Positions 1 to 64,000 of a DNA stretch of 64,000 bases are shown piece after piece. Position numbers and translations under genes: made by a program. This DNA is from an uncultured bacterium (GTDB lineage Bacteria > Acidobacteriota > Thermoanaerobaculia > Multivoradales > JAHZIX01). The notes beneath the pieces were generated by a model. It saw only the letters and a program-made list of their open reading frames with translations, did no database searches and was not told the DNA's origin. How positions within the stretch are numbered: position 1 is the stretch's first letter; each line of letters opens with the position of its first letter. The stretch spans positions 1-64,000 of the forward strand of contig CBDUPA010000004.1 of NCBI GenBank assembly GCA_965368975.1. Direction: 5' to 3'.

Positions 1-2065
1 AGTTCTCGTACTTGAAATAGTCGCTGATCCGCCCCAACAGCGCCTCATCCATCTTCAGCTCCGGCTCCCCATCCGCCGTCGCCCAAGGATCCGCTGCCGC
101 CTCCGGCGTGAACACGACCTCGCGGGTCAGCCGGTTCAGGTCGGGGATCTCGTCGAGGAAGGGACTCAGCTGACTCAGCCGACCGCGGTTGCCGACTTGC
201 TCCGGCTGGAGTAGATACAGCTCGCGCTTGGCGCGCGTGACGGCGACGTAGAGCAGGCGCCGCTCTTCTTCCATCGCGTCCGGGTCTTGCAGGCTGTTGT
301 AGCTGGGGAACTGACCTTCGTTGAGGTGTAGCACGAAGACGGCGTGCCATTCGAGGCCTTTGGCGGAGTGCACGGTCGAGACGGTCAAGCATTCGTCGTC
401 CGGGTCTGGCTGGCCGGGGCGTTCGAGCTGCGGGGGGTCGATGGCGAGGTCGGCGAGGAAGTTCTCCAGGCTGGTGTAGCGGGCCGCCATGTGCTGCACG
501 GTTTCCAGGTCCCGAGCGCGCCGCGGGGCGTCGTCGTACTTGCTGGGCAGCAGCTGCTTGCAGTACTCGACCGCCGGGTCGACGCGCTGGGATACCTCCA
601 GGCCCTCCTCGGAGATCGCCTCCAGCAGCTCGGCCAGACGCCGGAAGTCGTCGGCATAGCGGCGGCGACGCCAGGCTTCGGAGGTCAGTTCTGAGATGTC
701 GCCCCCGGCTGCCGCGACGGCCGAGGCGACGTTCTGCGCGATCTGCGGACCAACGCCTTCGAACAGCTGCAGGATGCGGAACCAGGCGGCGGTGTCCTGC
801 GGGTTGGTGGCCAGCTTGAGCAGCGCGGTGACGTCTTTGACGTGTGCCGCCTCGACGAAGCGCTGGCCGCCGAATTTGCGGAACGGGATCTCGGCGTTGG
901 ACAGCTCCAGCTCTAGGGAGTTGCTGTGCCAGGCAGCGCGGCAGAGCACGGCGATCTCGCCGAGAGGTATGCCTTCTTCGCGCAGCTGCAAGACGCGCTG
1001 GCAGATGAAGCGCGCCTGCTCCACGTCGTCGGCGGCGCGCACGAAGGCCGGTAGCTCGCCGCCTTCGATGCGCGTGTAGAGTCGCTTGTCGAACTTCGCG
1101 CGCGCTCGCGATAGCAGCGCGTTGGCCAGGTCGAGCACCGCCTGGGTGCTGCGGTAGTTGCGCTCCAGCAGCACTTGACGCGCGTCTGGGAACAGCTTCG
1201 GGAAGTCCATGATGTTGCGGAAGTCGGCACCGCGGAAGCTGTAGATGCTCTGCGCGTCGTCGCCCACCACCATGAGGTTGCCATGGCCCGTCGCCAGCAG
1301 CGCCGCGATGTGCGCTTGCAGGCGGTTGGTGTCCTGGTACTCGTCGACCATCACGTAGCGGTATGCTGTCGCCAGCTGTCTCCGTACGGCTTCATGCTGC
1401 ACCAGCAGGTCGCGCAGGTTGACCAGCAGGTCGTCGTAGTCCATGACGTTCTGCTCGAGCTTGCGCTCACCGTAGACGCGCTCGACCGCACCGATCTCGT
1501 CGAGTAGGTGCAGAAAGTGCGGATAGTTCTCGACCAGCAGCTCCTCTAGCTTGCGACTGGTGTTGATGCGGCGCGAGAACAGGTCGAGCAGCGTTTCCTT
1601 GCGCGGGAAGCGCTTGCCGCTGCGATGGTGGCCCAGCTCGGTGCGCACCACGCCCACCAGGTCGGCGGCGTCGGAGCGGTCGAGGATGGTGAACGACGGT
1701 CCGTAGCCGAGTAGCTGGCCGTGACGCCGTAGCACCTGGTTGGCGAAAGAATGAAAAGTACCGCCGGCCACCCGGCCGCAGCGATCGTCGAGCAGAGATG
1801 TGGCACGCCGCAGCATCTCCTGTGCTGCTCGCCGGGTGAAGGTGAGCAGCAGGATCGATTCCGGTGCCACTCCGCGCTGCACCAGGTAGGCGACCCGGAA
1901 GATCAGCGTCCGGGTCTTGCCACTGCCGGGGCCAGCGATCACCAGCTGTGCTCCGTCGGTGCTCTGCACAACTTCCTGCTGTGCCTCGTTGATCTGCGCC
2001 AGGAGCTCGCTCGCTGCCTGGTCAGAGGAAGTTGCCGGGTCAGAGGATGTCGCGTCGTCGGTCAT
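1..2065 (-). CDS. ATP-dependent DNA helicase, UvrD/PcrA/Rep family (3' end at or beyond window edge)
   Basis: Manual translation from ATG at 2065: ...QLVIAGPGSGKTRTL (Walker A), ...VDEYQDTN, GDDAQSIYSFRGA, LERNYRS, TVHSAKGLEW, EERRLLYVAVTRA. Frame stays open to position 1, so it is absent from the ORF track. Confidence 0.93.
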   Translation of the reverse strand, partial: MTDDATSSDPATSSDQAASELLAQINEAQQEVVQSTDGAQLVIAGPGSGKTRTLIFRVAYLVQRGVAPESILLLTFTRRAAQEMLRRATSLLDDRCGRVAGGTFHSFANQVLRRHGQLLGYGPSFTILDRSDAADLVGVVRTELGHHRSGKRFPRKETLLDLFSRRINTSRKLEELLVENYPHFLHLLDEIGAVERVYGERKLEQNVMDYDDLLVNLRDLLVQHEAVRRQLATAYRYVMVDEYQDTNRLQAHIAALLATGHGNLMVVGDDAQSIYSFRGADFRNIMDFPKLFPDARQVLLERNYRSTQAVLDLANALLSRARAKFDKRLYTRIEGGELPAFVRAADDVEQARFICQRVLQLREEGIPLGEIAVLCRAAWHSNSLELELSNAEIPFRKFGGQRFVEAAHVKDVTALLKLATNPQDTAAWFRILQLFEGVGPQIAQNVASAVAAAGGDISELTSEAWRRRRYADDFRRLAELLEAISEEGLEVSQRVDPAVEYCKQLLPSKYDDAPRRARDLETVQHMAARYTSLENFLADLAIDPPQLERPGQPDPDDECLTVSTVHSAKGLEWHAVFVLHLNEGQFPSYNSLQDPDAMEEERRLLYVAVTRAKRELYLLQPEQVGNRGRLSQLSPFLDEIPDLNRLTREVVFTPEAAADPWATADGEPELKMDEALLGRISDYFKYEN

Positions 2066-2133
2066 GCAGAGCATTATCCCCGATCCGACCCTTTCGACGC
2101 TCGGTACGGGAGCCTGCGTTAGACTGGCCAGCA

Positions 2134-3666
2134 ATGTCCACGCGAGCTGCACGGTTCTCCAACCACCAGACATGGACGCGGTACGCGCTGTTGCACGCGC
2201 CGTGGATTGGGGCACTACTGCTGGCGCTCCTACAGATCGTCCTCTTTCACGACCTGCGGCACGACGACGCCTACATCACCTACCGCTACGGCCAGAACCT
2301 GGCGCGTGGCGAGGGCTTGGTGTTCAATCCTGGCGAGCCGCACCTGGCGACGACCTCACCCGGGCAGGCGCTGATCTCAGCTGCCGTCTACCGCGTCGCT
2401 GGCCAGCAAGCGACCCCTTCCGTCATGGCCGCGCTCGGCTGCCTGGGCTGGAGTGCCCAGGCGCTGGCGATCTACACCCTGCTGCTGCCGGTGCTGGGGC
2501 GTCTCAGAGCGACCGGCGTCGCGCTCGCCTTCGGCCTCGGCGCGGCGGGCTCGTACCACTGGGTGGCACTCGAGACCCACCTCGCCGTCGCCTGCACCTT
2601 GTGGGCCCTGGCGCTCGCGCTACGAGACCAGCCAACCCGAGAACTCGCAGAACGCCAACCCTGGGCCGCCATCGCCGCTCTATGCGCTCTCGCTGGTCTG
2701 CTGCGCCCCGATGCCTACCTGGTGTCGGTGATCCTCGGCGGCGTGTGTATCTGGTCCCTGCGTCGTCGCCTCGCCGCCCTGTGGCGTCCCGCCGCCGTCT
2801 TCGCGGCCCTCTCCGCGCCCTGGTACCTCTTCGCCACCTGGACCTACGGCAGCCCGCTGCCGCAGAGCGCGGTCACCAAGTTCCAGCGTGTCGGCCTGGG
2901 CGAGTACGCCGCCCACATCGCCGAGCACGCGGCCGGCACCTTGTTCCTGCAGCCGAGCCTCGGTGTTACGCTCGTTGGCTGGACGCTGGTCGCCGCTGGC
3001 ACCATCTGGCTGCTGTGGACGTACCGCCATCGCTCCCCGCTGCTGTGGACCCTACCCGCCTACGGCGCCGCCCACTTTGTCGCCTACCTCGTCCTGCGTC
3101 CCTATGCCGACCACACCTGGCATCTCTATCCAGGTGTCACCGTCTTCGTTGTCCTGGCCCTCGCCTCCGTTGCTGCTGCCGCCCGGGACCCGGGGGCGGT
3201 CGCTACAGGCACCTCCAGAGCCGGGCTGCGCCACCTGGTTACCCTGGTGCTCGTTCTGCTGCTCGCCAGTTACGGCGCCCGTTTCGTCGCGGAAGCTCGC
3301 GGTCATGCCAGCGCCTACTGGTCCGGCGCCCGGGACCAGGTCTACCGGCAAATGGCTGATCGCCTGCGCGCGCACACCGCGCCCGACGACCTGATTCTGA
3401 GCGTCGAGGTCGGCACCCTGGCCTATTGGAGCGACCGTCCCATGGCCGATCTGGGCGGTCTCGTCACGCCGCCGGACCAACTCGCGGCCAAGCTCGAAGG
3501 GTCTGCGGATGGGCCTCATCGCTGGATGGTGCTCGACAAGCTCTATCTGCACCTCGCCGGTGGCCGCCGTCCGATCGCGGGTTTCCGTGCTGGTGATTCC
3601 GGGAGTGGTGAGTTCCAAGCCTACCTCTTCGACCTAGAACCCACTCCGACACCGGGAACCGACTGA
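2134..3666 (+). CDS. Multi-pass membrane protein, GT-C (lipid-linked sugar) glycosyltransferase-like
   Basis: DDAYITYRYGQNLARGEGLVFNPGE after the first TM helix, LRPD motif, about 11 hydrophobic segments. ATG 2134 chosen over 2032, which overlaps the helicase. Confidence 0.65.
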   Translation: MSTRAARFSNHQTWTRYALLHAPWIGALLLALLQIVLFHDLRHDDAYITYRYGQNLARGEGLVFNPGEPHLATTSPGQALISAAVYRVAGQQATPSVMAALGCLGWSAQALAIYTLLLPVLGRLRATGVALAFGLGAAGSYHWVALETHLAVACTLWALALALRDQPTRELAERQPWAAIAALCALAGLLRPDAYLVSVILGGVCIWSLRRRLAALWRPAAVFAALSAPWYLFATWTYGSPLPQSAVTKFQRVGLGEYAAHIAEHAAGTLFLQPSLGVTLVGWTLVAAGTIWLLWTYRHRSPLLWTLPAYGAAHFVAYLVLRPYADHTWHLYPGVTVFVVLALASVAAAARDPGAVATGTSRAGLRHLVTLVLVLLLASYGARFVAEARGHASAYWSGARDQVYRQMADRLRAHTAPDDLILSVEVGTLAYWSDRPMADLGGLVTPPDQLAAKLEGSADGPHRWMVLDKLYLHLAGGRRPIAGFRAGDSGSGEFQAYLFDLEPTPTPGTD

Positions 3667-4817
3667 TGCTAAACCGATTCCGCCCGCCCTCGATCCGCCG
3701 CCGCCGTCCCCGTCCCGACGAGTTGCTCGAACGTCGTACCCTTCCGGGCGCCGCTCCCGGCACTCTCATGGTCGACCCGGAGGCACCGCCATCCAAGCTC
3801 TCCGCCTTTGTCTACGACCCGCAGGCGCTGCAGGAGTTCGAAGAAGCCAGCCTCGACGACTTCGCCGACCTGCGCGACCGCGCCGGTGTCACCTGGATCG
3901 ACGTCAAGGGGTTGGGTGACGAGCCCCTGCTGACCCGCGTCGGTGAGCTGGTCGGCTTGCACTCCCTGGAACTCGAAGATGTTGTCAACGTGCACCAGCG
4001 GCCGAAGCTCGAGCGCTATAGCGAGCACGTCTTTGTCGTTACCCGTATCGTCAACGGCCTGAGTCCCGTCGAGACCGACCAGATCAGTCTCATCTTCCGC
4101 CCTGGCCTCGTCGTGACCTTCCAGGAAAAGCACTCCGGCATTCTCACGCCCGTCCGTGTACGCCTGCGCGAAGGCCGCCGCCGGCTGCGCGACGGGGGCG
4201 CCGACTATCTCGCGTACGCCCTGCTCGACGCCATCGTCGACAGTTTCTTCCCGCGTCTCGACACTCTCGGCGCCGAGTTGGAGCAACTGGAAGACCTGCT
4301 CCTCCAACGCCATCATCACCACGGTCTCGCCGTCCGTATCCAAGGCATCCGCCGCGATCTCCTGTCCCTGCAGCGCGTCATCGGCCCCCTCGGCGAAGTC
4401 CTCGGCGCGCTGCGTCGAGAAGATGGCAACGTTCCCATCGCCGAGAACACGAGGTTGTACGTGCGTGACACGCAAGACCACATCCTGCAACTCCTCGACA
4501 TGGTCGCCGCCTACCGTGACAACGCGTCGAGCTTGATGGAGTTGCACCTGGCGAACGTCAACAACCGGCTCAACGAGGTGATGAAGACGCTGACGCTGAT
4601 TTCCGCCTTCTTCATCCCCATCAGCTTCATCGCCGGCTTCTACGGCATGAACTTCGATCCGGGCGCGTCACCGCTGAACATGCCGGAGCTGAAGTGGTAC
4701 TTCGGCTATCCGTTCGCGCTGGTGTTGATGGGGGGGACGTCGCTGGCGTTGTGGTGGTACTTCCGGCACAAGGGGTGGATCGGGGAGCGGGATGAGGAGG
4801 CTACGGAGCGTGAGTGA
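3666..4817 (+). CDS. corA: Magnesium/cobalt transporter CorA
   Basis: GADYLAYALLDAIVD, YGMNF signature, MPELKW loop, two C-terminal TM helices. Confidence 0.95.
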   Translation: MLNRFRPPSIRRRRPRPDELLERRTLPGAAPGTLMVDPEAPPSKLSAFVYDPQALQEFEEASLDDFADLRDRAGVTWIDVKGLGDEPLLTRVGELVGLHSLELEDVVNVHQRPKLERYSEHVFVVTRIVNGLSPVETDQISLIFRPGLVVTFQEKHSGILTPVRVRLREGRRRLRDGGADYLAYALLDAIVDSFFPRLDTLGAELEQLEDLLLQRHHHHGLAVRIQGIRRDLLSLQRVIGPLGEVLGALRREDGNVPIAENTRLYVRDTQDHILQLLDMVAAYRDNASSLMELHLANVNNRLNEVMKTLTLISAFFIPISFIAGFYGMNFDPGASPLNMPELKWYFGYPFALVLMGGTSLALWWYFRHKGWIGERDEEATERE

Positions 4818-4845
4818 GTTGCTGCTGATGGGATGATCTATTGAG

Positions 4846-6831
4846 TTATCGCAGTTTTCCTCCCAGCCGCTCCAGCCGTCCCACCGACGCTCCCCGTCCC
4901 CCCGGACGATTGCGCGCCTCCCAGATCCTCCGGTGCCCCTCGACGATTCCGGCCATCCGCTCCGCCAGCCACGCGCGCACCAGTCGCGGTAACTCTCCCA
5001 ACCCGCTCCCCACCCCTACGTCGAAGCGCGATCGTCCCAGGTCGCAAGCCCAGACCATCAAGTCCGCGACCCATTTCCACTCTTCGACCACCAGCGCCGC
5101 ATCTGGACGCTGCATCCGTGCGTCGTCCAGCTGTTCGACCGCGCGCAGAATCAGTTCCTTGGAGCGGTCCAGTCCTTCGGGCCGTAGGCCCGCGACGCGC
5201 GCGTGTTCCAGGGTAGCGCCGGCGAATTTCAAGAGAAAGAACAGCGCCGAGCCGTTGACGCTCTTGGCACCGGTATGACGATACGCATTGCCGAGTTCCA
5301 CCGCGACCTTGCCGACGACGCCGGCGGCATCCAGGTAGACGTGACGGTCGAGCATCTCGGCGAAGCTCTCCTCGAGCCTTCCGCCCCCAGAGGCTGAGAG
5401 TGCGTCCGCGTTCCAGGCGGCACCGGCGCCGGCGAAGAGGCCGGGTTCGCTGACCGGTAGGGGCTGCAGGTGGCCCCAGTCGCCCCAATCGCACACCAAC
5501 AGGCCGGAGGCTCCACCGTCTCGACCTGCTCGCGCCGCGGAATCCAAGTTGTGCAGCATATTGCGCACGCGACCGCCGAAGCTGTTCCAGCTGCTGGTGC
5601 CGGGGCAGAGGTAGAACTCGAGGCCGGCGGTGGCGAGCTGCTGGGCTTGCGCGGCGAAGGGGTGGTCGGCTTCGTAGCCCCAGGCGAGGGCGATCGCGTC
5701 TTGGGGGATGTCGCGGATGGGGTCAGGTCCGGCTGCGGAAGAAGCTTCTAGCAAGATGTCGCCCCAGAACTGCATGCGGTGGTCGCGCTCGGCGAGCAGA
5801 CCGTGGACGCGGTGTAGGAACTCCAGGTAAACGGTGTCGCGGCCGCGTTCGTCGCAGGCGGTCTTGGAACGTCCCTGGCCGAGCTCGAAGGTCTCGTCGC
5901 AGCCGACGTTGGCCATCTTGCTGGTGAAGCAGGGGAGAAGCTGGTCGTAGAGGTCGGCCAGGAGCTCGGGCACGCGCTCGTCGACGGGGCACAGGCTGAA
6001 GGGCTCGGGGACGTCGCTGAAGGGGTGTTCGATGCCGTCGGGGCACTCGGCGAGATCGCGGTACGTGTCGTGGATCAGCCAGCGGTGGAAGTGGCCGAAG
6101 CTGTTCTGGTTGGGCACCAGTTCGATGCCGCGCTCGCGGCAGTAGGCGTCGAGGTGACGGATGTCGTCGGGGGTGAAGGGGCTGGCGTCTCGCCACACGT
6201 CCTCGTGCCCTTGGTAGGCGAAGGTGTGTTCCATGTAGAGCTGCAGCTGGTTGATCTTCCAGCTGGCGAGCTGGTCGATCTGCTGCTCCAGGGTGGCCAG
6301 CGTCGGGACCCTGTCGCGGCTGACGTCGAGCTGGACGCCGCGGTGACGGAAGGTCGGGGCGTCTTCGACTTCCAGGGCGGGAATGCGAGGGGTGCCGTTG
6401 GGGTCGTGGTGCAGGGCGAGCCACTGTAGCCAAGTATGAGCGCCGTGACGCAGGCCGGCGGCGTCGGCAGCGAAGATCTCGGTAATGGCGCCGCTGGCGC
6501 TCAGGCGGTAGCCCTCGGGCGGCAGATCTGGGCTGTCAAGCAGGGGGCGCAGACGAACGATGCCGCCGATGCCGAGCTGTGCCAGCCCTTGTTGCAGCAG
6601 TGCGCGTGCCGGAGCGGTTACGTCGGCGGGACCGATACTCTGGATGCTGGCCGCCTGACTGGTCGTCTGACTGGTCGTCTGACTGGTCGTGCTGGTGTTC
6701 AGGTACACCTGGGCATCCGAGGTGCGAGCCTCGAGAGGTGGTGGCCAGAGGAGTTGGGTGGCGGGTAGGGAGTTATCGCGTGCGGCGAGGGGCAGCGGCA
6801 GGGGGAGGTCTCGGGGTGGTGGAGCACTCAT
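4846..6831 (-). CDS. Glycoside hydrolase family 20 (beta-N-acetylhexosaminidase-like)
   Basis: EGYRL, RGVQLDVSR, ELVPNQNSFGH, catalytic GCDETFELG, MQFWGD. Confidence 0.88.
   Translation of the reverse strand: MSAPPPRDLPLPLPLAARDNSLPATQLLWPPPLEARTSDAQVYLNTSTTSQTTSQTTSQAASIQSIGPADVTAPARALLQQGLAQLGIGGIVRLRPLLDSPDLPPEGYRLSASGAITEIFAADAAGLRHGAHTWLQWLALHHDPNGTPRIPALEVEDAPTFRHRGVQLDVSRDRVPTLATLEQQIDQLASWKINQLQLYMEHTFAYQGHEDVWRDASPFTPDDIRHLDAYCRERGIELVPNQNSFGHFHRWLIHDTYRDLAECPDGIEHPFSDVPEPFSLCPVDERVPELLADLYDQLLPCFTSKMANVGCDETFELGQGRSKTACDERGRDTVYLEFLHRVHGLLAERDHRMQFWGDILLEASSAAGPDPIRDIPQDAIALAWGYEADHPFAAQAQQLATAGLEFYLCPGTSSWNSFGGRVRNMLHNLDSAARAGRDGGASGLLVCDWGDWGHLQPLPVSEPGLFAGAGAAWNADALSASGGGRLEESFAEMLDRHVYLDAAGVVGKVAVELGNAYRHTGAKSVNGSALFFLLKFAGATLEHARVAGLRPEGLDRSKELILRAVEQLDDARMQRPDAALVVEEWKWVADLMVWACDLGRSRFDVGVGSGLGELPRLVRAWLAERMAGIVEGHRRIWEARNRPGGRGASVGRLERLGGKLR
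6655..6690. repeat. Three perfect 12-bp tandem repeats (CTGACTGGTCGT), encoding TTSQ x3 in the GH20 N-terminus
   Basis: Read directly from the sequence. Confidence 0.9.
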
Positions 6832-6880
6832 GGAGGCATTGTAATGCCTTGTGCCTGCGTCCTCTCTGATGGACGGCTGT

Positions 6881-6896
6881 CGGCACAGGTCTTGCT
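6881..6896 (+). promoter_or_regulatory. Sigma54 (-24/-12) promoter upstream of the outer-membrane protein gene
   Basis: CGGCACAGGTCTTGCT matches YTGGCAC-N5-TTGCW with exact GG-N10-GC spacing, about 110 nt before ATG 7007. Confidence 0.7.
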
Positions 6897-7006
6897 ACTT
6901 CTTTCGTGGTGCGACGGGACGTGTGTCCTCGAGTTGCCGGTCGGTTTGACCGTGGAATTTCACCAGGCGTATACTGGTTACCTGCAACAACCAGAGAGAG
7001 CCCCCT

Positions 7007-9085
7007 ATGAGTACCCCAATCAGCTATCAGCGCCCGAGCTATCTGCGAATGACTTCGACTTCACGACATCCCAGCAGGATGGCCGCGGTGGTCTGCCTGC
7101 TGGCCACGGCCTCGCTGTTCGCCTGGCCGGCAGCCACGCCAGCGGCGGCGTCGACGGCGGTCGGAGTGGTCGCGGGACAGGTGTCGGGAGCCTCGTCGCC
7201 ACTCGACGCGGCCAAGGTCTATGCCTATCGGCTCACCGATTTGAGCCTGCGCAAGGTGGCGACGGACAACCAGGGGCGCTTCTTCTTCTCGGAACTGCCG
7301 GCGGGGCTGTACAAGGTGATTGCTCACAGCAAGGGCTTCGTGCCGTCGGTGGTGATGCTGGCCCGCTCGTCGGCGGGGACGGATCAGTTCCTCGACCTCG
7401 AACTCCTACGCCAGGGGCCGCAGCGCGACCGGGGCGCGGACTTCTGGGCGGTGCGGCGGCAGATTCCGAACGACGTGCTGCGCGACATGGGCCTGCCGAC
7501 GACCACGGCGGAGCCGCCCGTCGAGACACCGGAGGTGGTGGCAGAGCCTGCGCCTGCGCAGCCCTCCGTAGGTTCGCAGGGCCTGGATCCGCTGCAGGCG
7601 CGCGGCCAGGGCGAGCGGGCCTTGCGCTTGGCGGATCTGCCGGGTGGTCAGCTGCGGGCCAACCTGGAAGCGGTGACCGGCATGGACGAGACCGTCTCCG
7701 GCAACCAGTTGCAGATGACCGGGGGGCGGGCCGACATCGACGCCCGTCTGGGCACGACCGAATTGGGAATCCAGGCGTCGTTCTTGGAGCTGCAATCCTC
7801 GGATCTGGAACATGGGGCCGCGACGTTCGCGCGCAGCGGCGGCTCGGATCAAGCGTTCGCGCTGCAATTGCACGCGGGCGACGACCGCCTGAGCCTGCGC
7901 TCGCGCCAGAGTGACCTGCTCAGCGGTGTCTCCAGCGGGGCTCATGATGTCGAGCTGGAGCAGTACCAGCTCAGCTGGTCGCGGCCGGTGGGCGAGCGCG
8001 GCCGTTCCGAGTTGCGCGCGCAGTACACCGAGGAAAGCAACTTTTACCGCAACGGCTGGTTCACTTCGGGTGACGTGCCGTCGGGTTCGCGCACGCTGAG
8101 CGTCGAAGGCGCCTACAGCACCCAGGTTGGGGACGAGGGTCGTTTCGAGACCGAGCTGCGCTACCGCGAGCGACAGAATCTCTTCACGGATGATCTCTAC
8201 GGCAACGGCCTCGATCCGCTGCTGCCCGAGCAGTACGAGACTGTCGAGCTGCTGAGCCAGGGCGGCTGGCGCATGCGGCCTGCACTGGTGGTGGAGTACG
8301 GCATGTTCACCACCCTGCGCGATGGCAGCCTCTCGCTGACCCCGCGCGGCAGTGTGCTGTGGCAGGTCAACCCGGCTTGGGAGGCGTCGCTGAGTGTTAG
8401 CCACCGTCTGAATACCGGCGATCCACGCAGCTTCCGCGACTTCATGCCGGCGCTCTACCGCGAGACTTCGGGCTGCCAGCAGGGCGAGGAGTACTGCTAC
8501 CAGGTCAGCTTCGCGCACCGCCGCAACGACGACGAGCGCTTCACCATCAGCGCCCTGGATCGCGAATTCGGTGAGACGTTGCGCCTCTACTTCAGTGAAG
8601 ACTTCTTCCGCCAGCTGGAGAGCGTCTACCTGGTCGAAGGTGACCGCCTACCGGAGTTGCAGGTGGCGCTCAGCCGGCGCCTTTCGCCGCGCGTCGTGGC
8701 CACCGTCGAGTCGAACCTGGCGAGCGGTGGCGGCGGTCTGATCTACGCCCTGGGTGACGGCCCCTACGAGAATCAGGTGCGCTACCTGGTGACCTCGGTC
8801 GACACCCAGTTCCAGGCGACCTCGACCGGCGTCTTCGTGGCCTTCCACCAGCTGCAGCAGGAACTCGAGCCGACGCGCGACGACCAGTTCCGGGTACCGG
8901 ACATGGAGCAGGAGCGGTTGCAGCTGATGCTGACGCAGGATCTCAACTTCCTGCTCGATCTGGCCTCTACCTGGGCCGTCAAGCTGAACATGGAGATCAG
9001 TCGTGGCCACGGGCTGTTCACCGCCGATCAGCACTCCGACGAGCTGCGCAAGCGCTTCCTGGGCGGCTTGGCCGTCCGCTTCTGA
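7007..9085 (+). CDS. Secreted/outer-membrane protein: carboxypeptidase-regulatory-like N-domain plus probable beta-barrel
   Basis: Signal peptide, TDNQGRFFFSELPAGLYKVIAHSKGF (Cna-B/CarboxypepD_reg-like), alternating beta-strand pattern, C-terminal ...GGLAVRF beta-signal. Confidence 0.65.
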   Translation: MSTPISYQRPSYLRMTSTSRHPSRMAAVVCLLATASLFAWPAATPAAASTAVGVVAGQVSGASSPLDAAKVYAYRLTDLSLRKVATDNQGRFFFSELPAGLYKVIAHSKGFVPSVVMLARSSAGTDQFLDLELLRQGPQRDRGADFWAVRRQIPNDVLRDMGLPTTTAEPPVETPEVVAEPAPAQPSVGSQGLDPLQARGQGERALRLADLPGGQLRANLEAVTGMDETVSGNQLQMTGGRADIDARLGTTELGIQASFLELQSSDLEHGAATFARSGGSDQAFALQLHAGDDRLSLRSRQSDLLSGVSSGAHDVELEQYQLSWSRPVGERGRSELRAQYTEESNFYRNGWFTSGDVPSGSRTLSVEGAYSTQVGDEGRFETELRYRERQNLFTDDLYGNGLDPLLPEQYETVELLSQGGWRMRPALVVEYGMFTTLRDGSLSLTPRGSVLWQVNPAWEASLSVSHRLNTGDPRSFRDFMPALYRETSGCQQGEEYCYQVSFAHRRNDDERFTISALDREFGETLRLYFSEDFFRQLESVYLVEGDRLPELQVALSRRLSPRVVATVESNLASGGGGLIYALGDGPYENQVRYLVTSVDTQFQATSTGVFVAFHQLQQELEPTRDDQFRVPDMEQERLQLMLTQDLNFLLDLASTWAVKLNMEISRGHGLFTADQHSDELRKRFLGGLAVRF

Positions 9086-9224
9086 GCATCTTCAGATGCT
9101 ACACCTCCGGTCCCGCTGAATCCAATTCGTCGGATTTCTCCATTTTTTTGGATTGACTCCGGTGCGGCGCGGCCACGCCTTCGAGCGTTCCTGGCCTAGT
9201 GGCGACGCACGTGCAATGGTGCAC

Positions 9225-9240
9225 TGGCATGAATCCTGCT
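9225..9240 (+). promoter_or_regulatory. Sigma54 (-24/-12) promoter upstream of the kinase/NtrC operon
   Basis: TGGCATGAATCCTGCT with GG-N10-GC spacing, about 105 nt before GTG 9347. Confidence 0.55.
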
Positions 9241-9346
9241 TCGTTGAAGGATGGAAGTTTGCCCTGCGCCTCCGCGGCCATCGATACAGGCCGCCCCACT
9301 AGGTCGACCCGCAACCCGTCGAAGAAGCGAACCAGGTAGAGGGACC

Positions 9347-12274
9347 GTGCAGAACCGCCGCCAACAGATTTTCCGAATAGCGTTCTTGCTCCTCAACGTG
9401 GCCTTGGCTGCTGCCGTGGTGGCTGTAGGCGGAGCCAGTGTGCATCGCAAGGTGGCAGAGTTCCAGACCGTTGGTTTCCAGGCCGATCCGGCTCCGGGAG
9501 GCTGGGAGATCACGGCCGCGGACCCGGAGGCCAGTGCGCTGCGCAGCGGCGACGTGATCCTGCTGGTCAACGGTGCCGAGGCGAGCACGATCGACAGCCT
9601 GCGTGAAGTCCTTCTGCGCCTGCCCGAGAGCCAGCTGATGGTCGAGCGGGCGGGTGAGCTGGAGGCTATTGCCTTCGTGCGCCCGGGCATCAATCTCGAC
9701 GTCCCGTACCTGATCCTGGTGCTGATCGGCACGCTCTACCTACTGATCGGTATCTACACGCTGGTCAAGAGCCGCGAGAAGCACAGCTACCTGTTCTACC
9801 TCTGGTGCCTGGCGTACACGTTGGTCTTTCTGCTCGCACCGGGCTCCGGCTTCGACGCCTTCGACCGCTGGTTCTACGGCATCGAGCGCGTCGCTCGATG
9901 GTTGCTGCCGGCGCTCACCTTGCACCTCTTTCTGGTCTTCCCCGAGCGCTTGGGGAGCACCGTTGCGCAGCGCCGGATCGTGCCGTTCTTCTACCTGCCC
10001 GCCGCGGTCCTGCTGCCGGTCGATCTGGACCTGATCCTGGCCAGTGGTGGTTGGCTGTTGGGGGCGCCATCACAGGCACAGATGGAAACCATCGTGCCGT
10101 TGCTCGACCAGCTGAGCCTCTACCACCTGGTGCTCTACTCGCTGGCCGCCGCACTCTTGTTGATCTACCGGGTGGTGCGGCGCGAGGACTGGCAGGAGCG
10201 GCGACAGGTGATGTGGGTGGCGCTGGGCATGGGCATCGGCTATCTGCCGCTGCTCGCCTTCTTGCTGCTGCAGGAGCTACCGGCGCTGGGTGAGCTGGCG
10301 ACCTCCGAGTGGGCTGAGTCGCTGGCGGTCTTGCCGCTCGGTCTCGTGCCGGTCACCTTCGCCTGGGCCATTCTGCGCCACAAGCTGTGGGATATCGAGA
10401 TCGTGGTGCGCGACGCCGCTGCCTACACCGCGACCGCGCTGCTCGGCATCCTCGGCTTCTCATTGGTCAATCTGGTGGTGACGCGCGGGCTGTCCGAAGA
10501 GCTGGGCATGGTGCGCAACCTGGTTTCGTTCGGTGCTGGCGTGGTGATCGCGGCGATGGTGGTACCGGCCCGTAAGCGCATCAGCTCGACGCTCGAACGC
10601 CTGCAGTACCGCCGCACCTTCGACCAACGCCAGGAACTGGCCCAGCTGGCCGGAGAGCTGCTCCACGAGCGCGATCTGCACCGCCTGTGCACGGCACTGC
10701 TCGAACATCTCGAAGACGGTCTGCTACTGCAGCGTGTCAATCTCTACCTAGGGCACGAAGAACTCCTGGTACCGGTGCGTCCGGCGGCTCCGATCTCGCT
10801 CGACTCCGGCACCCGCCGTCTTGGCTCGCCCGACCTGCCGCTCGACGCCCTCGGGGAACCCGTGTGGCGCAGCGAGGTGGCGGCCATCTCCGGTGTCGGC
10901 CTGCCTGGCGGTGAGCTGACGGTCGAGCAGCAGCTATACAAGGAAGGCTACCGCTACGCCTTTCCGCTGACCGTCCACGGTCGCAAGATCGGTCTGGCGG
11001 TGGCGGGCTACAAACTGGATCACAAGCCGCTCAACGGTGACGACCTGGCGCTGGTGCGCGGCCTGCTGAACCAGGCGGCGCTGGCGATCGAGAACGCGCA
11101 GCTACTCGACGAGCTGTACCACCAGCTGGACGAGGTCGGACGCCTGCAACAGTTCAACGAGGGCATCATCGAATCGTCGCCGGCAGGTATTGCGGTGCTC
11201 GACGACATGGACCGCATGATCTCGGTGAACACCGCGTTCCGCCGTCTCCTGGATGTCCATGGCCAGGTGGACACTGGCTCGGCGTTGATCCATCGGCGTC
11301 TGGAAGAGGTCCTGCCGATCCGGCCTCTGCCCATGCCGAAGGACGGTCTCGTCGAGGTCAGCTACTGTGATCCGGGTGGAGAAGAGCATTACTTGCAGCT
11401 CAGCGTTGCCGAGCTCCAGGGCCGCTCGCCGAGTGATCTGTCTTTGCGCGTCCTGGTGGTGCACGATGTCAGCCAGCGCACAGCCATGGAAGCCGCCCTG
11501 CGCGAGCAGGAGCGGCTAGCGTCGCTCGGCATGTTGGCTGCGGGCGTCGCGCACGAGGTCAACACGCCGATCACCGGCATTTCGAGCTACGCCCAGATGC
11601 TGCTCGACGACACGCCGCCCGAGGACCCGCGCCATCGCCTGCTCAAGAAAGTGGAGGCGCAGACCTTCCGTGCTTCGCGCATCGTCAACAACTTGCTGAC
11701 CTTCGCGCGCAGCCGGCGCGACGAGTCGCAGGATCTCGACCTGCAACGCCTGCTGCGTGAGACGGTCGACCTGCTCAAGGAGCGGTTGTCGAAGCGCGGG
11801 ATTCGCGTCGATTGGCAGGTCGCAGAAGAGGGCCTCGATGCCAACGGCACTTTGATGGTCCACGGCAATGACGGCGAGTTACAGCAGGTGTTCACCAATT
11901 TGCTGATCAATGCCATCGATGCCATGTCGCCGGATCCGGATGCCTCGAACTTCCGTCGCCACGGTGGCGAGCTGCACCTGCGGCTGTACCGGGCCGCGCG
12001 TGCCGAGGGTGGCGGGCAGATCTGTGTCGAGATCGAGGACACCGGTCGTGGTATTCCGCCCGAGCGGCTGGCGAAGATCTTCCAACCCTTCTTCTCCACC
12101 AAGCTCAGCCGTGGTGGTACCGGTCTCGGGCTGTCTATCAGCTACGACATCGTCGTCCGCCACGGCGGTACGATGGAGGTCGACAGTCGCTTGGGTCAGG
12201 GTGCGTGCTTCACCGTGCGGCTGCCCGAGGTCGACGCCAATGCCAGTGCCAATACTGGTGCTGGAACGGTCTGA
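9347..12274 (+). CDS. Membrane sensor histidine kinase (PDZ, multi-TM, GAF, PAS, HisKA, HATPase)
   Basis: LRSGDVILLVNG (PDZ), many TM helices, LLNQAALAIENA (GAF), AAGVAHEVNTP H-box, QVFTNLLINAIDAM, DTGRGI, FFSTK, GTGLGL. GTG 9347 preferred over 9251. Confidence 0.9.
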   Translation: MQNRRQQIFRIAFLLLNVALAAAVVAVGGASVHRKVAEFQTVGFQADPAPGGWEITAADPEASALRSGDVILLVNGAEASTIDSLREVLLRLPESQLMVERAGELEAIAFVRPGINLDVPYLILVLIGTLYLLIGIYTLVKSREKHSYLFYLWCLAYTLVFLLAPGSGFDAFDRWFYGIERVARWLLPALTLHLFLVFPERLGSTVAQRRIVPFFYLPAAVLLPVDLDLILASGGWLLGAPSQAQMETIVPLLDQLSLYHLVLYSLAAALLLIYRVVRREDWQERRQVMWVALGMGIGYLPLLAFLLLQELPALGELATSEWAESLAVLPLGLVPVTFAWAILRHKLWDIEIVVRDAAAYTATALLGILGFSLVNLVVTRGLSEELGMVRNLVSFGAGVVIAAMVVPARKRISSTLERLQYRRTFDQRQELAQLAGELLHERDLHRLCTALLEHLEDGLLLQRVNLYLGHEELLVPVRPAAPISLDSGTRRLGSPDLPLDALGEPVWRSEVAAISGVGLPGGELTVEQQLYKEGYRYAFPLTVHGRKIGLAVAGYKLDHKPLNGDDLALVRGLLNQAALAIENAQLLDELYHQLDEVGRLQQFNEGIIESSPAGIAVLDDMDRMISVNTAFRRLLDVHGQVDTGSALIHRRLEEVLPIRPLPMPKDGLVEVSYCDPGGEEHYLQLSVAELQGRSPSDLSLRVLVVHDVSQRTAMEAALREQERLASLGMLAAGVAHEVNTPITGISSYAQMLLDDTPPEDPRHRLLKKVEAQTFRASRIVNNLLTFARSRRDESQDLDLQRLLRETVDLLKERLSKRGIRVDWQVAEEGLDANGTLMVHGNDGELQQVFTNLLINAIDAMSPDPDASNFRRHGGELHLRLYRAARAEGGGQICVEIEDTGRGIPPERLAKIFQPFFSTKLSRGGTGLGLSISYDIVVRHGGTMEVDSRLGQGACFTVRLPEVDANASANTGAGTV

Positions 12275-12285
12275 GTCTGCGCTGC

Positions 12286-13680
<1,395 letters not shown>

Positions 13681-13738
13681 CCGCATCGGGACGGGTAGTA
13701 CAGGAACCGTGGGCAGGGTAAGAGGTACAATCCCTCGT

Positions 13739-16018
13739 ATGTTCGCCCGCCCCAGTCTGCCCTTCCTGACCCTGTTCTGTCTCCTCGCCGCCTGCGGCTC
13801 CGACACCGTCAGCTTCGACGGTCCTGACTTCCCTACGGCGGGTGTCGCGGCGGCGGCAGAGCTGCTCGTGGTGCCGGACAGCGATTGGTACCAGCACCCG
13901 GATCGCGACGTCTGGGCCTTTCGCGGTCGCGGACGCGTCTACGTCGATGTACGACAGCGTCCCTTGTCGCCCTTGCGGATCTACCTGCAGGGGGATCCGG
14001 AGGACGCGGGCAAGCTGTACCAGGTGAGCTGGAACGGTGAGATCCTGCTCGACGAGGCCACCGCGCCGAACCGTGGCGATCTGGAGATAGAGATCCCGCG
14101 CGATCGGCTCGAGCCGGGGCGCTATGTGCTCGAAGTGCGCCGCATCTACCGCCGTGGCGCCGGTAGCGGGCACGACAATACCTTTAGCGGTTTTGGCTAC
14201 CGACTCGGTCGTACCGCGACCGAGTTCACCTTCGACCAGCTGCCGCGCTTCCAGTACCTGGCCGCCTTCCTCGGTCGCGGCGTCACGGGCCTCGACACGG
14301 GCTCGGGTCCTGTGCGTCGCGACGGGCTCGTGATGCTGGCCGGGGCGAGCGCGAAGGTCGACCTCGACCTTCCGGCAGCCGGCCACCTGGAGCTGGTGCT
14401 GGAGAACGTCTCGGACAGCATGGCTTGCTTTTCTCTGGGTGAAGAGGGTGGCCCGACCTACATCATCGCGGTGCAGCCGCAGAGTCAGCGCGACGCACGC
14501 ATACCGGTGAAGAGTGGGCGTCAACGGCTGGCGCTGCGGGTCGACCGGCAGACGCCGGACGGCATCTACCTGTGGGGTGAGCCCACCTTTACACCGCGTC
14601 CTCCCCGGGGGGAGCGACTGGCAGCCGAGCCCGCGGAAGCGGCAGTTCCGGTCTTCCTCATCACCCTCGACACCACGCGTAAGGACGCGCTCAGTCCCTA
14701 CGGTGGCGACCCCGCCCTTACGCCGAACCTGCAGCACTTCGCGCATGGTGCCACCGTCTTCGACAACGCCTACAGCACCTCGCCCTGGACCCTGCCTAGC
14801 CATGCTTCGATCTTCACCGGTGTCTACCCGTCGCACCACGAAGCCGGCGTCGGCGAAACGCAGTTGCCAGCCGTGGGCTCCGCGGCACGACCCACGCTCG
14901 CCTCCGAGCTGCGCGCCGCCGGCTACTTCACGGCCGGCTTCGCCGGGGGCCGCATGGTGCACCACGACTACGGCGTCGGTCGTGGCTTCGCCCACTACCG
15001 CGATCCCGACGCCTTCGAGACCCCCGGTGACCGCCTCACTGCCTACCTCGAGGCCCAGCTGCGGCGCCGTGCGTTTGCAGCCAAGCCGCTCTTCGTCTTT
15101 GCCAACTATTTCGACCCGCACGCTCTCTACCTGGCGCCGCGTGAGTTTCGCCAGCGTGCGCACGTTGGTCAGCACCGGCAAGCGCTCGAAGGGCACCCGA
15201 TCTGGCAGACCTTCGACCGCGCCGAAGCGGGAGCCACCGCCGCCTGGCGTCAAATGATCGATGGCGAAGCCACGGTCACTCCCGAGCTACTCGCCTACCT
15301 GCGCGCCGCCTACCACAGCGAGATCGCCTTCCTCGACCACCAGCTCGGCCGTCTCTTCGAGCTGCTGCGCGAACTCGACCTGTACGACCAGGCGCTGATC
15401 ATCCTAGTGGCCGACCATGGCGAGCTCCTCGGCGAGTACGGGGGCTTGTTCTCGCACGCCGGTCGTCTGGACCCGGAGTTGACCGAGATCCCGCTGCTGA
15501 TCAAGTGGCCGGGCCAGAGCGAAGGCCGGCGCGTCGAGGAGTTGGTGTCGCAGGTTGATCTCTTCGCCACCGTGCTGGAAGCAGTGGAGCTGCCGATGCC
15601 GGACCACGGGCAAGCCCATCCCTCCGACGGACGCTCGTTGGCTGCCTTGGTCCAGGGACACGAGGTGGGCGACTGGGACGAGCGCCGCTACCTCTTCCTG
15701 GAAGAGCACGAGAGCCGCATCCACCCCTTGCCCGAGCGCCTGCGCCTCGGTGCCCACGTCTACGGCCTGCAGCGGCCGCTCTTCCGCCAACTGGTGTGGC
15801 AAGCCGGGCGCCGCGACGAAGGTCAGTACCAGGGCGAGTGTTACCGACGTCCAGAGCACGGTCCCGAGCTTGTTTGGCTGTCCGAGCCCTGTGAGGCGCG
15901 GCCCGAAGCCGTGCTCCAGCGCATCGAGCGCACACTGGGCGTCGCCGAGCAGGTGCAGGATGCCGGGGTCGTCAGTGCTGAGGACGAAGCTGCGTTGAAG
16001 GCCTTGGGGTACCTCTGA
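13739..16018 (+). CDS. Lipoprotein sulfatase-like / alkaline phosphatase superfamily enzyme
   Basis: Lipobox LAAC, LITLDTTRKD, STSPWTLPSHASIFTG, NYFDPH, ADHGE. Confidence 0.85.
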   Translation: MFARPSLPFLTLFCLLAACGSDTVSFDGPDFPTAGVAAAAELLVVPDSDWYQHPDRDVWAFRGRGRVYVDVRQRPLSPLRIYLQGDPEDAGKLYQVSWNGEILLDEATAPNRGDLEIEIPRDRLEPGRYVLEVRRIYRRGAGSGHDNTFSGFGYRLGRTATEFTFDQLPRFQYLAAFLGRGVTGLDTGSGPVRRDGLVMLAGASAKVDLDLPAAGHLELVLENVSDSMACFSLGEEGGPTYIIAVQPQSQRDARIPVKSGRQRLALRVDRQTPDGIYLWGEPTFTPRPPRGERLAAEPAEAAVPVFLITLDTTRKDALSPYGGDPALTPNLQHFAHGATVFDNAYSTSPWTLPSHASIFTGVYPSHHEAGVGETQLPAVGSAARPTLASELRAAGYFTAGFAGGRMVHHDYGVGRGFAHYRDPDAFETPGDRLTAYLEAQLRRRAFAAKPLFVFANYFDPHALYLAPREFRQRAHVGQHRQALEGHPIWQTFDRAEAGATAAWRQMIDGEATVTPELLAYLRAAYHSEIAFLDHQLGRLFELLRELDLYDQALIILVADHGELLGEYGGLFSHAGRLDPELTEIPLLIKWPGQSEGRRVEELVSQVDLFATVLEAVELPMPDHGQAHPSDGRSLAALVQGHEVGDWDERRYLFLEEHESRIHPLPERLRLGAHVYGLQRPLFRQLVWQAGRRDEGQYQGECYRRPEHGPELVWLSEPCEARPEAVLQRIERTLGVAEQVQDAGVVSAEDEAALKALGYL

Positions 16019-16040
16019 TGTCCCGGCAGGAGCCGAGGGT

Positions 16041-17963
16041 TTGACGCAGCTGCTCGTCTACCTGCTCGCCTTGCCCCTCCTGGCGCTGCTCGCCTACGCC
16101 CCCGGCTGGGTTTTGCAGTGTCGCTGGTTGCACGTCGGTGAGCTGGCCGAGTTCGCCGTGCCCGTCCGCTTCGCCCTCGGCCTCGGTTTCTGGATGCTTG
16201 CCGCCTTCGCGCTGGCGAGTGTTGGAGCGTACGACCGCCTTGGCATGACGGTCGTGCTCGTCAGCGTTGTCGGACTGGTGCTCTGGCAGCTACGCTCGAG
16301 AGGCGAGCCCCCAAGGCCGCCCGCTGGCCCCTCTGCCTGGCGACAAGATCTTCCGTGGCACCTGTTGCCGGCGTTGGCCCTGCTGGTCACTCTCGCTCTG
16401 CTCTTCCTGCGTGCGTCGAGCCCCGGCATCTCCTGGGACGCCGACACCTACCACCTCACCATCCCGCGCATCTACCTCGACAATGGCGGCTTCACCGTCC
16501 TGCCGTTCAACGTCTATTCGAACTGGCCTCTCGGTCCGCAGCTCCTCTACGGCCTGGTGCTCGAACTCTTTGGCGGCGACCCCGTTCCCGCCAAGCTGGT
16601 GCACTTTGGCTTCGGCGTGCTCGTCCTCGTGACGGTTGTTGCCGCCGTCCGCCGCTGGGCACCCGCGTCCATGCGTATCCCGCTCGCCTGGCTCGCCGCC
16701 GCGCTCTTCCTCGCCAACGGCGTCGTCCAGTTCGAGTTCCATGCCGCCTACGTCGACCTCGCGTACGCCTTCTTCTTCCTAGTAGCTCTGCTGCTGGCCT
16801 GTGTCGCGGCGACCGAGGATGGCAAGACAGGTCGAGATCCCAACAGCCTCCTCCTGCTCTCTGGCCTCGTTGCCGGCGTGCTCACCGGCGTCAAGTTGAC
16901 CGGTATCGTCGGGGCAGCCTGTGTCGCGTTGGTCTACTTGTTCACGGCGCAAGCGCCTTGGCGCGATCGCCTGCACTCGCTAGTGCTGCGCTTCGCGGTG
17001 CCCGTCGCGGTGCTGTGGTCGCCCTGGCTGGTCAAGAGTGCGTGGGCGACTGGCAACCCGATCTATCCCTTCGTCTGGGGTGGACCCAACTGGAGTGCCC
17101 GGCTGAGTGAGCAGTTCAGTGCCTGGCAGCAAGGTATCGGCATGGGTCGGGACCTGCTCGACTATGTGCTGCTCCCCGTGCGCGTTATCCTGGAAGGCGG
17201 CGAAGGCTACGCGCGTTTTGACGGCACCTTCAGTACCCTGTGGCTGGTGCTCGTCCCCTTGGTCCTTCTGGCCGCTTTCCGGTCGCGTTCTCAGCGAGCC
17301 CCGATCCGCGCCTGTGTGCTCGCTGCTGGCCTCTACTTCGTCGCCTGGGCCGTCAGTTCTCAGCAGGCTCGGTTCCTGATTCCCTTGCTGCCTCCGCTGG
17401 CCCTGGCTGCGGGCCTCAGTGTCGGGACCCTGTTGCAGGGCCTGAGCGAGCGCGTAGGTCTCGTCGTGAACGCCGGCACCGTCCTGGCAGCCAGCCTCCT
17501 GATCCTCAGCGCCGGCCTGCCACAAGTCCCCGCCGCGCGCCAGATCGTCGACGGCTATGCGAAGCACGGCGCCGAGCTGCGTCAACGCGCCGTGCCACCG
17601 CACTTGGCCTACATCAACCAGAACCTCCCCGCTGACGCGCGCATCCTCTTGCTCAACACCAACCACGGCTTCCACTGCCACCGCACCTTCTACGCCGACA
17701 GCTTCTTCGAAGCCTCCCAGGTCGGCGATTGGCTGCGCGGTGCCGCGACGCCGGAAGAGCTGCGCGGCCGGCTCGCCGAGTACGGCATCACGCACGTCCT
17801 GGTGGTCGGTCGCGATTGGGGGATCGACTATCCGCCGAGCCTGGGTGAGGTGCTGGCGTCGCCGCGTTGGGGGCGGGTGGTGATCGGGTCGTTGCAGGGG
17901 AACTTGGCGTTGGTGGAACTGGCGCCCGAACGCTCGGACTCCGCTGGTAGACCAACAGATTGA
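16041..17963 (+). CDS. ArnT/PMT-like GT-C membrane glycosyltransferase
   Basis: WDADTYHL, AYVDL, GVKLTG, TGNPIYPF, QQARFLIP, about 14 TM segments. Confidence 0.7.
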   Translation: MTQLLVYLLALPLLALLAYAPGWVLQCRWLHVGELAEFAVPVRFALGLGFWMLAAFALASVGAYDRLGMTVVLVSVVGLVLWQLRSRGEPPRPPAGPSAWRQDLPWHLLPALALLVTLALLFLRASSPGISWDADTYHLTIPRIYLDNGGFTVLPFNVYSNWPLGPQLLYGLVLELFGGDPVPAKLVHFGFGVLVLVTVVAAVRRWAPASMRIPLAWLAAALFLANGVVQFEFHAAYVDLAYAFFFLVALLLACVAATEDGKTGRDPNSLLLLSGLVAGVLTGVKLTGIVGAACVALVYLFTAQAPWRDRLHSLVLRFAVPVAVLWSPWLVKSAWATGNPIYPFVWGGPNWSARLSEQFSAWQQGIGMGRDLLDYVLLPVRVILEGGEGYARFDGTFSTLWLVLVPLVLLAAFRSRSQRAPIRACVLAAGLYFVAWAVSSQQARFLIPLLPPLALAAGLSVGTLLQGLSERVGLVVNAGTVLAASLLILSAGLPQVPAARQIVDGYAKHGAELRQRAVPPHLAYINQNLPADARILLLNTNHGFHCHRTFYADSFFEASQVGDWLRGAATPEELRGRLAEYGITHVLVVGRDWGIDYPPSLGEVLASPRWGRVVIGSLQGNLALVELAPERSDSAGRPTD

Positions 17964-18019
17964 AACATCGGGCACAACTCCGTATCTTCATAGTAGGTAC
18001 GTCGACATCGACTGTATCG

Positions 18020-18199
18020 GACCACATGATCTCCGGGAGGAGCAGTGTCGTGGACCTATCGATCAAAAGTGGCAATCTCGTGATCCGGCCCATTCTGGAA
18101 CCAGAGATAGAGTTGGCAGATTTGCTGGCCAAGGTAACGGACGATAATGTCCAAGGCGAAGTCGACTTCGGTCCGCCCGTGGGTAAGGAGATCTGGTGA
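18020..18199 (+). pseudogene. mazE: 5'-truncated MazE/AbrB antitoxin remnant
   Basis: C-terminus VDLSIKSGNLVIRPILEPEIELADLLAKVTDDNVQGEVDFGPPVGKEIW resembles MazE. The N-terminal KWGNSL DNA-binding motif is absent. Confidence 0.7.
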
Positions 18200-18247
18200 A
18201 TCGTCCCGATTCCGAGCAGATTGCCGGTCGAGGGTGTTGTTCTCAGC
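18196..18247 (+). pseudogene. Fragment of MazF/PemK toxin (internally deleted)
   Basis: GTG overlaps the mazE stop (GTGA). 18209-18247 reads [13 protein letters not shown], like the MazF 'xPxGLPVxGVVLSDQ' segment, in a different frame. Confidence 0.45.
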
Positions 18248-18503
18248 CCTCGTAGTGATACCGGCAAGCGAGAATTCTTAGAACCTCGTTCTCGATCCGA
18301 TATACGAGCCGGTGCTCGCGGTCGATCCTGCGCGACCAACAACCGGCCAGAGCGTGCCGCAGAGGCTCCGGCTTGCCGGTACCGGTGAAGGGAGTCCGGC
18401 GGATCTCCTGGATCAGCTTCAGGATGCGCAGTGCCTTCTTTCGATCTTGGCGAACCCAGAACTCCAGGTCTTCCAAGGCATTTGGATCGAACTCAGTCTG
18501 CAA
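18243..18503 (-). CDS. yoeB: Txe/YoeB family mRNA interferase toxin
   Basis: [37 protein letters not shown], terminal ACRYHY. Confidence 0.93.
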
Positions 18504-18780
18504 GCCCGTCCTCGGACAGGCCGAGCTGTTTCAGCGCTGATTCCAGAGCAATGCCCGGTTCCTTGCTTTTGGCCCGTCCGACCGCCTCTAGCAAGCGGTG
18601 CGCATTCGCTGGCGACCGCAAGAGGTAGGCTGTCTCTTCCAGAGCGTTGTAGTCCTCTTCCGCCAGCACTACCACATTGCCGCCCTTCTTTCGCCGGATC
18701 ACGGTCGGTTCGTGGGAGTGGCACACTTGGTCGAAGAGGGTCTTGAGTTGGCGACGGGCTTGGGTGTAGGTGAAAGACAT
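18493..18780 (-). CDS. yefM: Phd/YefM antitoxin
   Basis: [19 protein letters not shown]...[18 protein letters not shown]; RBS GGAG before ATG 18780; overlaps yoeB. Confidence 0.92.
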
Positions 18781-18799
18781 GTTGGCTCCTGGATCATAG

Positions 18800-18820
18800 A
18801 TGTACAGGCATATTGTACAT
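18800..18820 (-). promoter_or_regulatory. YefM-YoeB autorepression operator overlapping the -10 box
   Basis: Two TGTACA hexamers (18801-18806, 18814-18819), the known YefM operator core. Minus-strand TACAAT at 18817-18812. Confidence 0.7.
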
Positions 18821-18888
18821 CCTTCTGACTGGTCAGCTAGACGTGGCAGAATCGACTGGCACCTCTCCGAATGAGCTAAACTCGCCTC

Positions 18889-19347
18889 ATGAGCACACCA
18901 ACCCCCCAAGCCCGCATCCAAGACGACCTCAAGACCGCCATGAAGGCGGGTGAGAAGGAGAAGGTCGGGACGCTGCGGATGCTGCTGACCGAGCTGAAGA
19001 ACGAGAAGATCCGCGCCGGTGAGGAGGTCGACGAGGCTCGATTCCTGGCGCTGGTGCAGAAGGCGATCAAGCAGCGGGGGGAGGCGGCTGCGCAGTATAG
19101 GGACGGGGATCGGCTGGAGCTGGCGGAGAAGGAAGAGCGAGAGGCGGCGATTCTGGAGCCGTATTTGCCGGCGCAGTTGTCCGAAGACGAGATTCGGGCC
19201 AAGGTCGAGGCCTACGTGGCGGCCCAGGAGCTTTCCGGCATGAAGGCGATGGGCGCGGCGATGAAGGGGCTGCGGGACGAACTGGGGGCGAGCGCGGACG
19301 GCAAGGTGTTGAGCACGATCGTGCGCGAGGTGCTGAGCGCCGGCTGA
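18889..19347 (+). CDS. GatB/YqeY domain protein
   Basis: [11 protein letters not shown]...LRMLL...[19 protein letters not shown]...MKAMGAAM...ADGK. Confidence 0.92.
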
Positions 19348-21293
19348 TGCTGCGGGTTGTCGTCGGCACTGCCGGCCATATCGACCACGGGAAGACCAAG
19401 CTCGTCGAGGCCCTGACAGGGATCGACTGTGATCGCTGGGCGGAAGAGAAGAGCCGCGGCATCACGATCGACCTGGGGTTCGCGCACCTGCAGGAAGACG
19501 ACCTGCAGCTCGGCTTCGTCGACGTGCCCGGGCACGAGCGTTTCCTGCACAATGCGCTGGCGGGGCTTGGGGGTATTCGTGTGTTGCTGCTGGTGGTTGC
19601 GGCGGACGAGGGGATCAAGCCACAGACGCGCGAACACCTCGATATCTGCTCGCTGCTGGGCATTCCGTCAGCCGTGGTGGCGCTGACCAAGAAAGACCTG
19701 GTGGACGCGGATTTACTGGAGCTGGCGGCGCTGGAGATCGAGGAGTTGCTCGCCGAGGGACCGAACGGAGCACCGTTCGCCGGAGCGCAGATCGTGCCGG
19801 TGTCGTCGCTGACCGGCGACGGTATCGACGAGCTCAAGAGCAAGCTGATCGAGCTGGCGCGCACGCATGCGGTCCGTGTGGCGGACGACGAGGCGGTCCG
19901 GCTACCGGTGGATCGGGCGTTTGTGCTCAAGGGAGTGGGAGTGGTCGTGACGGGCACGCTGGCGTCGGGACGCGTGGCGCCGGGCGACTCGCTCGAGCTC
20001 CTGCCGCAAGGCGGGACGGCGCGCGTGCGCAGCATTCAGGTGCACGGCACGCCGCGCGACGAGGCGCTGGCAGGGGAGCGAACCTCGTTGCAGCTGTCCG
20101 GCGTCGAACTGGACGACCTGGCGCGCGGGACACAATTGGTGACGCCGGGCTCGCTGCGTGCGGGGCGGCAGTTGTTGCTCCGCTTCCGGCTGCTGCCGGA
20201 CGCGCCGAAAGCGCTATCGGGCTGGGTGCCGTGCCGGTTGCATCTCTTCGCTTCCGAGGTCGTGGGACGCCTGCGACCCCTGCCTCGAGAAGTGGGCGGA
20301 ATCGAGGAGCTGGCGCCGGGTGAGGAAGGACTCGTCGAGGTACGACTGAGTGAGCCGGTGCCGGCGGTGCGCGGGGATCGCTGCATCGTACGACGGCCGT
20401 CTCCGGCGACGACGCTCGGTGGAGGGGTCGTGCTCGATCCGGGCTGGCGCCGGCGGCGTGGCAAGTTGTTGGCGCCAGCGCTGGCGGCTCTGCAAACGGA
20501 TGACGTGGACGATCCGGCCGCCATCGACCGAGCGCTCCGCTTGTGGGTGACCGAGGCGGGTGAGCGCGGCACGGGGAGCGTGGAGCTGGCGCCGCGGCTG
20601 GGGCGGCCACGTGAGGAAGTGCGCAAGCGGTTGGTGGCGCTGGCGTCGGAGGCCAGGCTGCTGGAGGTGGAGGGGATGCAGAGCGATTGCTGGCTGGTGC
20701 CCGCGGCCTACCAGCGGGTGACGGAGCGGGCCAAGCGTGTGCTCGACGCTTACTTTCAGAAGGACCGTCTGGCGCGGGGCATGCCGAAGGCGGAGGCGGT
20801 GCAGCGGATCCTGCCGGGACGCGCGGCCGAGTTGTCGAGCGTCTACCTGCAGTGGTTGCAGGCGCAGAAGGTGCTGTCCCTGGACGGCGACCTGGTGACC
20901 AAGCCGGGACGCCAGGCGCAGCTGACCGGTGAGGAGTCGCAGCTGGCGCGCCAGGTCACGGAGGCTTTCGAGACAGCGGGACTGGCACCGCCGTCGCCGC
21001 CGGAGCTGGGCCGGACGTTGGGAGCCAAGCCGCAGATTCTCGACGGAGTGCTGCGCTATTTGACCGAGCGCGGCAAGCTGGTGCGCCTACCGGGTGGTTT
21101 GATCCTGGCGCGGGCGGCGGTCGACGCGACGGCACGGACACTACGGGCTGATGCGTCGTTGGACCGATTCAAGGTGCCGCAGTTCAAGGACCACTTCGGG
21201 CTGTCGCGCAAGTGGGCGATCCCGTTGCTGGAGTTCCTGGACTCCGAGGGCGTGACGCGACGGTTGGGCGATGAGCGGATGGTGGTGCGGTAG
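19347..21293 (+). CDS. selB: Selenocysteine-specific translation elongation factor SelB
   Basis: [39 protein letters not shown]-terminal winged-helix [20 protein letters not shown]. Confidence 0.95.
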
Positions 21294-24050
21294 TCAAATC
21301 TTTCCCGCCTCCACCAGGCTCGGTCCGTAGAGCACGCTGTTGAGCAGCAGCGGCATGGTGGCGCGCCAGAAGCCGCGGAAGGTGGGATCTTGGGCGAAGA
21401 CGACGATGCGACCGGCGCCGACGCTCTCGACGCCGACCAGCAGCGAGCCGGCGAGACGATCGGTGGCTTCGGGCCAGGTGAAGCCGGCGAGGATCGGGTC
21501 GAGGTCGCGCACGCGCAGGACGTCGAGCCTTGGATCGCCACTCGGCAGTAGCACCCGGTCGCCCTGTGCCAGGGTGGCGGGTGGGGCGTCGAGGCCGGCC
21601 GCCAGGGGGTGTTCGGAGCTGAGCGAGCCGGCGACGGCGGCACCGGGGATGTACATGGAGCGCTCGACATCGGGCACGGTGGTGTGCCGGGCGAGCCGGG
21701 GTCGCGGGCTGTCGCTGTCGTCCTCTCCATCACCCAGGGCCTTGACGCTGGTGAGGTCGTGGCTGGCGAGCCAGCCTTGGGCGTTGCCGATGGCGATGAG
21801 CAGGCCGCCGCGCCGCAGCCAGCCGCCGAGGCGCTCGGCGGTGCTGTCGCCGAGGCTGGAGTAAAAGCCCGATGGCAGGATGAGGACGTCGAAGGTGTCG
21901 AGGTCGATGGAACCGAGGCGTTCGACGTCGAGGCGGCTGTGGTCGGCGCCGATCTGCTCGTCCAGGAGGTGCCACAGGCTGCCGTGACCGGTTGGCGAGA
22001 TGCCGCCGCCGGCGAGCAGGCCGATGCGCGGGGCGGACACCGGGATGTGGTTGTCGGAGCCGAGCGCTGGGCCGCTGTCGCTGTAGCCGGTGGTCACCGC
22101 CTGGCCGTGTACGCCCAGGCGGGCGGCGCTCTCGTGCAAGCGAGCGGCGAGGTTGTCACCGTTGCCACGACGCGGAACGATGAGGGTTCCGGCTGGGTAG
22201 TCGCGACCCTCGAGACGGAAGGGCAGCAGGGCCAGGCGATGGCGGACGCCCGTGCGCTGCAGCTCGGCAGCCAGACGGTAGCCGGCGAGACCCTGTGGCG
22301 GGATCAGGTGGGCGACGAGGGTCGCGGAGGCGAGGTCTGTTCCGGAAGGTGCCTGCAGTCCACCCTGCGTGGGCGTGTTGGCGGTCAGGTCTGCGGCGAG
22401 ACCGTCGATCCTCCAGGTCTCGACGCCGTAGGCCAGCGGCAGCGACCAGGCGGTAATGTCGTAGAACTCCAGGTCGAGGTGCTGGTCTCGACGTTCTTGT
22501 TGTCGCTCGATGAAGTCGGCGGACAGGGTCGCCTCGCGCTGCAGCAGTGCTTCGACCAGTTCGCCGAGGGGCTGGTCGGTGCTGACCGCGTAGGTACCGG
22601 CCGGGAAGGTGTGTGCTTCGTTGCTGTCGGCGGTGGTCGCCTGGCCAGTATCGAGCCGGCGTGCGCTGGCTTGCAGGTCGCGCTCCAGGCGCTGGACGGA
22701 GACGCCGTGACGGTCGAGCAGCTCAGCCAGGGCGGCGCCTTCGGGCTGTTCGGCGGGCCACAGATAGGTGCGCTCGGCGGGGCGCCGATGCCGACCGTCG
22801 ACGAAGCTGTCGAGCAATTGGCGGCGCTGCGACGCGGCGGTCGCGACTGTGGCCAGGGAACTGGTGGCGTGGCGGGCGGCACGGTCGGCGAGCGTCAGAG
22901 TGCCGCCGCCGGAGAGATCGACGCTCTGGCCGGCACGGCCGCCGCCGGCCATTTCGTAGGTCATGCCGATCGCCTGGCGCAGGCCGGGGTAGCTGTCGCC
23001 GTAGCCGGGGTAGAAGAGGTCGAAGTACTCGGCCTTGAAGTAGATCCAGCCCTGGCGCTCGAAGGCGGCGGCGTTGCCGCGGCCGAAGGCGTCGAGCCAG
23101 CTTTGCAGGCGGGTGTCGAGCAGATCGTGGATGGGGGCGGCCGAGGGTGGGAAGAAGTAGGTCGACTCGCGGCCCATCTCGTGCAGGTCGACGAAGACGT
23201 GCGGCTCCCACTGACGGTAGGCGGCGAGGCGGTGGCGGGTCTCCAGCTGTGTCGCCCAGGCCCAGTCCCGGTTGAGATCGAAGAGATAGTGATTGAAGCG
23301 CCCCCCCGGCCACGGCTCGCCGTGCTCGTAGCTGTCCGGGTCGCTGTCCGGCTGCCGGCCGCGACGCTGTACGAAGCCGTGGACGTAGCGCTCGCGGCCA
23401 TCCGGATTGAGCAGCGGGTCGAGCAGCACCACGGTGTTGTCCAACTGGTCGGCGACGGCACCACCGCCAGCCGCCAGCACGTAGGCGGTGACCATGGCGG
23501 CTTCGGTCGACGAAGATTCGTTGCCGTGCACGCCGTAGCCGAGCCAGACGATTACCGGTGCGCTGTCGAGCAGGCGCCGGCGTTCGTCGGCATCGAGGCC
23601 GTCAGGGTCGGCCAGGTGCAGCTGATCCTGGCGGATGCGTTCCAGGTTACGCAGATTGTCGGGGCTGGAGATGGCCAGCAGGGTCAGCGGGCGGCCCTCG
23701 TAGGTCTCGCCGTACTGCCACAGGGTCACGCGGTCGGAGGCGTCCGCCAGCGCACGCAGATATTCGAGCACCCGGTGGTGCTGTGTGAAGCGCACGCCGA
23801 CGGGATACCCGAGCACGGCCGCGGGAGCCGGCACGCTGGGGTCGAGCGGTGGCGTCACCAGTTCGGCGCCGTCGCTGAGCCGGGCGAGGATCGAGGGTGC
23901 TTCGCTGGGGTGGGACTCTTGCGCGCCGAGCGTTGCCGGGACGAGCGTGAGCGCGGCGGCAAGGACACCTGCTGGCAGACCGCTGAGGATGCGCGCCGGT
24001 CGGGTGCTTGCGGGCTGAACGCTGGTGGATCGAGTGGGGCTGGATGTCAT
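21294..24050 (-). CDS. Secreted M14 zinc carboxypeptidase family protein with C-terminal GATase-like domain
   Basis: Signal peptide, GVHGNES, LLNPDG, DLNRDW, DLHEM. Confidence 0.88.
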   Translation of the reverse strand: MTSSPTRSTSVQPASTRPARILSGLPAGVLAAALTLVPATLGAQESHPSEAPSILARLSDGAELVTPPLDPSVPAPAAVLGYPVGVRFTQHHRVLEYLRALADASDRVTLWQYGETYEGRPLTLLAISSPDNLRNLERIRQDQLHLADPDGLDADERRRLLDSAPVIVWLGYGVHGNESSSTEAAMVTAYVLAAGGGAVADQLDNTVVLLDPLLNPDGRERYVHGFVQRRGRQPDSDPDSYEHGEPWPGGRFNHYLFDLNRDWAWATQLETRHRLAAYRQWEPHVFVDLHEMGRESTYFFPPSAAPIHDLLDTRLQSWLDAFGRGNAAAFERQGWIYFKAEYFDLFYPGYGDSYPGLRQAIGMTYEMAGGGRAGQSVDLSGGGTLTLADRAARHATSSLATVATAASQRRQLLDSFVDGRHRRPAERTYLWPAEQPEGAALAELLDRHGVSVQRLERDLQASARRLDTGQATTADSNEAHTFPAGTYAVSTDQPLGELVEALLQREATLSADFIERQQERRDQHLDLEFYDITAWSLPLAYGVETWRIDGLAADLTANTPTQGGLQAPSGTDLASATLVAHLIPPQGLAGYRLAAELQRTGVRHRLALLPFRLEGRDYPAGTLIVPRRGNGDNLAARLHESAARLGVHGQAVTTGYSDSGPALGSDNHIPVSAPRIGLLAGGGISPTGHGSLWHLLDEQIGADHSRLDVERLGSIDLDTFDVLILPSGFYSSLGDSTAERLGGWLRRGGLLIAIGNAQGWLASHDLTSVKALGDGEDDSDSPRPRLARHTTVPDVERSMYIPGAAVAGSLSSEHPLAAGLDAPPATLAQGDRVLLPSGDPRLDVLRVRDLDPILAGFTWPEATDRLAGSLLVGVESVGAGRIVVFAQDPTFRGFWRATMPLLLNSVLYGPSLVEAGKI

Positions 24051-24137
24051 GCTGGTTCTCCTCCGGCCGCTGATCCTACCGGAATCGGTCGCTACCTTTG
24101 GCGAACCTGTTGTTCCGGAACCTGGGGTAAGCCAGCT

Positions 24138-26018
24138 CTAGGGCCTGGTGGTCGCGTGTTCGAAGCGACGGGACAGCGTGAAGGAGAACGTCGAGCCCTC
24201 GCGGAGCTTGGACTCACACCAGATGCGTCCGCCGTGACGGTGCACGAGCGTCTTGACGTAGGCCAGTCCCATGCCTTCTCCCTGGACGTCTCGGTGTTGG
24301 CCGCGGCGGAACGGCAAGAAGATCTTGCTCAGCTCGGCTGGGGGTACGCCGCGGCCATTGTCCTGGATCCGGAAGGTGTACTCGTCGTTGGTGCTCTCGG
24401 CCAGGACTTCGATACGTCCGGGCCGTTCGGGTTCCAGGTAGAGAACGGCGTTGGACAGCAGATTGGTGAGGATCTGCTCCATTGACATCGCGTCGGCCTT
24501 GATGCGCGGCAGCTGGGCGACACGCATCTCGGTCTGTCGCTGCTCCAGCTGGAACGCCAGGATCTCGAGGATCTCGCGCACCATGTCGTTGACGTCGAGC
24601 CACTGAAAGGACAGCTCGCGTCGGCCCTCTTGGGACAGCCGCAGCAGCATGTTCATGAAGCCGTCGATGCGGTTGACCGAGGTGTCGATGAAGCCGAGGG
24701 CCTCAGGAATCTCTTCGTCGAGCAGGTGCACCAGGTGCGCGCCGCTCTCTTCGCCCAGCGGATCGAGTGCCGGTGCGACCAGCCGCCGCACGTCTTCGAC
24801 GTTGGCGCGCAGTTCGCCGGCGAAGCCGCGCATGTTGACCAGCGGTGCGCGCAGATCGTGCGAGATGATGTGCAGCAGAGATTTGAGTTCCTCGTGGGCG
24901 CGTGACAGGTCGGCGGTGCGCTGGTCGACGCGGCGTTCGAGTTCTCGCCGCTCCAGCTGCTGGGCCTGTTCGGCTTGTTTCTGTAAGGTGATGTCCGTGA
25001 TACCGAGCAGCACACGCTTCCAGGTCGTCTCGTGGCCCGAGATGACCAGCACTTTGACCACCGTGTGGATCAGCTGGCCGGTGAAGTCCCGCTGCGGTGC
25101 TTCCAGCGTGAAGGAGGTGTGCCCGGCGCGCAGAAACTCGAGGCTCTCGAGCATGGCGGGCAAGGTCTCGGGCAGCAGGCCGCGGCTGAGCAGGCCGTGG
25201 CGCACCTCTTCCTTGCTGCCGGCCTTGTAGAGTTCGACGGTCGCCCTGTTGACCTCGCTGATGCGGATGTTGCGCAAGAGGTCCCAGGCGACATCCTTGT
25301 TGGCCATCAGGTAGGCGGTGCCGTCTTCGATGCCTTCGGCTGCCAGTGCGTCGAGTCGCTCGCGGACCTGGCTCATGTCTTCTTCGAGCAGCGCACCAGG
25401 GGAGTCCTCGAACAGCTTGCGGAATCGATTCTCGCTGTCGAGCAAGGCTTCGTCGGTGCGCTTGCGCTCGACCTCGGAGGCAGCGCGGGCGGCGAATACG
25501 GTGATCATCGACTGTAGCGTGCGCTTCGGCGGCATCGGCTTGTCGTCCATCACCACCAGCACCCCGATGGGTTCTCGTGCGCGGCCGAACAGGGGCACGC
25601 CCAGGTAGCTCTGGATGTCGAGATCCGCGAGCATCTGGTGCTCGGGGAAGTGGCGCTGCAACTGGTTCGGGAAGCAGCACAGCTGCCGGCCGACCACGTG
25701 CGCGCACGGCGTGACTTCCAGGTCGTACTCGAAGTTGCCGAGGAAGTCCTCGCCGGCCCACACGGCGAGAGTTCGGATACGCTGCGGCTCCAGGCAGATC
25801 AGCTCGCCGACGACGGCGTAGCGCACGTCGAAGGCCTCGGCCATCTGGCGCACCAGGGTGCGAAAGAAATTCTCTCCTTCGTTGACGAACGTGCGCTCGG
25901 CGATCGAGCGCATCACGTCTTCGGCGTGTTCCAGCTCACGGACTCGTTCCTGGAGCTCGCGAAGCTCCGAAGGCAGCTCAGAGTCTGGCTGGGGCCGACG
26001 TGAAGGAGCCGAGGTCAT
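24138..26018 (-). CDS. Cytoplasmic GAF-PAS sensor histidine kinase
   Basis: GAF (SYLGVPL, VFAARAASE), PAS, SHDLRAPLVN H-box, NLLSNAVLY, DNGRGV, GEGMGL. Confidence 0.9.
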   Translation of the reverse strand: MTSAPSRRPQPDSELPSELRELQERVRELEHAEDVMRSIAERTFVNEGENFFRTLVRQMAEAFDVRYAVVGELICLEPQRIRTLAVWAGEDFLGNFEYDLEVTPCAHVVGRQLCCFPNQLQRHFPEHQMLADLDIQSYLGVPLFGRAREPIGVLVVMDDKPMPPKRTLQSMITVFAARAASEVERKRTDEALLDSENRFRKLFEDSPGALLEEDMSQVRERLDALAAEGIEDGTAYLMANKDVAWDLLRNIRISEVNRATVELYKAGSKEEVRHGLLSRGLLPETLPAMLESLEFLRAGHTSFTLEAPQRDFTGQLIHTVVKVLVISGHETTWKRVLLGITDITLQKQAEQAQQLERRELERRVDQRTADLSRAHEELKSLLHIISHDLRAPLVNMRGFAGELRANVEDVRRLVAPALDPLGEESGAHLVHLLDEEIPEALGFIDTSVNRIDGFMNMLLRLSQEGRRELSFQWLDVNDMVREILEILAFQLEQRQTEMRVAQLPRIKADAMSMEQILTNLLSNAVLYLEPERPGRIEVLAESTNDEYTFRIQDNGRGVPPAELSKIFLPFRRGQHRDVQGEGMGLAYVKTLVHRHGGRIWCESKLREGSTFSFTLSRRFEHATTRP

Positions 26019-27499
26019 CGATCCGGTGGATTCTCCGCCAGCTCGGCGAGCAGTGCCGCCAGGTAGTCCCCTAGCACTCTACGTACGGACGAGACGCTGA
26101 CCAACTCGTCGGGCGAGTGCGGGTTGCGGATGGTGGGGCCGAAGGAAATCATGTCCATGCCGGGGATCTTCTCGCCGATCAGGCCGCATTCGAGGCCGGC
26201 ATGGACGGCCGAGACCTCGGGGGCGCGACCGAACATGCTCTGGTACACGGCCTGCGCGCGGCGCAGCAAGGGCGATGCCGGATTGGGTTGCCAGCCGGGA
26301 TAGCCGCGGTCGGAGGAACCGTCGCCGCCCAGGCTGCGGGCTAGCTCGACGGCACGGCTGGTGGTGGTCTCCATGTCTTGCTGCCGCGAGCTGCGGCAGG
26401 CGCTGAGGATCTCGACTCTATCGCCGTCACCTGTACCCGCCGTCGTGCGCACCGTCGCGACGGTGTTGGAGGTCTGCACCAGGTCGGGCAAGTCCGGGCT
26501 CATGGCCAGCACACCGCTGGGCAGCTTGTGCAGGAGCTGTACCAGCCGGCGGCTGGCGTCGGTGCCGAGAGGGGCCGGCAGACGCACGTGGGCGAGGTCG
26601 TCGCGGCTGACCTCGATCACCAGGTCCGGGTCACTGTCGCCGTGCTCGGACCGCGCTGCGTCGCTGGCTGCGTCGACCGCCGCATCGACCGCCGCGGCGT
26701 CGGCAAACAAGATGGCTTCGGCTTCACGCGGGATGGCGTTGCCGGCATTGCCGCCCTGGATGTTGACCAGCTGCACGGCGTCGAGCCGGCGCAGGACGTC
26801 GGCCAGAATCTTGACGGCGTTGGCGCGACCGAGATGGATGTCGACGCCAGAGTGTCCGCCGCGGGCGCCGCGTACGCGCACACGGCAAGCCTGGTGACCA
26901 CCACCGTCGCCGTCGCGCGGGGCTGGGAAGTCGAGGTAGGCGCCGCGTGAGCCGGCGCAACCGATCGTCAGGTATCCCTCTTCCTCGGTATCCAGGTTGA
27001 GCAGCAGGCGGCCGCTGACGATCGACGGATCGAGCGCCTGTGCACCCACCAGGCCGATCTCTTCGCTGACGGTGAACAGGAGCTCGAGCGGACCGTGAGC
27101 TGCCGGAGGGTCGGTGGCCAGCGCCAGAGCGGCGGCCACCGCGACGCCGTTGTCGGCGCCGAGGGTGGTGCCATCGGCGGTCAGGATGTCGCCGTCGAGG
27201 CGCAGCTGCAGCTCGTCGTGGTCGAAGTCGAAGTCCGTGTCGGCGTTCTTTTCGCACACCATATCGAGGTGGCCTTGCAGCACGACCGTCGGTGCCTGCT
27301 CGTTGCCGGCGGTGGCGGGCACGCGGACCACGATGTTGCCGGCGTCGTCGCTCTCCGTGGCGTAGCCGTGACGCTGAGCGATGTCGAGCACCCACTGACG
27401 CACGCGTTCTTCCTTGCGCGGTGCGCGCGGGATGCGACGCAATTCGTCGAAGTGGGCCCACAGGGCCTTGGGTTCGAGATGCTGGATCGAGTCGCTCAT
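26015..27499 (-). CDS. pepD: Aminoacyl-histidine dipeptidase (M20C)
   Basis: LQGHLDMVCEK, GTTLGADNG, EEIGLVGA, NLDTEE, GGHSGVDI, HAGLECG, HSPDE. Confidence 0.93.
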   Translation of the reverse strand: MSDSIQHLEPKALWAHFDELRRIPRAPRKEERVRQWVLDIAQRHGYATESDDAGNIVVRVPATAGNEQAPTVVLQGHLDMVCEKNADTDFDFDHDELQLRLDGDILTADGTTLGADNGVAVAAALALATDPPAAHGPLELLFTVSEEIGLVGAQALDPSIVSGRLLLNLDTEEEGYLTIGCAGSRGAYLDFPAPRDGDGGGHQACRVRVRGARGGHSGVDIHLGRANAVKILADVLRRLDAVQLVNIQGGNAGNAIPREAEAILFADAAAVDAAVDAASDAARSEHGDSDPDLVIEVSRDDLAHVRLPAPLGTDASRRLVQLLHKLPSGVLAMSPDLPDLVQTSNTVATVRTTAGTGDGDRVEILSACRSSRQQDMETTTSRAVELARSLGGDGSSDRGYPGWQPNPASPLLRRAQAVYQSMFGRAPEVSAVHAGLECGLIGEKIPGMDMISFGPTIRNPHSPDELVSVSSVRRVLGDYLAALLAELAENPPDR

Positions 27500-27522
27500 G
27501 CGTTTTCCTCTACGGGTGGGCC

Positions 27523-28740
27523 CTAGCCGGCGTGAACCTTGAGGGTCTCTCCGACGGTGTTCAACATGTGTCGTAGGTGGTCGTAATCCGGGTGTTTGAA
27601 ACGCATCCAGGCGTTGGCCATGTAGCCAGCCTCGACCGGCTGCGTCGGCGTGCCTTCAGGGGGGAGCTTGGCGTCGATCATCCAGTCACCATACGCCTGC
27701 TGGATACGGTCGAGGCCTTCGTAGGCCTGAATGCGACCGTCGCGCGTGGGCCGCAGGTTGACGATCCCGGCGGCGAAGCGCTGGGACGCCCGGCCTGGAC
27801 TCTCGCCGTGCACCAGGCACATCGCCCATTCGCGGTAGACGTCCAGCTCGTTGCCAGCACAGTAGAGATCCCAGGCGCCGACACCCGGCGGCCGGCAGCC
27901 GATCTCGGAGAATTTGAGTCCCTTGGGGCCGTAGAACCATTCCATGTGGGTCGCCGAGGTGCCGATACCGAGGGCTTCGATGACCCGCCGCCCGAGCAAC
28001 TTGACCTCGTCGTAGCTGTCAGCCGCGACCCGGTTGGTGGCGATGAACTGGGGCGAAATCCAACGCGTGCGCATGGCTTCGAGCACGCCGGGGTAGTAGT
28101 GAGTGATGAATTCCTGCGCCACCTTGCCGCCAACGGTCAGGGTGTCGTAGAAGGCCTCGTGGCCTTCGATGAATTCTTCCACCGCCACCGACTGTTGCCC
28201 AACACCCGACTCCTCGATCGCCACCTCCAATTCGGCGGCATTGTCGGCGCGCCACGTTCCGGCGGCACCAGCTGCGTCGCGCGGCTTGAGGATCAGCGGG
28301 TAGCCGACTTCCGCGGCAAAGGCCCGCACCTCGGCGGCATCGTCGGCACCCGTGGAGCGAGCGCACGGAATGCCTGCCTTGCGTAGCGCCTCTTTCATCG
28401 CCGGCTTGTCGCGGCACAGGAAGGCGGTCTGGACGGAGGTGCCCGGGATACCGCATTTCTCACGCACGTGTGCGGCGGCCATGATGTGGGCTTCGATGGT
28501 CGCTTCCAGGCGGTCGACCCACTCGCGCGCCTGCACGCGGCGTACAGCGTCGAGCAGGAGGCCCTCGTGGCAAACGTTGGGCACGTGCTCGTAGCCGTAG
28601 AGCCAGCCGCGCATCTCGGCGGTCAGGTGCTGCGGCGGTACCTCTCCGATGCCGGTGACGCGTGCACCGACCTCGTGTAGGGCGCGCACGAAATGACGTT
28701 GGTTGTGCGGGAAACTGGGTTCGATGAACAGCACGTGCAT
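27523..28740 (-). CDS. ATP-grasp ligase (amino-acid/peptide ligase-like)
   Basis: RDKPAMK, GYPLILKP, VEEFIEG, THMEWF, FSEIGCRPPG. Confidence 0.88.
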   Translation of the reverse strand: MHVLFIEPSFPHNQRHFVRALHEVGARVTGIGEVPPQHLTAEMRGWLYGYEHVPNVCHEGLLLDAVRRVQAREWVDRLEATIEAHIMAAAHVREKCGIPGTSVQTAFLCRDKPAMKEALRKAGIPCARSTGADDAAEVRAFAAEVGYPLILKPRDAAGAAGTWRADNAAELEVAIEESGVGQQSVAVEEFIEGHEAFYDTLTVGGKVAQEFITHYYPGVLEAMRTRWISPQFIATNRVAADSYDEVKLLGRRVIEALGIGTSATHMEWFYGPKGLKFSEIGCRPPGVGAWDLYCAGNELDVYREWAMCLVHGESPGRASQRFAAGIVNLRPTRDGRIQAYEGLDRIQQAYGDWMIDAKLPPEGTPTQPVEAGYMANAWMRFKHPDYDHLRHMLNTVGETLKVHAG

Positions 28741-28919
28741 GACGAAATGTCCTTGCTGTCAGGGCCGTGTTGGGGTGGCGAGAGCAGCCGAAAGCGATGG
28801 ATCGGCGAGTCCTACCGCTGCCGAATCGAAGCTGGTCGAGATAGAGCGTGTCTTTCTCGCGGCTGGTCGATAGAATACGCGTTCTGCCTGGGGAATTCCT
28901 CCCCACGAATCATAGCACC

Positions 28920-29873
28920 GTGCCGACCCTGACTCTGCTGGGACCCCAGCGCCTTCACCCGATTGTCGCTACCACTTTGCGCCGCCTCCCCTCGCTGCGC
29001 GAGTCGGGTAGTGACAACGCCGTGGCCGTGGTGACGGCTGGTTGGCAAGAACGCGAGTCGGAGGTCGACGAGCTGCAGGAGCACGTGCACAGGCCGGTAT
29101 CGAATCTGCGCTTGTATGAGCGAGCCGAGCGCGTGATGCAGGACGGCGATCTGTTCCTGGCTCACCGCCAACGTCAGGATCGTCTCAAAGAGTTGCGTCA
29201 GCTCTACCAGCTGCGCCTGCGTCACGCGATGACCGCGGCGCGGGCGCTGATCTCGCGCGAGGGTGACGACGACTTGCTGGAGCCGGAGCGCGTGGAGGCC
29301 GTAGCGGCAGTGCGCCGCCTGGACCGGCACCACCTCGACCGCGTCCAGGAGGTGCACGACGAATTCCAGGACGCCTGGGGTGAGGCGCTGCTCGAAGCGA
29401 CGCGCGCCGACCGCGACGAGTTGCGCGCGATCCTCTCGGAGAGCGCCGCCTTGTGCATTGCCGGTGGTCACGTGACGGTGCTGCTCAACCGGCTGCGACT
29501 GTTTGGTCTCGGTGAGCTGCTGCGCGAGCTGCCCGATCTGCCGGTGATCGCTTGGTCCGCTGGTGCCATGGTGCTGACCTCGCGTGTCGTGCTGTTTCAC
29601 GACCGGCCACCGCAGGGCTTTGGCAACGCCGAGGTCTTCGAGCACGGTCTCGGCCTGGCTCCACGCGTGGTCGCACTGCCGCACGCCGCCAGCCGCTTGC
29701 GCCTGCAGGATCCGGTGCGTGTCTCTCTGCTGGCCCGGCGCTTGGCGCCTTCAAGGTGCATCGTGCTCGATGCCGGTAGCCGAGTGACCTGGAACGGCAA
29801 ACGCTGGCGCGCCGCGGCAGGCACACAGCGGCTCACCGAGGCCGGTACGCTCGATGAGGCCTTTGCACGATGA
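28920..29873 (+). CDS. Peptidase S51 (peptidase E/cyanophycinase-like, class I GATase fold)
   Basis: IAGGHV, nucleophile elbow AWSAGAM, VALPHA. GTG 28920 preferred. Confidence 0.7.
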   Translation: MPTLTLLGPQRLHPIVATTLRRLPSLRESGSDNAVAVVTAGWQERESEVDELQEHVHRPVSNLRLYERAERVMQDGDLFLAHRQRQDRLKELRQLYQLRLRHAMTAARALISREGDDDLLEPERVEAVAAVRRLDRHHLDRVQEVHDEFQDAWGEALLEATRADRDELRAILSESAALCIAGGHVTVLLNRLRLFGLGELLRELPDLPVIAWSAGAMVLTSRVVLFHDRPPQGFGNAEVFEHGLGLAPRVVALPHAASRLRLQDPVRVSLLARRLAPSRCIVLDAGSRVTWNGKRWRAAAGTQRLTEAGTLDEAFAR

Positions 29874-31015
29874 GCTTGGCGATCCACCGCTTGCTCGAAT
29901 CGGAGCCGGGGCGCGAGGGGTTCGACGCCTTCGTCGAGGCGCACGACTTCCCGCTCGCCGAGGGCAGCAACGTGACCTTCGTATACCGCGGCAAGGCCGA
30001 TCGCGTCGAGCTGCGGCACTGGATCTACGGCCTGCCATCGGCGCAGCCGTTCCAGCGCGCGTCGGTCTCGGGTGCCAACTCGGACTTCTGGTACTTGGTG
30101 ATGACGCTGCCGCCGAAGTCGCGCGTCGAGTACAAGATCGACGTCATCCGCGGTGACAACCACCACTGGATCCGCGATCCGCTGAATCCGCACCTGGCAC
30201 ACGATCCCTTCGGTGCCAATTCGGTATGCCACGGAGAGGGCTACAGCGTGCCGGCGTGGGCGCGGCTGGACCCCGAGTCCCGCGCGGGCGAGCTGCACAA
30301 ACTGGCGATCACCAGCGATGTCTTCGGTGAGCGCCGCGAGGTGCAGGTCTACTTGCCGGCGCGCTTCCGCCGCCGCCGTCGCTACCCGCTGCTGATCGTC
30401 CATGATGGCGCCGATTACTTGCGCTTCGCCAACCTCAAGGCGGTGCTCGACAACCTGATCCATCGACAGGAGGTGCGCGGTCTGATCGCGGTCTTGACGC
30501 ACTCCTCCGACCGCCTGCGCGAGTACGCCAACGATGGCCGGCATGCGCGTTTCCTGGCAGAAGAGGTCGTACCGCTGTTGCAGCGCCGCTTACCGCTGAT
30601 CGACGATCCCGATGCGCGCTGCCTGATGGGGGCCAGCTTCGGCGGTGTCGCCAGCTTCTCCACCGCCTGCCGCTACCCGGGCTTCTTCGGCCGCCTGTTG
30701 CTGCAGTCCGGTTCCTTTGCCTTTACCGACATCGGACCCAATCCGCGCGGTCCAGCGTTCGATCCGGTGGTGCGTTTCATCAACGAATATCGCCGCGAGC
30801 CCAAGAAGGTGAGCGAACGCGTGTTCCAGAGTTGCGGTGTCTACGAGTCGCTGATCTACGAGAACCGCTCGATGCTGCCCCTTCTCCAGTCCACAGGAAT
30901 GGAGGTACGCTATACGGAAGCCCGGGACGGTCACAACTGGGAGAATTGGCGCGACCGCTTGCGGGAAGGGCTGAGCTGGCTCTTTCCGGGACCGCTCTGG
31001 ATGGTTTACGAATAA
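29870..31015 (+). CDS. Fes/enterochelin-esterase-like alpha/beta hydrolase with N-terminal E-set (CBM48-like) domain
   Basis: EYKIDV...RDPLNP, VYLP, HDGADY, GASFGG, QSGSF, GHNWENW. Confidence 0.85.
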   Translation: MSLAIHRLLESEPGREGFDAFVEAHDFPLAEGSNVTFVYRGKADRVELRHWIYGLPSAQPFQRASVSGANSDFWYLVMTLPPKSRVEYKIDVIRGDNHHWIRDPLNPHLAHDPFGANSVCHGEGYSVPAWARLDPESRAGELHKLAITSDVFGERREVQVYLPARFRRRRRYPLLIVHDGADYLRFANLKAVLDNLIHRQEVRGLIAVLTHSSDRLREYANDGRHARFLAEEVVPLLQRRLPLIDDPDARCLMGASFGGVASFSTACRYPGFFGRLLLQSGSFAFTDIGPNPRGPAFDPVVRFINEYRREPKKVSERVFQSCGVYESLIYENRSMLPLLQSTGMEVRYTEARDGHNWENWRDRLREGLSWLFPGPLWMVYE

Positions 31016-31027
31016 GGAACAAACGTA

Positions 31028-32293
31028 ATGGCAGACATCACCCGTACCATCGGCCTGTCCCTGGGCGCCGACCTCTGTTGGCCCATCTGCTACGAGGAGA
31101 TCGTGCGCCGCCTGCAGGTGTCGGTGCCGCAGGGTGGGGACCGCGTCTCTCTCGACGTCGAACGAGTGACCATCGAGCCCTTTGATCTGCGCCAGGGCAA
31201 TAAATACTCCCTGGTCATCGACCGCCTCACGCACTGGTACCACACCAGCCGCGAGTGGATCAAAAAGTCGGTGATCATGGACGATCTCTACGTGCTGAAC
31301 AACCCGTGGACGCTGCAGTCGATGGAGAAGTGCACGACGTACGCTGCCATGATGCGGCTTGGCATGCCGGTGCCCGACACCTGGCTGCTGCCGCCCAAGT
31401 CCTACGAGCCGTCGCCCGACCTCAAGTCGACCCTGGAGCGCTATGCCAAGCTCTTCGACCTTGGCCAGCTGGGTCAGGAGCTGGGCTACCCGCTGTTCAT
31501 GAAACCGTACGACGGGGGCGCCTGGGTGGCGGTCGACCGTATCGAGGACGAGGCCAAGCTGCGCGAAACCTACGAGGCCAGCGGCAAGCGCGTCATGCAT
31601 CTGCAGGCCGCGGTACTGCCGTTCGACCTCTTCGTGCGCTGCGTCGGCGTCGGCCCGCAGGTGCGCATCGTCAAGTACGATCCGTCGGCGCCGCTGCACG
31701 ACCGCTACCAGATGGACCGCGATGTGGTCAACGCCGAGGACGCGCGCCTGCTCGAAGATATGACGTTGACCATCAACAGCTTCTTCGGCTGGGATTTCAA
31801 CTCCTGCGAGGCGCTGCGCAAGGATGGCGTCTACCACCCGATCGACTTCGCCAACGCCTGCCCCGACTCGCAGGTGACATCGCTTCACTACCACTTCCCC
31901 TGGCTGCTCGAGTCGATGGTGCGCTGGACGGTCTTCTGCACGGTCACCGGCAGGCCGATGCATCGCAACGTTGACTGGCAAGCCTTCTACGACGCGCACG
32001 ATCCGGAGCTGCCGCTGCGCGAGCAAGTCGCCGCCTACGGCAAGATCGCGCGGGCACGCTTCGACGTCGAGCGTTTCGAGGAGTTCAGCGCCGAACACCT
32101 GGGACACCTGGGCGAGGTGGTCGACGACTTCTTCAGCTCCGACGTGGCGCGGCAAGCCGTGCAGGCCAAGGTGGCAGCGCTCTATCCGGAGCACGAGGTC
32201 GAGCCGTTCACCGACCTCTTCTGGCAGCGCATCCAGGACTGGCGGTGCGAGGAAGGGCATTCCGCGGCAATCTCGAGCTCAGGAGACGAGTGA
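31028..32293 (+). CDS. ATP-grasp ligase (RimK/glutathione synthase-like)
   Basis: LNNPW...EK, MPVPDTWLLP, GYPLFMKPYDGGAW, FNSCE, IDFANACPD. Confidence 0.8.
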   Translation: MADITRTIGLSLGADLCWPICYEEIVRRLQVSVPQGGDRVSLDVERVTIEPFDLRQGNKYSLVIDRLTHWYHTSREWIKKSVIMDDLYVLNNPWTLQSMEKCTTYAAMMRLGMPVPDTWLLPPKSYEPSPDLKSTLERYAKLFDLGQLGQELGYPLFMKPYDGGAWVAVDRIEDEAKLRETYEASGKRVMHLQAAVLPFDLFVRCVGVGPQVRIVKYDPSAPLHDRYQMDRDVVNAEDARLLEDMTLTINSFFGWDFNSCEALRKDGVYHPIDFANACPDSQVTSLHYHFPWLLESMVRWTVFCTVTGRPMHRNVDWQAFYDAHDPELPLREQVAAYGKIARARFDVERFEEFSAEHLGHLGEVVDDFFSSDVARQAVQAKVAALYPEHEVEPFTDLFWQRIQDWRCEEGHSAAISSSGDE

Positions 32294-33432
32294 ACGGCGA
32301 CGTCTACCTGTGTCTCCACTGCTGGCGGTCGATGGCGGTACGCGACGCCGGCTATCGGTGTCCGCGCTGCGCCAGCGAACCGGATCCCTGGTCGCTGGAA
32401 GACGAAGCACGGCCGGTGCGCCACCTGCTCGACGACGGTCCTTGGGCACGTGTGCGTCGGGTCTTCGGGCGGCGAGTCTTCGGGAAGGCGGAGCAGGAGC
32501 CCCACTGCCCGCGTCACCCGGACGCGGCGCTGCACTTCTACTGCGCTTGCGGCGAGCGCCTGCTGCCCAGTCTGCGCGTCGATGCCGGACAGCTGAAGGC
32601 GGTCGGCCTCGCCGGGCCGCGGGCGAGCGGCAAGTCACACTTGCTGGTAGCGATGATCCACGCGCTGCAGCTGCGAGCCCGGGCGCGCGTCGCTCTCAAC
32701 GGATTGGGCACCACCGAGCCGCGCTTCCGTGAGCTGTCGCGCCGTATCCTGGAAGCGGGTGAGCGTCTGCCGGCGACCTCCGAGGCTGCCGACCCGCACC
32801 GGCACTTCGCCTGGGAAGTGCTCACCGAGCCAGGCGTGGACGTCAAGCGTCGCCGTGTGCTGGCGGTCTACGACCTGGCCGGCGAGTTCTGGGCGCGCCT
32901 GCACGAGGAGCCACCGGAGACCCTACGCCGCTACCTGGCGTCGCTCGGCTCGGTGGCGCTGCTGGTCGATGGTGCCGTGGCCGCCAGCGATCTGCGCATC
33001 CCCGCCCACGACGCTTGGAATCAGCGCCCCGAGCCGGGCGACCACGGTGCCAACGATCGCTTCCTGCTGCGCCAGCTGATCGACGGTTTCGGCCGCGGCC
33101 AGGCGCGTCGCTCGCGTCTTGCCATTGTGCTCACCAAGTCGGATCTGTTCTGGGATCACGCCGACTTCCGCGCTCTGTCGCCCGCCGCTTCCGAACTCGA
33201 ACCCGCTGCTTACCAGAGCTTGATCCGTGGCTTGCTCGAACGCTCCGGCCGTCGGCCGCTGCTGATGAGCGCCGAGCGACACTTCGGGGAGGTGCGCCTG
33301 TTCGCCACCTCCAGCCTCGGCTTCCGCCCCAGCGGTGAGCACGTGGAGGGGGACCAGCTGCGCTACCACATCGAGCCCCACGGCGTCGTCGAGCTACTGC
33401 TGTGGTTGCTGGAGCTGGAGCACCTGGCCTGA
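32290..33432 (+). CDS. Zn-ribbon plus TRAFAC-clade GTPase (double-GTPase-system type), GTPase 1
   Basis: CLHC...CPRC...CPRH...CAC, G1 GPRASGKS, G3 YDLAGE, G4 LTKSD, G5 TSSLG. GTG overlaps the upstream stop, with RBS AGGAG. Confidence 0.8.
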   Translation: MNGDVYLCLHCWRSMAVRDAGYRCPRCASEPDPWSLEDEARPVRHLLDDGPWARVRRVFGRRVFGKAEQEPHCPRHPDAALHFYCACGERLLPSLRVDAGQLKAVGLAGPRASGKSHLLVAMIHALQLRARARVALNGLGTTEPRFRELSRRILEAGERLPATSEAADPHRHFAWEVLTEPGVDVKRRRVLAVYDLAGEFWARLHEEPPETLRRYLASLGSVALLVDGAVAASDLRIPAHDAWNQRPEPGDHGANDRFLLRQLIDGFGRGQARRSRLAIVLTKSDLFWDHADFRALSPAASELEPAAYQSLIRGLLERSGRRPLLMSAERHFGEVRLFATSSLGFRPSGEHVEGDQLRYHIEPHGVVELLLWLLELEHLA

Positions 33433-33471
33433 CGGGTCTGTCATCGAGGTGGCCAGGAAAGAGGCATCGAG

Positions 33472-34374
33472 ATGAGCGTCAAGCACTTGCTGTATGGCAA
33501 CCTACCGAGCGAGGATCTGCCGGGTGACGGTCCAGACGATGCGCGTGGTTTCCGCGTGCTGCTGCGCAAGGGGTGGGGTGATGACGGTGCCCCGCTGGAA
33601 GCTACCCGGCTCGAAGCTGCCGAGACGTGGCTACGCGAGCTGCAGCCCGCCACAACCACTGAAGCCAGCAACGCAGAAGCCAGTCCCCCCAAGATCGGCT
33701 ACGCGGCCGCCGGTCTGCGGCTGGATGGTCGGTTGCACAGCTGCCTGGTGCGCGTCGATGGCCGCTTCGGTCGCGATGCCTTCGGGCGTCCCGAGGGTCG
33801 TTTGGCGCACCTGTTGGCCTGTGAGGTCGACGAAGAGCGCGATGCCTGGCTGCACATCGCCTCGCTGGTCGCCTTGATGCAGGCCAGTGAGCAGCTCACT
33901 GGCGGCGAGGAGGCACTTTCCATCGCACAGGTCCGGGCCCAACTCGACCGCCTGCCGCGTGTCGAGTGGGCGTCGCCCAACCTGCAGGCCCTGCGCGTCC
34001 TGGGGCCGCGCCTGCTCGAGCCCTTCCTGACGGCCGCAGCTCGGGTTCTGGACGGTGCGCTCTCCGGTCCGGTCGAGCTGTGCCTGCCGGCCCCGCTGCC
34101 GCGGAGCGTTCCCGAGGTGCTGGCCGCGCTGACGGGAGCCCTGCCTCCACGCCTGCGACTGGCCTTGCGCTGGGGCTGGAACCTGCAGCCCTGCAAGAGC
34201 GTAAACTTGAGGGTGACGACTCATCCTCTCGGGAGCCCAACCGAAGTTCCCCCGGCCTACGCACGGGCCTTGCTGCACCGCTTGCAAGCCGGCGACGATG
34301 GTGCGGTGCGAGCGGTGGTCGAGAACTGGCAGGTCCGATCCTGGAATCAACTCTCAGCGCTGGCGGAGACCTAG
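33472..34374 (+). CDS. Hypothetical protein, GAP1-N (GTPase-associated protein 1)-like
   Basis: HLLYG...GFRVL N-terminus, GRDAFGRPEG..AH, ALPPRLRLALRWGWN. Context between two GTPases. Family call is from recall. Confidence 0.5.
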   Translation: MSVKHLLYGNLPSEDLPGDGPDDARGFRVLLRKGWGDDGAPLEATRLEAAETWLRELQPATTTEASNAEASPPKIGYAAAGLRLDGRLHSCLVRVDGRFGRDAFGRPEGRLAHLLACEVDEERDAWLHIASLVALMQASEQLTGGEEALSIAQVRAQLDRLPRVEWASPNLQALRVLGPRLLEPFLTAAARVLDGALSGPVELCLPAPLPRSVPEVLAALTGALPPRLRLALRWGWNLQPCKSVNLRVTTHPLGSPTEVPPAYARALLHRLQAGDDGAVRAVVENWQVRSWNQLSALAET

Positions 34375-34791
34375 ATGAGCACTACCAAAGCCCCAACTCC
34401 CGGAGAATTGAACCGCCAACAGCAGAGCATGGAGAAGGAGTTGCGCGCCTACGTCGATGCCCAGCTCGATGGCGTCATGGGCAGCGCGCGCGTCGACCAG
34501 CGCAGGTACAGAGCCATCGCCGCCAGGGGGCGAGCCCCCAAGAGCGGGGCCTGGCTGCTGGTGCTGTTGCTCGTCTCGCTGTTTGCCATGGTTGCCTGGC
34601 TGGGTTGGGGAATCAGCGTGCTCAGTGGCCAAGTCGAAGAGTTGGGTGGACGGGTCGAGAGTCTGACGCTCGAAGTCGAACGCCTGCGCGGAGCGGAGCC
34701 GGAAGCGGTCACGCCGCCCGAGGGGGACGAAGAACCGGCCGCGGTGATCGAAGAGCCCGCCGACCCGGCCGTGGAGACGCCCTCGTCGTGA
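34375..34791 (+). CDS. Single-pass membrane protein with coiled coil and acidic Pro-rich tail
   Basis: TM WLLVLLLVSLFAMVAWLGWGI, heptads VEELGGRVESLTLEVERL. Abuts the upstream stop (TAGATG). Confidence 0.65.
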   Translation: MSTTKAPTPGELNRQQQSMEKELRAYVDAQLDGVMGSARVDQRRYRAIAARGRAPKSGAWLLVLLLVSLFAMVAWLGWGISVLSGQVEELGGRVESLTLEVERLRGAEPEAVTPPEGDEEPAAVIEEPADPAVETPSS

Positions 34792-37394
34792 CTCCCCCTG
34801 CCGGTGAGGGCGCGCCGCACGTCGTCGGTCAGGCTGTCGTCACGGATCCGGGCGGCGACTCGGCCGGTGGCTACGTCCTGGTGGCCGCGTCTCCGAGTGT
34901 TCGGGCCGATGAAGGGCACTTTCTCAAGCGCTGCTCGGGTATCAGCGAGCACTTGCACCGCAGCGAGCGTCCCGGACCGTACTTCACCTTCCTGCCGCTC
35001 CCCAAGAGTCCGGAGTCTAGGGCTGGCCGGGGCAACCACGCACTGATCCGCCGTTTCGTCGCCGGCCGGCGGCGCGGCGTGCACCGCGTCGTGGTGCACA
35101 TGCTGGTGGTGCCGGAACCTCTGCTCGACGCGCTGGACTGGGATGCCACCCTGCTCAGCACGCACTGTCGCTACTCGCCCGTCGGTGCCGCGGCCAGTGA
35201 CACGGGCAGTGACACGGGCAGTGACACGACTGGCGAAGCTGCTGGCGAACGGTTGTCCGACCTGGGCAAGGCCGCAGCGGCCGATCGTCTGCAAGAGTTG
35301 CCGGACTTGCGGTGCTCGCTGCCGGAGGCCGCGGCGGGCGCCGTTCCGGCAGCGCGCGTGGAAGCACAGCGTCAGCGAATCAGGTACCTACAGCGTGAGT
35401 GGGGTGAGCCCGCGCTCTTGGCCACCCTGGGCTGGACCTTCCACACGCTGCTCACCGGTCAGGGTGCGCTGTTGCCGCAGGCGCTGCCCTACCAGCAACT
35501 GCTCACCCTCGCCGCCGCCAGCTTGCCGCGCCGCGACCGTCGCCGGCTGGCCTGGAGCACGCACTTTGCCGCCGGTGTCCGTGCGGACTTCCGGCTGCTC
35601 AACGCGCCGCAACCCGAGGAGGCCCGACGCATGCAGGCGGAGCCGTCCAGCTGGCAGTGCCGTCCGCGCGAGCTCCCAGAAGTCGACGCCACGTCGACGA
35701 AGCTGGGACCGGCGCTCGCGTGGGTGGTGCTGCACGAGCCGGACCTGCTGGAGGCCTTCGAAGCGGGCTGGCGGGACTGGTCGCCGAGTCTGCTCTACGA
35801 CGCCGGTCGCGCACAGCGGTTTCTCGCCTGGCTGCGAGGGGATGCCCGCGGGGCGCGCGAGGGCTTCGCGTCGCTCGACGAGTTGGGAGCCTTCCTGCGT
35901 GCCTGCCGCGACGGCTGGGGCGGTACCGAAACGGAGCGCGACCCTTGGTTGAGTGGCACTGTCCTGCTGCGCGCCACCCTTCGCACTGCCTTGGTGCTCG
36001 CGGCCGGCACGGCACCACGCTGGGATGGATTGCTGCGCGGAACTCAGGAGCAAGTTGACGCTGCCGGCTGGGGTGACACGCTGACGCCGGTGTCAATCGC
36101 TGGTGCTTTGCTCGATACCTTCCAGCAAGCCGCGGATTCGGGTCGTTCGGCGGAGTTGATGGAGCAAGCCATCGTTCCGATGCTCGGGGCGGCACCGGAG
36201 AGGGTTCGGGAGCTGGCTAGTGTGCTCGCCTCTCTGCGCGGCGCAGCCATGTCGGCAACAGGTCGTGGGGAACTGTACCTGGTTGAGCTGTACCAGGAGC
36301 TGGCGGATTTGATCGTCTCGGTACTCGAACTGCAGCCGGAACAAGCCACGGCCGCGCTCGCGGCGCTGTTGCAAGCCGACGGTGTTCGTGTCCTGGACTG
36401 GCATAGCGAATTGGACGCATGGCTCCAGGTGCTGGCCCGTCTCGGCCGTCCCGAGCTGGCGTCGCGGTTGGCTGGTTGCGCGTGGCTGCGCTTGCGCGAA
36501 GAGGTGGGCTTGCGAGAAGAGGCGGGTTTGCCAGAGGAAGCTTGGGACTCCTTTCCCAAGGCCGCACTGCGCAGTCTCGACGTGCTGCAGGCGGAGTCCT
36601 TGCGCAGTGTCCTCGACGCCTGGCGTCCGCGCCTGGAACAGCTCGGCGGCAAGCCGGGCGAGGTGGCGCTCGTCAAGGCGTTGCGCGCGGCCGCGGGGCA
36701 GCTCGACCCCCGGATCGACGCCAAGGCGCAGTTCGATTTCGAGCTGGAGATCCAGCGCCTGCGCGTGGTGCGGGGCGAGCGCAGCACCGGCTCGGCGCTA
36801 CGCCGTCTCGACGACTTGGCCGCCGATCTGAGTGCTCGCCGCGGTCATGCCTTTGCCCTGCCGGGCGACGAGCTGCTATGTCTCTTTCCCCGCGCACCGG
36901 TCCCGTGCTGTGAGGCCCTGCTGCAGGCTTTACTCAGCGGCGCCACGCGCCCGTCCGTCAAGTGGAGCCTGCAGGGGCAGTGGCCGAAGGTGCTGGCACG
37001 CCTGGAGCGCGGGGTGCTCGAAGACGGCGCTGCGGCGCCGGACCTGGGCTGGCTGCCGGTGCCCGCCAAGCTGGCTGGGCGAGGTCGTGTCTTCCTGACC
37101 ACCAGCCGCTGGTTGGGGCGCAACTGGGACATCGATCCGGTCAAGGCCGCCGACTATCTTTCTTTCGCCCTCCAGCGTCGAGAGTTCGCCGCCGTCCAGG
37201 CCTTCCTGGACGCCAGTCGGCGTCACCTCCGCGACGGCAGTGTCGACGATGGTTGGCTGCGCCACCTGGTCGAAGTCGAGCCCAACCAGCTGCCGCAGCA
37301 GCTGCAGATCGTGGTCGGCCAGCACGGAGCCGCAGCCCTGCGCTTCGGCCGTCACGTGGACCGCTTGATCGAGCTGGGTAATACTGGCGCCTGA
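34788..37394 (+). CDS. Large GAP1-like protein (GAP1-N2/M-like N-terminus plus long alpha-helical region)
   Basis: GTG 34788 overlaps the upstream stop. GQAVVT...GGYVLVAASPSV, VVHMLVVP, SLPRRDRRRLAWST. The ORF-track extension to 33966 overlaps real genes. Confidence 0.6.
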   Translation: MTPPAGEGAPHVVGQAVVTDPGGDSAGGYVLVAASPSVRADEGHFLKRCSGISEHLHRSERPGPYFTFLPLPKSPESRAGRGNHALIRRFVAGRRRGVHRVVVHMLVVPEPLLDALDWDATLLSTHCRYSPVGAAASDTGSDTGSDTTGEAAGERLSDLGKAAAADRLQELPDLRCSLPEAAAGAVPAARVEAQRQRIRYLQREWGEPALLATLGWTFHTLLTGQGALLPQALPYQQLLTLAAASLPRRDRRRLAWSTHFAAGVRADFRLLNAPQPEEARRMQAEPSSWQCRPRELPEVDATSTKLGPALAWVVLHEPDLLEAFEAGWRDWSPSLLYDAGRAQRFLAWLRGDARGAREGFASLDELGAFLRACRDGWGGTETERDPWLSGTVLLRATLRTALVLAAGTAPRWDGLLRGTQEQVDAAGWGDTLTPVSIAGALLDTFQQAADSGRSAELMEQAIVPMLGAAPERVRELASVLASLRGAAMSATGRGELYLVELYQELADLIVSVLELQPEQATAALAALLQADGVRVLDWHSELDAWLQVLARLGRPELASRLAGCAWLRLREEVGLREEAGLPEEAWDSFPKAALRSLDVLQAESLRSVLDAWRPRLEQLGGKPGEVALVKALRAAAGQLDPRIDAKAQFDFELEIQRLRVVRGERSTGSALRRLDDLAADLSARRGHAFALPGDELLCLFPRAPVPCCEALLQALLSGATRPSVKWSLQGQWPKVLARLERGVLEDGAAAPDLGWLPVPAKLAGRGRVFLTTSRWLGRNWDIDPVKAADYLSFALQRREFAAVQAFLDASRRHLRDGSVDDGWLRHLVEVEPNQLPQQLQIVVGQHGAAALRFGRHVDRLIELGNTGA
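35195..35228. repeat. 12-bp tandem repeat (CAGTGACACGGG x2.8), encoding SDTG
   Basis: Read directly from the sequence. Confidence 0.85.
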
Positions 37395-37425
37395 CGATGA
37401 GCAACCTCGTATTGAGCTACTCCGC

Positions 37426-38748
37426 ATGAGTTACCGCTGCCCCTCCTGCCAGAGCGTGCTCGATGACGCCTTCTGCCCTGACTGCAGTGTGTTGGCGGAC
37501 GAGATTCGCGAAGAGTCTGCCGCGCCGGCATCCGTCGCCCTGCCGCCTTTGCCCGAGCCACCATCGCCCCAATCGCTCCCCGGCTCGCCTTCCGAGCCGC
37601 CCCCCGTCGCCGCCACCAAGTCCGAAGGCACGGTCAGGCTGCCGGATTGGGGCGACGAAGTCGAGTCGCTCGGGCCCCGCCGGCCGTCCACTCGGCACGA
37701 GGCGGAGGTCAGCGTCGACGAGCTGGTGCAGCGTAGCCAGACCCAGGAGACGCCGACCCCGCGCCAGCGCCGCGCCGAACTGGAGCGTCTACAACTCGAC
37801 GGTCGCGACCTGGTCGAGCAAGACCTGGCCGATGGCTTCGAGCTGTTCCTGATCGCCGGCGTCGGCGGCAGCGGCAAGACCGAGTTGCTGGCAGCGCTGA
37901 GCAAGCTCGACGCCGGTTTCCTGCAGGACTTCGACCGCGACGAGCTGGGCCGGGTCACGCGCACCACCGTGCGATCCATCCATAGCCGTCACGTACGCGC
38001 GCCCGGCCGCAAGCTCAGTTTTATTGATGCCCCGGGTGAGCTCTTCGTCGACCTCTATCCCCTGCGCGACGCGGACGGCTATGGCGACAGCTACGGCGGG
38101 GGGCAGATCGAGCTGTGGCCGCAGCTGATCGCGCAGCGCTTCCGCGGCATGATCCTGGTCATCGACCTGGAGAAGCTGTGGTCGCTCGACGGACCGGCCG
38201 AGTGGCGCCAGCAGATCGAGATCGCTGCCTGGGTGCTGGAGGTCATGCGCTGGCTGCAGCACGATGGTCACTATCCGAGCGGCAGCTCGCACCAGCTGCA
38301 CCAGTACATCGATCGCCAGGTGCGCGGCATGAAGAAGAAGCTCAGCGTGCCGGTGCAGGTCGTGTTCACCAAGGCGGATGTGGTCAAGGGCACGCCGATC
38401 CCCAACTACCAGCGGCGGCTGTATCCCGTGGGTGAAGACCCCGTGCTCTTCGCCTTCCACTGCCTGCCCAAGCTGCACGACGCGCTGGTCGAACACGTGG
38501 CGCACTTTCGCTACGACTTCACTCACGCCATCGTCACCGACGGCACTACCGGCGCCGCGACCCAGCGTCCACCCTGCGGCGTGCGCTTGTCCATGGACTG
38601 GTTGCTCGATGCTGCCTGGGCACGCCAGCACTGGTGGCAGGTCACCACGGGTGGCTGGCTGCGCTGGCAGCGGCTTGTCGATCTCCTGACCGGCAAGAGG
38701 GAGCGCTGGAAGCGATTGCCGGACCCGGAACCTTTGGACTCGCCCTGA
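37426..38748 (+). CDS. Zn-ribbon plus TRAFAC-clade GTPase, GTPase 2
   Basis: CPSC...CPDC, Pro-rich linker, G1 GVGGSGKT, G2 RTT, G3 IDAPGE, G4 FTKAD, Trp/Arg-rich amphipathic C-terminus. Confidence 0.8.
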   Translation: MSYRCPSCQSVLDDAFCPDCSVLADEIREESAAPASVALPPLPEPPSPQSLPGSPSEPPPVAATKSEGTVRLPDWGDEVESLGPRRPSTRHEAEVSVDELVQRSQTQETPTPRQRRAELERLQLDGRDLVEQDLADGFELFLIAGVGGSGKTELLAALSKLDAGFLQDFDRDELGRVTRTTVRSIHSRHVRAPGRKLSFIDAPGELFVDLYPLRDADGYGDSYGGGQIELWPQLIAQRFRGMILVIDLEKLWSLDGPAEWRQQIEIAAWVLEVMRWLQHDGHYPSGSSHQLHQYIDRQVRGMKKKLSVPVQVVFTKADVVKGTPIPNYQRRLYPVGEDPVLFAFHCLPKLHDALVEHVAHFRYDFTHAIVTDGTTGAATQRPPCGVRLSMDWLLDAAWARQHWWQVTTGGWLRWQRLVDLLTGKRERWKRLPDPEPLDSP

Positions 38749-38778
38749 GACGACCTTGCTCTGAGAACTGGATCGAGC

Positions 38779-40527
38779 ATGCGCATCCAAATCAAACGCC
38801 CCGACGTCCCCGTAGCTCGTCTGTTGGCCTTCGTGCTACCCCTGGTGGCTGGGCTGATGGTGTTGTACGCCATGCTGCGGGTCCTGCCACATGCCGGCGA
38901 TCCCGCCGCTCTGCTGCGAGGTGCCCGTCTGCTGGCAGAGCGCACGCCGGTCGTCGAGGTGGGTTGGATCGAGGAAGCTTTCCCGCCGCGCTACCTCACC
39001 TCGCCGCCCGGGGCTCTGCCGTGCGCCAGCCGCACCAACGCACCCCGCCGCACGCGTGCCGCCGTCGAGACAGCATTGGTCGAGGCGCGTCGAGGCGAGA
39101 CGCAAGTCGCCATGGACCGCTTGCAGCGTCTGGGAGACCGTCACTGGCTGCCGCCGCTGGTCCTCGGTCTACTGCTGCTGGACTCGCAGACTGAGGCTGC
39201 TCAGGCTGAGTTCGCTCAGACAGAGAACGTCTCGCGTAGTCAGCTGGTGCTGGTGCGCGCCGTCGAACGTCAGGGTATCCGGCCGAGCGACAACGAGCAG
39301 ACCTTGCGCGCACAGATCTACCTGATGCAGGCCACCGCCTTCCTGCAGATCGAGCACGACCGAGCGGACGACAACCTGTTCACCTATGTCAAGAACCCGA
39401 TCGGTTTCACCAAGCTGCTGGTGCAGCGGGGCCGCTTGGCCGACGTCCAGTCGATGCCCACCTGGAGCCAGCTGGAGATTGCACCGCCCGGCTGTCCGCC
39501 GGGAACCCGGGGAGCGCTGTCAACCTACGATCTCTACAACAACCTGCTGGTGGCCTATCTGAAGTCGCCCGACTATGAAGAGACACAGAGCGAGCGAGAC
39601 GACGAGTTCAAGCGCACCTATCGAGACTCGCCGGTGTCCAACCCGCTGCTGATGGTGCTGCGCGAGGTGCAGCAAGATCTGACCGGCGGCGAGAACTGGG
39701 TGTGGGCGATCTCCAACGCCGAACGCATTCTGCGCTGGAATCCGGCGTCACCCAACGACGCCCGCCTGAGCTACAACCTGGCTGCGTTGCTCGATTCCGC
39801 CCTGCCTCACACCCCGGATGCCGCCCGCGCGTCCCTGCTACAGCGGCGCGACGATTTGCACCAGGCGGCGTTGGACTTGCGGGATCAACTCCAGGCTGGC
39901 GAACGTGCCGAACTCGTGGTCGGCCTGCTGCGACTCGACCTGCTGCGCGCCGCTCGTCAAAGTCGCCAGCCGGATGCTCTTTTGCTCGACGCCGCGACGC
40001 TCACGTCGGCCCAGCAGCGGACCGCTGACCAACTCCTGGCCGCACTGGCACGGCGCATCCATCCCGAGCAGCTGGCCTCGACCTTCACGCAGGCAGGTCG
40101 CACCGATGCCAGCCACACGCAAGTCGGCGTGGAGCTCGGCGAGCGCGCCACCGACTGGTTGGCCGCCCTCCGCTGGGACACGGCATCGACCCTCGGCCAG
40201 ATCGGCCTCGACCGGCGCGAAGAACTCGACTCGGCGCAGCTCTTGACCTACGCCCAGACCGGCTATGCCCTGCTCGATGGTCAGACCGCGCCGCCCGCAC
40301 TGGCCGAGCTGCGCGGCCTGGTCGACGATTGGCGTCGCTGGCTTCTGCCCGACTCCGTCCGCCTCGCCTGGCAGATTCTCGCCACCGTGCTGGCGCTGGC
40401 CGTCTTCCTGCTGCTGTGGCGCGAACTGCACTGGATCGCAGTGCTGCTGCGTCGCCGCAAGGCGCTGCTGACGTCCTTCTACCGCCTGGAAGCGGACGCT
40501 CAGCGGCGAGCGGCGGGACGCGGCTAG
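38779..40527 (+). CDS. Membrane protein: N-terminal and C-terminal TM helices flanking a roughly 480-aa helical (TPR-like) domain
   Basis: TM LLAFVLPLVAGLMVLYAML and TM LAWQILATVLALAVFLLLW, basic C-tail, LSYNLAALL. Confidence 0.65.
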   Translation: MRIQIKRPDVPVARLLAFVLPLVAGLMVLYAMLRVLPHAGDPAALLRGARLLAERTPVVEVGWIEEAFPPRYLTSPPGALPCASRTNAPRRTRAAVETALVEARRGETQVAMDRLQRLGDRHWLPPLVLGLLLLDSQTEAAQAEFAQTENVSRSQLVLVRAVERQGIRPSDNEQTLRAQIYLMQATAFLQIEHDRADDNLFTYVKNPIGFTKLLVQRGRLADVQSMPTWSQLEIAPPGCPPGTRGALSTYDLYNNLLVAYLKSPDYEETQSERDDEFKRTYRDSPVSNPLLMVLREVQQDLTGGENWVWAISNAERILRWNPASPNDARLSYNLAALLDSALPHTPDAARASLLQRRDDLHQAALDLRDQLQAGERAELVVGLLRLDLLRAARQSRQPDALLLDAATLTSAQQRTADQLLAALARRIHPEQLASTFTQAGRTDASHTQVGVELGERATDWLAALRWDTASTLGQIGLDRREELDSAQLLTYAQTGYALLDGQTAPPALAELRGLVDDWRRWLLPDSVRLAWQILATVLALAVFLLLWRELHWIAVLLRRRKALLTSFYRLEADAQRRAAGRG

Positions 40528-41834
40528 GTTCGCAGCAACGACATCCCCTGTCCCGCCCAGCCCGGAAAGACGACGGAATCCTCCGCGACGCCGAGGTGGT
40601 GGGTCGCGCCGCTGAAGACCGCTCTGAAGTCCGTGGTTACTGGTAGGTCTCGCCCTTCGTAAAGGGCGCTCTCGTCGAGTCCGGGGAAATGACCGTGGAC
40701 CTTGCCGCCGTCGACCTGGTTGCCGAGCACGAAGAGGCAGGAGCCGTGGCCGTGGTCGGTGCCGCCGGAGCCGTTCTCGCGCACGGTGCGGCCGAACTCG
40801 GTCATGGTCAGCACCAGCACGTCATCCTGGTGCGTACCGAGGTCGGTCCAGAAGGCGGCCACGGAGTCGGCGAGATCGCGGGCACGGCGGGCGAAGGAGC
40901 CGGTGGAGGTGCCTTGCTGCACATGGGTGTCCCAGCCGCCGGATTCGGCGAAGGCGATCTCGAGGCCGAGGTCGGCCTTGATCAGCATGGCGATCTGGCG
41001 CAGGGAGTTGCCCAGTGGACTGCGCGGATAGCGCGCGCCGTGGGCCGGCCGGTAGCTACGCAGGTTGGCCTGTTCGAGCGCACCGACGGCGTCGAAGGTG
41101 TCGTCGGCGGTGTCGCGTAGCAGGTCCTGGGAGGTCTGCTGGTAGAGAGCTTCGAAGCCCTGGCCGGCTGCCTGGGTGGCACGCCGTGCACCCGGCAAGT
41201 CGACGCGGAAGTCGGCCAGATTGGTGACCGCGATGGCGGGCTCGGCGCCGTAGAGGGAGCGTGGCAGCGCGGAGGTCATGGCGACCGAACGGAAGGGCGT
41301 GGCGTCGTGACCGAGCAGGCCGCTGACGCGGTTGAGCCAGCCGCTGGGGGTGCCCTTGCGACCGGGGGTGGCGGTTTCCATGTAGTCCTGGGCGTCGAAG
41401 TGGGAGCGCGTGGTGTCCGGCGAGCCGACGGCATGGATGATGCCCAGACGTTCGTCCTGCCACAGCGGCAGCAGAGGCTCGAAGGCGGGGTGCAAACCGA
41501 AGTCGACACCGAGGTCGAGGAGAGCCTCTTCACCAGCACCGCGGCCGGCGTTCATGGCCAGGCGTGGACGGTAGCGCTGCAGAGCGCTCAGCTCGGTCAG
41601 CGGCGGTACGGCCATCAGGCCATCCATGGCGCCACGTTGGAAGATGGTGACCAGGACCTTGCGACGTTTGTAGGCGCCTGGCTCGGGGGCGGCGAGGGCG
41701 GTGCGATGCAGGAACGAGGGCCCGAGGCCGAGGCTGCAGAGCGCGAGGCCTCCGGCTTTGAGGAAGATGCGGCGGTCGAGGTGCGTCTCCCGGGATCGAG
41801 TTGGGGATGACGTCTTGCCGTGGTGGTCACACAT
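40524..41834 (-). CDS. DUF1501 family protein (Tat-exported)
   Basis: DRRIFLK Tat motif, QRGAMDGL, GLHP, TRSHFDAQ, GGWDTH, TEFGRT, GTDHG. RBS AAGGAG before ATG 41834. Confidence 0.9.
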   Translation of the reverse strand: MCDHHGKTSSPTRSRETHLDRRIFLKAGGLALCSLGLGPSFLHRTALAAPEPGAYKRRKVLVTIFQRGAMDGLMAVPPLTELSALQRYRPRLAMNAGRGAGEEALLDLGVDFGLHPAFEPLLPLWQDERLGIIHAVGSPDTTRSHFDAQDYMETATPGRKGTPSGWLNRVSGLLGHDATPFRSVAMTSALPRSLYGAEPAIAVTNLADFRVDLPGARRATQAAGQGFEALYQQTSQDLLRDTADDTFDAVGALEQANLRSYRPAHGARYPRSPLGNSLRQIAMLIKADLGLEIAFAESGGWDTHVQQGTSTGSFARRARDLADSVAAFWTDLGTHQDDVLVLTMTEFGRTVRENGSGGTDHGHGSCLFVLGNQVDGGKVHGHFPGLDESALYEGRDLPVTTDFRAVFSGATHHLGVAEDSVVFPGWAGQGMSLLRT

Positions 41835-41859
41835 GTGGGGGCTCCTTCGGAGGAAGATG

Positions 41860-43911
41860 TTACCGTCTTTGAAACTCGGGGGATCCCAGGATGACGCCGA
41901 TGACTTGTTCCAGAGGGGTGGGGGGAGCGTAGCTCTGGGAGGCAAGGCGACCCGAGGAACCGAAGAGAAGGTTGTCGAGTTCCGGGTCGACGGCGTAAGG
42001 ATCGTCCGTGCTCGGCTCGGGTGCGGCTCCGCTCACTTTGTCGGCGAGGGCCGGATCCTGGACCACCGGCGTCAGCAGTGCGATGGTCCCCTCAGCGTCG
42101 CGCTCGGGCATCAACAGCGGCACATAGGTCTCGAGCGCGGCCTGCATCGACTCGGGCTCTCGGTGCTCGCCAGCCGGGGACGCGGCCAGGGCTGACAGGT
42201 CTAGACGCACGCCGTCGACGCGACCAGCGGCCAACTGCAGGCCGAAGTTCATGCGATTGAGCAGCGAGCCGGTGTTGACCCAGGCGTCGGCGGTGTCTGG
42301 GTAGCCGGTGGGGGCCTGGTAGGCATAGAGCGGTTGGCCCATGCGTGACACCCATTCGAGGGTGCCTTGCGGGTGCGACACATCGGCGTCGAGAGCGCGC
42401 AGCGTCGAGGCGGCGAGCTCGAGCGGTGACTTGATCTTGCTGCCGCGGGCCTGCCAGAACTCGGGAGACCGGACCAGCGTGCGCAGGACGGTCGGTAGGT
42501 CGCCGCGGGAGCGCTCGAAGGTCGAGGCAAGGCGTTCGACCAATGACGGGGAGGGCTGATCCGTGACGAAGCGGACGGCGAGCTTGTGCGCCAGGTGACG
42601 GCCGGTAGAGGCATGATCGGCCAGCAGGTCGAGCACGTCTTCGCCGTCTTCGATACCGCGCCCGGCCGGCAGGGTGGTGCCCAGGACGCGCTTGGCGGCG
42701 GCGTCGTGGGCGTCGGCGCGGAAGAGGAACAGGCCGTCGACATGGAAGCCGGCGCGCGCCGCCCTGTGTGGATTCTCGCTCAGGCGCTCCAGGGCACGCT
42801 GCTGGCTGCCATCGCGGCCGATGCGGGGTGGCAGCACGCTCCAGCCGGTAAAGGCCCGAGCTACCTCGATCACATCGTCCTGGCTGTAGCCGCCGTCGAC
42901 GCCGAGGGTGTGCAGTTCGAGCAGCTCGCGTGCATAGTTTTCGTTCAAGCCATCGCTGCGTCGGCGTTGCCGCGCTTCGTCGTCGCCCTCGCGTGAGCCG
43001 CGTCGCGGGGCTTGGCTGCCACCAAAGCTCCCCGGTCGCTGTCCACCGAAGCCGCGCTGCCCGCCGAAGCTACCTCCGCGTCCGCCCCGGCCTCGACGCA
43101 TCTGGCGCGGGTCGAAGGTCGTCGGACGACCCTCTTCAGCGGTCGAGCGAGCGTTGTCCAGGTAGACCAGCATTGCCGGGTGGCGAGCGGTGGCGCCGAG
43201 CAGGTCGCGGAAAGTGCCGAGCACGTGCGGGCGAATGGCGTCACGCTCGTAACTCAACACCAGCGGTCGAGCGAGATTGTTGGTGATCGAAACGTTGAAA
43301 TGGTTGAACCAAAAGTCCGTCAGCACCTCGCGTAGCTGATTCTCCGCGTAGACGGCACGTCCGAGCTTCTGTGCCATCGTCTCGGCCAGCAGTTCACGCT
43401 GCGGCCGGATGCCCTGCTGCTCGGCCCAGCGTCGCACCTGCTCGAACATCGCCCGTCGATTCCGGTCGCTGCCGTTACTGTCACCTGGTTGAAGATCGGC
43501 GTCGATGACGCCCTCGCGGCGCGCACGGTTCAGGACCAGACCCGGATTCGGATAGGTCTCGACAATCTTTTCCAGCGGTAGGTCCAGTGTGCCGAGTGGC
43601 TCGAGCTTCTCGCGCAAGCGCGGCTCCGGCAGACGTGCGGTCAGCTGCGTTTCGAACCAGGTCTCGAGGCCCAGTTCGAGCACGCGGTCGACATCCCCTG
43701 GCCTGGGTCCATAGGTCCAGCGGTCGAGCAGGTGAGCGGCGGCCTGGCGTTCGCTGAGACCAGCGTCGCGCCAGGGGAAAGCGCCTGAATCCGTGCGTTC
43801 TTGCCGAGCCGTGTTCGTGTCGGTGGCCGCAGATTCGATCGGCGTGCTGAGCACCGCCAAGACGCTGACCAGGAGGGTCGAGAGAGCGAGCAGAGTTTTC
43901 AGTCGGGGCAT
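41860..43911 (-). CDS. DUF1800 family protein
   Basis: HLLDRWTYG, FWFNHFNV, HPAMLVYLDN, NENYARELLELHTLG, ARAFTGW, SPEFQRR. Confidence 0.92.
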   Translation of the reverse strand: MPRLKTLLALSTLLVSVLAVLSTPIESAATDTNTARQERTDSGAFPWRDAGLSERQAAAHLLDRWTYGPRPGDVDRVLELGLETWFETQLTARLPEPRLREKLEPLGTLDLPLEKIVETYPNPGLVLNRARREGVIDADLQPGDSNGSDRNRRAMFEQVRRWAEQQGIRPQRELLAETMAQKLGRAVYAENQLREVLTDFWFNHFNVSITNNLARPLVLSYERDAIRPHVLGTFRDLLGATARHPAMLVYLDNARSTAEEGRPTTFDPRQMRRGRGGRGGSFGGQRGFGGQRPGSFGGSQAPRRGSREGDDEARQRRRSDGLNENYARELLELHTLGVDGGYSQDDVIEVARAFTGWSVLPPRIGRDGSQQRALERLSENPHRAARAGFHVDGLFLFRADAHDAAAKRVLGTTLPAGRGIEDGEDVLDLLADHASTGRHLAHKLAVRFVTDQPSPSLVERLASTFERSRGDLPTVLRTLVRSPEFWQARGSKIKSPLELAASTLRALDADVSHPQGTLEWVSRMGQPLYAYQAPTGYPDTADAWVNTGSLLNRMNFGLQLAAGRVDGVRLDLSALAASPAGEHREPESMQAALETYVPLLMPERDAEGTIALLTPVVQDPALADKVSGAAPEPSTDDPYAVDPELDNLLFGSSGRLASQSYAPPTPLEQVIGVILGSPEFQRR

Positions 43912-44151
43912 GGGGTTCCTCCAGGTCGGTTCGTGGCACATGCAGGGAGTAACCCGCGAGGACATCGGATCCTGCGCTCGCTGTGAGCAAGTGAGTTGAT
44001 CCCAGACAAGAAGAAGCTCTTCTGCTATACTAGAATTCTATCTATTAAGCTGAGGCCGATTCTCTGTGAGATTTGGCGCCGGTTCCCTTGAGTTGAGGCT
44101 GAGTCACTGCGAACAGCTTGCTCCGACAGCGCGAGAGGAGAACGAAGGGTC

Positions 44152-45735
44152 ATGGCGAGAACATCGCGAGTCTGGACCAGGTGGGTCTGGTTCCCATCAT
44201 TGATCTGTGCGGTACTGCTCACTGGTTGCCCGCCCGCTGGCGGTCCGGTAGAGGAGCCGCAGAACGGTGACAACGGGTCGGCGAGAGAACCCGAGCCGAA
44301 CCACGAGGTGGAACCGGGACCAGAACCGGAAGGTGTCCACATTCGGCGTGACATCTACGACCTGGATCAGAACGACCCCGAGATGGTCGCGGCGCTGGAA
44401 ACGGCGATCGCCGCCATGCAGGCTTTGCCCGCCAGCAACCAGACGAGCTGGATCTACCAGGCCAACATCCACGGCATCCCCGAACAGGGCAACATGAGCG
44501 GGCAGATCTGCCAGGTGACCACCGGCGTCTCAGACCCGGTGTCCTGGGAGACTTGCCAGCATGGCCAGTACTTCTTCCTCTCCTGGCACCGCATGTACCT
44601 CTACTACTTCGAACGTATCCTGCGTCACTACTCGGGGCGTGACGACTTCGCCTTGCCGTACTGGGACTACGAGAAGCCGGGTCAGCTCGCGTTGCCGCCG
44701 CCCTTCCGCAATCCGGACAGCCCGCTCTTCGTGGCACAGCGTGCGCCGGGCATCAACCAGGGCACGACGCAGCTGTCCAGCACCGACGTCGATCCCACAC
44801 AGGCCTTGATGCGCATTCCGTTCATTGGCACCATGAGCGCCTCGACGCTGAGCTTCGGCGGTGCCGAGGTGCCGGCCCCGGACCACAGCGGTGGTTGGCC
44901 GGGACAGCTCGAAGTGCGACCGCACAATGTGGTGCACACCTCGCTCGGCGGCAACGTTGGTTGGATGTCCTGGCCGCAGTGCGCGGCGCGCGATCCGATC
45001 TTCTGGTTGCACCACGCCAACATCGACCGCCTGTGGCAGGTGTGGCTGAACGTCGGCGGCGGCCGGGCCAATCCGGTGGGCGACAGCGAATGGCTGAACA
45101 CCGTCTTCACCTTCTTCGACATCGAAACCGATGGCACGCCCAAGGAAGTGACGATGACGGCCGTGGACATCCTGAACACTGTTTCGCAGCTGGACTACAA
45201 GTACGCCGGTGTGCCAGCGCAAGAGGCGGTCACGCCAGAGGCGGCTCCGCCTGAGGTAGCCCCACCGGCTTCTCCGGAAGCGGCCGAGGAGGCCCCCGAA
45301 ATGCTGGCCAGCCACGAGAAGGTCGAAGAGCTGACCGACGAACGCGCGCGCGTCGCACTGACCTTGCCGGAGGCGGAGACCGAACTGCTGCGCGACGACA
45401 AACGGCTGATCGTGGTGGTCAAGAATGTGCGCCAGGTACGCGTGGGCGCCTACTACCGGGTGTTCCTGAACCTGCCGGCAGACGCCGAAGCGGATCCAGA
45501 AGGTCCGTACTATGTGGGCGTGATTTCTCTCTTCGGCACCGGCCATGGAGTTCACAGCCCGCACGCCAGCAACTTCGCCTTCGACATCACGGCCAATGTG
45601 CGCCAGCTCCAGGAGCAGAATCTGTGGACTGGCGATGTCTCCCTGAGTTTCGAACGCGCCAATCCGCAGCCCTCGCCGCAGGGTGAGGATGGTCCGTTCA
45701 TGACCTTCGACGCGGTGGTGCTGCAGCGGCAGTAG
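44152..45735 (+). CDS. Lipoprotein tyrosinase/polyphenol oxidase (type-3 copper)
   Basis: Lipobox LTGC. CuA: ANIHG, CQHGQYFFLSWHRMYL. CuB: HNVVH, DPIFWLHHANIDRLW. PPO-type C-terminal domain (YRVFLNLP, YVGVISLFG). Confidence 0.9.
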   Translation: MARTSRVWTRWVWFPSLICAVLLTGCPPAGGPVEEPQNGDNGSAREPEPNHEVEPGPEPEGVHIRRDIYDLDQNDPEMVAALETAIAAMQALPASNQTSWIYQANIHGIPEQGNMSGQICQVTTGVSDPVSWETCQHGQYFFLSWHRMYLYYFERILRHYSGRDDFALPYWDYEKPGQLALPPPFRNPDSPLFVAQRAPGINQGTTQLSSTDVDPTQALMRIPFIGTMSASTLSFGGAEVPAPDHSGGWPGQLEVRPHNVVHTSLGGNVGWMSWPQCAARDPIFWLHHANIDRLWQVWLNVGGGRANPVGDSEWLNTVFTFFDIETDGTPKEVTMTAVDILNTVSQLDYKYAGVPAQEAVTPEAAPPEVAPPASPEAAEEAPEMLASHEKVEELTDERARVALTLPEAETELLRDDKRLIVVVKNVRQVRVGAYYRVFLNLPADAEADPEGPYYVGVISLFGTGHGVHSPHASNFAFDITANVRQLQEQNLWTGDVSLSFERANPQPSPQGEDGPFMTFDAVVLQRQ

Positions 45736-45762
45736 CCTCCGGTCCACAGTGCCCTCCCGCCG

Positions 45763-45810
45763 AGCGCCACGCCCCACCGGAGTCATTCGGCCCGGGGCGT
45801 GGCGCTTTTC
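45763..45810 (+). terminator. Putative intrinsic terminator after tyrosinase
   Basis: AGCGCCACGCCCC ... GGGGCGTGGCGCT followed by a T-run. Confidence 0.6.
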
Positions 45811-45945
45811 CATGAACAAACTAACGCCTTTTCGCGCTTGCAGCTACGGTGAATCCGTCACGGTATTGCCATCCCAACTCACTATGCTTAGTGACGGACG
45901 GTTAGGACCGCAGATGAGTCCGGCCACACGAATGGAGGAGTTTCC

Positions 45946-46635
45946 ATGTTTTTCCTGAGTTCTGAGAAGCTGCAACAGAAGATGCAGATGCCCCGACCTG
46001 AAGAAGCGCTGCCCGGACGAGCCGAACGTATGTCGGTTCCGGAGATGCACCATGTGCTCGGCACACCGCTGAGTGGTCCCTTCCCCGAGGGACTGCAGCT
46101 GGCGATGTTCGGCATGGGGTGCTTCTGGGGAGCTGAGCGCAAGTTCTGGCAGGCCGATGGCGTGTACTCCACCTCGGTGGGGTATGCGGCTGGCTATACC
46201 CAGAACCCGACCTACGAAGAAGTGTGCTCCGGGCGTACCGGGCACAACGAGGTCGTCCTTGTCGTCTTCGACCCAAGGCAGACTTCCTACGAACAGATGC
46301 TGAAGGTTTTCTGGGAGAACCACGATCCAACCCAGGGCATGCGCCAGGGTAACGACGTGGGTACCCAATACCGCTCCGGTATCTACACCTACGGTCCAGA
46401 CCAGCGGGCAGCAGCCAATGCTTCGCGCGAGGCCTACCAGGCCCGGCTACGTGACGCTGGCTACGGTGACGTCACCACCGAGATCCAAGACGCGCCCGAC
46501 TTCTTCTACGCCGAGCACTACCACCAGCAGTACCTGAGCAAGAATCCCGGTGGCTACTGCGGCCTGGGTGGTACGGGTATCGGCTGTCCGGTGGGGCTCG
46601 AAATGGAGAGCGTGGTCACCGCCGGCGCGGCCTAG
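45946..46635 (+). CDS. msrA: Peptide-methionine (S)-S-oxide reductase
   Basis: [36 protein letters not shown]. Confidence 0.96.
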
Positions 46636-46697
46636 GTCCCAGCGGCTCCGCGTCTACCGGTTCCCGGATCGAGTGACCCCTGGCCCTGAGGCGAGGC

Positions 46698-47732
46698 TCA
46701 GGGGCGAGGGGTGCTCCGTGGAGAGGTAGTTCCTGAAGAGGCCGTTCCTGAAGAGAGGGTTCCCGGTTCCACCAGCTGCAGATCGATTTGTGGCTGCTGG
46801 CCGGGTGCTAGTAGGAAGATTTGCGTCTCGGGCAGGACGCGCTCCATCGTCTGGTTGTATAGCTCGATGCGGGTCTGCCGTGGCGAGATGCGGTGGCGGG
46901 CGAGCAGGGACTCGAAGCGATCGGCGGCGCCTTCGGCGGCCTGCCGCCGCGAATCTGCGTCGGCGCGCGCGGTCTCGGTCAGCGTCTCGGCCTCGCCGCG
47001 CGCCAGCCGCAGGTCACGGGCTCGGCGTCCCTCGGCCTCGCTGATCACCTGTGACGCTTCCGCACGCGCGTCCGATACGTCGCGGAAGGCGCCGCTCGCT
47101 TCGCGTGGTGGATCGACCGCCTGGAGATTGACCGCCACCAGGTCGATACCGGCGTCGAAGTCTTCCAGCCGCTGCTGAGCTTCCCGGCGTACGTGCAACT
47201 GCAGGCGTGCCTTGGCCGAGGTCAGCAGGTCGTCGACGGTGGTGGCGGCGAACTCTTCGAGCAGGCAGGCACGCACCACTTGTTGGATCAGGCCTTCTGG
47301 ATCCTCCGTCGCCCACAGGAACTTGCCCGGCCGGCGAATGCGGTACTGCACCACGACGCGCGCCTCGATCAGGTTGAGGTCTCCTGAGACCAGCGACAGC
47401 GTTGGCGACAGATCCGAGGTTACCTCGACGCGCGACACCTCACCGGTTTCCAGAATGTGCACGCGGTCCAGGCCTGGCGGCAGGGCCCAGTGCAGGCCGG
47501 GCTCTACGGCATCGTCGACCAGAGCGCCGAAGCGCTGCACCGCCGCCGTCTGGCCGCTGTCGATAGTGTAGATCCCGCGTCCCAGCCACACGGCCAGCGC
47601 GAGCAGCGAGCCGCCAACCAGCAGGGGCCGCCAGTAACGGTGCAGCAGGCGTCGGGCACGCCGGATCAGCGGCACGGAGCGCGACCGGTGCCGGACCGAG
47701 GGGGGCGTGTGAGCGTCGACCTCAGGGAGCAC
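46698..47732 (-). CDS. hflK: SPFH/band-7 protein, HflK-like
   Basis: N-terminal TM, AVQRFG, PGLHWALP, SGDLNLIE, AFRDVSDA, ARGEA. Confidence 0.8.
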   Translation of the reverse strand: MLPEVDAHTPPSVRHRSRSVPLIRRARRLLHRYWRPLLVGGSLLALAVWLGRGIYTIDSGQTAAVQRFGALVDDAVEPGLHWALPPGLDRVHILETGEVSRVEVTSDLSPTLSLVSGDLNLIEARVVVQYRIRRPGKFLWATEDPEGLIQQVVRACLLEEFAATTVDDLLTSAKARLQLHVRREAQQRLEDFDAGIDLVAVNLQAVDPPREASGAFRDVSDARAEASQVISEAEGRRARDLRLARGEAETLTETARADADSRRQAAEGAADRFESLLARHRISPRQTRIELYNQTMERVLPETQIFLLAPGQQPQIDLQLVEPGTLSSGTASSGTTSPRSTPRP

Positions 47733-48615
47733 GGAAGGTCTCCATCAGCTCGGACTCGCCGTCCAGGAAGATGGTCGTCTGCGTGCCGAAGATCTTCTCG
47801 TAGGCTTCTAGCGAGCGTAGGAACTCGTAGAACTGCGGATCCTGGCCGTAAGCCGCCGCCAGCAGGCGCAGCGCCTCGGCGTCGCCCGCACCGCGGTGCT
47901 TCTCGGCTTCGGAACGCGCCTCGGCCAGGATCTTCTCGGCCTCGGTGCGCGACTGCGCCTCGATCTTCAGCGCCTCTTCCTCGCCCTCACTGCGGTAGGC
48001 GGTGGCGATCCGCGAGCGCTCGGCACGCATGCGCTCGATGACGCTGCGCCGGTTCTGGCGCGGCAGGTTGAAGCCGTTGATCTCCAGGTCCACCACCTCG
48101 ACGCCGAAGTTCTGGCGCGCCACCTGGTCGACCGCCTCGCCGGCACGGTTGGCGACCTCGCTCAGCAGTACCTTCTCGGGGTCCAGGTTGATGAAGTGCT
48201 CCATCGGTTCGCTGCCCACCTCGGCGCCCAGCGTCGCGGTCGCCAGGTCGAGCAGCCGCGCTTCCGCCTCCAGCCGTGTCTTGACCGTCTGGGCGAAGCG
48301 CAGTGGATCGCTGATACGCCAGCACAGGAAGCTGTCGACCAGCACGTTCTTTTTGTCCAGCGTCAGCATCTCGACCGGCTCATTGTCGAACACGAGCAAG
48401 CGGTCGTCGAGCCGGATCACGCCGTCCACCGGCCACGGCAACTTGAAGTGCAGGCCCGGCTGCGCCACCTCCTCCACCGTGGTGGCGAGCGGCCTTCCAA
48501 AGCGCGTCACCACCGCCACCTCGCCCTCGGGCACGGTGAACATGGTGGTGGGCAGCAGGCCGATGGCTACGAGTAGCAGCAGGATCCACAGGACAGTACG
48601 GGTTCTCATGGTCAT
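47722..48615 (-). CDS. hflC: SPFH/band-7 protein, HflC-like
   Basis: VVTRFG, PGLHFKLP, LTLDKKNVLVD, RMRAER, YRSEG, GDAEA, FYEFLRSLEAY. Confidence 0.88.
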   Translation of the reverse strand: MTMRTRTVLWILLLLVAIGLLPTTMFTVPEGEVAVVTRFGRPLATTVEEVAQPGLHFKLPWPVDGVIRLDDRLLVFDNEPVEMLTLDKKNVLVDSFLCWRISDPLRFAQTVKTRLEAEARLLDLATATLGAEVGSEPMEHFINLDPEKVLLSEVANRAGEAVDQVARQNFGVEVVDLEINGFNLPRQNRRSVIERMRAERSRIATAYRSEGEEEALKIEAQSRTEAEKILAEARSEAEKHRGAGDAEALRLLAAAYGQDPQFYEFLRSLEAYEKIFGTQTTIFLDGESELMETFRAP

Positions 48616-48671
48616 TCCTCAGCAGTCGCGTCGTGTTCAGCGGCCGGCAGCCTCGCAGGTCTGGAGAGTTC

Positions 48672-51014
48672 TCAGGGGCGTTCGATCGGGGGTTCCGCCT
48701 GGCGCTGGATGGGTGGCGGTGAGGCATGTGGCGTACTGGGCGCTATCGGTTGCCAGAGCGACAGGCCACCGCTCGACCCTGGTGGCAGAATGTACAGGCG
48801 CTTGCCGTCGAGCACGGCTTCGGTCGTCTCCAGCCACAGCAGGTGCTCCAGGACCCGCCGCTGCTGTGCCACGGCACCCGCGCGCGCCCGGAAACTCTCG
48901 GCTCGACCATCCGCTTCGGCCACCGCGCCGTCGGCCGTGGCTCTGCTCTCTGCCACCACTACCGCCGCCTCGCCGCGTGCTCGCGGCAGCTGGCTGGCGC
49001 TCGCCTGGTGGGCCTGGTGGATCGTGGTTTCTTTGTCTTCCTTGGCTGACGACACGTCGCGGAACCAGTAGACGCTGTCGCCCGGTGGATGGATGTCGAC
49101 GATGCGTACCGCCGTCACCTCGACCCCTACGTCCAGCGCGTCGAGCTTTGTCTGCAGCGCGGCCGCCACCTCGCGTTCCACTTCCGGCCGCGCCACGGTC
49201 AGCAAGTCGTCGATGGTACCCGACGCCAGGTACCGCCGCGCCGCCGCTTCCGCGTACAGCTCCACGAAGTCCTGGCGATGGTCGACGTCGAAGAAGAACT
49301 TGCGCGGCTCGTCCAGCCGGTAGTGCACCGTGAAGCTCATCTCGACCAGGTTCTCGTCGGCGGTGAAGAAGGTCACCTGTTCCGGGTCCGGATTCATCGC
49401 CGCCACGGGGCTGTGCCATTGCTTCGGGTCGCGGAAGCGTGTCAGTTCCTCGCGCCGCTGCAACAGGTCGAGATCCGTTTGAAAACCGACATCTGCCTTG
49501 CGCGGATAGTGCGCCTGTCGGATTTCCAGGCGTGCAAGCGGAGCTGGTGGTACCCAGTGCAGTCCTGGACCGTAGTGTGCCTCCGTCAGCCTGCCGAAGC
49601 GCAGCAAGAAGCCTTCGCCGTCCACAGGCACCATCACGAAACCGCTGGCCAGCCAGGCGGCCAGAACGAGACCGGCCAAGCCGAGCAGTAGCACGCGCCG
49701 CGACGGCCCTCGCACGCCCAGAGTGTCTCGGGCGCCCGAGAAGCCAGCCCGCATCTCGTGCCAGCCCGCGCGCAGCGCTCCGCGCCAGGCACTGGCCAGG
49801 AGCAGCAGCACCATCAGCACGAAACACACCGTTCCGAACACCGTCCAGCCGCCGTCCTCTCCCGCGAGCATCGGCAGTGCGATCTGCCAGCCGAATGCCG
49901 CGATCAGTGCGTCCAGAGCGAGGCCGGACAGGAGCGATCCGAGCACCACCGCGACCAGGTATACCTGGATGAAACGGCGTCCGAAGGTGCGCGTCAAGAG
50001 CACCACGGATGCCGCATTGGTCGCCGGGCCGGCGAGCAAGAACACCAGCGCTGCCCCCGGGCTCAAGCCCTTGGCCATCAACGCCGCCGCAATCGGCGTG
50101 CTGGCCGACGCACACATGTACAGCGGCACTCCGACTACCACCATCAGCAGCATGGGAGCCAGTCCCGATCCGAGCCCACGCTCCGCCAGGTCGGATGGCA
50201 AGACTGCGCTGAGCACGCCGGCGAGCCCGACGCCGATCACGAGCCAAAATGCGAGGTCGTCGAGCAGTTCGCGGAAGCCGTAGCCCAACGCCGGCTTGAT
50301 CACCGGTTTCCACAGCTCAGCCGGAGCCCGTGATGCTGGCTCCTGTTCTGGGGAGGATGCGGGCTCGGTTCCGGAACCGTCTTCGTCCTGCTTGCGCTTG
50401 CGGCGCGGCAGCCAGCGCCACAGTGACGCGAACCACGCTCGCAACGACGCCAGCGCCTCGTCCGAGCGGGAGTAAGCGATGCCGTGGCTGTGATCCTCGC
50501 CGTCGTGGGAGTGGCCGTCCTCGGCGTGCCCGTCGTGCGAGTGGTCACACCCACAGTCGACTTCGTCCGCCGAGGGCGCGCTGCGGGGCGTGCGTCCGCG
50601 GACCGGCAGGTACGCGATCGCCAGGATGCCCCCGATCACAGCCGTGAAGAACGCCGCAATCGGTCGCACGATCGCCATCACCGGCCCCATCAGGCTCCAG
50701 GTGAAGAGGATCGAGTCGACCCCGGACTCCGGTGTCGTGGTGAGGAACGAAAGACTCGCCGCGTCCGAAGCCTTCTTGCGCTTCAACTCCACCGCGATCG
50801 GTACCACGCCGCAGCTGCACACCGGCAACGGCACCCCGATCAACCCCGCCCACACCACGCCGGACATCCCCGGCCGCCCCATCCACCGCTCGATGAAGCG
50901 CGCCGGCAGCAGCACATGGATGAAGCCAGCCATGATCAACCCGAGCAGCAGGAACGGTGCTGCCAGGTACAGCATGTTGACGGCTTCGACCAGGATGGAG
51001 ATGAGTAGCTGCAT
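48672..51014 (-). CDS. Fusion: SO_0444/ArsP-like (DUF318) metal permease with His-rich loop plus HflK-like SPFH domain
   Basis: GVPLPVCSCGVVP and GVPLYMCASASTP repeats, GPATN, loop CGCDHSHDGHAEDGHSHDGEDHSH, then LLRFG, PGLHWVPP, TADENLVE, FRDVSSA, ARGEA in one frame. Confidence 0.85.
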   Translation of the reverse strand: MQLLISILVEAVNMLYLAAPFLLLGLIMAGFIHVLLPARFIERWMGRPGMSGVVWAGLIGVPLPVCSCGVVPIAVELKRKKASDAASLSFLTTTPESGVDSILFTWSLMGPVMAIVRPIAAFFTAVIGGILAIAYLPVRGRTPRSAPSADEVDCGCDHSHDGHAEDGHSHDGEDHSHGIAYSRSDEALASLRAWFASLWRWLPRRKRKQDEDGSGTEPASSPEQEPASRAPAELWKPVIKPALGYGFRELLDDLAFWLVIGVGLAGVLSAVLPSDLAERGLGSGLAPMLLMVVVGVPLYMCASASTPIAAALMAKGLSPGAALVFLLAGPATNAASVVLLTRTFGRRFIQVYLVAVVLGSLLSGLALDALIAAFGWQIALPMLAGEDGGWTVFGTVCFVLMVLLLLASAWRGALRAGWHEMRAGFSGARDTLGVRGPSRRVLLLGLAGLVLAAWLASGFVMVPVDGEGFLLRFGRLTEAHYGPGLHWVPPAPLARLEIRQAHYPRKADVGFQTDLDLLQRREELTRFRDPKQWHSPVAAMNPDPEQVTFFTADENLVEMSFTVHYRLDEPRKFFFDVDHRQDFVELYAEAAARRYLASGTIDDLLTVARPEVEREVAAALQTKLDALDVGVEVTAVRIVDIHPPGDSVYWFRDVSSAKEDKETTIHQAHQASASQLPRARGEAAVVVAESRATADGAVAEADGRAESFRARAGAVAQQRRVLEHLLWLETTEAVLDGKRLYILPPGSSGGLSLWQPIAPSTPHASPPPIQRQAEPPIERP

Positions 51015-51083
51015 GGCTCGCGTCCGCAAGGGCGGATAGCGACGTTATCATGGGGCTTGGAGAGCGTTACCTGCTGGAGACAG

Positions 51084-52544
51084 CTATCCGCCCAGCTCCC
51101 CCGTCACCTCGACCGTCTCCCCAGCTACCACCTCGACGTCCAGCTCTCGCTCCGGAGCCCCATCCCGGCGGATCGCCTTGATCGTGACGCGATAACGTCC
51201 CGGTGTCAGCGTGAAGGTCTTCGGGTTGCTGTTGGCGCTGGTGTAGGTTCGGCCTTGCGCGACGGGCTTTCCGGACGCGGCGTCCAGGACGTGGACGGCT
51301 GCGTCGACGAGTTCGGCGCCTACTGTGGCCCCGACCTTCAGCGTGCCGCTGGCGAATCGATGCTCCAGCTCGACGCGCTCGCCGGCCACGGAGACGCCTT
51401 CGAAGCGGTACGTCGGTTTGCCGGAGATCGACACAGAGGCGACCTCGATGTCGTAGGTGCCGGCTTCGAGTCGGAAGACGCGCGGGTTCGTGTTGCTGGC
51501 GGTGTAGGTGCGGCCGGCGGCCACTTGCTTGGTCGTGCCGGCTTGCAGCACGCGGACGGTGGCGTCGCCGAGGTCGCTGTTCTGGTGGACCAACACGGAC
51601 AGTTCGCCGGTGCTGAAGTCGAGTACCTTCTCGACTGTCTCGCCGTCGGCCACGGTGATCTTGAACTCGCGCTGAGGACCGCCGTTGATGCTAACGGCTC
51701 TGGCGACCACGTTGTAGGTGCCCGCGGGCAGCGGCAGGATGCGGGGGTTCGTCTCGGCGTGAGTGTAGGTGCGGCCGCCGGCGATGTCTTCGCCGGTGTC
51801 GGCGTGGGTGACATGGACGCTGACGTCGACGAGTTCGCCGTCCGCGATCGCCTTGAGGGAGAGGGCGCTGGTGGCGGCTTCGTCCTGGACTTCGACGGCT
51901 CGATCGAGGGCGGCGCTCAGCTCTTCGGCGTTGCCGGCGTCGAGGTAGAGACCGCCACCGGCTTGGGCGGCACACTCCAGGGACGATACGTCCTCGCCCT
52001 GGACGTCGAAGCCGACGACGTGCAGCACGATCTCGACGCCAGCCGCGCGCGCGTCGCGCACCAGCTTGCAGGGATCACCGCCGCAGGTCTCGAGGCCGTC
52101 GCTGACCAGGATGAGCGTGGCTCCCTCCGAGGTGCCCGAGCGGACGAGATCGATGCCCTGCTGCAGGGAAGCGGTGATCGGAGTCTTGCCCTTGGGGTTG
52201 AGGCCTTCGACTTGCGCGGTCAACGCCGCCCGATCCAGCGGACCGGGGGCAGTCAGGGTCTCGACGTCGGCGCAGTCCCCCTCGCGGCGGTGACCGTAGG
52301 CGATCAGTCCGACTTGGGTGTCGTCGGGCAGTTCGCTGATCAATTCACCAAGCACTTGCCGCGCGATGACGATCTTGTTGACGCCGTCGATCTGGCCCCA
52401 CATGGAGCCGGAGGCGTCGAGGATCAGGACCAGGTCGTCGCTGTGTGGTGTGCCGGCTTGGGCCTCGGCCCGTGGAGCCAGGAGGGTGGCGAAGACGAGC
52501 AGGCCGAGAATCAGTCTGCTCCGGAAGAGCGAGTTATGGATCAT
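51084..52544 (-). CDS. Secreted VWA-domain protein with three C-terminal beta-sandwich repeats
   Basis: Signal peptide, MIDAS LILDASGSM, SDGLETCGGDPC, three repeats of GRTYTxxxxNPx..LxxGxY. Confidence 0.85.
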   Translation of the reverse strand: MIHNSLFRSRLILGLLVFATLLAPRAEAQAGTPHSDDLVLILDASGSMWGQIDGVNKIVIARQVLGELISELPDDTQVGLIAYGHRREGDCADVETLTAPGPLDRAALTAQVEGLNPKGKTPITASLQQGIDLVRSGTSEGATLILVSDGLETCGGDPCKLVRDARAAGVEIVLHVVGFDVQGEDVSSLECAAQAGGGLYLDAGNAEELSAALDRAVEVQDEAATSALSLKAIADGELVDVSVHVTHADTGEDIAGGRTYTHAETNPRILPLPAGTYNVVARAVSINGGPQREFKITVADGETVEKVLDFSTGELSVLVHQNSDLGDATVRVLQAGTTKQVAAGRTYTASNTNPRVFRLEAGTYDIEVASVSISGKPTYRFEGVSVAGERVELEHRFASGTLKVGATVGAELVDAAVHVLDAASGKPVAQGRTYTSANSNPKTFTLTPGRYRVTIKAIRRDGAPERELDVEVVAGETVEVTGELGG

Positions 52545-52620
52545 CGAGAACCTCCCTACGAAAATCATGGATTTGGTAGGTTGATTCTACCCAAGGTCCG
52601 CGACTCCGACATCCTGCCCT

Positions 52621-52655
52621 GAAAACAGAAACGACCCGGACAGTGCCGGGTCGTT
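52621..52655 (-). terminator. Intrinsic terminator after rpsN
   Basis: AACGACCCGG/CCGGGTCGTT stem followed by TCTGTTTTC on the minus strand. Confidence 0.75.
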
Positions 52656-52693
52656 GGTGTCAGCCGCGTGGGCAGCGCAGGGGAGCTGAGAAC

Positions 52694-52999
52694 TTACCAG
52701 CTGGCCTTGATGATGCCGGGCAGGTAGCCCTCGAGTGCCAGCTCGCGCAGCGCGATACGGGAGAGGCCGAACTTGCGGTAGAAGGCGCGCGGGCGGCCGG
52801 TCACGGCGCAACGGTTGCGCACGCGGGTGGCGCTGGAGTTGCGCGGCATCTTCTGCAATCGGACCATGGCGCCTTCGCGCTCTTCCTCGGTGCGGTTCGG
52901 GTCGGAAATGACCTGCTTGAGCTCCTGGCGGAGGTCCCAGTTGCGCTTCGCGAGCCGCTTGCGCTTGTTGTTCTGTGCGATCTTGGCTTTGGTCGCCAT
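52694..52999 (-). CDS. rpsN: 30S ribosomal protein S14, 101-aa zinc-independent (C-) form
   Basis: [37 protein letters not shown]...PGIIKASW; only one Cys. Confidence 0.95.
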
Positions 53000-53023
53000 G
53001 TGAATCTTGCTCCTTGGTTCTTC

Positions 53024-53097
53024 TCGCCGCCGCGATACTGACGTAGTGGGTATCGCCTCCGCGATCCTGACTTACTGGGTATCGCCTCCGCGATACT
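53024..53097. repeat. Three degenerate 29-bp-period repeats spanning the rpmE2 3' end and rpsN leader
   Basis: TCGCC(G/T)CCGCGAT at 53024, 53053 and 53082. TGGGTATCGCCTCCGCGAT is exact at 53047 and 53076. Confidence 0.8.
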
Positions 53098-53323
53098 TGC
53101 GCTTGAACTTCTCGATTCGACCCGCGGTGTCCACGAAGCGTTGCTGGCCCGTGAAGAAGGGGTGCGAGGCCGAAGAGATTTCGAGCCGGATCACGTAGTG
53201 GTCGACGCCGTCGATGTTGCGCACTTCCTCGCTGGTCATCGTCGAACGGCTGGCGAACTCGAAGTCGACACTGTGGTCGACGAAGAGAACCGGGTGGTAG
53301 TCCGGGTGAATTTCTGGCTTCAT
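53072..53323 (-). CDS. rpmE2: 50S ribosomal protein L31 type B (zinc-free)
   Basis: [16 protein letters not shown]...[12 protein letters not shown]...[13 protein letters not shown]; no Cys. Confidence 0.95.
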
Positions 53324-53404
53324 CGTGGGTTCCTGCTCTTCTTGGTTGGTGGCTCTTACGGGCGGGAGAGCCACGAGAGGGCGAACTCCGGCCGCAGACT
53401 GCGC

Positions 53405-53433
53405 ACATTAACCCAGGGGTGGAGTGCTGTCAA
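53405..53433 (-). promoter_or_regulatory. Sigma70-type promoter of rpmE2-rpsN
   Basis: Minus strand TTGACA-N17-TAATGT. Confidence 0.65.
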
Positions 53434-53490
53434 GGGTGCACCGGGCTGTCCTGCGCGCTTCATGGTGAGCGCAGGATACAATCTTGAACC

Positions 53491-53850
53491 ATGCTCACGA
53501 TACCCCCCGGCTCGATCGTCATTCTGCACCTGGTCAACCCGACCGAGAAGGTCTGGGGCCTGCTCGGAGAGTTGGGACTGCACGGCGTGACGATCCGCGG
53601 GATCAGCGTCAACAGCTTCGACGATTGGGTGGCGCAGGCGGTGCGAGAGGACGAGCCGCGGACGCTCGACCTGGTGACGGTGTTCTTGCCGTTGTTCCGG
53701 CTCGAGAAGATGTACTTGGATGAGCCGGTGGGGGTGGTGGAGAGCTACCAGGAGCGCTTCGAGAAGAGAGTCGGTGTGTCGGTGACGGAGTTTCTGGGAT
53801 TGGAGAGGGTGCTCTCGGTGTCCGATGCGGACTCGCAGTTACCGTCCTGA
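53491..53850 (+). CDS. Hypothetical protein (119 aa)
   Basis: Clean ORF with genome-typical codon usage and GCAGGA upstream; beta-rich N-terminus. Confidence 0.7.
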   Translation: MLTIPPGSIVILHLVNPTEKVWGLLGELGLHGVTIRGISVNSFDDWVAQAVREDEPRTLDLVTVFLPLFRLEKMYLDEPVGVVESYQERFEKRVGVSVTEFLGLERVLSVSDADSQLPS

Positions 53851-53885
53851 AGTAAGAGAGTCGGCCTGAACCCAGGACGAAGAAG

Positions 53886-53927
53886 CCCCATTCCGCATGC
53901 CCGGGAGGGGAGGTCAGCGGAATGGGG
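53886..53927. terminator. Hairpin between convergent genes
   Basis: CCCCATTCCGC ... GCGGAATGGGG inverted repeat. Confidence 0.5.
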
Positions 53928-53972
53928 GTGGTGTCGGGAGCGGGTGGCTCCCGCGGACGTCAGAAGCAGGCT

Positions 53973-54434
53973 TCAGGCGATCTCGACCTTGCGCGGCTTG
54001 GCCTCGGCGGCCTTCGGTAGGGCGACGGTGAGGACGCCGTTCTGGAACGAAGCTTGGATGGCGCCGGCGTCGATCTGGTTGGGCAGCTGGAAGGAGCGAG
54101 TGAACTTGCCGTACAGCCGCTCGATGCGCCGGAAACCTTTGTTGGTGCCGGCGTCGGCGAACTTTCGCTCGCCGCTCAGGGTGAGCACGTTGTCCTCGAA
54201 GGTGAGATCGATGTCCTTCTTGGTCATGCCGGGCAGGTCAGCGTGCAGTTCGAAGCCGTCCTCGGTCTCGCGGAAGTCGACCGGGGGTGCCCAGGAACGC
54301 TCGTTGGCGGTAGCGAGGTTGCGCGGTTCGAGGCCGGCGTTGTTGAAGCCGGCGTTGTTGAGAAAGGTGTCGGCGAACATTTCGAACGGTTCGAATTCGC
54401 GACGGAGTGGGGTCCACTGGATCAGGCTGGCCAT
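53973..54434 (-). CDS. Hsp20/alpha-crystallin small heat-shock protein
   Basis: PPVDFRET, ADLPGM, LTLSGER, ERLYGKFTRSF, NGVLTVALPK, terminal VEI. Confidence 0.95.
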   Translation of the reverse strand: MASLIQWTPLRREFEPFEMFADTFLNNAGFNNAGLEPRNLATANERSWAPPVDFRETEDGFELHADLPGMTKKDIDLTFEDNVLTLSGERKFADAGTNKGFRRIERLYGKFTRSFQLPNQIDAGAIQASFQNGVLTVALPKAAEAKPRKVEIA

Positions 54435-54498
54435 ATCTCGATTCCTCCTGGTGGGTGCTTTGTAGCGGGTGTCGTCTCTCGAGTCGTTGGGAGCCTGG

Positions 54499-54526
54499 CC
54501 GCAGCAGCCAGGGTTGGCTGCTGCGG
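54499..54526. other. Perfect 12-bp intergenic hairpin between the hsp20 genes
   Basis: CCGCAGCAGCCA-GGGT-TGGCTGCTGCGG, with no U-tract. Confidence 0.7.
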
Positions 54527-54552
54527 GTGGCTCTGCTCGCGGGCTGATCTGT

Positions 54553-55011
54553 TCAGCTGATGCTCAGCTTTCGCGGTTGGGCCTCAGCCGATTTCGGCAG
54601 GGTGACGGTGAGGACGCCGTCTTTGAAGCTGGCCTTGATGCCATCGGCATCAATGTGGGTCGGCACGCGGAAGGAACGGGTGAACTTGCCGTACGAGCGC
54701 TCGATGCGCCGGAAGCCCTTGTCCTCGGTCTTCTCTTCGACGCGGCGCTCACCGTTGAGGGTGAGGACGTTGTCCTCGAAGGTCAGCTCGACATCCTTCT
54801 TGGTCATGCCGGGCAGGTCGGCGTGCAGTTCGAAGGCGGAATCGGTCTCCCGGATGTCGGTGCTGGGGACCCAGCTGCCGCTGTCGGTAGCCAGTGCCGG
54901 TGAGCCTTCGAGGAAGCGGTTGAAGAACCGGTCTGCAAAGGAGCCGAACAGCTGGTCAACCGGGGAGAACGACGGGGTCTGGGTGGTTTGACGGGTCAAT
55001 GCGGTGGACAT
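54553..55011 (-). CDS. Hsp20/alpha-crystallin small heat-shock protein
   Basis: ADLPGM, ERSYGKFTRSF, DGVLTVTLPK; RBS AAGGAG before ATG 55011. Confidence 0.95.
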   Translation of the reverse strand: MSTALTRQTTQTPSFSPVDQLFGSFADRFFNRFLEGSPALATDSGSWVPSTDIRETDSAFELHADLPGMTKKDVELTFEDNVLTLNGERRVEEKTEDKGFRRIERSYGKFTRSFRVPTHIDADGIKASFKDGVLTVTLPKSAEAQPRKLSIS

Positions 55012-55168
55012 GGTGTTTCTCCTTCTTGGCTTGCGTTCCGATGCCGTCCCGCCGGTTGGCCCTTTCTGGTTGGCCTCTTCTGGTTGGCGGGCCCGGCTCG
55101 GACGAATTGACATTCAAAGCGCCAGGACCTGAGTAATTCTCGCTAAGCAGTTCGTCCTGGCAAGAGAG

Positions 55169-55196
55169 ATCTTAGCATCCACCTCTTAGATGTCAA
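55169..55196 (-). promoter_or_regulatory. hsp20 promoter overlapped by a CIRCE-like inverted repeat
   Basis: Minus strand TTGACA-N16-TAAGAT with TG extension. Plus strand TTAGCATC-N9-GATGTCAA. Confidence 0.55.
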
Positions 55197-55283
55197 CCCC
55201 TCCTTGTTAGATTCTCGTATATCTGAGTGTTGGGTGTGTAGATTTCTGGCTCGACACTTCCAGCTCGTTGGATTTCGGGCACG

Positions 55284-55308
55284 AAAAAGGCGCCCTTGCG
55301 GGCGCCTT
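55284..55308 (-). terminator. Intrinsic terminator after the aldehyde dehydrogenase
   Basis: GGCGCCC stem with a GCAA loop and TTTTT tail on the minus strand. Confidence 0.85.
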
Positions 55309-55335
55309 GAAGCGAAGCGGGGGATAGGTGCGGTG

Positions 55336-56865
55336 TCAGACGTCGAAGGAGACGCCTTGCGCCAGAGGCAGGTCAGCGCCCCAATTGATGGTGTTGGTCT
55401 GGCGGCGCATGTAGGCCTTCCAGCTGTCGGAGCCGGCTTCGCGGCCGCCGCCGGTGTCCTTCTCGCCGCCGAAGGCGCCGCCGATCTCGGCGCCGGAGGT
55501 GCCGATGTTGACGTTGGCAATGCCGCAGTCGCTGCCGGTGGCTGCCAGGAAGCGTTCGGCGGTGCGCAGGTTGAGGGTGAAGATGGCCGACGATAGACCC
55601 TGCGGTACGGCGTTGTGCATCGCCATGACGTCTTCGAACTCGTCGAACTCGAAGATGTAGAGGATCGGCGCGAAGGTCTCGTCGCAGGTGATCGGCAGTA
55701 CTTGGTCGACCTCGACAATGGTCGGCTCGACGTAGAAGCCGGCGCGGTCGAGAACCTTGCCGCCACACAGCACGCGGCCACCCTGCTCCTGGGCCGTGGC
55801 GATGGCCGCCTGCATGCTGTCCACTGCGCGCTGGTTGATCAGCGGCCCCATGAGGGTCGAGGGATCGAGCGGGTCACCAACGCGGATCGAGCCGTAGGCC
55901 TTGACCAGCTTCTGCTTCAGTTCGGCGGCGATGCCGCGCTGCAGGAACAGGCGTCGGGTGCTGGTGCAGCGCTGGCCGGCGGTGCCGGCGGCGCCGAACA
56001 GGATGCCGCGCAGTGCCAGGTCGAGATCGGCGTCGTCCATGACGATCAGGCCGTTGTTGCCGCCCAATTCGAGCAGGGTACGGCCCAGGCGCTGGGCGAC
56101 GGCGGCGCCGACTTCGCGTCCCATGCGTACCGAACCGGTGGCGGAGATCAGCGGCAAGCGGCGGTCGTCGACCAAGGTCTTGCCGACCTCGTCGGCGCCG
56201 GCCACCAGTAGGTTGAAGATAGCTGGTGCCTTGGCCTCCTCGAGGACCTTCTGGGCGATGCGTGTCACGGCCAGCGAGGTCAGTGGTGCCTCGGGCGACG
56301 GCTTCCAGATCATCGAGTCACCGCAGACGGCGGCGATGCAGGAGTTCCAGGCCCACACGGCGACCGGGAAGTTGAAGGCCGAGATGATGCCGATCGGGCC
56401 CAGTGGGTGCCATTGCTCGTACATGCGGTGCTGCGGCCGCTCGGAATGCATGGTCTTGCCGAAGAGCTGGCGCGACAGGCCGACAGCGAGGTCGGCGATG
56501 TCGATCATCTCCTGCACTTCGCCCATGCCCTCGGACAGGATCTTGCCGACTTCCAGGGTCACCAGGCGGCCGAGTGGGTCCTTGTACTCGCGCAGCGCTT
56601 CACCCAGCTTGCGGATCACTTCGCCGCGCGCTGGCGCTGGCCAGGTGCGCCACTCCTCGAAGGCGCAGATACTGCTCTGGACGACCTGCTCGTAGGTGTC
56701 CATGGTGGCCAGGCGGACGCTGGCGATGACGTCGCCGGTGCTCGGGTCGACAGAGTCGATGCGCTCGCCGGTGGTTTCGATCCAGCTGCCGTCGAAGGCG
56801 CCGGGGTTGTCGGCTTTCAGGTCGAAGGTCTCGAGTAGGCCTCGGATGTCACGGCTGTCACTCAT
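55336..56865 (-). CDS. Aldehyde dehydrogenase, ALDH7 (alpha-aminoadipic semialdehyde / piperideine-6-carboxylate dehydrogenase)
   Basis: GEVQEMID, SAFNFPVAVWAWN, LELGGNN, GTAGQRCT, GSDCGIANVNIGTSGAEIGGAFGGEK, LPLAQG. Confidence 0.92.
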   Translation of the reverse strand: MSDSRDIRGLLETFDLKADNPGAFDGSWIETTGERIDSVDPSTGDVIASVRLATMDTYEQVVQSSICAFEEWRTWPAPARGEVIRKLGEALREYKDPLGRLVTLEVGKILSEGMGEVQEMIDIADLAVGLSRQLFGKTMHSERPQHRMYEQWHPLGPIGIISAFNFPVAVWAWNSCIAAVCGDSMIWKPSPEAPLTSLAVTRIAQKVLEEAKAPAIFNLLVAGADEVGKTLVDDRRLPLISATGSVRMGREVGAAVAQRLGRTLLELGGNNGLIVMDDADLDLALRGILFGAAGTAGQRCTSTRRLFLQRGIAAELKQKLVKAYGSIRVGDPLDPSTLMGPLINQRAVDSMQAAIATAQEQGGRVLCGGKVLDRAGFYVEPTIVEVDQVLPITCDETFAPILYIFEFDEFEDVMAMHNAVPQGLSSAIFTLNLRTAERFLAATGSDCGIANVNIGTSGAEIGGAFGGEKDTGGGREAGSDSWKAYMRRQTNTINWGADLPLAQGVSFDV

Positions 56866-57015
56866 GGCGTTCTCCTCGCGGCGCGAGTCTGCGGGGTCCG
56901 ACTCGGGCTGCTATGCATCTGGTTCCTGTGGAACATCGTTGGGTAAGCGTCGCAAACGCGGCGTGCGGGCCGCGGGACGGGGTTTGGTCGGGGCGGGTTG
57001 GTGACGCAGCCGTGT

Positions 57016-58242
57016 TCAGCGGCCGCTGGGGGCCGTGTGGCTGCGTCGCTGGATTGCCGATTCGCCAGCGACCGCGGTGCGGTCTCGGCCGTTTTCCTTG
57101 GCCACGTACATGGCGGCGTCCGCCAGGCGCAGAAGGGTGCTCTTGCAGGTCTCGATCGACGGGGTGCCGCCGCTCTTGGTGACGTGGCTGTGTAGGGTCG
57201 CGACGCCGATCGAGCAGGTCAGGCCGGTGAGGTTCAGGGGTTCCAGCTGGATCTCTCCGGGGCGTTCGCTGAAGGTGGTTGACGGCATCGTCTCGCGGAT
57301 CGTTTCGGCGAGTTCGACGGCTTCGTCGAGGTCCGTCTCTGGCAGCACCAGTACGAACTCGTCGCCGCCATAGCGCGCCGCCATGTCCTTGGAGTTGCGC
57401 AGGCAGCGCTTGAGCAGCTGGCCGAACTCGCGCAAGACCTGGCTGCCGGCGAGGTGGCCGTGGGTATCGTTGACGTTCTTGAAGCGGTCGAGATCGAGAA
57501 ATACGACGGCGAGATCTTGGTTCTTTTGCAGACCGACTTCGATCGAGTGGGTCAGCGCGATGTGCAGGTAGCGATCGTTGTACAGACCGGTGAGGTTGTC
57601 GCGCTTGGCGATCTCCTGTGCCTGGCGGCCATCGAGCACGTTCTGGATCGAGATGGCGATGTAGCCGGCGAAGATCTCGAGCAGGTTGCGGTCGACTTCG
57701 CTGTAGCCGCTGGCGTGTTGGCGGTTGATCAACTCCAGGACGCCACACACCGACTTCTCGATGCGCACCGGGATGGCGATCAGCGACTCGGTGGTGTACT
57801 CGATGTCGGCGTCGACTTCCGGATAGAAGAAGCGGTCTGAGCGCACGTCGTGGCTGCAGTACGTCGTGCCTGTCAGGTAGACGTGTCCGGCGATGCCTTC
57901 GGACGCTGGGATGACCTTGCCGACCAGTTCGTTGGAGCGGTCACCGAAGGCGGCGATGAAGGTCAGCGATCCTTTGAGTCGGTCTTCCCACTTGGTCGCC
58001 GGATTGTCGAGCAGGATCGATCCAGCCGCTGAAGGCACGAACTCATTGGCGCGACGCAGAACCTCTGTGAGGTTCTCTGCCAGGCTGAGTTCCAGCGGAA
58101 AGTTGGGCTTGGCTCGCCGGCGGTCGAGGAAACGCTCCAGCTCCAGCGGATCGAGGCAGTTGTATTCGGGCACGTGAAACCTGCGCTTCAGGTCTGCTCG
58201 GTCATGTCGAACCTGCAGGATCGAACTTTGGGATTGGCTCAA
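57016..58242 (-). CDS. GAF-GGDEF diguanylate cyclase
   Basis: GIAGHV, GVLELIN (GAF), DNLTGLYN, DLDRFKNVNDTHGH, RYGGDEF, ADAAMYVAK. Confidence 0.92.
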   Translation of the reverse strand: MSQSQSSILQVRHDRADLKRRFHVPEYNCLDPLELERFLDRRRAKPNFPLELSLAENLTEVLRRANEFVPSAAGSILLDNPATKWEDRLKGSLTFIAAFGDRSNELVGKVIPASEGIAGHVYLTGTTYCSHDVRSDRFFYPEVDADIEYTTESLIAIPVRIEKSVCGVLELINRQHASGYSEVDRNLLEIFAGYIAISIQNVLDGRQAQEIAKRDNLTGLYNDRYLHIALTHSIEVGLQKNQDLAVVFLDLDRFKNVNDTHGHLAGSQVLREFGQLLKRCLRNSKDMAARYGGDEFVLVLPETDLDEAVELAETIRETMPSTTFSERPGEIQLEPLNLTGLTCSIGVATLHSHVTKSGGTPSIETCKSTLLRLADAAMYVAKENGRDRTAVAGESAIQRRSHTAPSGR

Positions 58243-58367
58243 GAGTCAGGTGTTCTGCTACTGCCGCAGCAGGCAGAGGAGCAGCATACCAGATCCCCAG
58301 CCACGGTAGCGTGTGCCGCGGCTGTGCTGGTTGGGCGGGGTGAATCATGGCAGAATCCGTGGCAGCG

Positions 58368-59132
58368 ATGATTCCTCTGCGTGACACTCTGCCGAGCGAG
58401 CGTACCCCGGTCGTGACCTGGACGCTGATTGCTTTCAACGTGCTGGTCTTCGTGTATCAGGTCGGCCTGAGTCCGGAGGAGCTGCGCACGCTCTTCTACA
58501 CCTATGGCCTGGTGCCGGCGGCCTACACACACAGTGGCTGGGCGGAACAGGCCGGCTTACAGGTGAGCCTGGTGCCGCTGTTCAGCAATGCCTTTCTACA
58601 CGGTGGCTTCCTGCACCTGCTGGGCAATATGTGGATGCTGTGGATCTTCGGTGACAATGTCGAGGATCGCATGGGGCGCTGGCGTTTCCTCGTCTTTTAT
58701 GTCGCCTGCGGCATGGCCGCGACCCTGCTGCACGTGCTGGCCAACCAAGACTCGCAGATCCCGGTGCTGGGAGCGTCCGGCGCCATCGCGGGCGTCCTGG
58801 GGGCGTACTTCGTGTTCTACCCGGGCGCCCGGGTCCTCGCTTTCCTGCCCATCCTCTTCTATCCGCTGTTCTTTCGTCTGCCGGCACCAGTCTTCATTGG
58901 ACTGTGGCTGCTGACGCAGGTGGTCAGCGGTACACTGGAATGGGTCGGTAACGTGGCTTCCGGCATTGCTTGGTGGGCGCACATCGGTGGCTTTCTGGCG
59001 GGCGTGGCACTGCATCGGTTGTTCATGCAGCCGCAGCGGCGCTATCGGCGAGTGGTCTATCCTTGGGGGCCGCAGGGTCCTGCTGCTGTTGAGTACCGAG
59101 CGCGACGCGACGATTTGACGTCGACGTGGTGA
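58368..59132 (+). CDS. Rhomboid intramembrane serine protease
   Basis: MIPLRD, FLHGGFLHLLGNM, GASGA, AWWAHIGG. Confidence 0.93.
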   Translation: MIPLRDTLPSERTPVVTWTLIAFNVLVFVYQVGLSPEELRTLFYTYGLVPAAYTHSGWAEQAGLQVSLVPLFSNAFLHGGFLHLLGNMWMLWIFGDNVEDRMGRWRFLVFYVACGMAATLLHVLANQDSQIPVLGASGAIAGVLGAYFVFYPGARVLAFLPILFYPLFFRLPAPVFIGLWLLTQVVSGTLEWVGNVASGIAWWAHIGGFLAGVALHRLFMQPQRRYRRVVYPWGPQGPAAVEYRARRDDLTSTW

Positions 59133-59187
59133 TCGATTCCTGCGGACTACCTGATCTGTCGAGTTGACTTGTCGATGAGGAGCTAGA

Positions 59188-59601
59188 GTGCCGATGATCC
59201 GCGAGCTGAGCGTCCGAACCGGAGGTCAAGACCTCTACGAGATCACTGCCGACGTGGCACGGGTGGTGGCCGACAGTGGGCAGGAGGAGGGCCTCTGCAC
59301 GGTCTTCATCTGCCATACTTCGGCCAGCCTGACGATTCAGGAAAACGCGGATCCGGCTGTGCGCCGCGATTTGCGGGAATGGTTGCGCCGCCTGGTGCCC
59401 GAGAACGATGCGCTCTACACCCACACGGAGGAAGGGCCCGACGACATGCCGTCGCACATCAAGGGGGCGCTGACCGACGTGTCGCTGTCGATTCCCATCC
59501 TTGGCGGTCGCTTGGTGTTGGGTACTTGGCAAGGCATTTTCGTGTGGGAGCATCGGGACCACCGCAGTGATCGCCGCGTGGTCGTCCATGTCGGTCCCTG
59601 A
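59188..59601 (+). CDS. yjbQ: YjbQ / secondary thiamine-phosphate synthase family
   Basis: HTSASLTIQENADP, EGPDDMPSHIK, LGTWQGIFVWEHR. Confidence 0.92.
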   Translation: MPMIRELSVRTGGQDLYEITADVARVVADSGQEEGLCTVFICHTSASLTIQENADPAVRRDLREWLRRLVPENDALYTHTEEGPDDMPSHIKGALTDVSLSIPILGGRLVLGTWQGIFVWEHRDHRSDRRVVVHVGP

Positions 59602-59633
59602 AGGGCCACTGGACTTCTGAGGGAGCTATTTCG

Positions 59634-60374
59634 ATGATCTGTCTCAGCGTCAACGTCAACAAGATTGCCACTCTGCGCAACGCCCGTGGCGGCCAGCGGC
59701 CGTCGGTGACAGCGTTCGCGCGCGCCGCCATCGAAGCGGGAGCCCACGGCATCACCGTCCACCCGCGTCCGGACGAACGGCACATTCGCTATCAAGATGC
59801 CCTCGATCTGGTCGAGGTGGTGGCGGAAGGTGGCGTGGAGTACAACATCGAGGGGTACCCGGATCGCCGCTACCTCGACCTCGTGCACCGCGTGCGACCG
59901 ACACAGGCGACGCTGGTGCCGGATCCGCCAGACGTGCTGACCAGCAATGCTGGTTGGGACGCGGCCGCGCACCAGGAGTTCCTGCGTGACGTGGTCGCCG
60001 AACTGCACGAGAGTGGTGCTCGGGTCTCGCTTTTCCTGGAAACCGAGCTGCCGAAGGTCGACGCCGCGGCAGCTACCGGTGCCGATCGTATCGAACTCTA
60101 CACCGGTCCCTATGCCGAGGCGCACGCTGCCGGAGATGCTGAGGCCGCGTATGCTGAGTACGCGCGCGCGGCGCGGCATGCCCTCGACTGTGGCCTCGGT
60201 CTCAATGCTGGTCACGACCTGGATCTCGACAATCTGATTCGTTTCCGCGACCTGCCCGGTCTGCAGGAAGTATCGATCGGTCACGCCCTGACCTGCGACG
60301 CCCTCGAGCGAGGCTGGCGCGCTACCGTCGAGGCCTATTTGCGGGTGCTGCGGGCCGCCATGGCGGAGGATTGA
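59634..60374 (+). CDS. pdxJ: Pyridoxine 5'-phosphate synthase
   Basis: LSVNVNKIATLRNAR, ITVHPRPDERHI, IELYTG, NAGHDL, EVSIGHA. Confidence 0.96.
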   Translation: MICLSVNVNKIATLRNARGGQRPSVTAFARAAIEAGAHGITVHPRPDERHIRYQDALDLVEVVAEGGVEYNIEGYPDRRYLDLVHRVRPTQATLVPDPPDVLTSNAGWDAAAHQEFLRDVVAELHESGARVSLFLETELPKVDAAAATGADRIELYTGPYAEAHAAGDAEAAYAEYARAARHALDCGLGLNAGHDLDLDNLIRFRDLPGLQEVSIGHALTCDALERGWRATVEAYLRVLRAAMAED

Positions 60375-60727
60375 AATGCACCGCGTCCTGTGGTCAAAAC
60401 GAAATTCTCTAAAAAAGACGTCCCGCTGTGGAGGTCGAGCCTCACTAGAACAGGGTGAGGGGAGTTTCTCCCTTTGTACTAAGGCACTGCAGATGTCACT
60501 GAAGAATCCGGGGGTTGAAGGACGGCCTGTCGGACCTGATACTCGAAGTGACGACCGTCCTGGATGCTATTTCGATAAGCTTCGGCTTGTCGGGGCTGCG
60601 AGGAGACGAGTTGAGTTCGGATACATCGACGACGGCGAGTGGGCAAATCCAGCTACCGGAGCAATTCCTCGGTGGCCTGCTTGGGGTCTCGCTTACATCC
60701 TTGGCGGGTGGGGAAAAGGAGTTCGGA

Positions 60728-61171
60728 ATGTCTGACGGTCCACCGATCACGATCCTCTTGGTGGAGGACGATCCCGGGCATGCCCGCCTGATCGAGAAGA
60801 ACCTCCGCCGAGCGACGGTGACCAACGAGATCGTGCAGGTCAGCGACGGCCAGGCTGCCGTCGACTTCCTGTTCAGCGAAGGTGATTACCACGGCAGCGA
60901 GCGCCCGACACGCTTGTTGGTGCTGCTGGATCTGAACCTGCCCGGTCTGGATGGCTACCAGGTGCTGCGGCGCGTCAAGGAAGATCCGGTGACGCAGCGC
61001 ATTCCCGTCGTCGTGCTGACGACGACCGAGGATAGCCGTGAGGTCGACAGGTGCTACGAACTCGGATGTAGCATCTTCGTCACCAAGCCCGTGAACTATG
61101 AGCAGTTCGCTGATACCATGAGGCGTCTGGGCCAGATCTTGTCGATTGTTCAGATCCCGAACGGCGAATAG
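60728..61171 (+). CDS. Single-domain response regulator (Rcp1-like)
   Basis: LVEDDPGHARLIEKN, LLDLNLPGLDG, VVLTTT, CYELGC, TKPV; RBS AAGGAG. Confidence 0.92.
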   Translation: MSDGPPITILLVEDDPGHARLIEKNLRRATVTNEIVQVSDGQAAVDFLFSEGDYHGSERPTRLLVLLDLNLPGLDGYQVLRRVKEDPVTQRIPVVVLTTTEDSREVDRCYELGCSIFVTKPVNYEQFADTMRRLGQILSIVQIPNGE

Positions 61172-61234
61172 GCGAAGAAGTCGCCATGAACCCTGGAGCC
61201 GCCATTCGAGGAACAGTGAGCCTGAGAGCCAGCG

Positions 61235-61300
61235 CGAGCCGAGACGCCACCACGAGCCGAGACGCCACGACGATTCGAGAAGTCACGACGAGCCGAGAGA
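61235..61300. repeat. About four degenerate 18-bp tandem repeats (CGAGCCGAGACGCCACNA)
   Basis: Copies start at 61235, 61253, 61271 and 61289. Confidence 0.8.
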
Positions 61301-61304
61301 GATA

Positions 61305-63425
61305 ATGTCGAGTAGTCAGCCGCAGCAGCGAGTCCGTCTGCCAGGCCTGGAGAGTCTTCGGCAGAGCGCAGGGGAGAGGTCGAGCGAGGCGGACCGTCCA
61401 GCGGGTACCGCCAACCAGCCTGGAGGTACGGATTCTCCGGCCGGTTCCCGGCCGCGCGGCGGGTCTGATGAAGCGGTGCGCATCCTCTACATGGAGGACG
61501 ACGCGGGTCTGGCACGCCTGTTCCAGAAGCGCTTGCAGCGCTTGGGCTACGAGATCGACCTTGCCGCCGATGGTCAGGAAGGTCTGGAGTGTTTCGACCG
61601 TCAGAAGTACGACATCCTGGCCATCGACTACAAGATGCCGGTGTGTGATGGTCTCGAAGTGATCAGCCTGCTCGCCTCGCGCGGCCGTGTGCCTCCCACC
61701 ATCATGCTGACCGCCAACGGCGACGAGGCGGTGGCGGTCGAGGCGCTGAAACTGGGGGCTAGCGACTACATTGTCAAGGACGCTGCTGGTGGCTATATCC
61801 GCTTGTTGCCGTCTGTGATCGAGCGGTTGCTCGAGAAGCGGCGCCTGGAAGAGACGCGCCACAATGCCCTCGACGCCCTGCGGCAGAGCGAAGAGCGCTT
61901 GCGTGCGGTGACGCAGTCGGCCAGTGACGCGATCATCAGCTTCGATGGACAGGGTCGCATCATCCTGTGGAACCGCCACGCCGAGTCGCTGTTCGGGTAC
62001 ACCCTGGAAGAGGCGCAGCAGCTCTCGATCTCGCGCATCCTGCCCGAGCGCTTCCAGGCGCTGGTCAACCAGCAGCTGGAGAGCCTGGCGGGCGGCACCG
62101 GCGCGATTCCTGTGCCTACCGCGGTTTCCGGCCACTCAGGGCAAGGCCAGCCTAGCCAAGCGGTCGAGATGGCGGCACTTCGGAAAGACGGCCGAGAGGT
62201 ACCGGTGGAGGCTGCATTCTCGAGCTGGCGTAGCGGGCAAGAGACGTTCTACACCGCTATCCTGCGCGACATCACGGATCGTCAGCGCACTCAGGAAGCT
62301 CTACAGGAAGCGGCTCGTCTGGATGCCACGGCGACGCTCGCCGGCGGCATTGCCAACCAGTTCAACAACCTGCTGTTCGGCGTGCTCGGCAATACCGAGC
62401 TCTTGCAGATGCGCCTGGCCGATCGGCCCGACGTGACCGGCCGCCTGGAGATGATCTCGCAGCAGGCTCAGCGTGCCAGCGAGTTGGTGCAGCAGATGCT
62501 CGCCTTCGCGCGCCGCGGTCAGTACCAGCCTGTGGTGGTCAACCTCAACGACACCGTGCGCAAGACGGTGCAGTCCACTCAGGTGCGGGACGGCATCGAG
62601 GTCAACTTCGAGACCGACACGAGCCTTTGGCGGATCTCCGCGGACCCGACGCAACTGGCGCAGCTGATGGCCAACCTGCTGGCGAACGCTGCCGAGGCCC
62701 TCGATCAGCGTGCTGATGGTCGCGTGGCCATCTCGACGCGCAACGTTGTGATCGACGAGCGGCGCACCGACGTACCGGAACTCGAGTCGGGGCCCTACGT
62801 CTGCCTGGCGGTGACCGACAACGGCAGTGGCATGAGTCCCGACGTGCTGGCCAAGATTTACGCGCCCTTCTTCACCACCAAGTTCCAGGGCCGCGGCCTC
62901 GGTATGGCGGCGGTGTGGGGCATCGTGCGGCACCATGGTGGCCACATCGACATCGAGAGCGAGGTTGGCCAGGGCACGAAGATTCATGTCTACCTGCCGG
63001 CGATCGACTCCGAGATGCGCTTGAGCAGCACGCCGGAGCGTCGCATGCCGGTGCCGGGGGGCAACGAGACCGTGCTGGTCGTCGACGAAGAAGAGGTCTT
63101 CATCTCGGTCACGCGCGAGTTCCTCGAGATGCTGGGCTACCGCGTGCTGGAAGCCACCACGGGTGGCGAAGCCGTGGAGCTGGCCGAGCAACATGGCGGC
63201 AGCATCGACCTGGCGCTGCTGGACACCAACTTGACCTCGATGAATCCCGTCAGCACCTATGCTCAGCTGGTCGCCGCGCGCCCGGAGATCCGTATCATCC
63301 TGTGCTCCAGCGATGCCGATCAGACCGCGAATTCCCTGCTCGAAGCCGGTGCCAGCGCCTTCTTGCGCAAGCCGTTCGGCCTCGACCTCATGGGGCTGGA
63401 GATTCGCCGAGCCCTCGACGGCTGA
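61305..63425 (+). CDS. Hybrid REC-PAS-HisKA-HATPase-REC protein lacking the phospho-His (pseudokinase)
   Basis: REC (YMEDD, AIDYKMP, YIVKD), PAS, H-box LAGGIANQFNNLL, NLLANA, DNGSGM, FFTTK, GRGLGM, C-terminal REC. Start uncertain. Confidence 0.85.
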   Translation: MSSSQPQQRVRLPGLESLRQSAGERSSEADRPAGTANQPGGTDSPAGSRPRGGSDEAVRILYMEDDAGLARLFQKRLQRLGYEIDLAADGQEGLECFDRQKYDILAIDYKMPVCDGLEVISLLASRGRVPPTIMLTANGDEAVAVEALKLGASDYIVKDAAGGYIRLLPSVIERLLEKRRLEETRHNALDALRQSEERLRAVTQSASDAIISFDGQGRIILWNRHAESLFGYTLEEAQQLSISRILPERFQALVNQQLESLAGGTGAIPVPTAVSGHSGQGQPSQAVEMAALRKDGREVPVEAAFSSWRSGQETFYTAILRDITDRQRTQEALQEAARLDATATLAGGIANQFNNLLFGVLGNTELLQMRLADRPDVTGRLEMISQQAQRASELVQQMLAFARRGQYQPVVVNLNDTVRKTVQSTQVRDGIEVNFETDTSLWRISADPTQLAQLMANLLANAAEALDQRADGRVAISTRNVVIDERRTDVPELESGPYVCLAVTDNGSGMSPDVLAKIYAPFFTTKFQGRGLGMAAVWGIVRHHGGHIDIESEVGQGTKIHVYLPAIDSEMRLSSTPERRMPVPGGNETVLVVDEEEVFISVTREFLEMLGYRVLEATTGGEAVELAEQHGGSIDLALLDTNLTSMNPVSTYAQLVAARPEIRIILCSSDADQTANSLLEAGASAFLRKPFGLDLMGLEIRRALDG

Positions 63426-63522
63426 CCCGAAGGGCGGTGGGTCGAGGTTGGCGGGCCAGCCCTGACAGGATGACCAGTACGGTCGCGCCGTCGCTGGTGC
63501 GGCACGACCAAGGAGACCCGAC

Positions 63523-64000
63523 ATGAAACGCTTGTCCGCTGCCGTGTCCGCCCTCGTTCTTCTTGCGTCCTTGCTGTCGCTGAGCGTCTTCAGCAGTACT
63601 CCGTTGAGAGCCCAAGGCGGTGAAGATGCCGCTGGTGCAGCCCAGCGGATCGTGCCCGCCAAGCACATGATCCTGCTCTTTCACGATCGTCGCACCTTCA
63701 ACGAGAGCGCGGCCAATGCACAGGGCTTGCTGGTCCGGCAGGGGCAGGAGCTGCGGCAGATGCTGGCGACCCTCCAGGACGACCAGTACGCGGCGGTGAT
63801 CAGCTGCGGCGGCACCGAGATGCGTGTGCTGCAGGACTTCACGCAGAATTTCGAGGATCTGGCCCAGGCCATCGACGCCGCTCTGCGCGGCAAGGGGAAC
63901 GAGTCCCTACCGGGGCAGGGCGCGGTCTCGCTCCTGGACCACCTGCCGGCTGCCACTAACGATGCCGGCAGCTTCTATGCGGCCCTCTCCGCCTTGGCAG
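63523..64000 (+). CDS. Secreted protein, probable Acidobacteria-type VWA domain (partial, runs off window)
   Basis: RBS AAGGAG; MKRLSAAVSALVLLASLL signal peptide; HMILLFHD, YAAVISC, RVLQDFT; frame open to 64000. Confidence 0.6.
   Translation, partial: MKRLSAAVSALVLLASLLSLSVFSSTPLRAQGGEDAAGAAQRIVPAKHMILLFHDRRTFNESAANAQGLLVRQGQELRQMLATLQDDQYAAVISCGGTEMRVLQDFTQNFEDLAQAIDAALRGKGNESLPGQGAVSLLDHLPAATNDAGSFYAALSALA

Follow-up and report, generated by a model that had tools for sequence, protein, structure and literature searches.

A six-gene DO-GTPase/GAP1-like operon in an uncultured Acidobacteriota bacterium: possible switch half of an envelope machine

DO-GTPases and their GAP1 partners have been predicted to form conflict systems with variable effectors (Kaur, Burroughs, Iyer, Aravind, eLife 2020; PMC7159879), and the portion of that study considered here reports TM components in 67% of DO-GTPase systems and describes two subtypes, GAP1-N1 and GAP1-N2. 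GTPases have also been linked to wall synthesis. The Ras-like GTPase module MglA/MglB acts with the Rod complex during spore germination in Myxococcus xanthus, and, as far as outlined in the preprint (bioRxiv 10.1101/818641), provides a precedent for a small GTPase and its regulator steering the site of a wall-synthesis complex. Unlike the genes treated here, MglA/MglB belongs to an unrelated GTPase family, is not encoded in a synthase operon and has neither Zn ribbons nor GAP1.

Here, we analysed a window of 64,000 nucleotides from an uncultured Acidobacteriota bacterium, in which ORF inspection showed six co-oriented, tightly packed genes on the + strand at 32290-40527. We lean towards the view that these genes are the switch half of a rare Acidobacteriota GTPase-controlled envelope/cell-wall machine, whose dedicated synthase was lost from this genome or was never present; we regard a classical conflict system as the less probable reading. 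The genes are as follows.

GT1, 32290..33432, + strand, 380 aa: DO-GTPase with two N-terminal Zn-ribbon-like Cys clusters
U300, 33472..34374, + strand, 300 aa: predicted short GAP1-like protein with a GAP1-M-like core, soluble here
TM1, 34375..34791, + strand, 138 aa: single-pass membrane protein by hydropathy
GAP, 34788..37394, + strand, 868 aa: long GAP1-like protein
GT2, 37426..38748, + strand, 440 aa: second, more divergent predicted DO-GTPase paralogue
TM2, 38779..40527, + strand, 582 aa: 2-TM protein by hydropathy, with a loop of ~495 aa

The operon and its two GTPases

From GT1 to TM2 the successive junctions are a 39-nt gap, 0 nt, a 4-nt overlap, a 31-nt gap and a 30-nt gap, and the TAG stop of U300 is followed immediately, in the same frame, by the ATG of TM1. 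These coordinates bear out the initial annotation, which had described six co-oriented genes with overlaps or gaps below 40 nt. The description as a six-gene unit needs one qualification, since three more co-oriented genes lie directly upstream of GT1 and belong to a separate conserved operon; they code for an S51 peptidase, an esterase and a protein of 421 aa, the last with a stop codon that overlaps the start of GT1 by 4 nt. Judged by sequence conservation, the six ORFs are real genes that did not arise by chance. By tblastn, five of the proteins have relatives encoded in matching order at loci of other genomes; TM1 had no tblastn match in related loci, and its counterparts were recognised by position, single TM and a common N-terminal motif. 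Hydropathy placed one TM in TM1 (residues 58-76), two in TM2 (residues 15-33 and 529-547) and no hydrophobic TM segment in GT1, U300, GAP or GT2, in agreement with the 1-TM and 2-TM proteins noted earlier.

Both sets of GTPase motifs and the Zn ribbons quoted in the initial annotation are present. GT1 carries CLHC/CPRC, the P-loop GPRASGKS, the Walker B motif DLAGE and TKSD, with Cys clusters at C8/C11/C24/C27 and C73/H76/C85/C87, and its Cys/His and G-motif columns are invariant in the alignment of GT1 orthologues. In the comparison with the DO-GTPase models of Pfam (PF19993 / PF19975) that had been proposed for this locus, GT1 matched DO-GTPase2 with 33.7 bits, above the cutoff of 27, and the model was matched by 10/10 GT1 orthologues at E<=0.01. 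GT2 carries CPSC/CPDC, GVGGSGKT, DAPGE and TKAD, and has one N-terminal Zn ribbon (CxxC...CxxC) followed by a long Pro-rich linker. Its score against DO-GTPase2 (13.5 bits, E 0.058) is below the cutoff, and 3/10 GT2 orthologues matched the model at E<=0.1. At the profile level, GT2 is a distant paralogue of GT1, to whose family it is tied by hhalign only (96.8%, E 2.7e-10, 215 columns). The G, K, D, G and E of the GTPase motifs are invariant in both ortholog alignments; the P-loop and the Walker B glutamate (DxxGE) expected of DO-GTPases are found in GT1 as well as in GT2, and the operon holds two paralogous copies with N-terminal zinc ribbon(s).

The GAP1-like and membrane proteins

Against the GAP1 models of Pfam, GAP itself matched GAP1-M alone, below the cutoff (E 0.028). 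Its family is small and divergent, with 64 representatives in 1.84 billion proteins, and at E<=0.01 its members matched GAP1-M (6/44), GAP1-N2 (5/44) and GAP1-N1 (2/44), weak matches that lean towards GAP1-N2/GAP1-M; GAP1-C had no Pfam match. The 868-aa protein had been described as helical, and its AF2 model (pLDDT 87.1) agrees for the C-terminal helical solenoid, whereas the N-terminal ~300 residues are alpha/beta. When the N-terminal 306 residues were modelled separately (AF2, pLDDT 83.3), Foldseek found no PDB match at E<=0.001; the top three matches of this model were the DENN-domain Rab GEFs DENND1A/1B (DENND1A/1B-Rab35; PDB 6ekk, 3tw8), a weak predicted likeness with E 4e-3 to 1.2e-2, TM 0.32-0.35 and 9-12% identity.

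U300, previously listed as a 300-aa unknown, appears by profile comparison to be a second, short GAP1-like protein. It has no Pfam match at E<=1; its nearest ESM Atlas clusters are ~300-aa GAP1-N2/GAP1-M proteins (score 0.95, with recognition below the tool's mark), and hhalign aligned its family with the GAP family over 74 columns across the GAP1-M region (96.1%, E 3.1e-9). A GAP1-M-like core therefore appears to be common to GAP and U300. The two GAP1 genes adjoin the GTPase genes, U300 directly after GT1 and GAP directly before GT2, and this is likewise the case in all relatives examined. Several relatives carry U300 and the TM1 protein as one fused ORF of 577-663 aa; the other TM1 counterparts have ~295-324 aa. 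The window TM1 has an outer tail of ~60 aa, much shorter than in relatives, and its basic N-flank suggests an N-in orientation under the positive-inside rule.

The only two cysteines of TM2, C82 and C239, are invariant among its relatives, and its C-terminal tail (TSFYRLE) is conserved as well. Its ~495-aa loop is probably periplasmic, a placement drawn only from the two TMs and the invariant Cys pair, and its ESM Atlas matches are to TPR-like clusters with scores of 0.82 or less, which we treat as a lead only. Pfam and PADLOC searches found no conventional effector within the six genes, in line with the initial annotation, and none of the six proteins had a Pfam match to GASH, FNIII, EAD, GAAD, SLATT or an enzymatic effector.

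The eight-gene cassette of related genomes

The co-occurrence of the six genes, put forward earlier as a check on the locus, was recovered by tblastn together with an additional pair downstream. The full cassette runs GT1, short GAP1, 1-TM, long GAP1, GT2, 2-TM, X1 (SEDS-like) and X2 (class-B-PBP-like), and the same gene order was found in six phylum-level genomes, further class-level genomes, 18 genome loci and 24 metagenome loci; all named records with the cassette are Acidobacteriota. The giant SEDS-like (RodA/FtsW-like) X1 is directly 3' of the 2-TM gene in 18/18 genome loci and 22/24 metagenome loci; in the other two metagenome loci, the contig runs out no more than ~250 nt past TM2. On every contig that extends far enough, X1 is followed by the class-B-PBP-like X2. 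These partners do not change over about 40 loci.

SEDS proteins and class B PBPs form synthase pairs, such as RodA-PBP2, FtsW-FtsI and SpoVE-SpoVD. X1 and X2 resemble these pairs in that they are adjacent, translationally coupled and apparently distant homologues, but each is about 950-1000 aa long with large extra domains, and they score far below the normal range of the families. PF01098 matched at the X1 position in 3/4 cassette genomes searched, one match being above the cutoff (29.7 bits), and hhalign related X1 to canonical SEDS (92.7%, E 4.4e-7). An acidic residue is aligned to the D of the SEDS TDF motif, which we take to be the catalytic Asp, in 28/30 X1 proteins (D in 22). The X1 profile found nothing in the PDB (best E 0.65), and single X1 and X2 proteins matched Pfam weakly (E 0.006-0.065). 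For the X2 profile, 11/13 PDB matches were class-B PBPs (best E 2.9e-4), and the active-site motifs are conserved (SxxK 26/26, KTG 26/26, SxN pattern 22/26). We therefore call X1 SEDS-like and X2 bPBP-like on what are weak sequence signals.

In relatives, this pair is additional to the two canonical SEDS genes of each genome, whereas the genome of the window, which is 99.3% complete, has no third pair: no homologue or fragment of X1 or X2 was found anywhere in it, and, apart from a 12-bit match, PF01098 found nothing but the two canonical SEDS genes. For this reason the synthase pair was invisible to the initial annotation. A convergent DUF1501 gene overlaps the TM2 stop, and among the loci examined only the window has something other than X1 after TM2. 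In a quick tree of TM2, the window is a single long-branched leaf (1.45) inside a set of 11 rows, and the other ten all carry X1 except for one contig that ends too early; provided that the tree is not rooted on the branch of the window itself, parsimony consequently favours loss of X1.

The distribution of the cassette is sporadic (6/401 genomes of the phylum and 2/41 relatives); in the sister genera examined, the operon that precedes GT1 here is present but the cassette is not. Such a pattern is also expected of a mobile conflict system.

Relative to GAP1-N2-type systems, as set out in the relevant part of PMC7159879, the locus is alike in several respects: its TRAFAC GTPases are paralogous and have the Walker-B glutamate, one of them carries two Zn ribbons at its N terminus, each is encoded beside a GAP1-like gene, and there are TM-containing partners with a predicted near-membrane role. 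It is unlike them in that there is no FNIII-repeat protein (no fn3 match) and there are no tubulin, HSP70 or kinase themes; the second GTPase of that type has four N-terminal and one C-terminal TM helix and GT2 has none, two GAP1-like proteins are present, one short and one long, and a SEDS-like/bPBP-like partner is constant in the window's relatives. With GAP1-N1-type systems, in the corresponding part of the same source, the locus shares GAP1 and a pair of DO-GTPase genes, of which one has a Zn ribbon at the N terminus; the weak GAP1-N1 matches within the GAP family are a further likeness. It differs from them in that a GASH protein, an EAD/GAAD-coupled effector (Pfam E<=1) and calcineurin, TIR, PNPase and SLATT domains are all absent. 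The earlier assignment to the DO-GTPase/GAP1 kind thus stands on the Pfam score of GT1, the paralogy of GT2 and the GAP1 matches of the GAP family, but in its sequences the cassette is without the defining features of either published subtype. The main text of PMC7159879 does not mention SEDS/PBP coupling (the words FtsW, RodA, SEDS, penicillin and transpeptidase are absent from it), and Acidobacteriota, the host phylum of the cassette, does not appear in its section 29 listing.

A possible GTPase switch at the envelope

In the arrangement that we propose, two zinc-ribbon DO-GTPases would each be paired with a GAP1-type regulator, whose weakly DENN/longin-like fold may serve as an exchange factor or platform, and both pairs would be tethered at the inner membrane through TM1 and TM2. 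Tethering is suggested by the fusion of U300 to the TM1 protein in relatives. The nucleotide state would be passed via TM2 to switch or position the dedicated wall synthase pair. The membrane proteins had been put forward as a possible effector, which they may be, but TM2 looks more like a hinge to the synthase pair, since TM2-X1-X2 occurs in one metagenome locus (L106) whose 10 kb upstream contain neither GTPase nor GAP genes, and the window shows the converse. The weak SEDS/PBP signals, the weak DENN likeness, the sporadic distribution and the reduced form of the window's version count against this explanation.

The locus could instead be a self-contained, NTP-dependent anti-phage or anti-invader system, with the membrane proteins as sensor and effector, for example by membrane disruption after a GTPase switch. 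This is what the prediction made for these families by Kaur et al. and the frequency of TM components in them would lead one to expect (PMC7159879), and it agrees with the rarity and patchiness of the cassette and with its position directly after a conserved operon. We nevertheless consider it unlikely. No PADLOC-DB 2.0 model matches the six proteins (best E 0.015, P-loop-only), the effector domains searched for are missing, and TM2, with its large conserved loop, invariant Cys pair and TPR-like features, is unlike a small pore-forming module. Because the SEDS-like/bPBP-like partners are constant at about 40 loci, whereas effectors vary in the conflict systems described in that source, and PADLOC gave no matches, the cassette looks unlike a variable-effector system.

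It is also improbable, in our estimation, that the operon is a non-functional remnant, its six genes left decaying or idle once the SEDS/PBP pair had been deleted from an acquired eight-gene cassette. The unique absence of X1 after TM2 and the placement of TM2 in the tree fit such a history, as do the short TM1 tail and a GAP that falls ~150 aa short of its relatives of ~1000 aa. On the other side, the six reading frames are all open, free of frameshifts and, when compared with orthologues, complete at either end, the G1/G3/G4 motifs, Zn-ribbon cysteines and invariant TM2 residues are all retained, no X1 or X2 fragments are left in the genome, and the converse partial form, TM2-X1-X2, suggests that the modules can stand alone. 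Taken by itself, the reduced form of the window (short TM1 tail, shorter GAP, no X1/X2) fits decay and an orphan switch equally well.

Within our preferred explanation, a GTPase-controlled envelope machine, the module of this genome, which has no synthase pair to act on, may be a still-intact leftover or may work on a different target in the envelope, for example the housekeeping RodA/FtsW synthases. Since the six frames and both GTPase motif sets are intact, a working orphan switch is the favoured, sequence-based reading for this Acidobacteriota genome.

The six-gene operon and its GTPases

The span from GT1 to TM2 (32290-40527) is filled by six plus-strand open reading frames, and the proposal of the initial annotation that they form an operon holds: these genes are a real operon, whose order is kept in related loci. 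Every GTPase motif that it had quoted was found in the window proteins, and hydropathy agreed with the two membrane components that it described, giving one transmembrane segment (TM) in TM1 and two in TM2.

Genes of the operon and its flanks (coordinates, strand, description)
within 26015-32293, minus, PepD-type dipeptidase (TIGR01893, 487 bits)
within 26015-32293, minus, ATP-grasp ligase
within 26015-32293, plus, S51 peptidase
within 26015-32293, plus, enterochelin-esterase-like esterase
within 26015-32293, plus, 421-aa protein, no family match
32290-33432, plus, GT1, putative DO-GTPase, 380 aa
33472-34374, plus, U300, short GAP1-like protein, 300 aa
34375-34791, plus, TM1, 138 aa, one TM by hydropathy
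34788-37394, plus, GAP, long GAP1-like protein, 868 aa
37426-38748, plus, GT2, putative DO-GTPase, 440 aa
38779-40527, plus, TM2, 582 aa, two TMs by hydropathy
within 40524-45735, minus, DUF1501/DUF1800 gene pair
within 40524-45735, plus, tyrosinase (PF00264, E 2e-35) with DUF7868 and a polyphenol-oxidase middle domain

The junctions from GT1 to TM2 measure, in order, +39, 0, -4, +31 and +30 nt, and the TAG stop of U300 is followed immediately, in the same frame, by the ATG of TM1. On the left, the 421-aa gene, which is preceded on the same strand by the esterase and S51 peptidase genes, shares 4 nt at its stop with the start of GT1; on the right, the TM2 stop has a 4-nt overlap with a convergent DUF1501 gene, beyond whose DUF1800 partner the tyrosinase follows. 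An Rfam scan of the window found no RNA family, and a promoter and terminator scan, uninformative for the phylum Acidobacteriota, returned nothing promoter-like and a single terminator-like site, which was on the wrong strand. In a search of sequencing runs the matches listed were one DNA run, sharing 0.06 of the sequence words, with no RNA run among them.

GT1 was matched by the Pfam model DO-GTPase2 at 33.7 bits (cutoff 27) and by DO-GTPase1 at 21.5 bits, and all 10 aligned GT1 orthologues matched DO-GTPase2 at E<=0.01, so that its annotation as a DO-GTPase stands on its own. The assignment of GT2 stands at the level of the family only: by itself GT2 fell below the Pfam threshold (E 0.058) and 3 of 10 orthologues matched at E<=0.1, but the GT2 family aligned with the GT1 family across 215 columns at 96.8% probability. 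The predicted complex of GT1 (residues 95-380) with U300 scored 0.00 against a mark of 0.32, which is evidence neither way.

GAP1-like proteins of the operon

The GAP1 label given earlier to this operon found little in Pfam itself, where GAP matched GAP1-M alone and weakly (E 0.028) and U300 had no match. When 1.84 billion representatives were scanned exhaustively with HMMER, 64 relatives of GAP, sharing the N-terminal ~400 residues, were recovered at E<=1e-3, whereas a simpler homologue search, too insensitive for this family, returned GAP itself and one relative. Among 44 aligned members, 6 matched GAP1-M, 5 GAP1-N2 and 2 GAP1-N1 at E<=0.01, which makes the GAP family a small, divergent clade of GAP1. 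The nearest ESM Atlas clusters to U300 are GAP1-N2/GAP1-M proteins of ~300 aa (score 0.95, a recognition below the mark of the tool), and the U300 family aligned with the GAP1-M region of the GAP family at 96.1% (E 3.1e-9). As both proteins are GAP1-like and lie beside GT1 and GT2, there are two GTPase/GAP1 pairs in the operon.

In several relatives a single ORF encodes U300 joined to the 1-TM protein, and such predicted fusions link the short GAP1 with the membrane. One related locus (L086, 4068-8732) has a single open frame of 1554 aa in which a U300-like protein, the 1-TM protein and the long GAP1 are apparently fused, and a 1554-aa representative (P0060) is likewise among the GAP-family relatives from the exhaustive scan; the L086 frame may reflect a genuine fusion or else an artefact of assembly or frame. 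A free-standing ~300-aa paralogue of the N-terminal module of GAP was also seen in another genome, G061 (L014, 5360-6259, minus strand), with 35% identity to residues 9-272 of the window GAP, its gene divergent and immediately upstream of the cassette.

In the AF2 model of GAP (44-row alignment, pLDDT 87.1), the N-terminal ~300 residues are predicted to take an alpha/beta fold, after which comes a helical solenoid. Searched against the PDB, the whole model retrieved only generic helical-repeat proteins (TM <= 0.21). A separate model of residues 1-306 (pLDDT 83.3) had nothing in the PDB at E<=0.001, and its best three matches, all weak (E 4e-3 to 1.2e-2, TM 0.32-0.35), were DENND1A/1B DENN GEF domains from structures that include Rab35.

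Related cassettes and their SEDS-like and PBP-like genes

GAP was matched in 2 of 41 related genomes and in 6 of 401 genomes of the phylum, the window's own genome (G000) being counted. A gene-neighbourhood survey showed that the six genes co-occur in other genomes in the same order: six fetched related loci keep GT1, U300, 1-TM, GAP, GT2 and TM2 at 26-38% identity, and in all six the operon is extended by two large genes, X1 (a giant SEDS-like gene) and X2 (class-B-PBP-like). With the TM2 alignment as query, species-representative genomes yielded 18 loci, each of them labelled Acidobacteriota and most of them Thermoanaerobaculia; X1 directly follows TM2 in every one, and X2 is next in all 14 with DNA reaching far enough. 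Among 24 metagenome loci X1 follows TM2 in 22, and in the remaining two the contigs end within ~250 nt of TM2; the genome and metagenome counts are not independent, because some loci are identical across collections. Downstream of X2 in another genome (L019, 7265-9646, G109) lie a 213-aa gene and one for a PMT_2 (ArnT-like) glycosyltransferase (E 1.7e-7).

SEDS-bPBP pairs are core bacterial wall polymerases and major drug targets. The C-terminal part of X1 matched Pfam FtsW/RodA/SpoVE (PF01098) at the X1 position in three of the four cassette genomes searched, one match being above the cutoff (29.7 bits), and the X1 profile aligned with canonical SEDS at 92.7% (E 4.4e-7); against the PDB it had nothing meaningful (best E 0.65). 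The matches of the X2 profile in the PDB were class-B PBPs in 11 of 13 cases (best E 2.9e-4). Among orthologues selected by homology, an acidic residue is aligned with the D of the conserved SEDS TDF motif, which we take to be catalytic, in 28 of 30 X1 proteins, and X2 proteins have SxxK and KTG in 26 of 26 and an SxN pattern in 22 of 26. Each cassette genome has two more, canonical, SEDS genes besides X1.

In the reverse search, 48 of 401 genomes of the class (one of the 48 flagged unpublished) had a match to the X2 profile at E<=1e-3; only 13 had full-length orthologues, and G000 had none. That search also turned up open frames of ~1750 aa (L052-L063) in many Thermoanaerobaculia genomes. They form a second family, whose match to X2 is confined to its PBP-like core (E about 1e-11 to 1e-13), and which is possibly a giant fusion related to the X1/X2 pair.

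The window locus and the proposed switch

The window locus is an incomplete, switch-only form of the cassette. No homologue of X1 or X2 was found anywhere in G000 (99.3% complete), where PF01098 matched two canonical SEDS genes and otherwise gave one 12-bit match. The upstream S51 peptidase, esterase and 421-aa genes were considered as a missing effector and rejected: no related cassette locus contains them, and they form their own conserved operon in all four fetched same-family genomes (53-73% identity). They belong to a conserved, peptide-metabolism-like cluster (26015-32293) syntenic in those genomes, whose fetched regions hold no cassette genes. GAP was found in none of five same-family genomes, and thus the cassette lies beside the S51-esterase-421-aa operon only in the window's lineage, either by gain here or by loss elsewhere.

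In a quick tree of TM2 the window is a long branch within an 11-row set. The other rows bear X1, apart from a single contig that breaks off too early to show it. That X1 and X2 were lost in the window would be the simpler reading, short of proof. The converse partial cassette is found on a metagenome contig (L106, 10001-17506), which has TM2, X1 and X2 only; the 10 kb upstream of its TM2 hold opposite-strand genes with no GTPase or GAP1 match. TM2 is thus found with either half, which suggests that it may be a hinge between switch and synthase.

The sequences show directly which genes are present and in what order, which motifs are conserved and which remote homologies exist; the mechanism is inferred. 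The two DO-GTPases and their GAP1-type regulators would form a membrane-tethered switch, and TM2, with its two TMs, an invariant Cys pair in the loop and a conserved tail, may relay the state of this switch to the dedicated SEDS-bPBP-like synthase; its matches to TPR-like ESM Atlas clusters, at 0.82 or less, are a lead only. In the window genome, where the synthase is missing, the switch would act on another envelope target or be idle, and the intact frames and motifs weakly favour the former.

It is possible that the cassette is instead a conflict system, as was predicted for DO-GTPase/GAP1 systems by Kaur et al. (eLife 2020; PMC7159879), but its partners are constant across related loci and no defence model was matched, PADLOC giving nothing meaningful for the six proteins; NCBIfam likewise had nothing near any cutoff for them. 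The main text of that paper does not contain the words FtsW, RodA, SEDS, penicillin or transpeptidase, and its supplementary tables may list such loci. Two other papers naming DO-GTPase/GAP1 or double-GTPase terms cite the family in passing only, and nothing on the cassette was found among the listed papers that combine GTPases and gene neighbourhood with SEDS and class B PBPs. The operon is a variant of an already known, experimentally uncharacterised DO-GTPase/GAP1 kind, and the variant itself is new.

A broader joint reading, which we hold tentatively and consider rather doubtful as a whole, is that DO-GTPase/GAP1 modules are a prokaryotic switch of DENN-like regulators and small GTPases over envelope machines, not immune sensors, which in Acidobacteriota would drive a dedicated third SEDS-bPBP wall synthase through the 2-TM adaptor and in the window would have been connected instead to the housekeeping wall synthases or to some other target in the envelope. 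If so, the six-gene module of the window and the TM2-X1-X2 form would show switch and synthase to be separable modules.

Taken alone, the window locus is an incomplete family member, and its value lies in the wall-synthase coupling of its relatives and in the natural separation of modules. As the natural switch-only form, it defines together with the synthase-only L106 which parts pair up, a clean design for reconstitution. To our knowledge, the regulators of SEDS-bPBP pairs are cytoskeletal and divisome proteins. Joined in a conserved operon with two Ras-like GTPases and a pair of DENN-like partners, a divergent SEDS-bPBP pair would amount to a new switching mode for wall synthesis, and such coupling would challenge the blanket label of conflict system on DO-GTPase/GAP1 systems.
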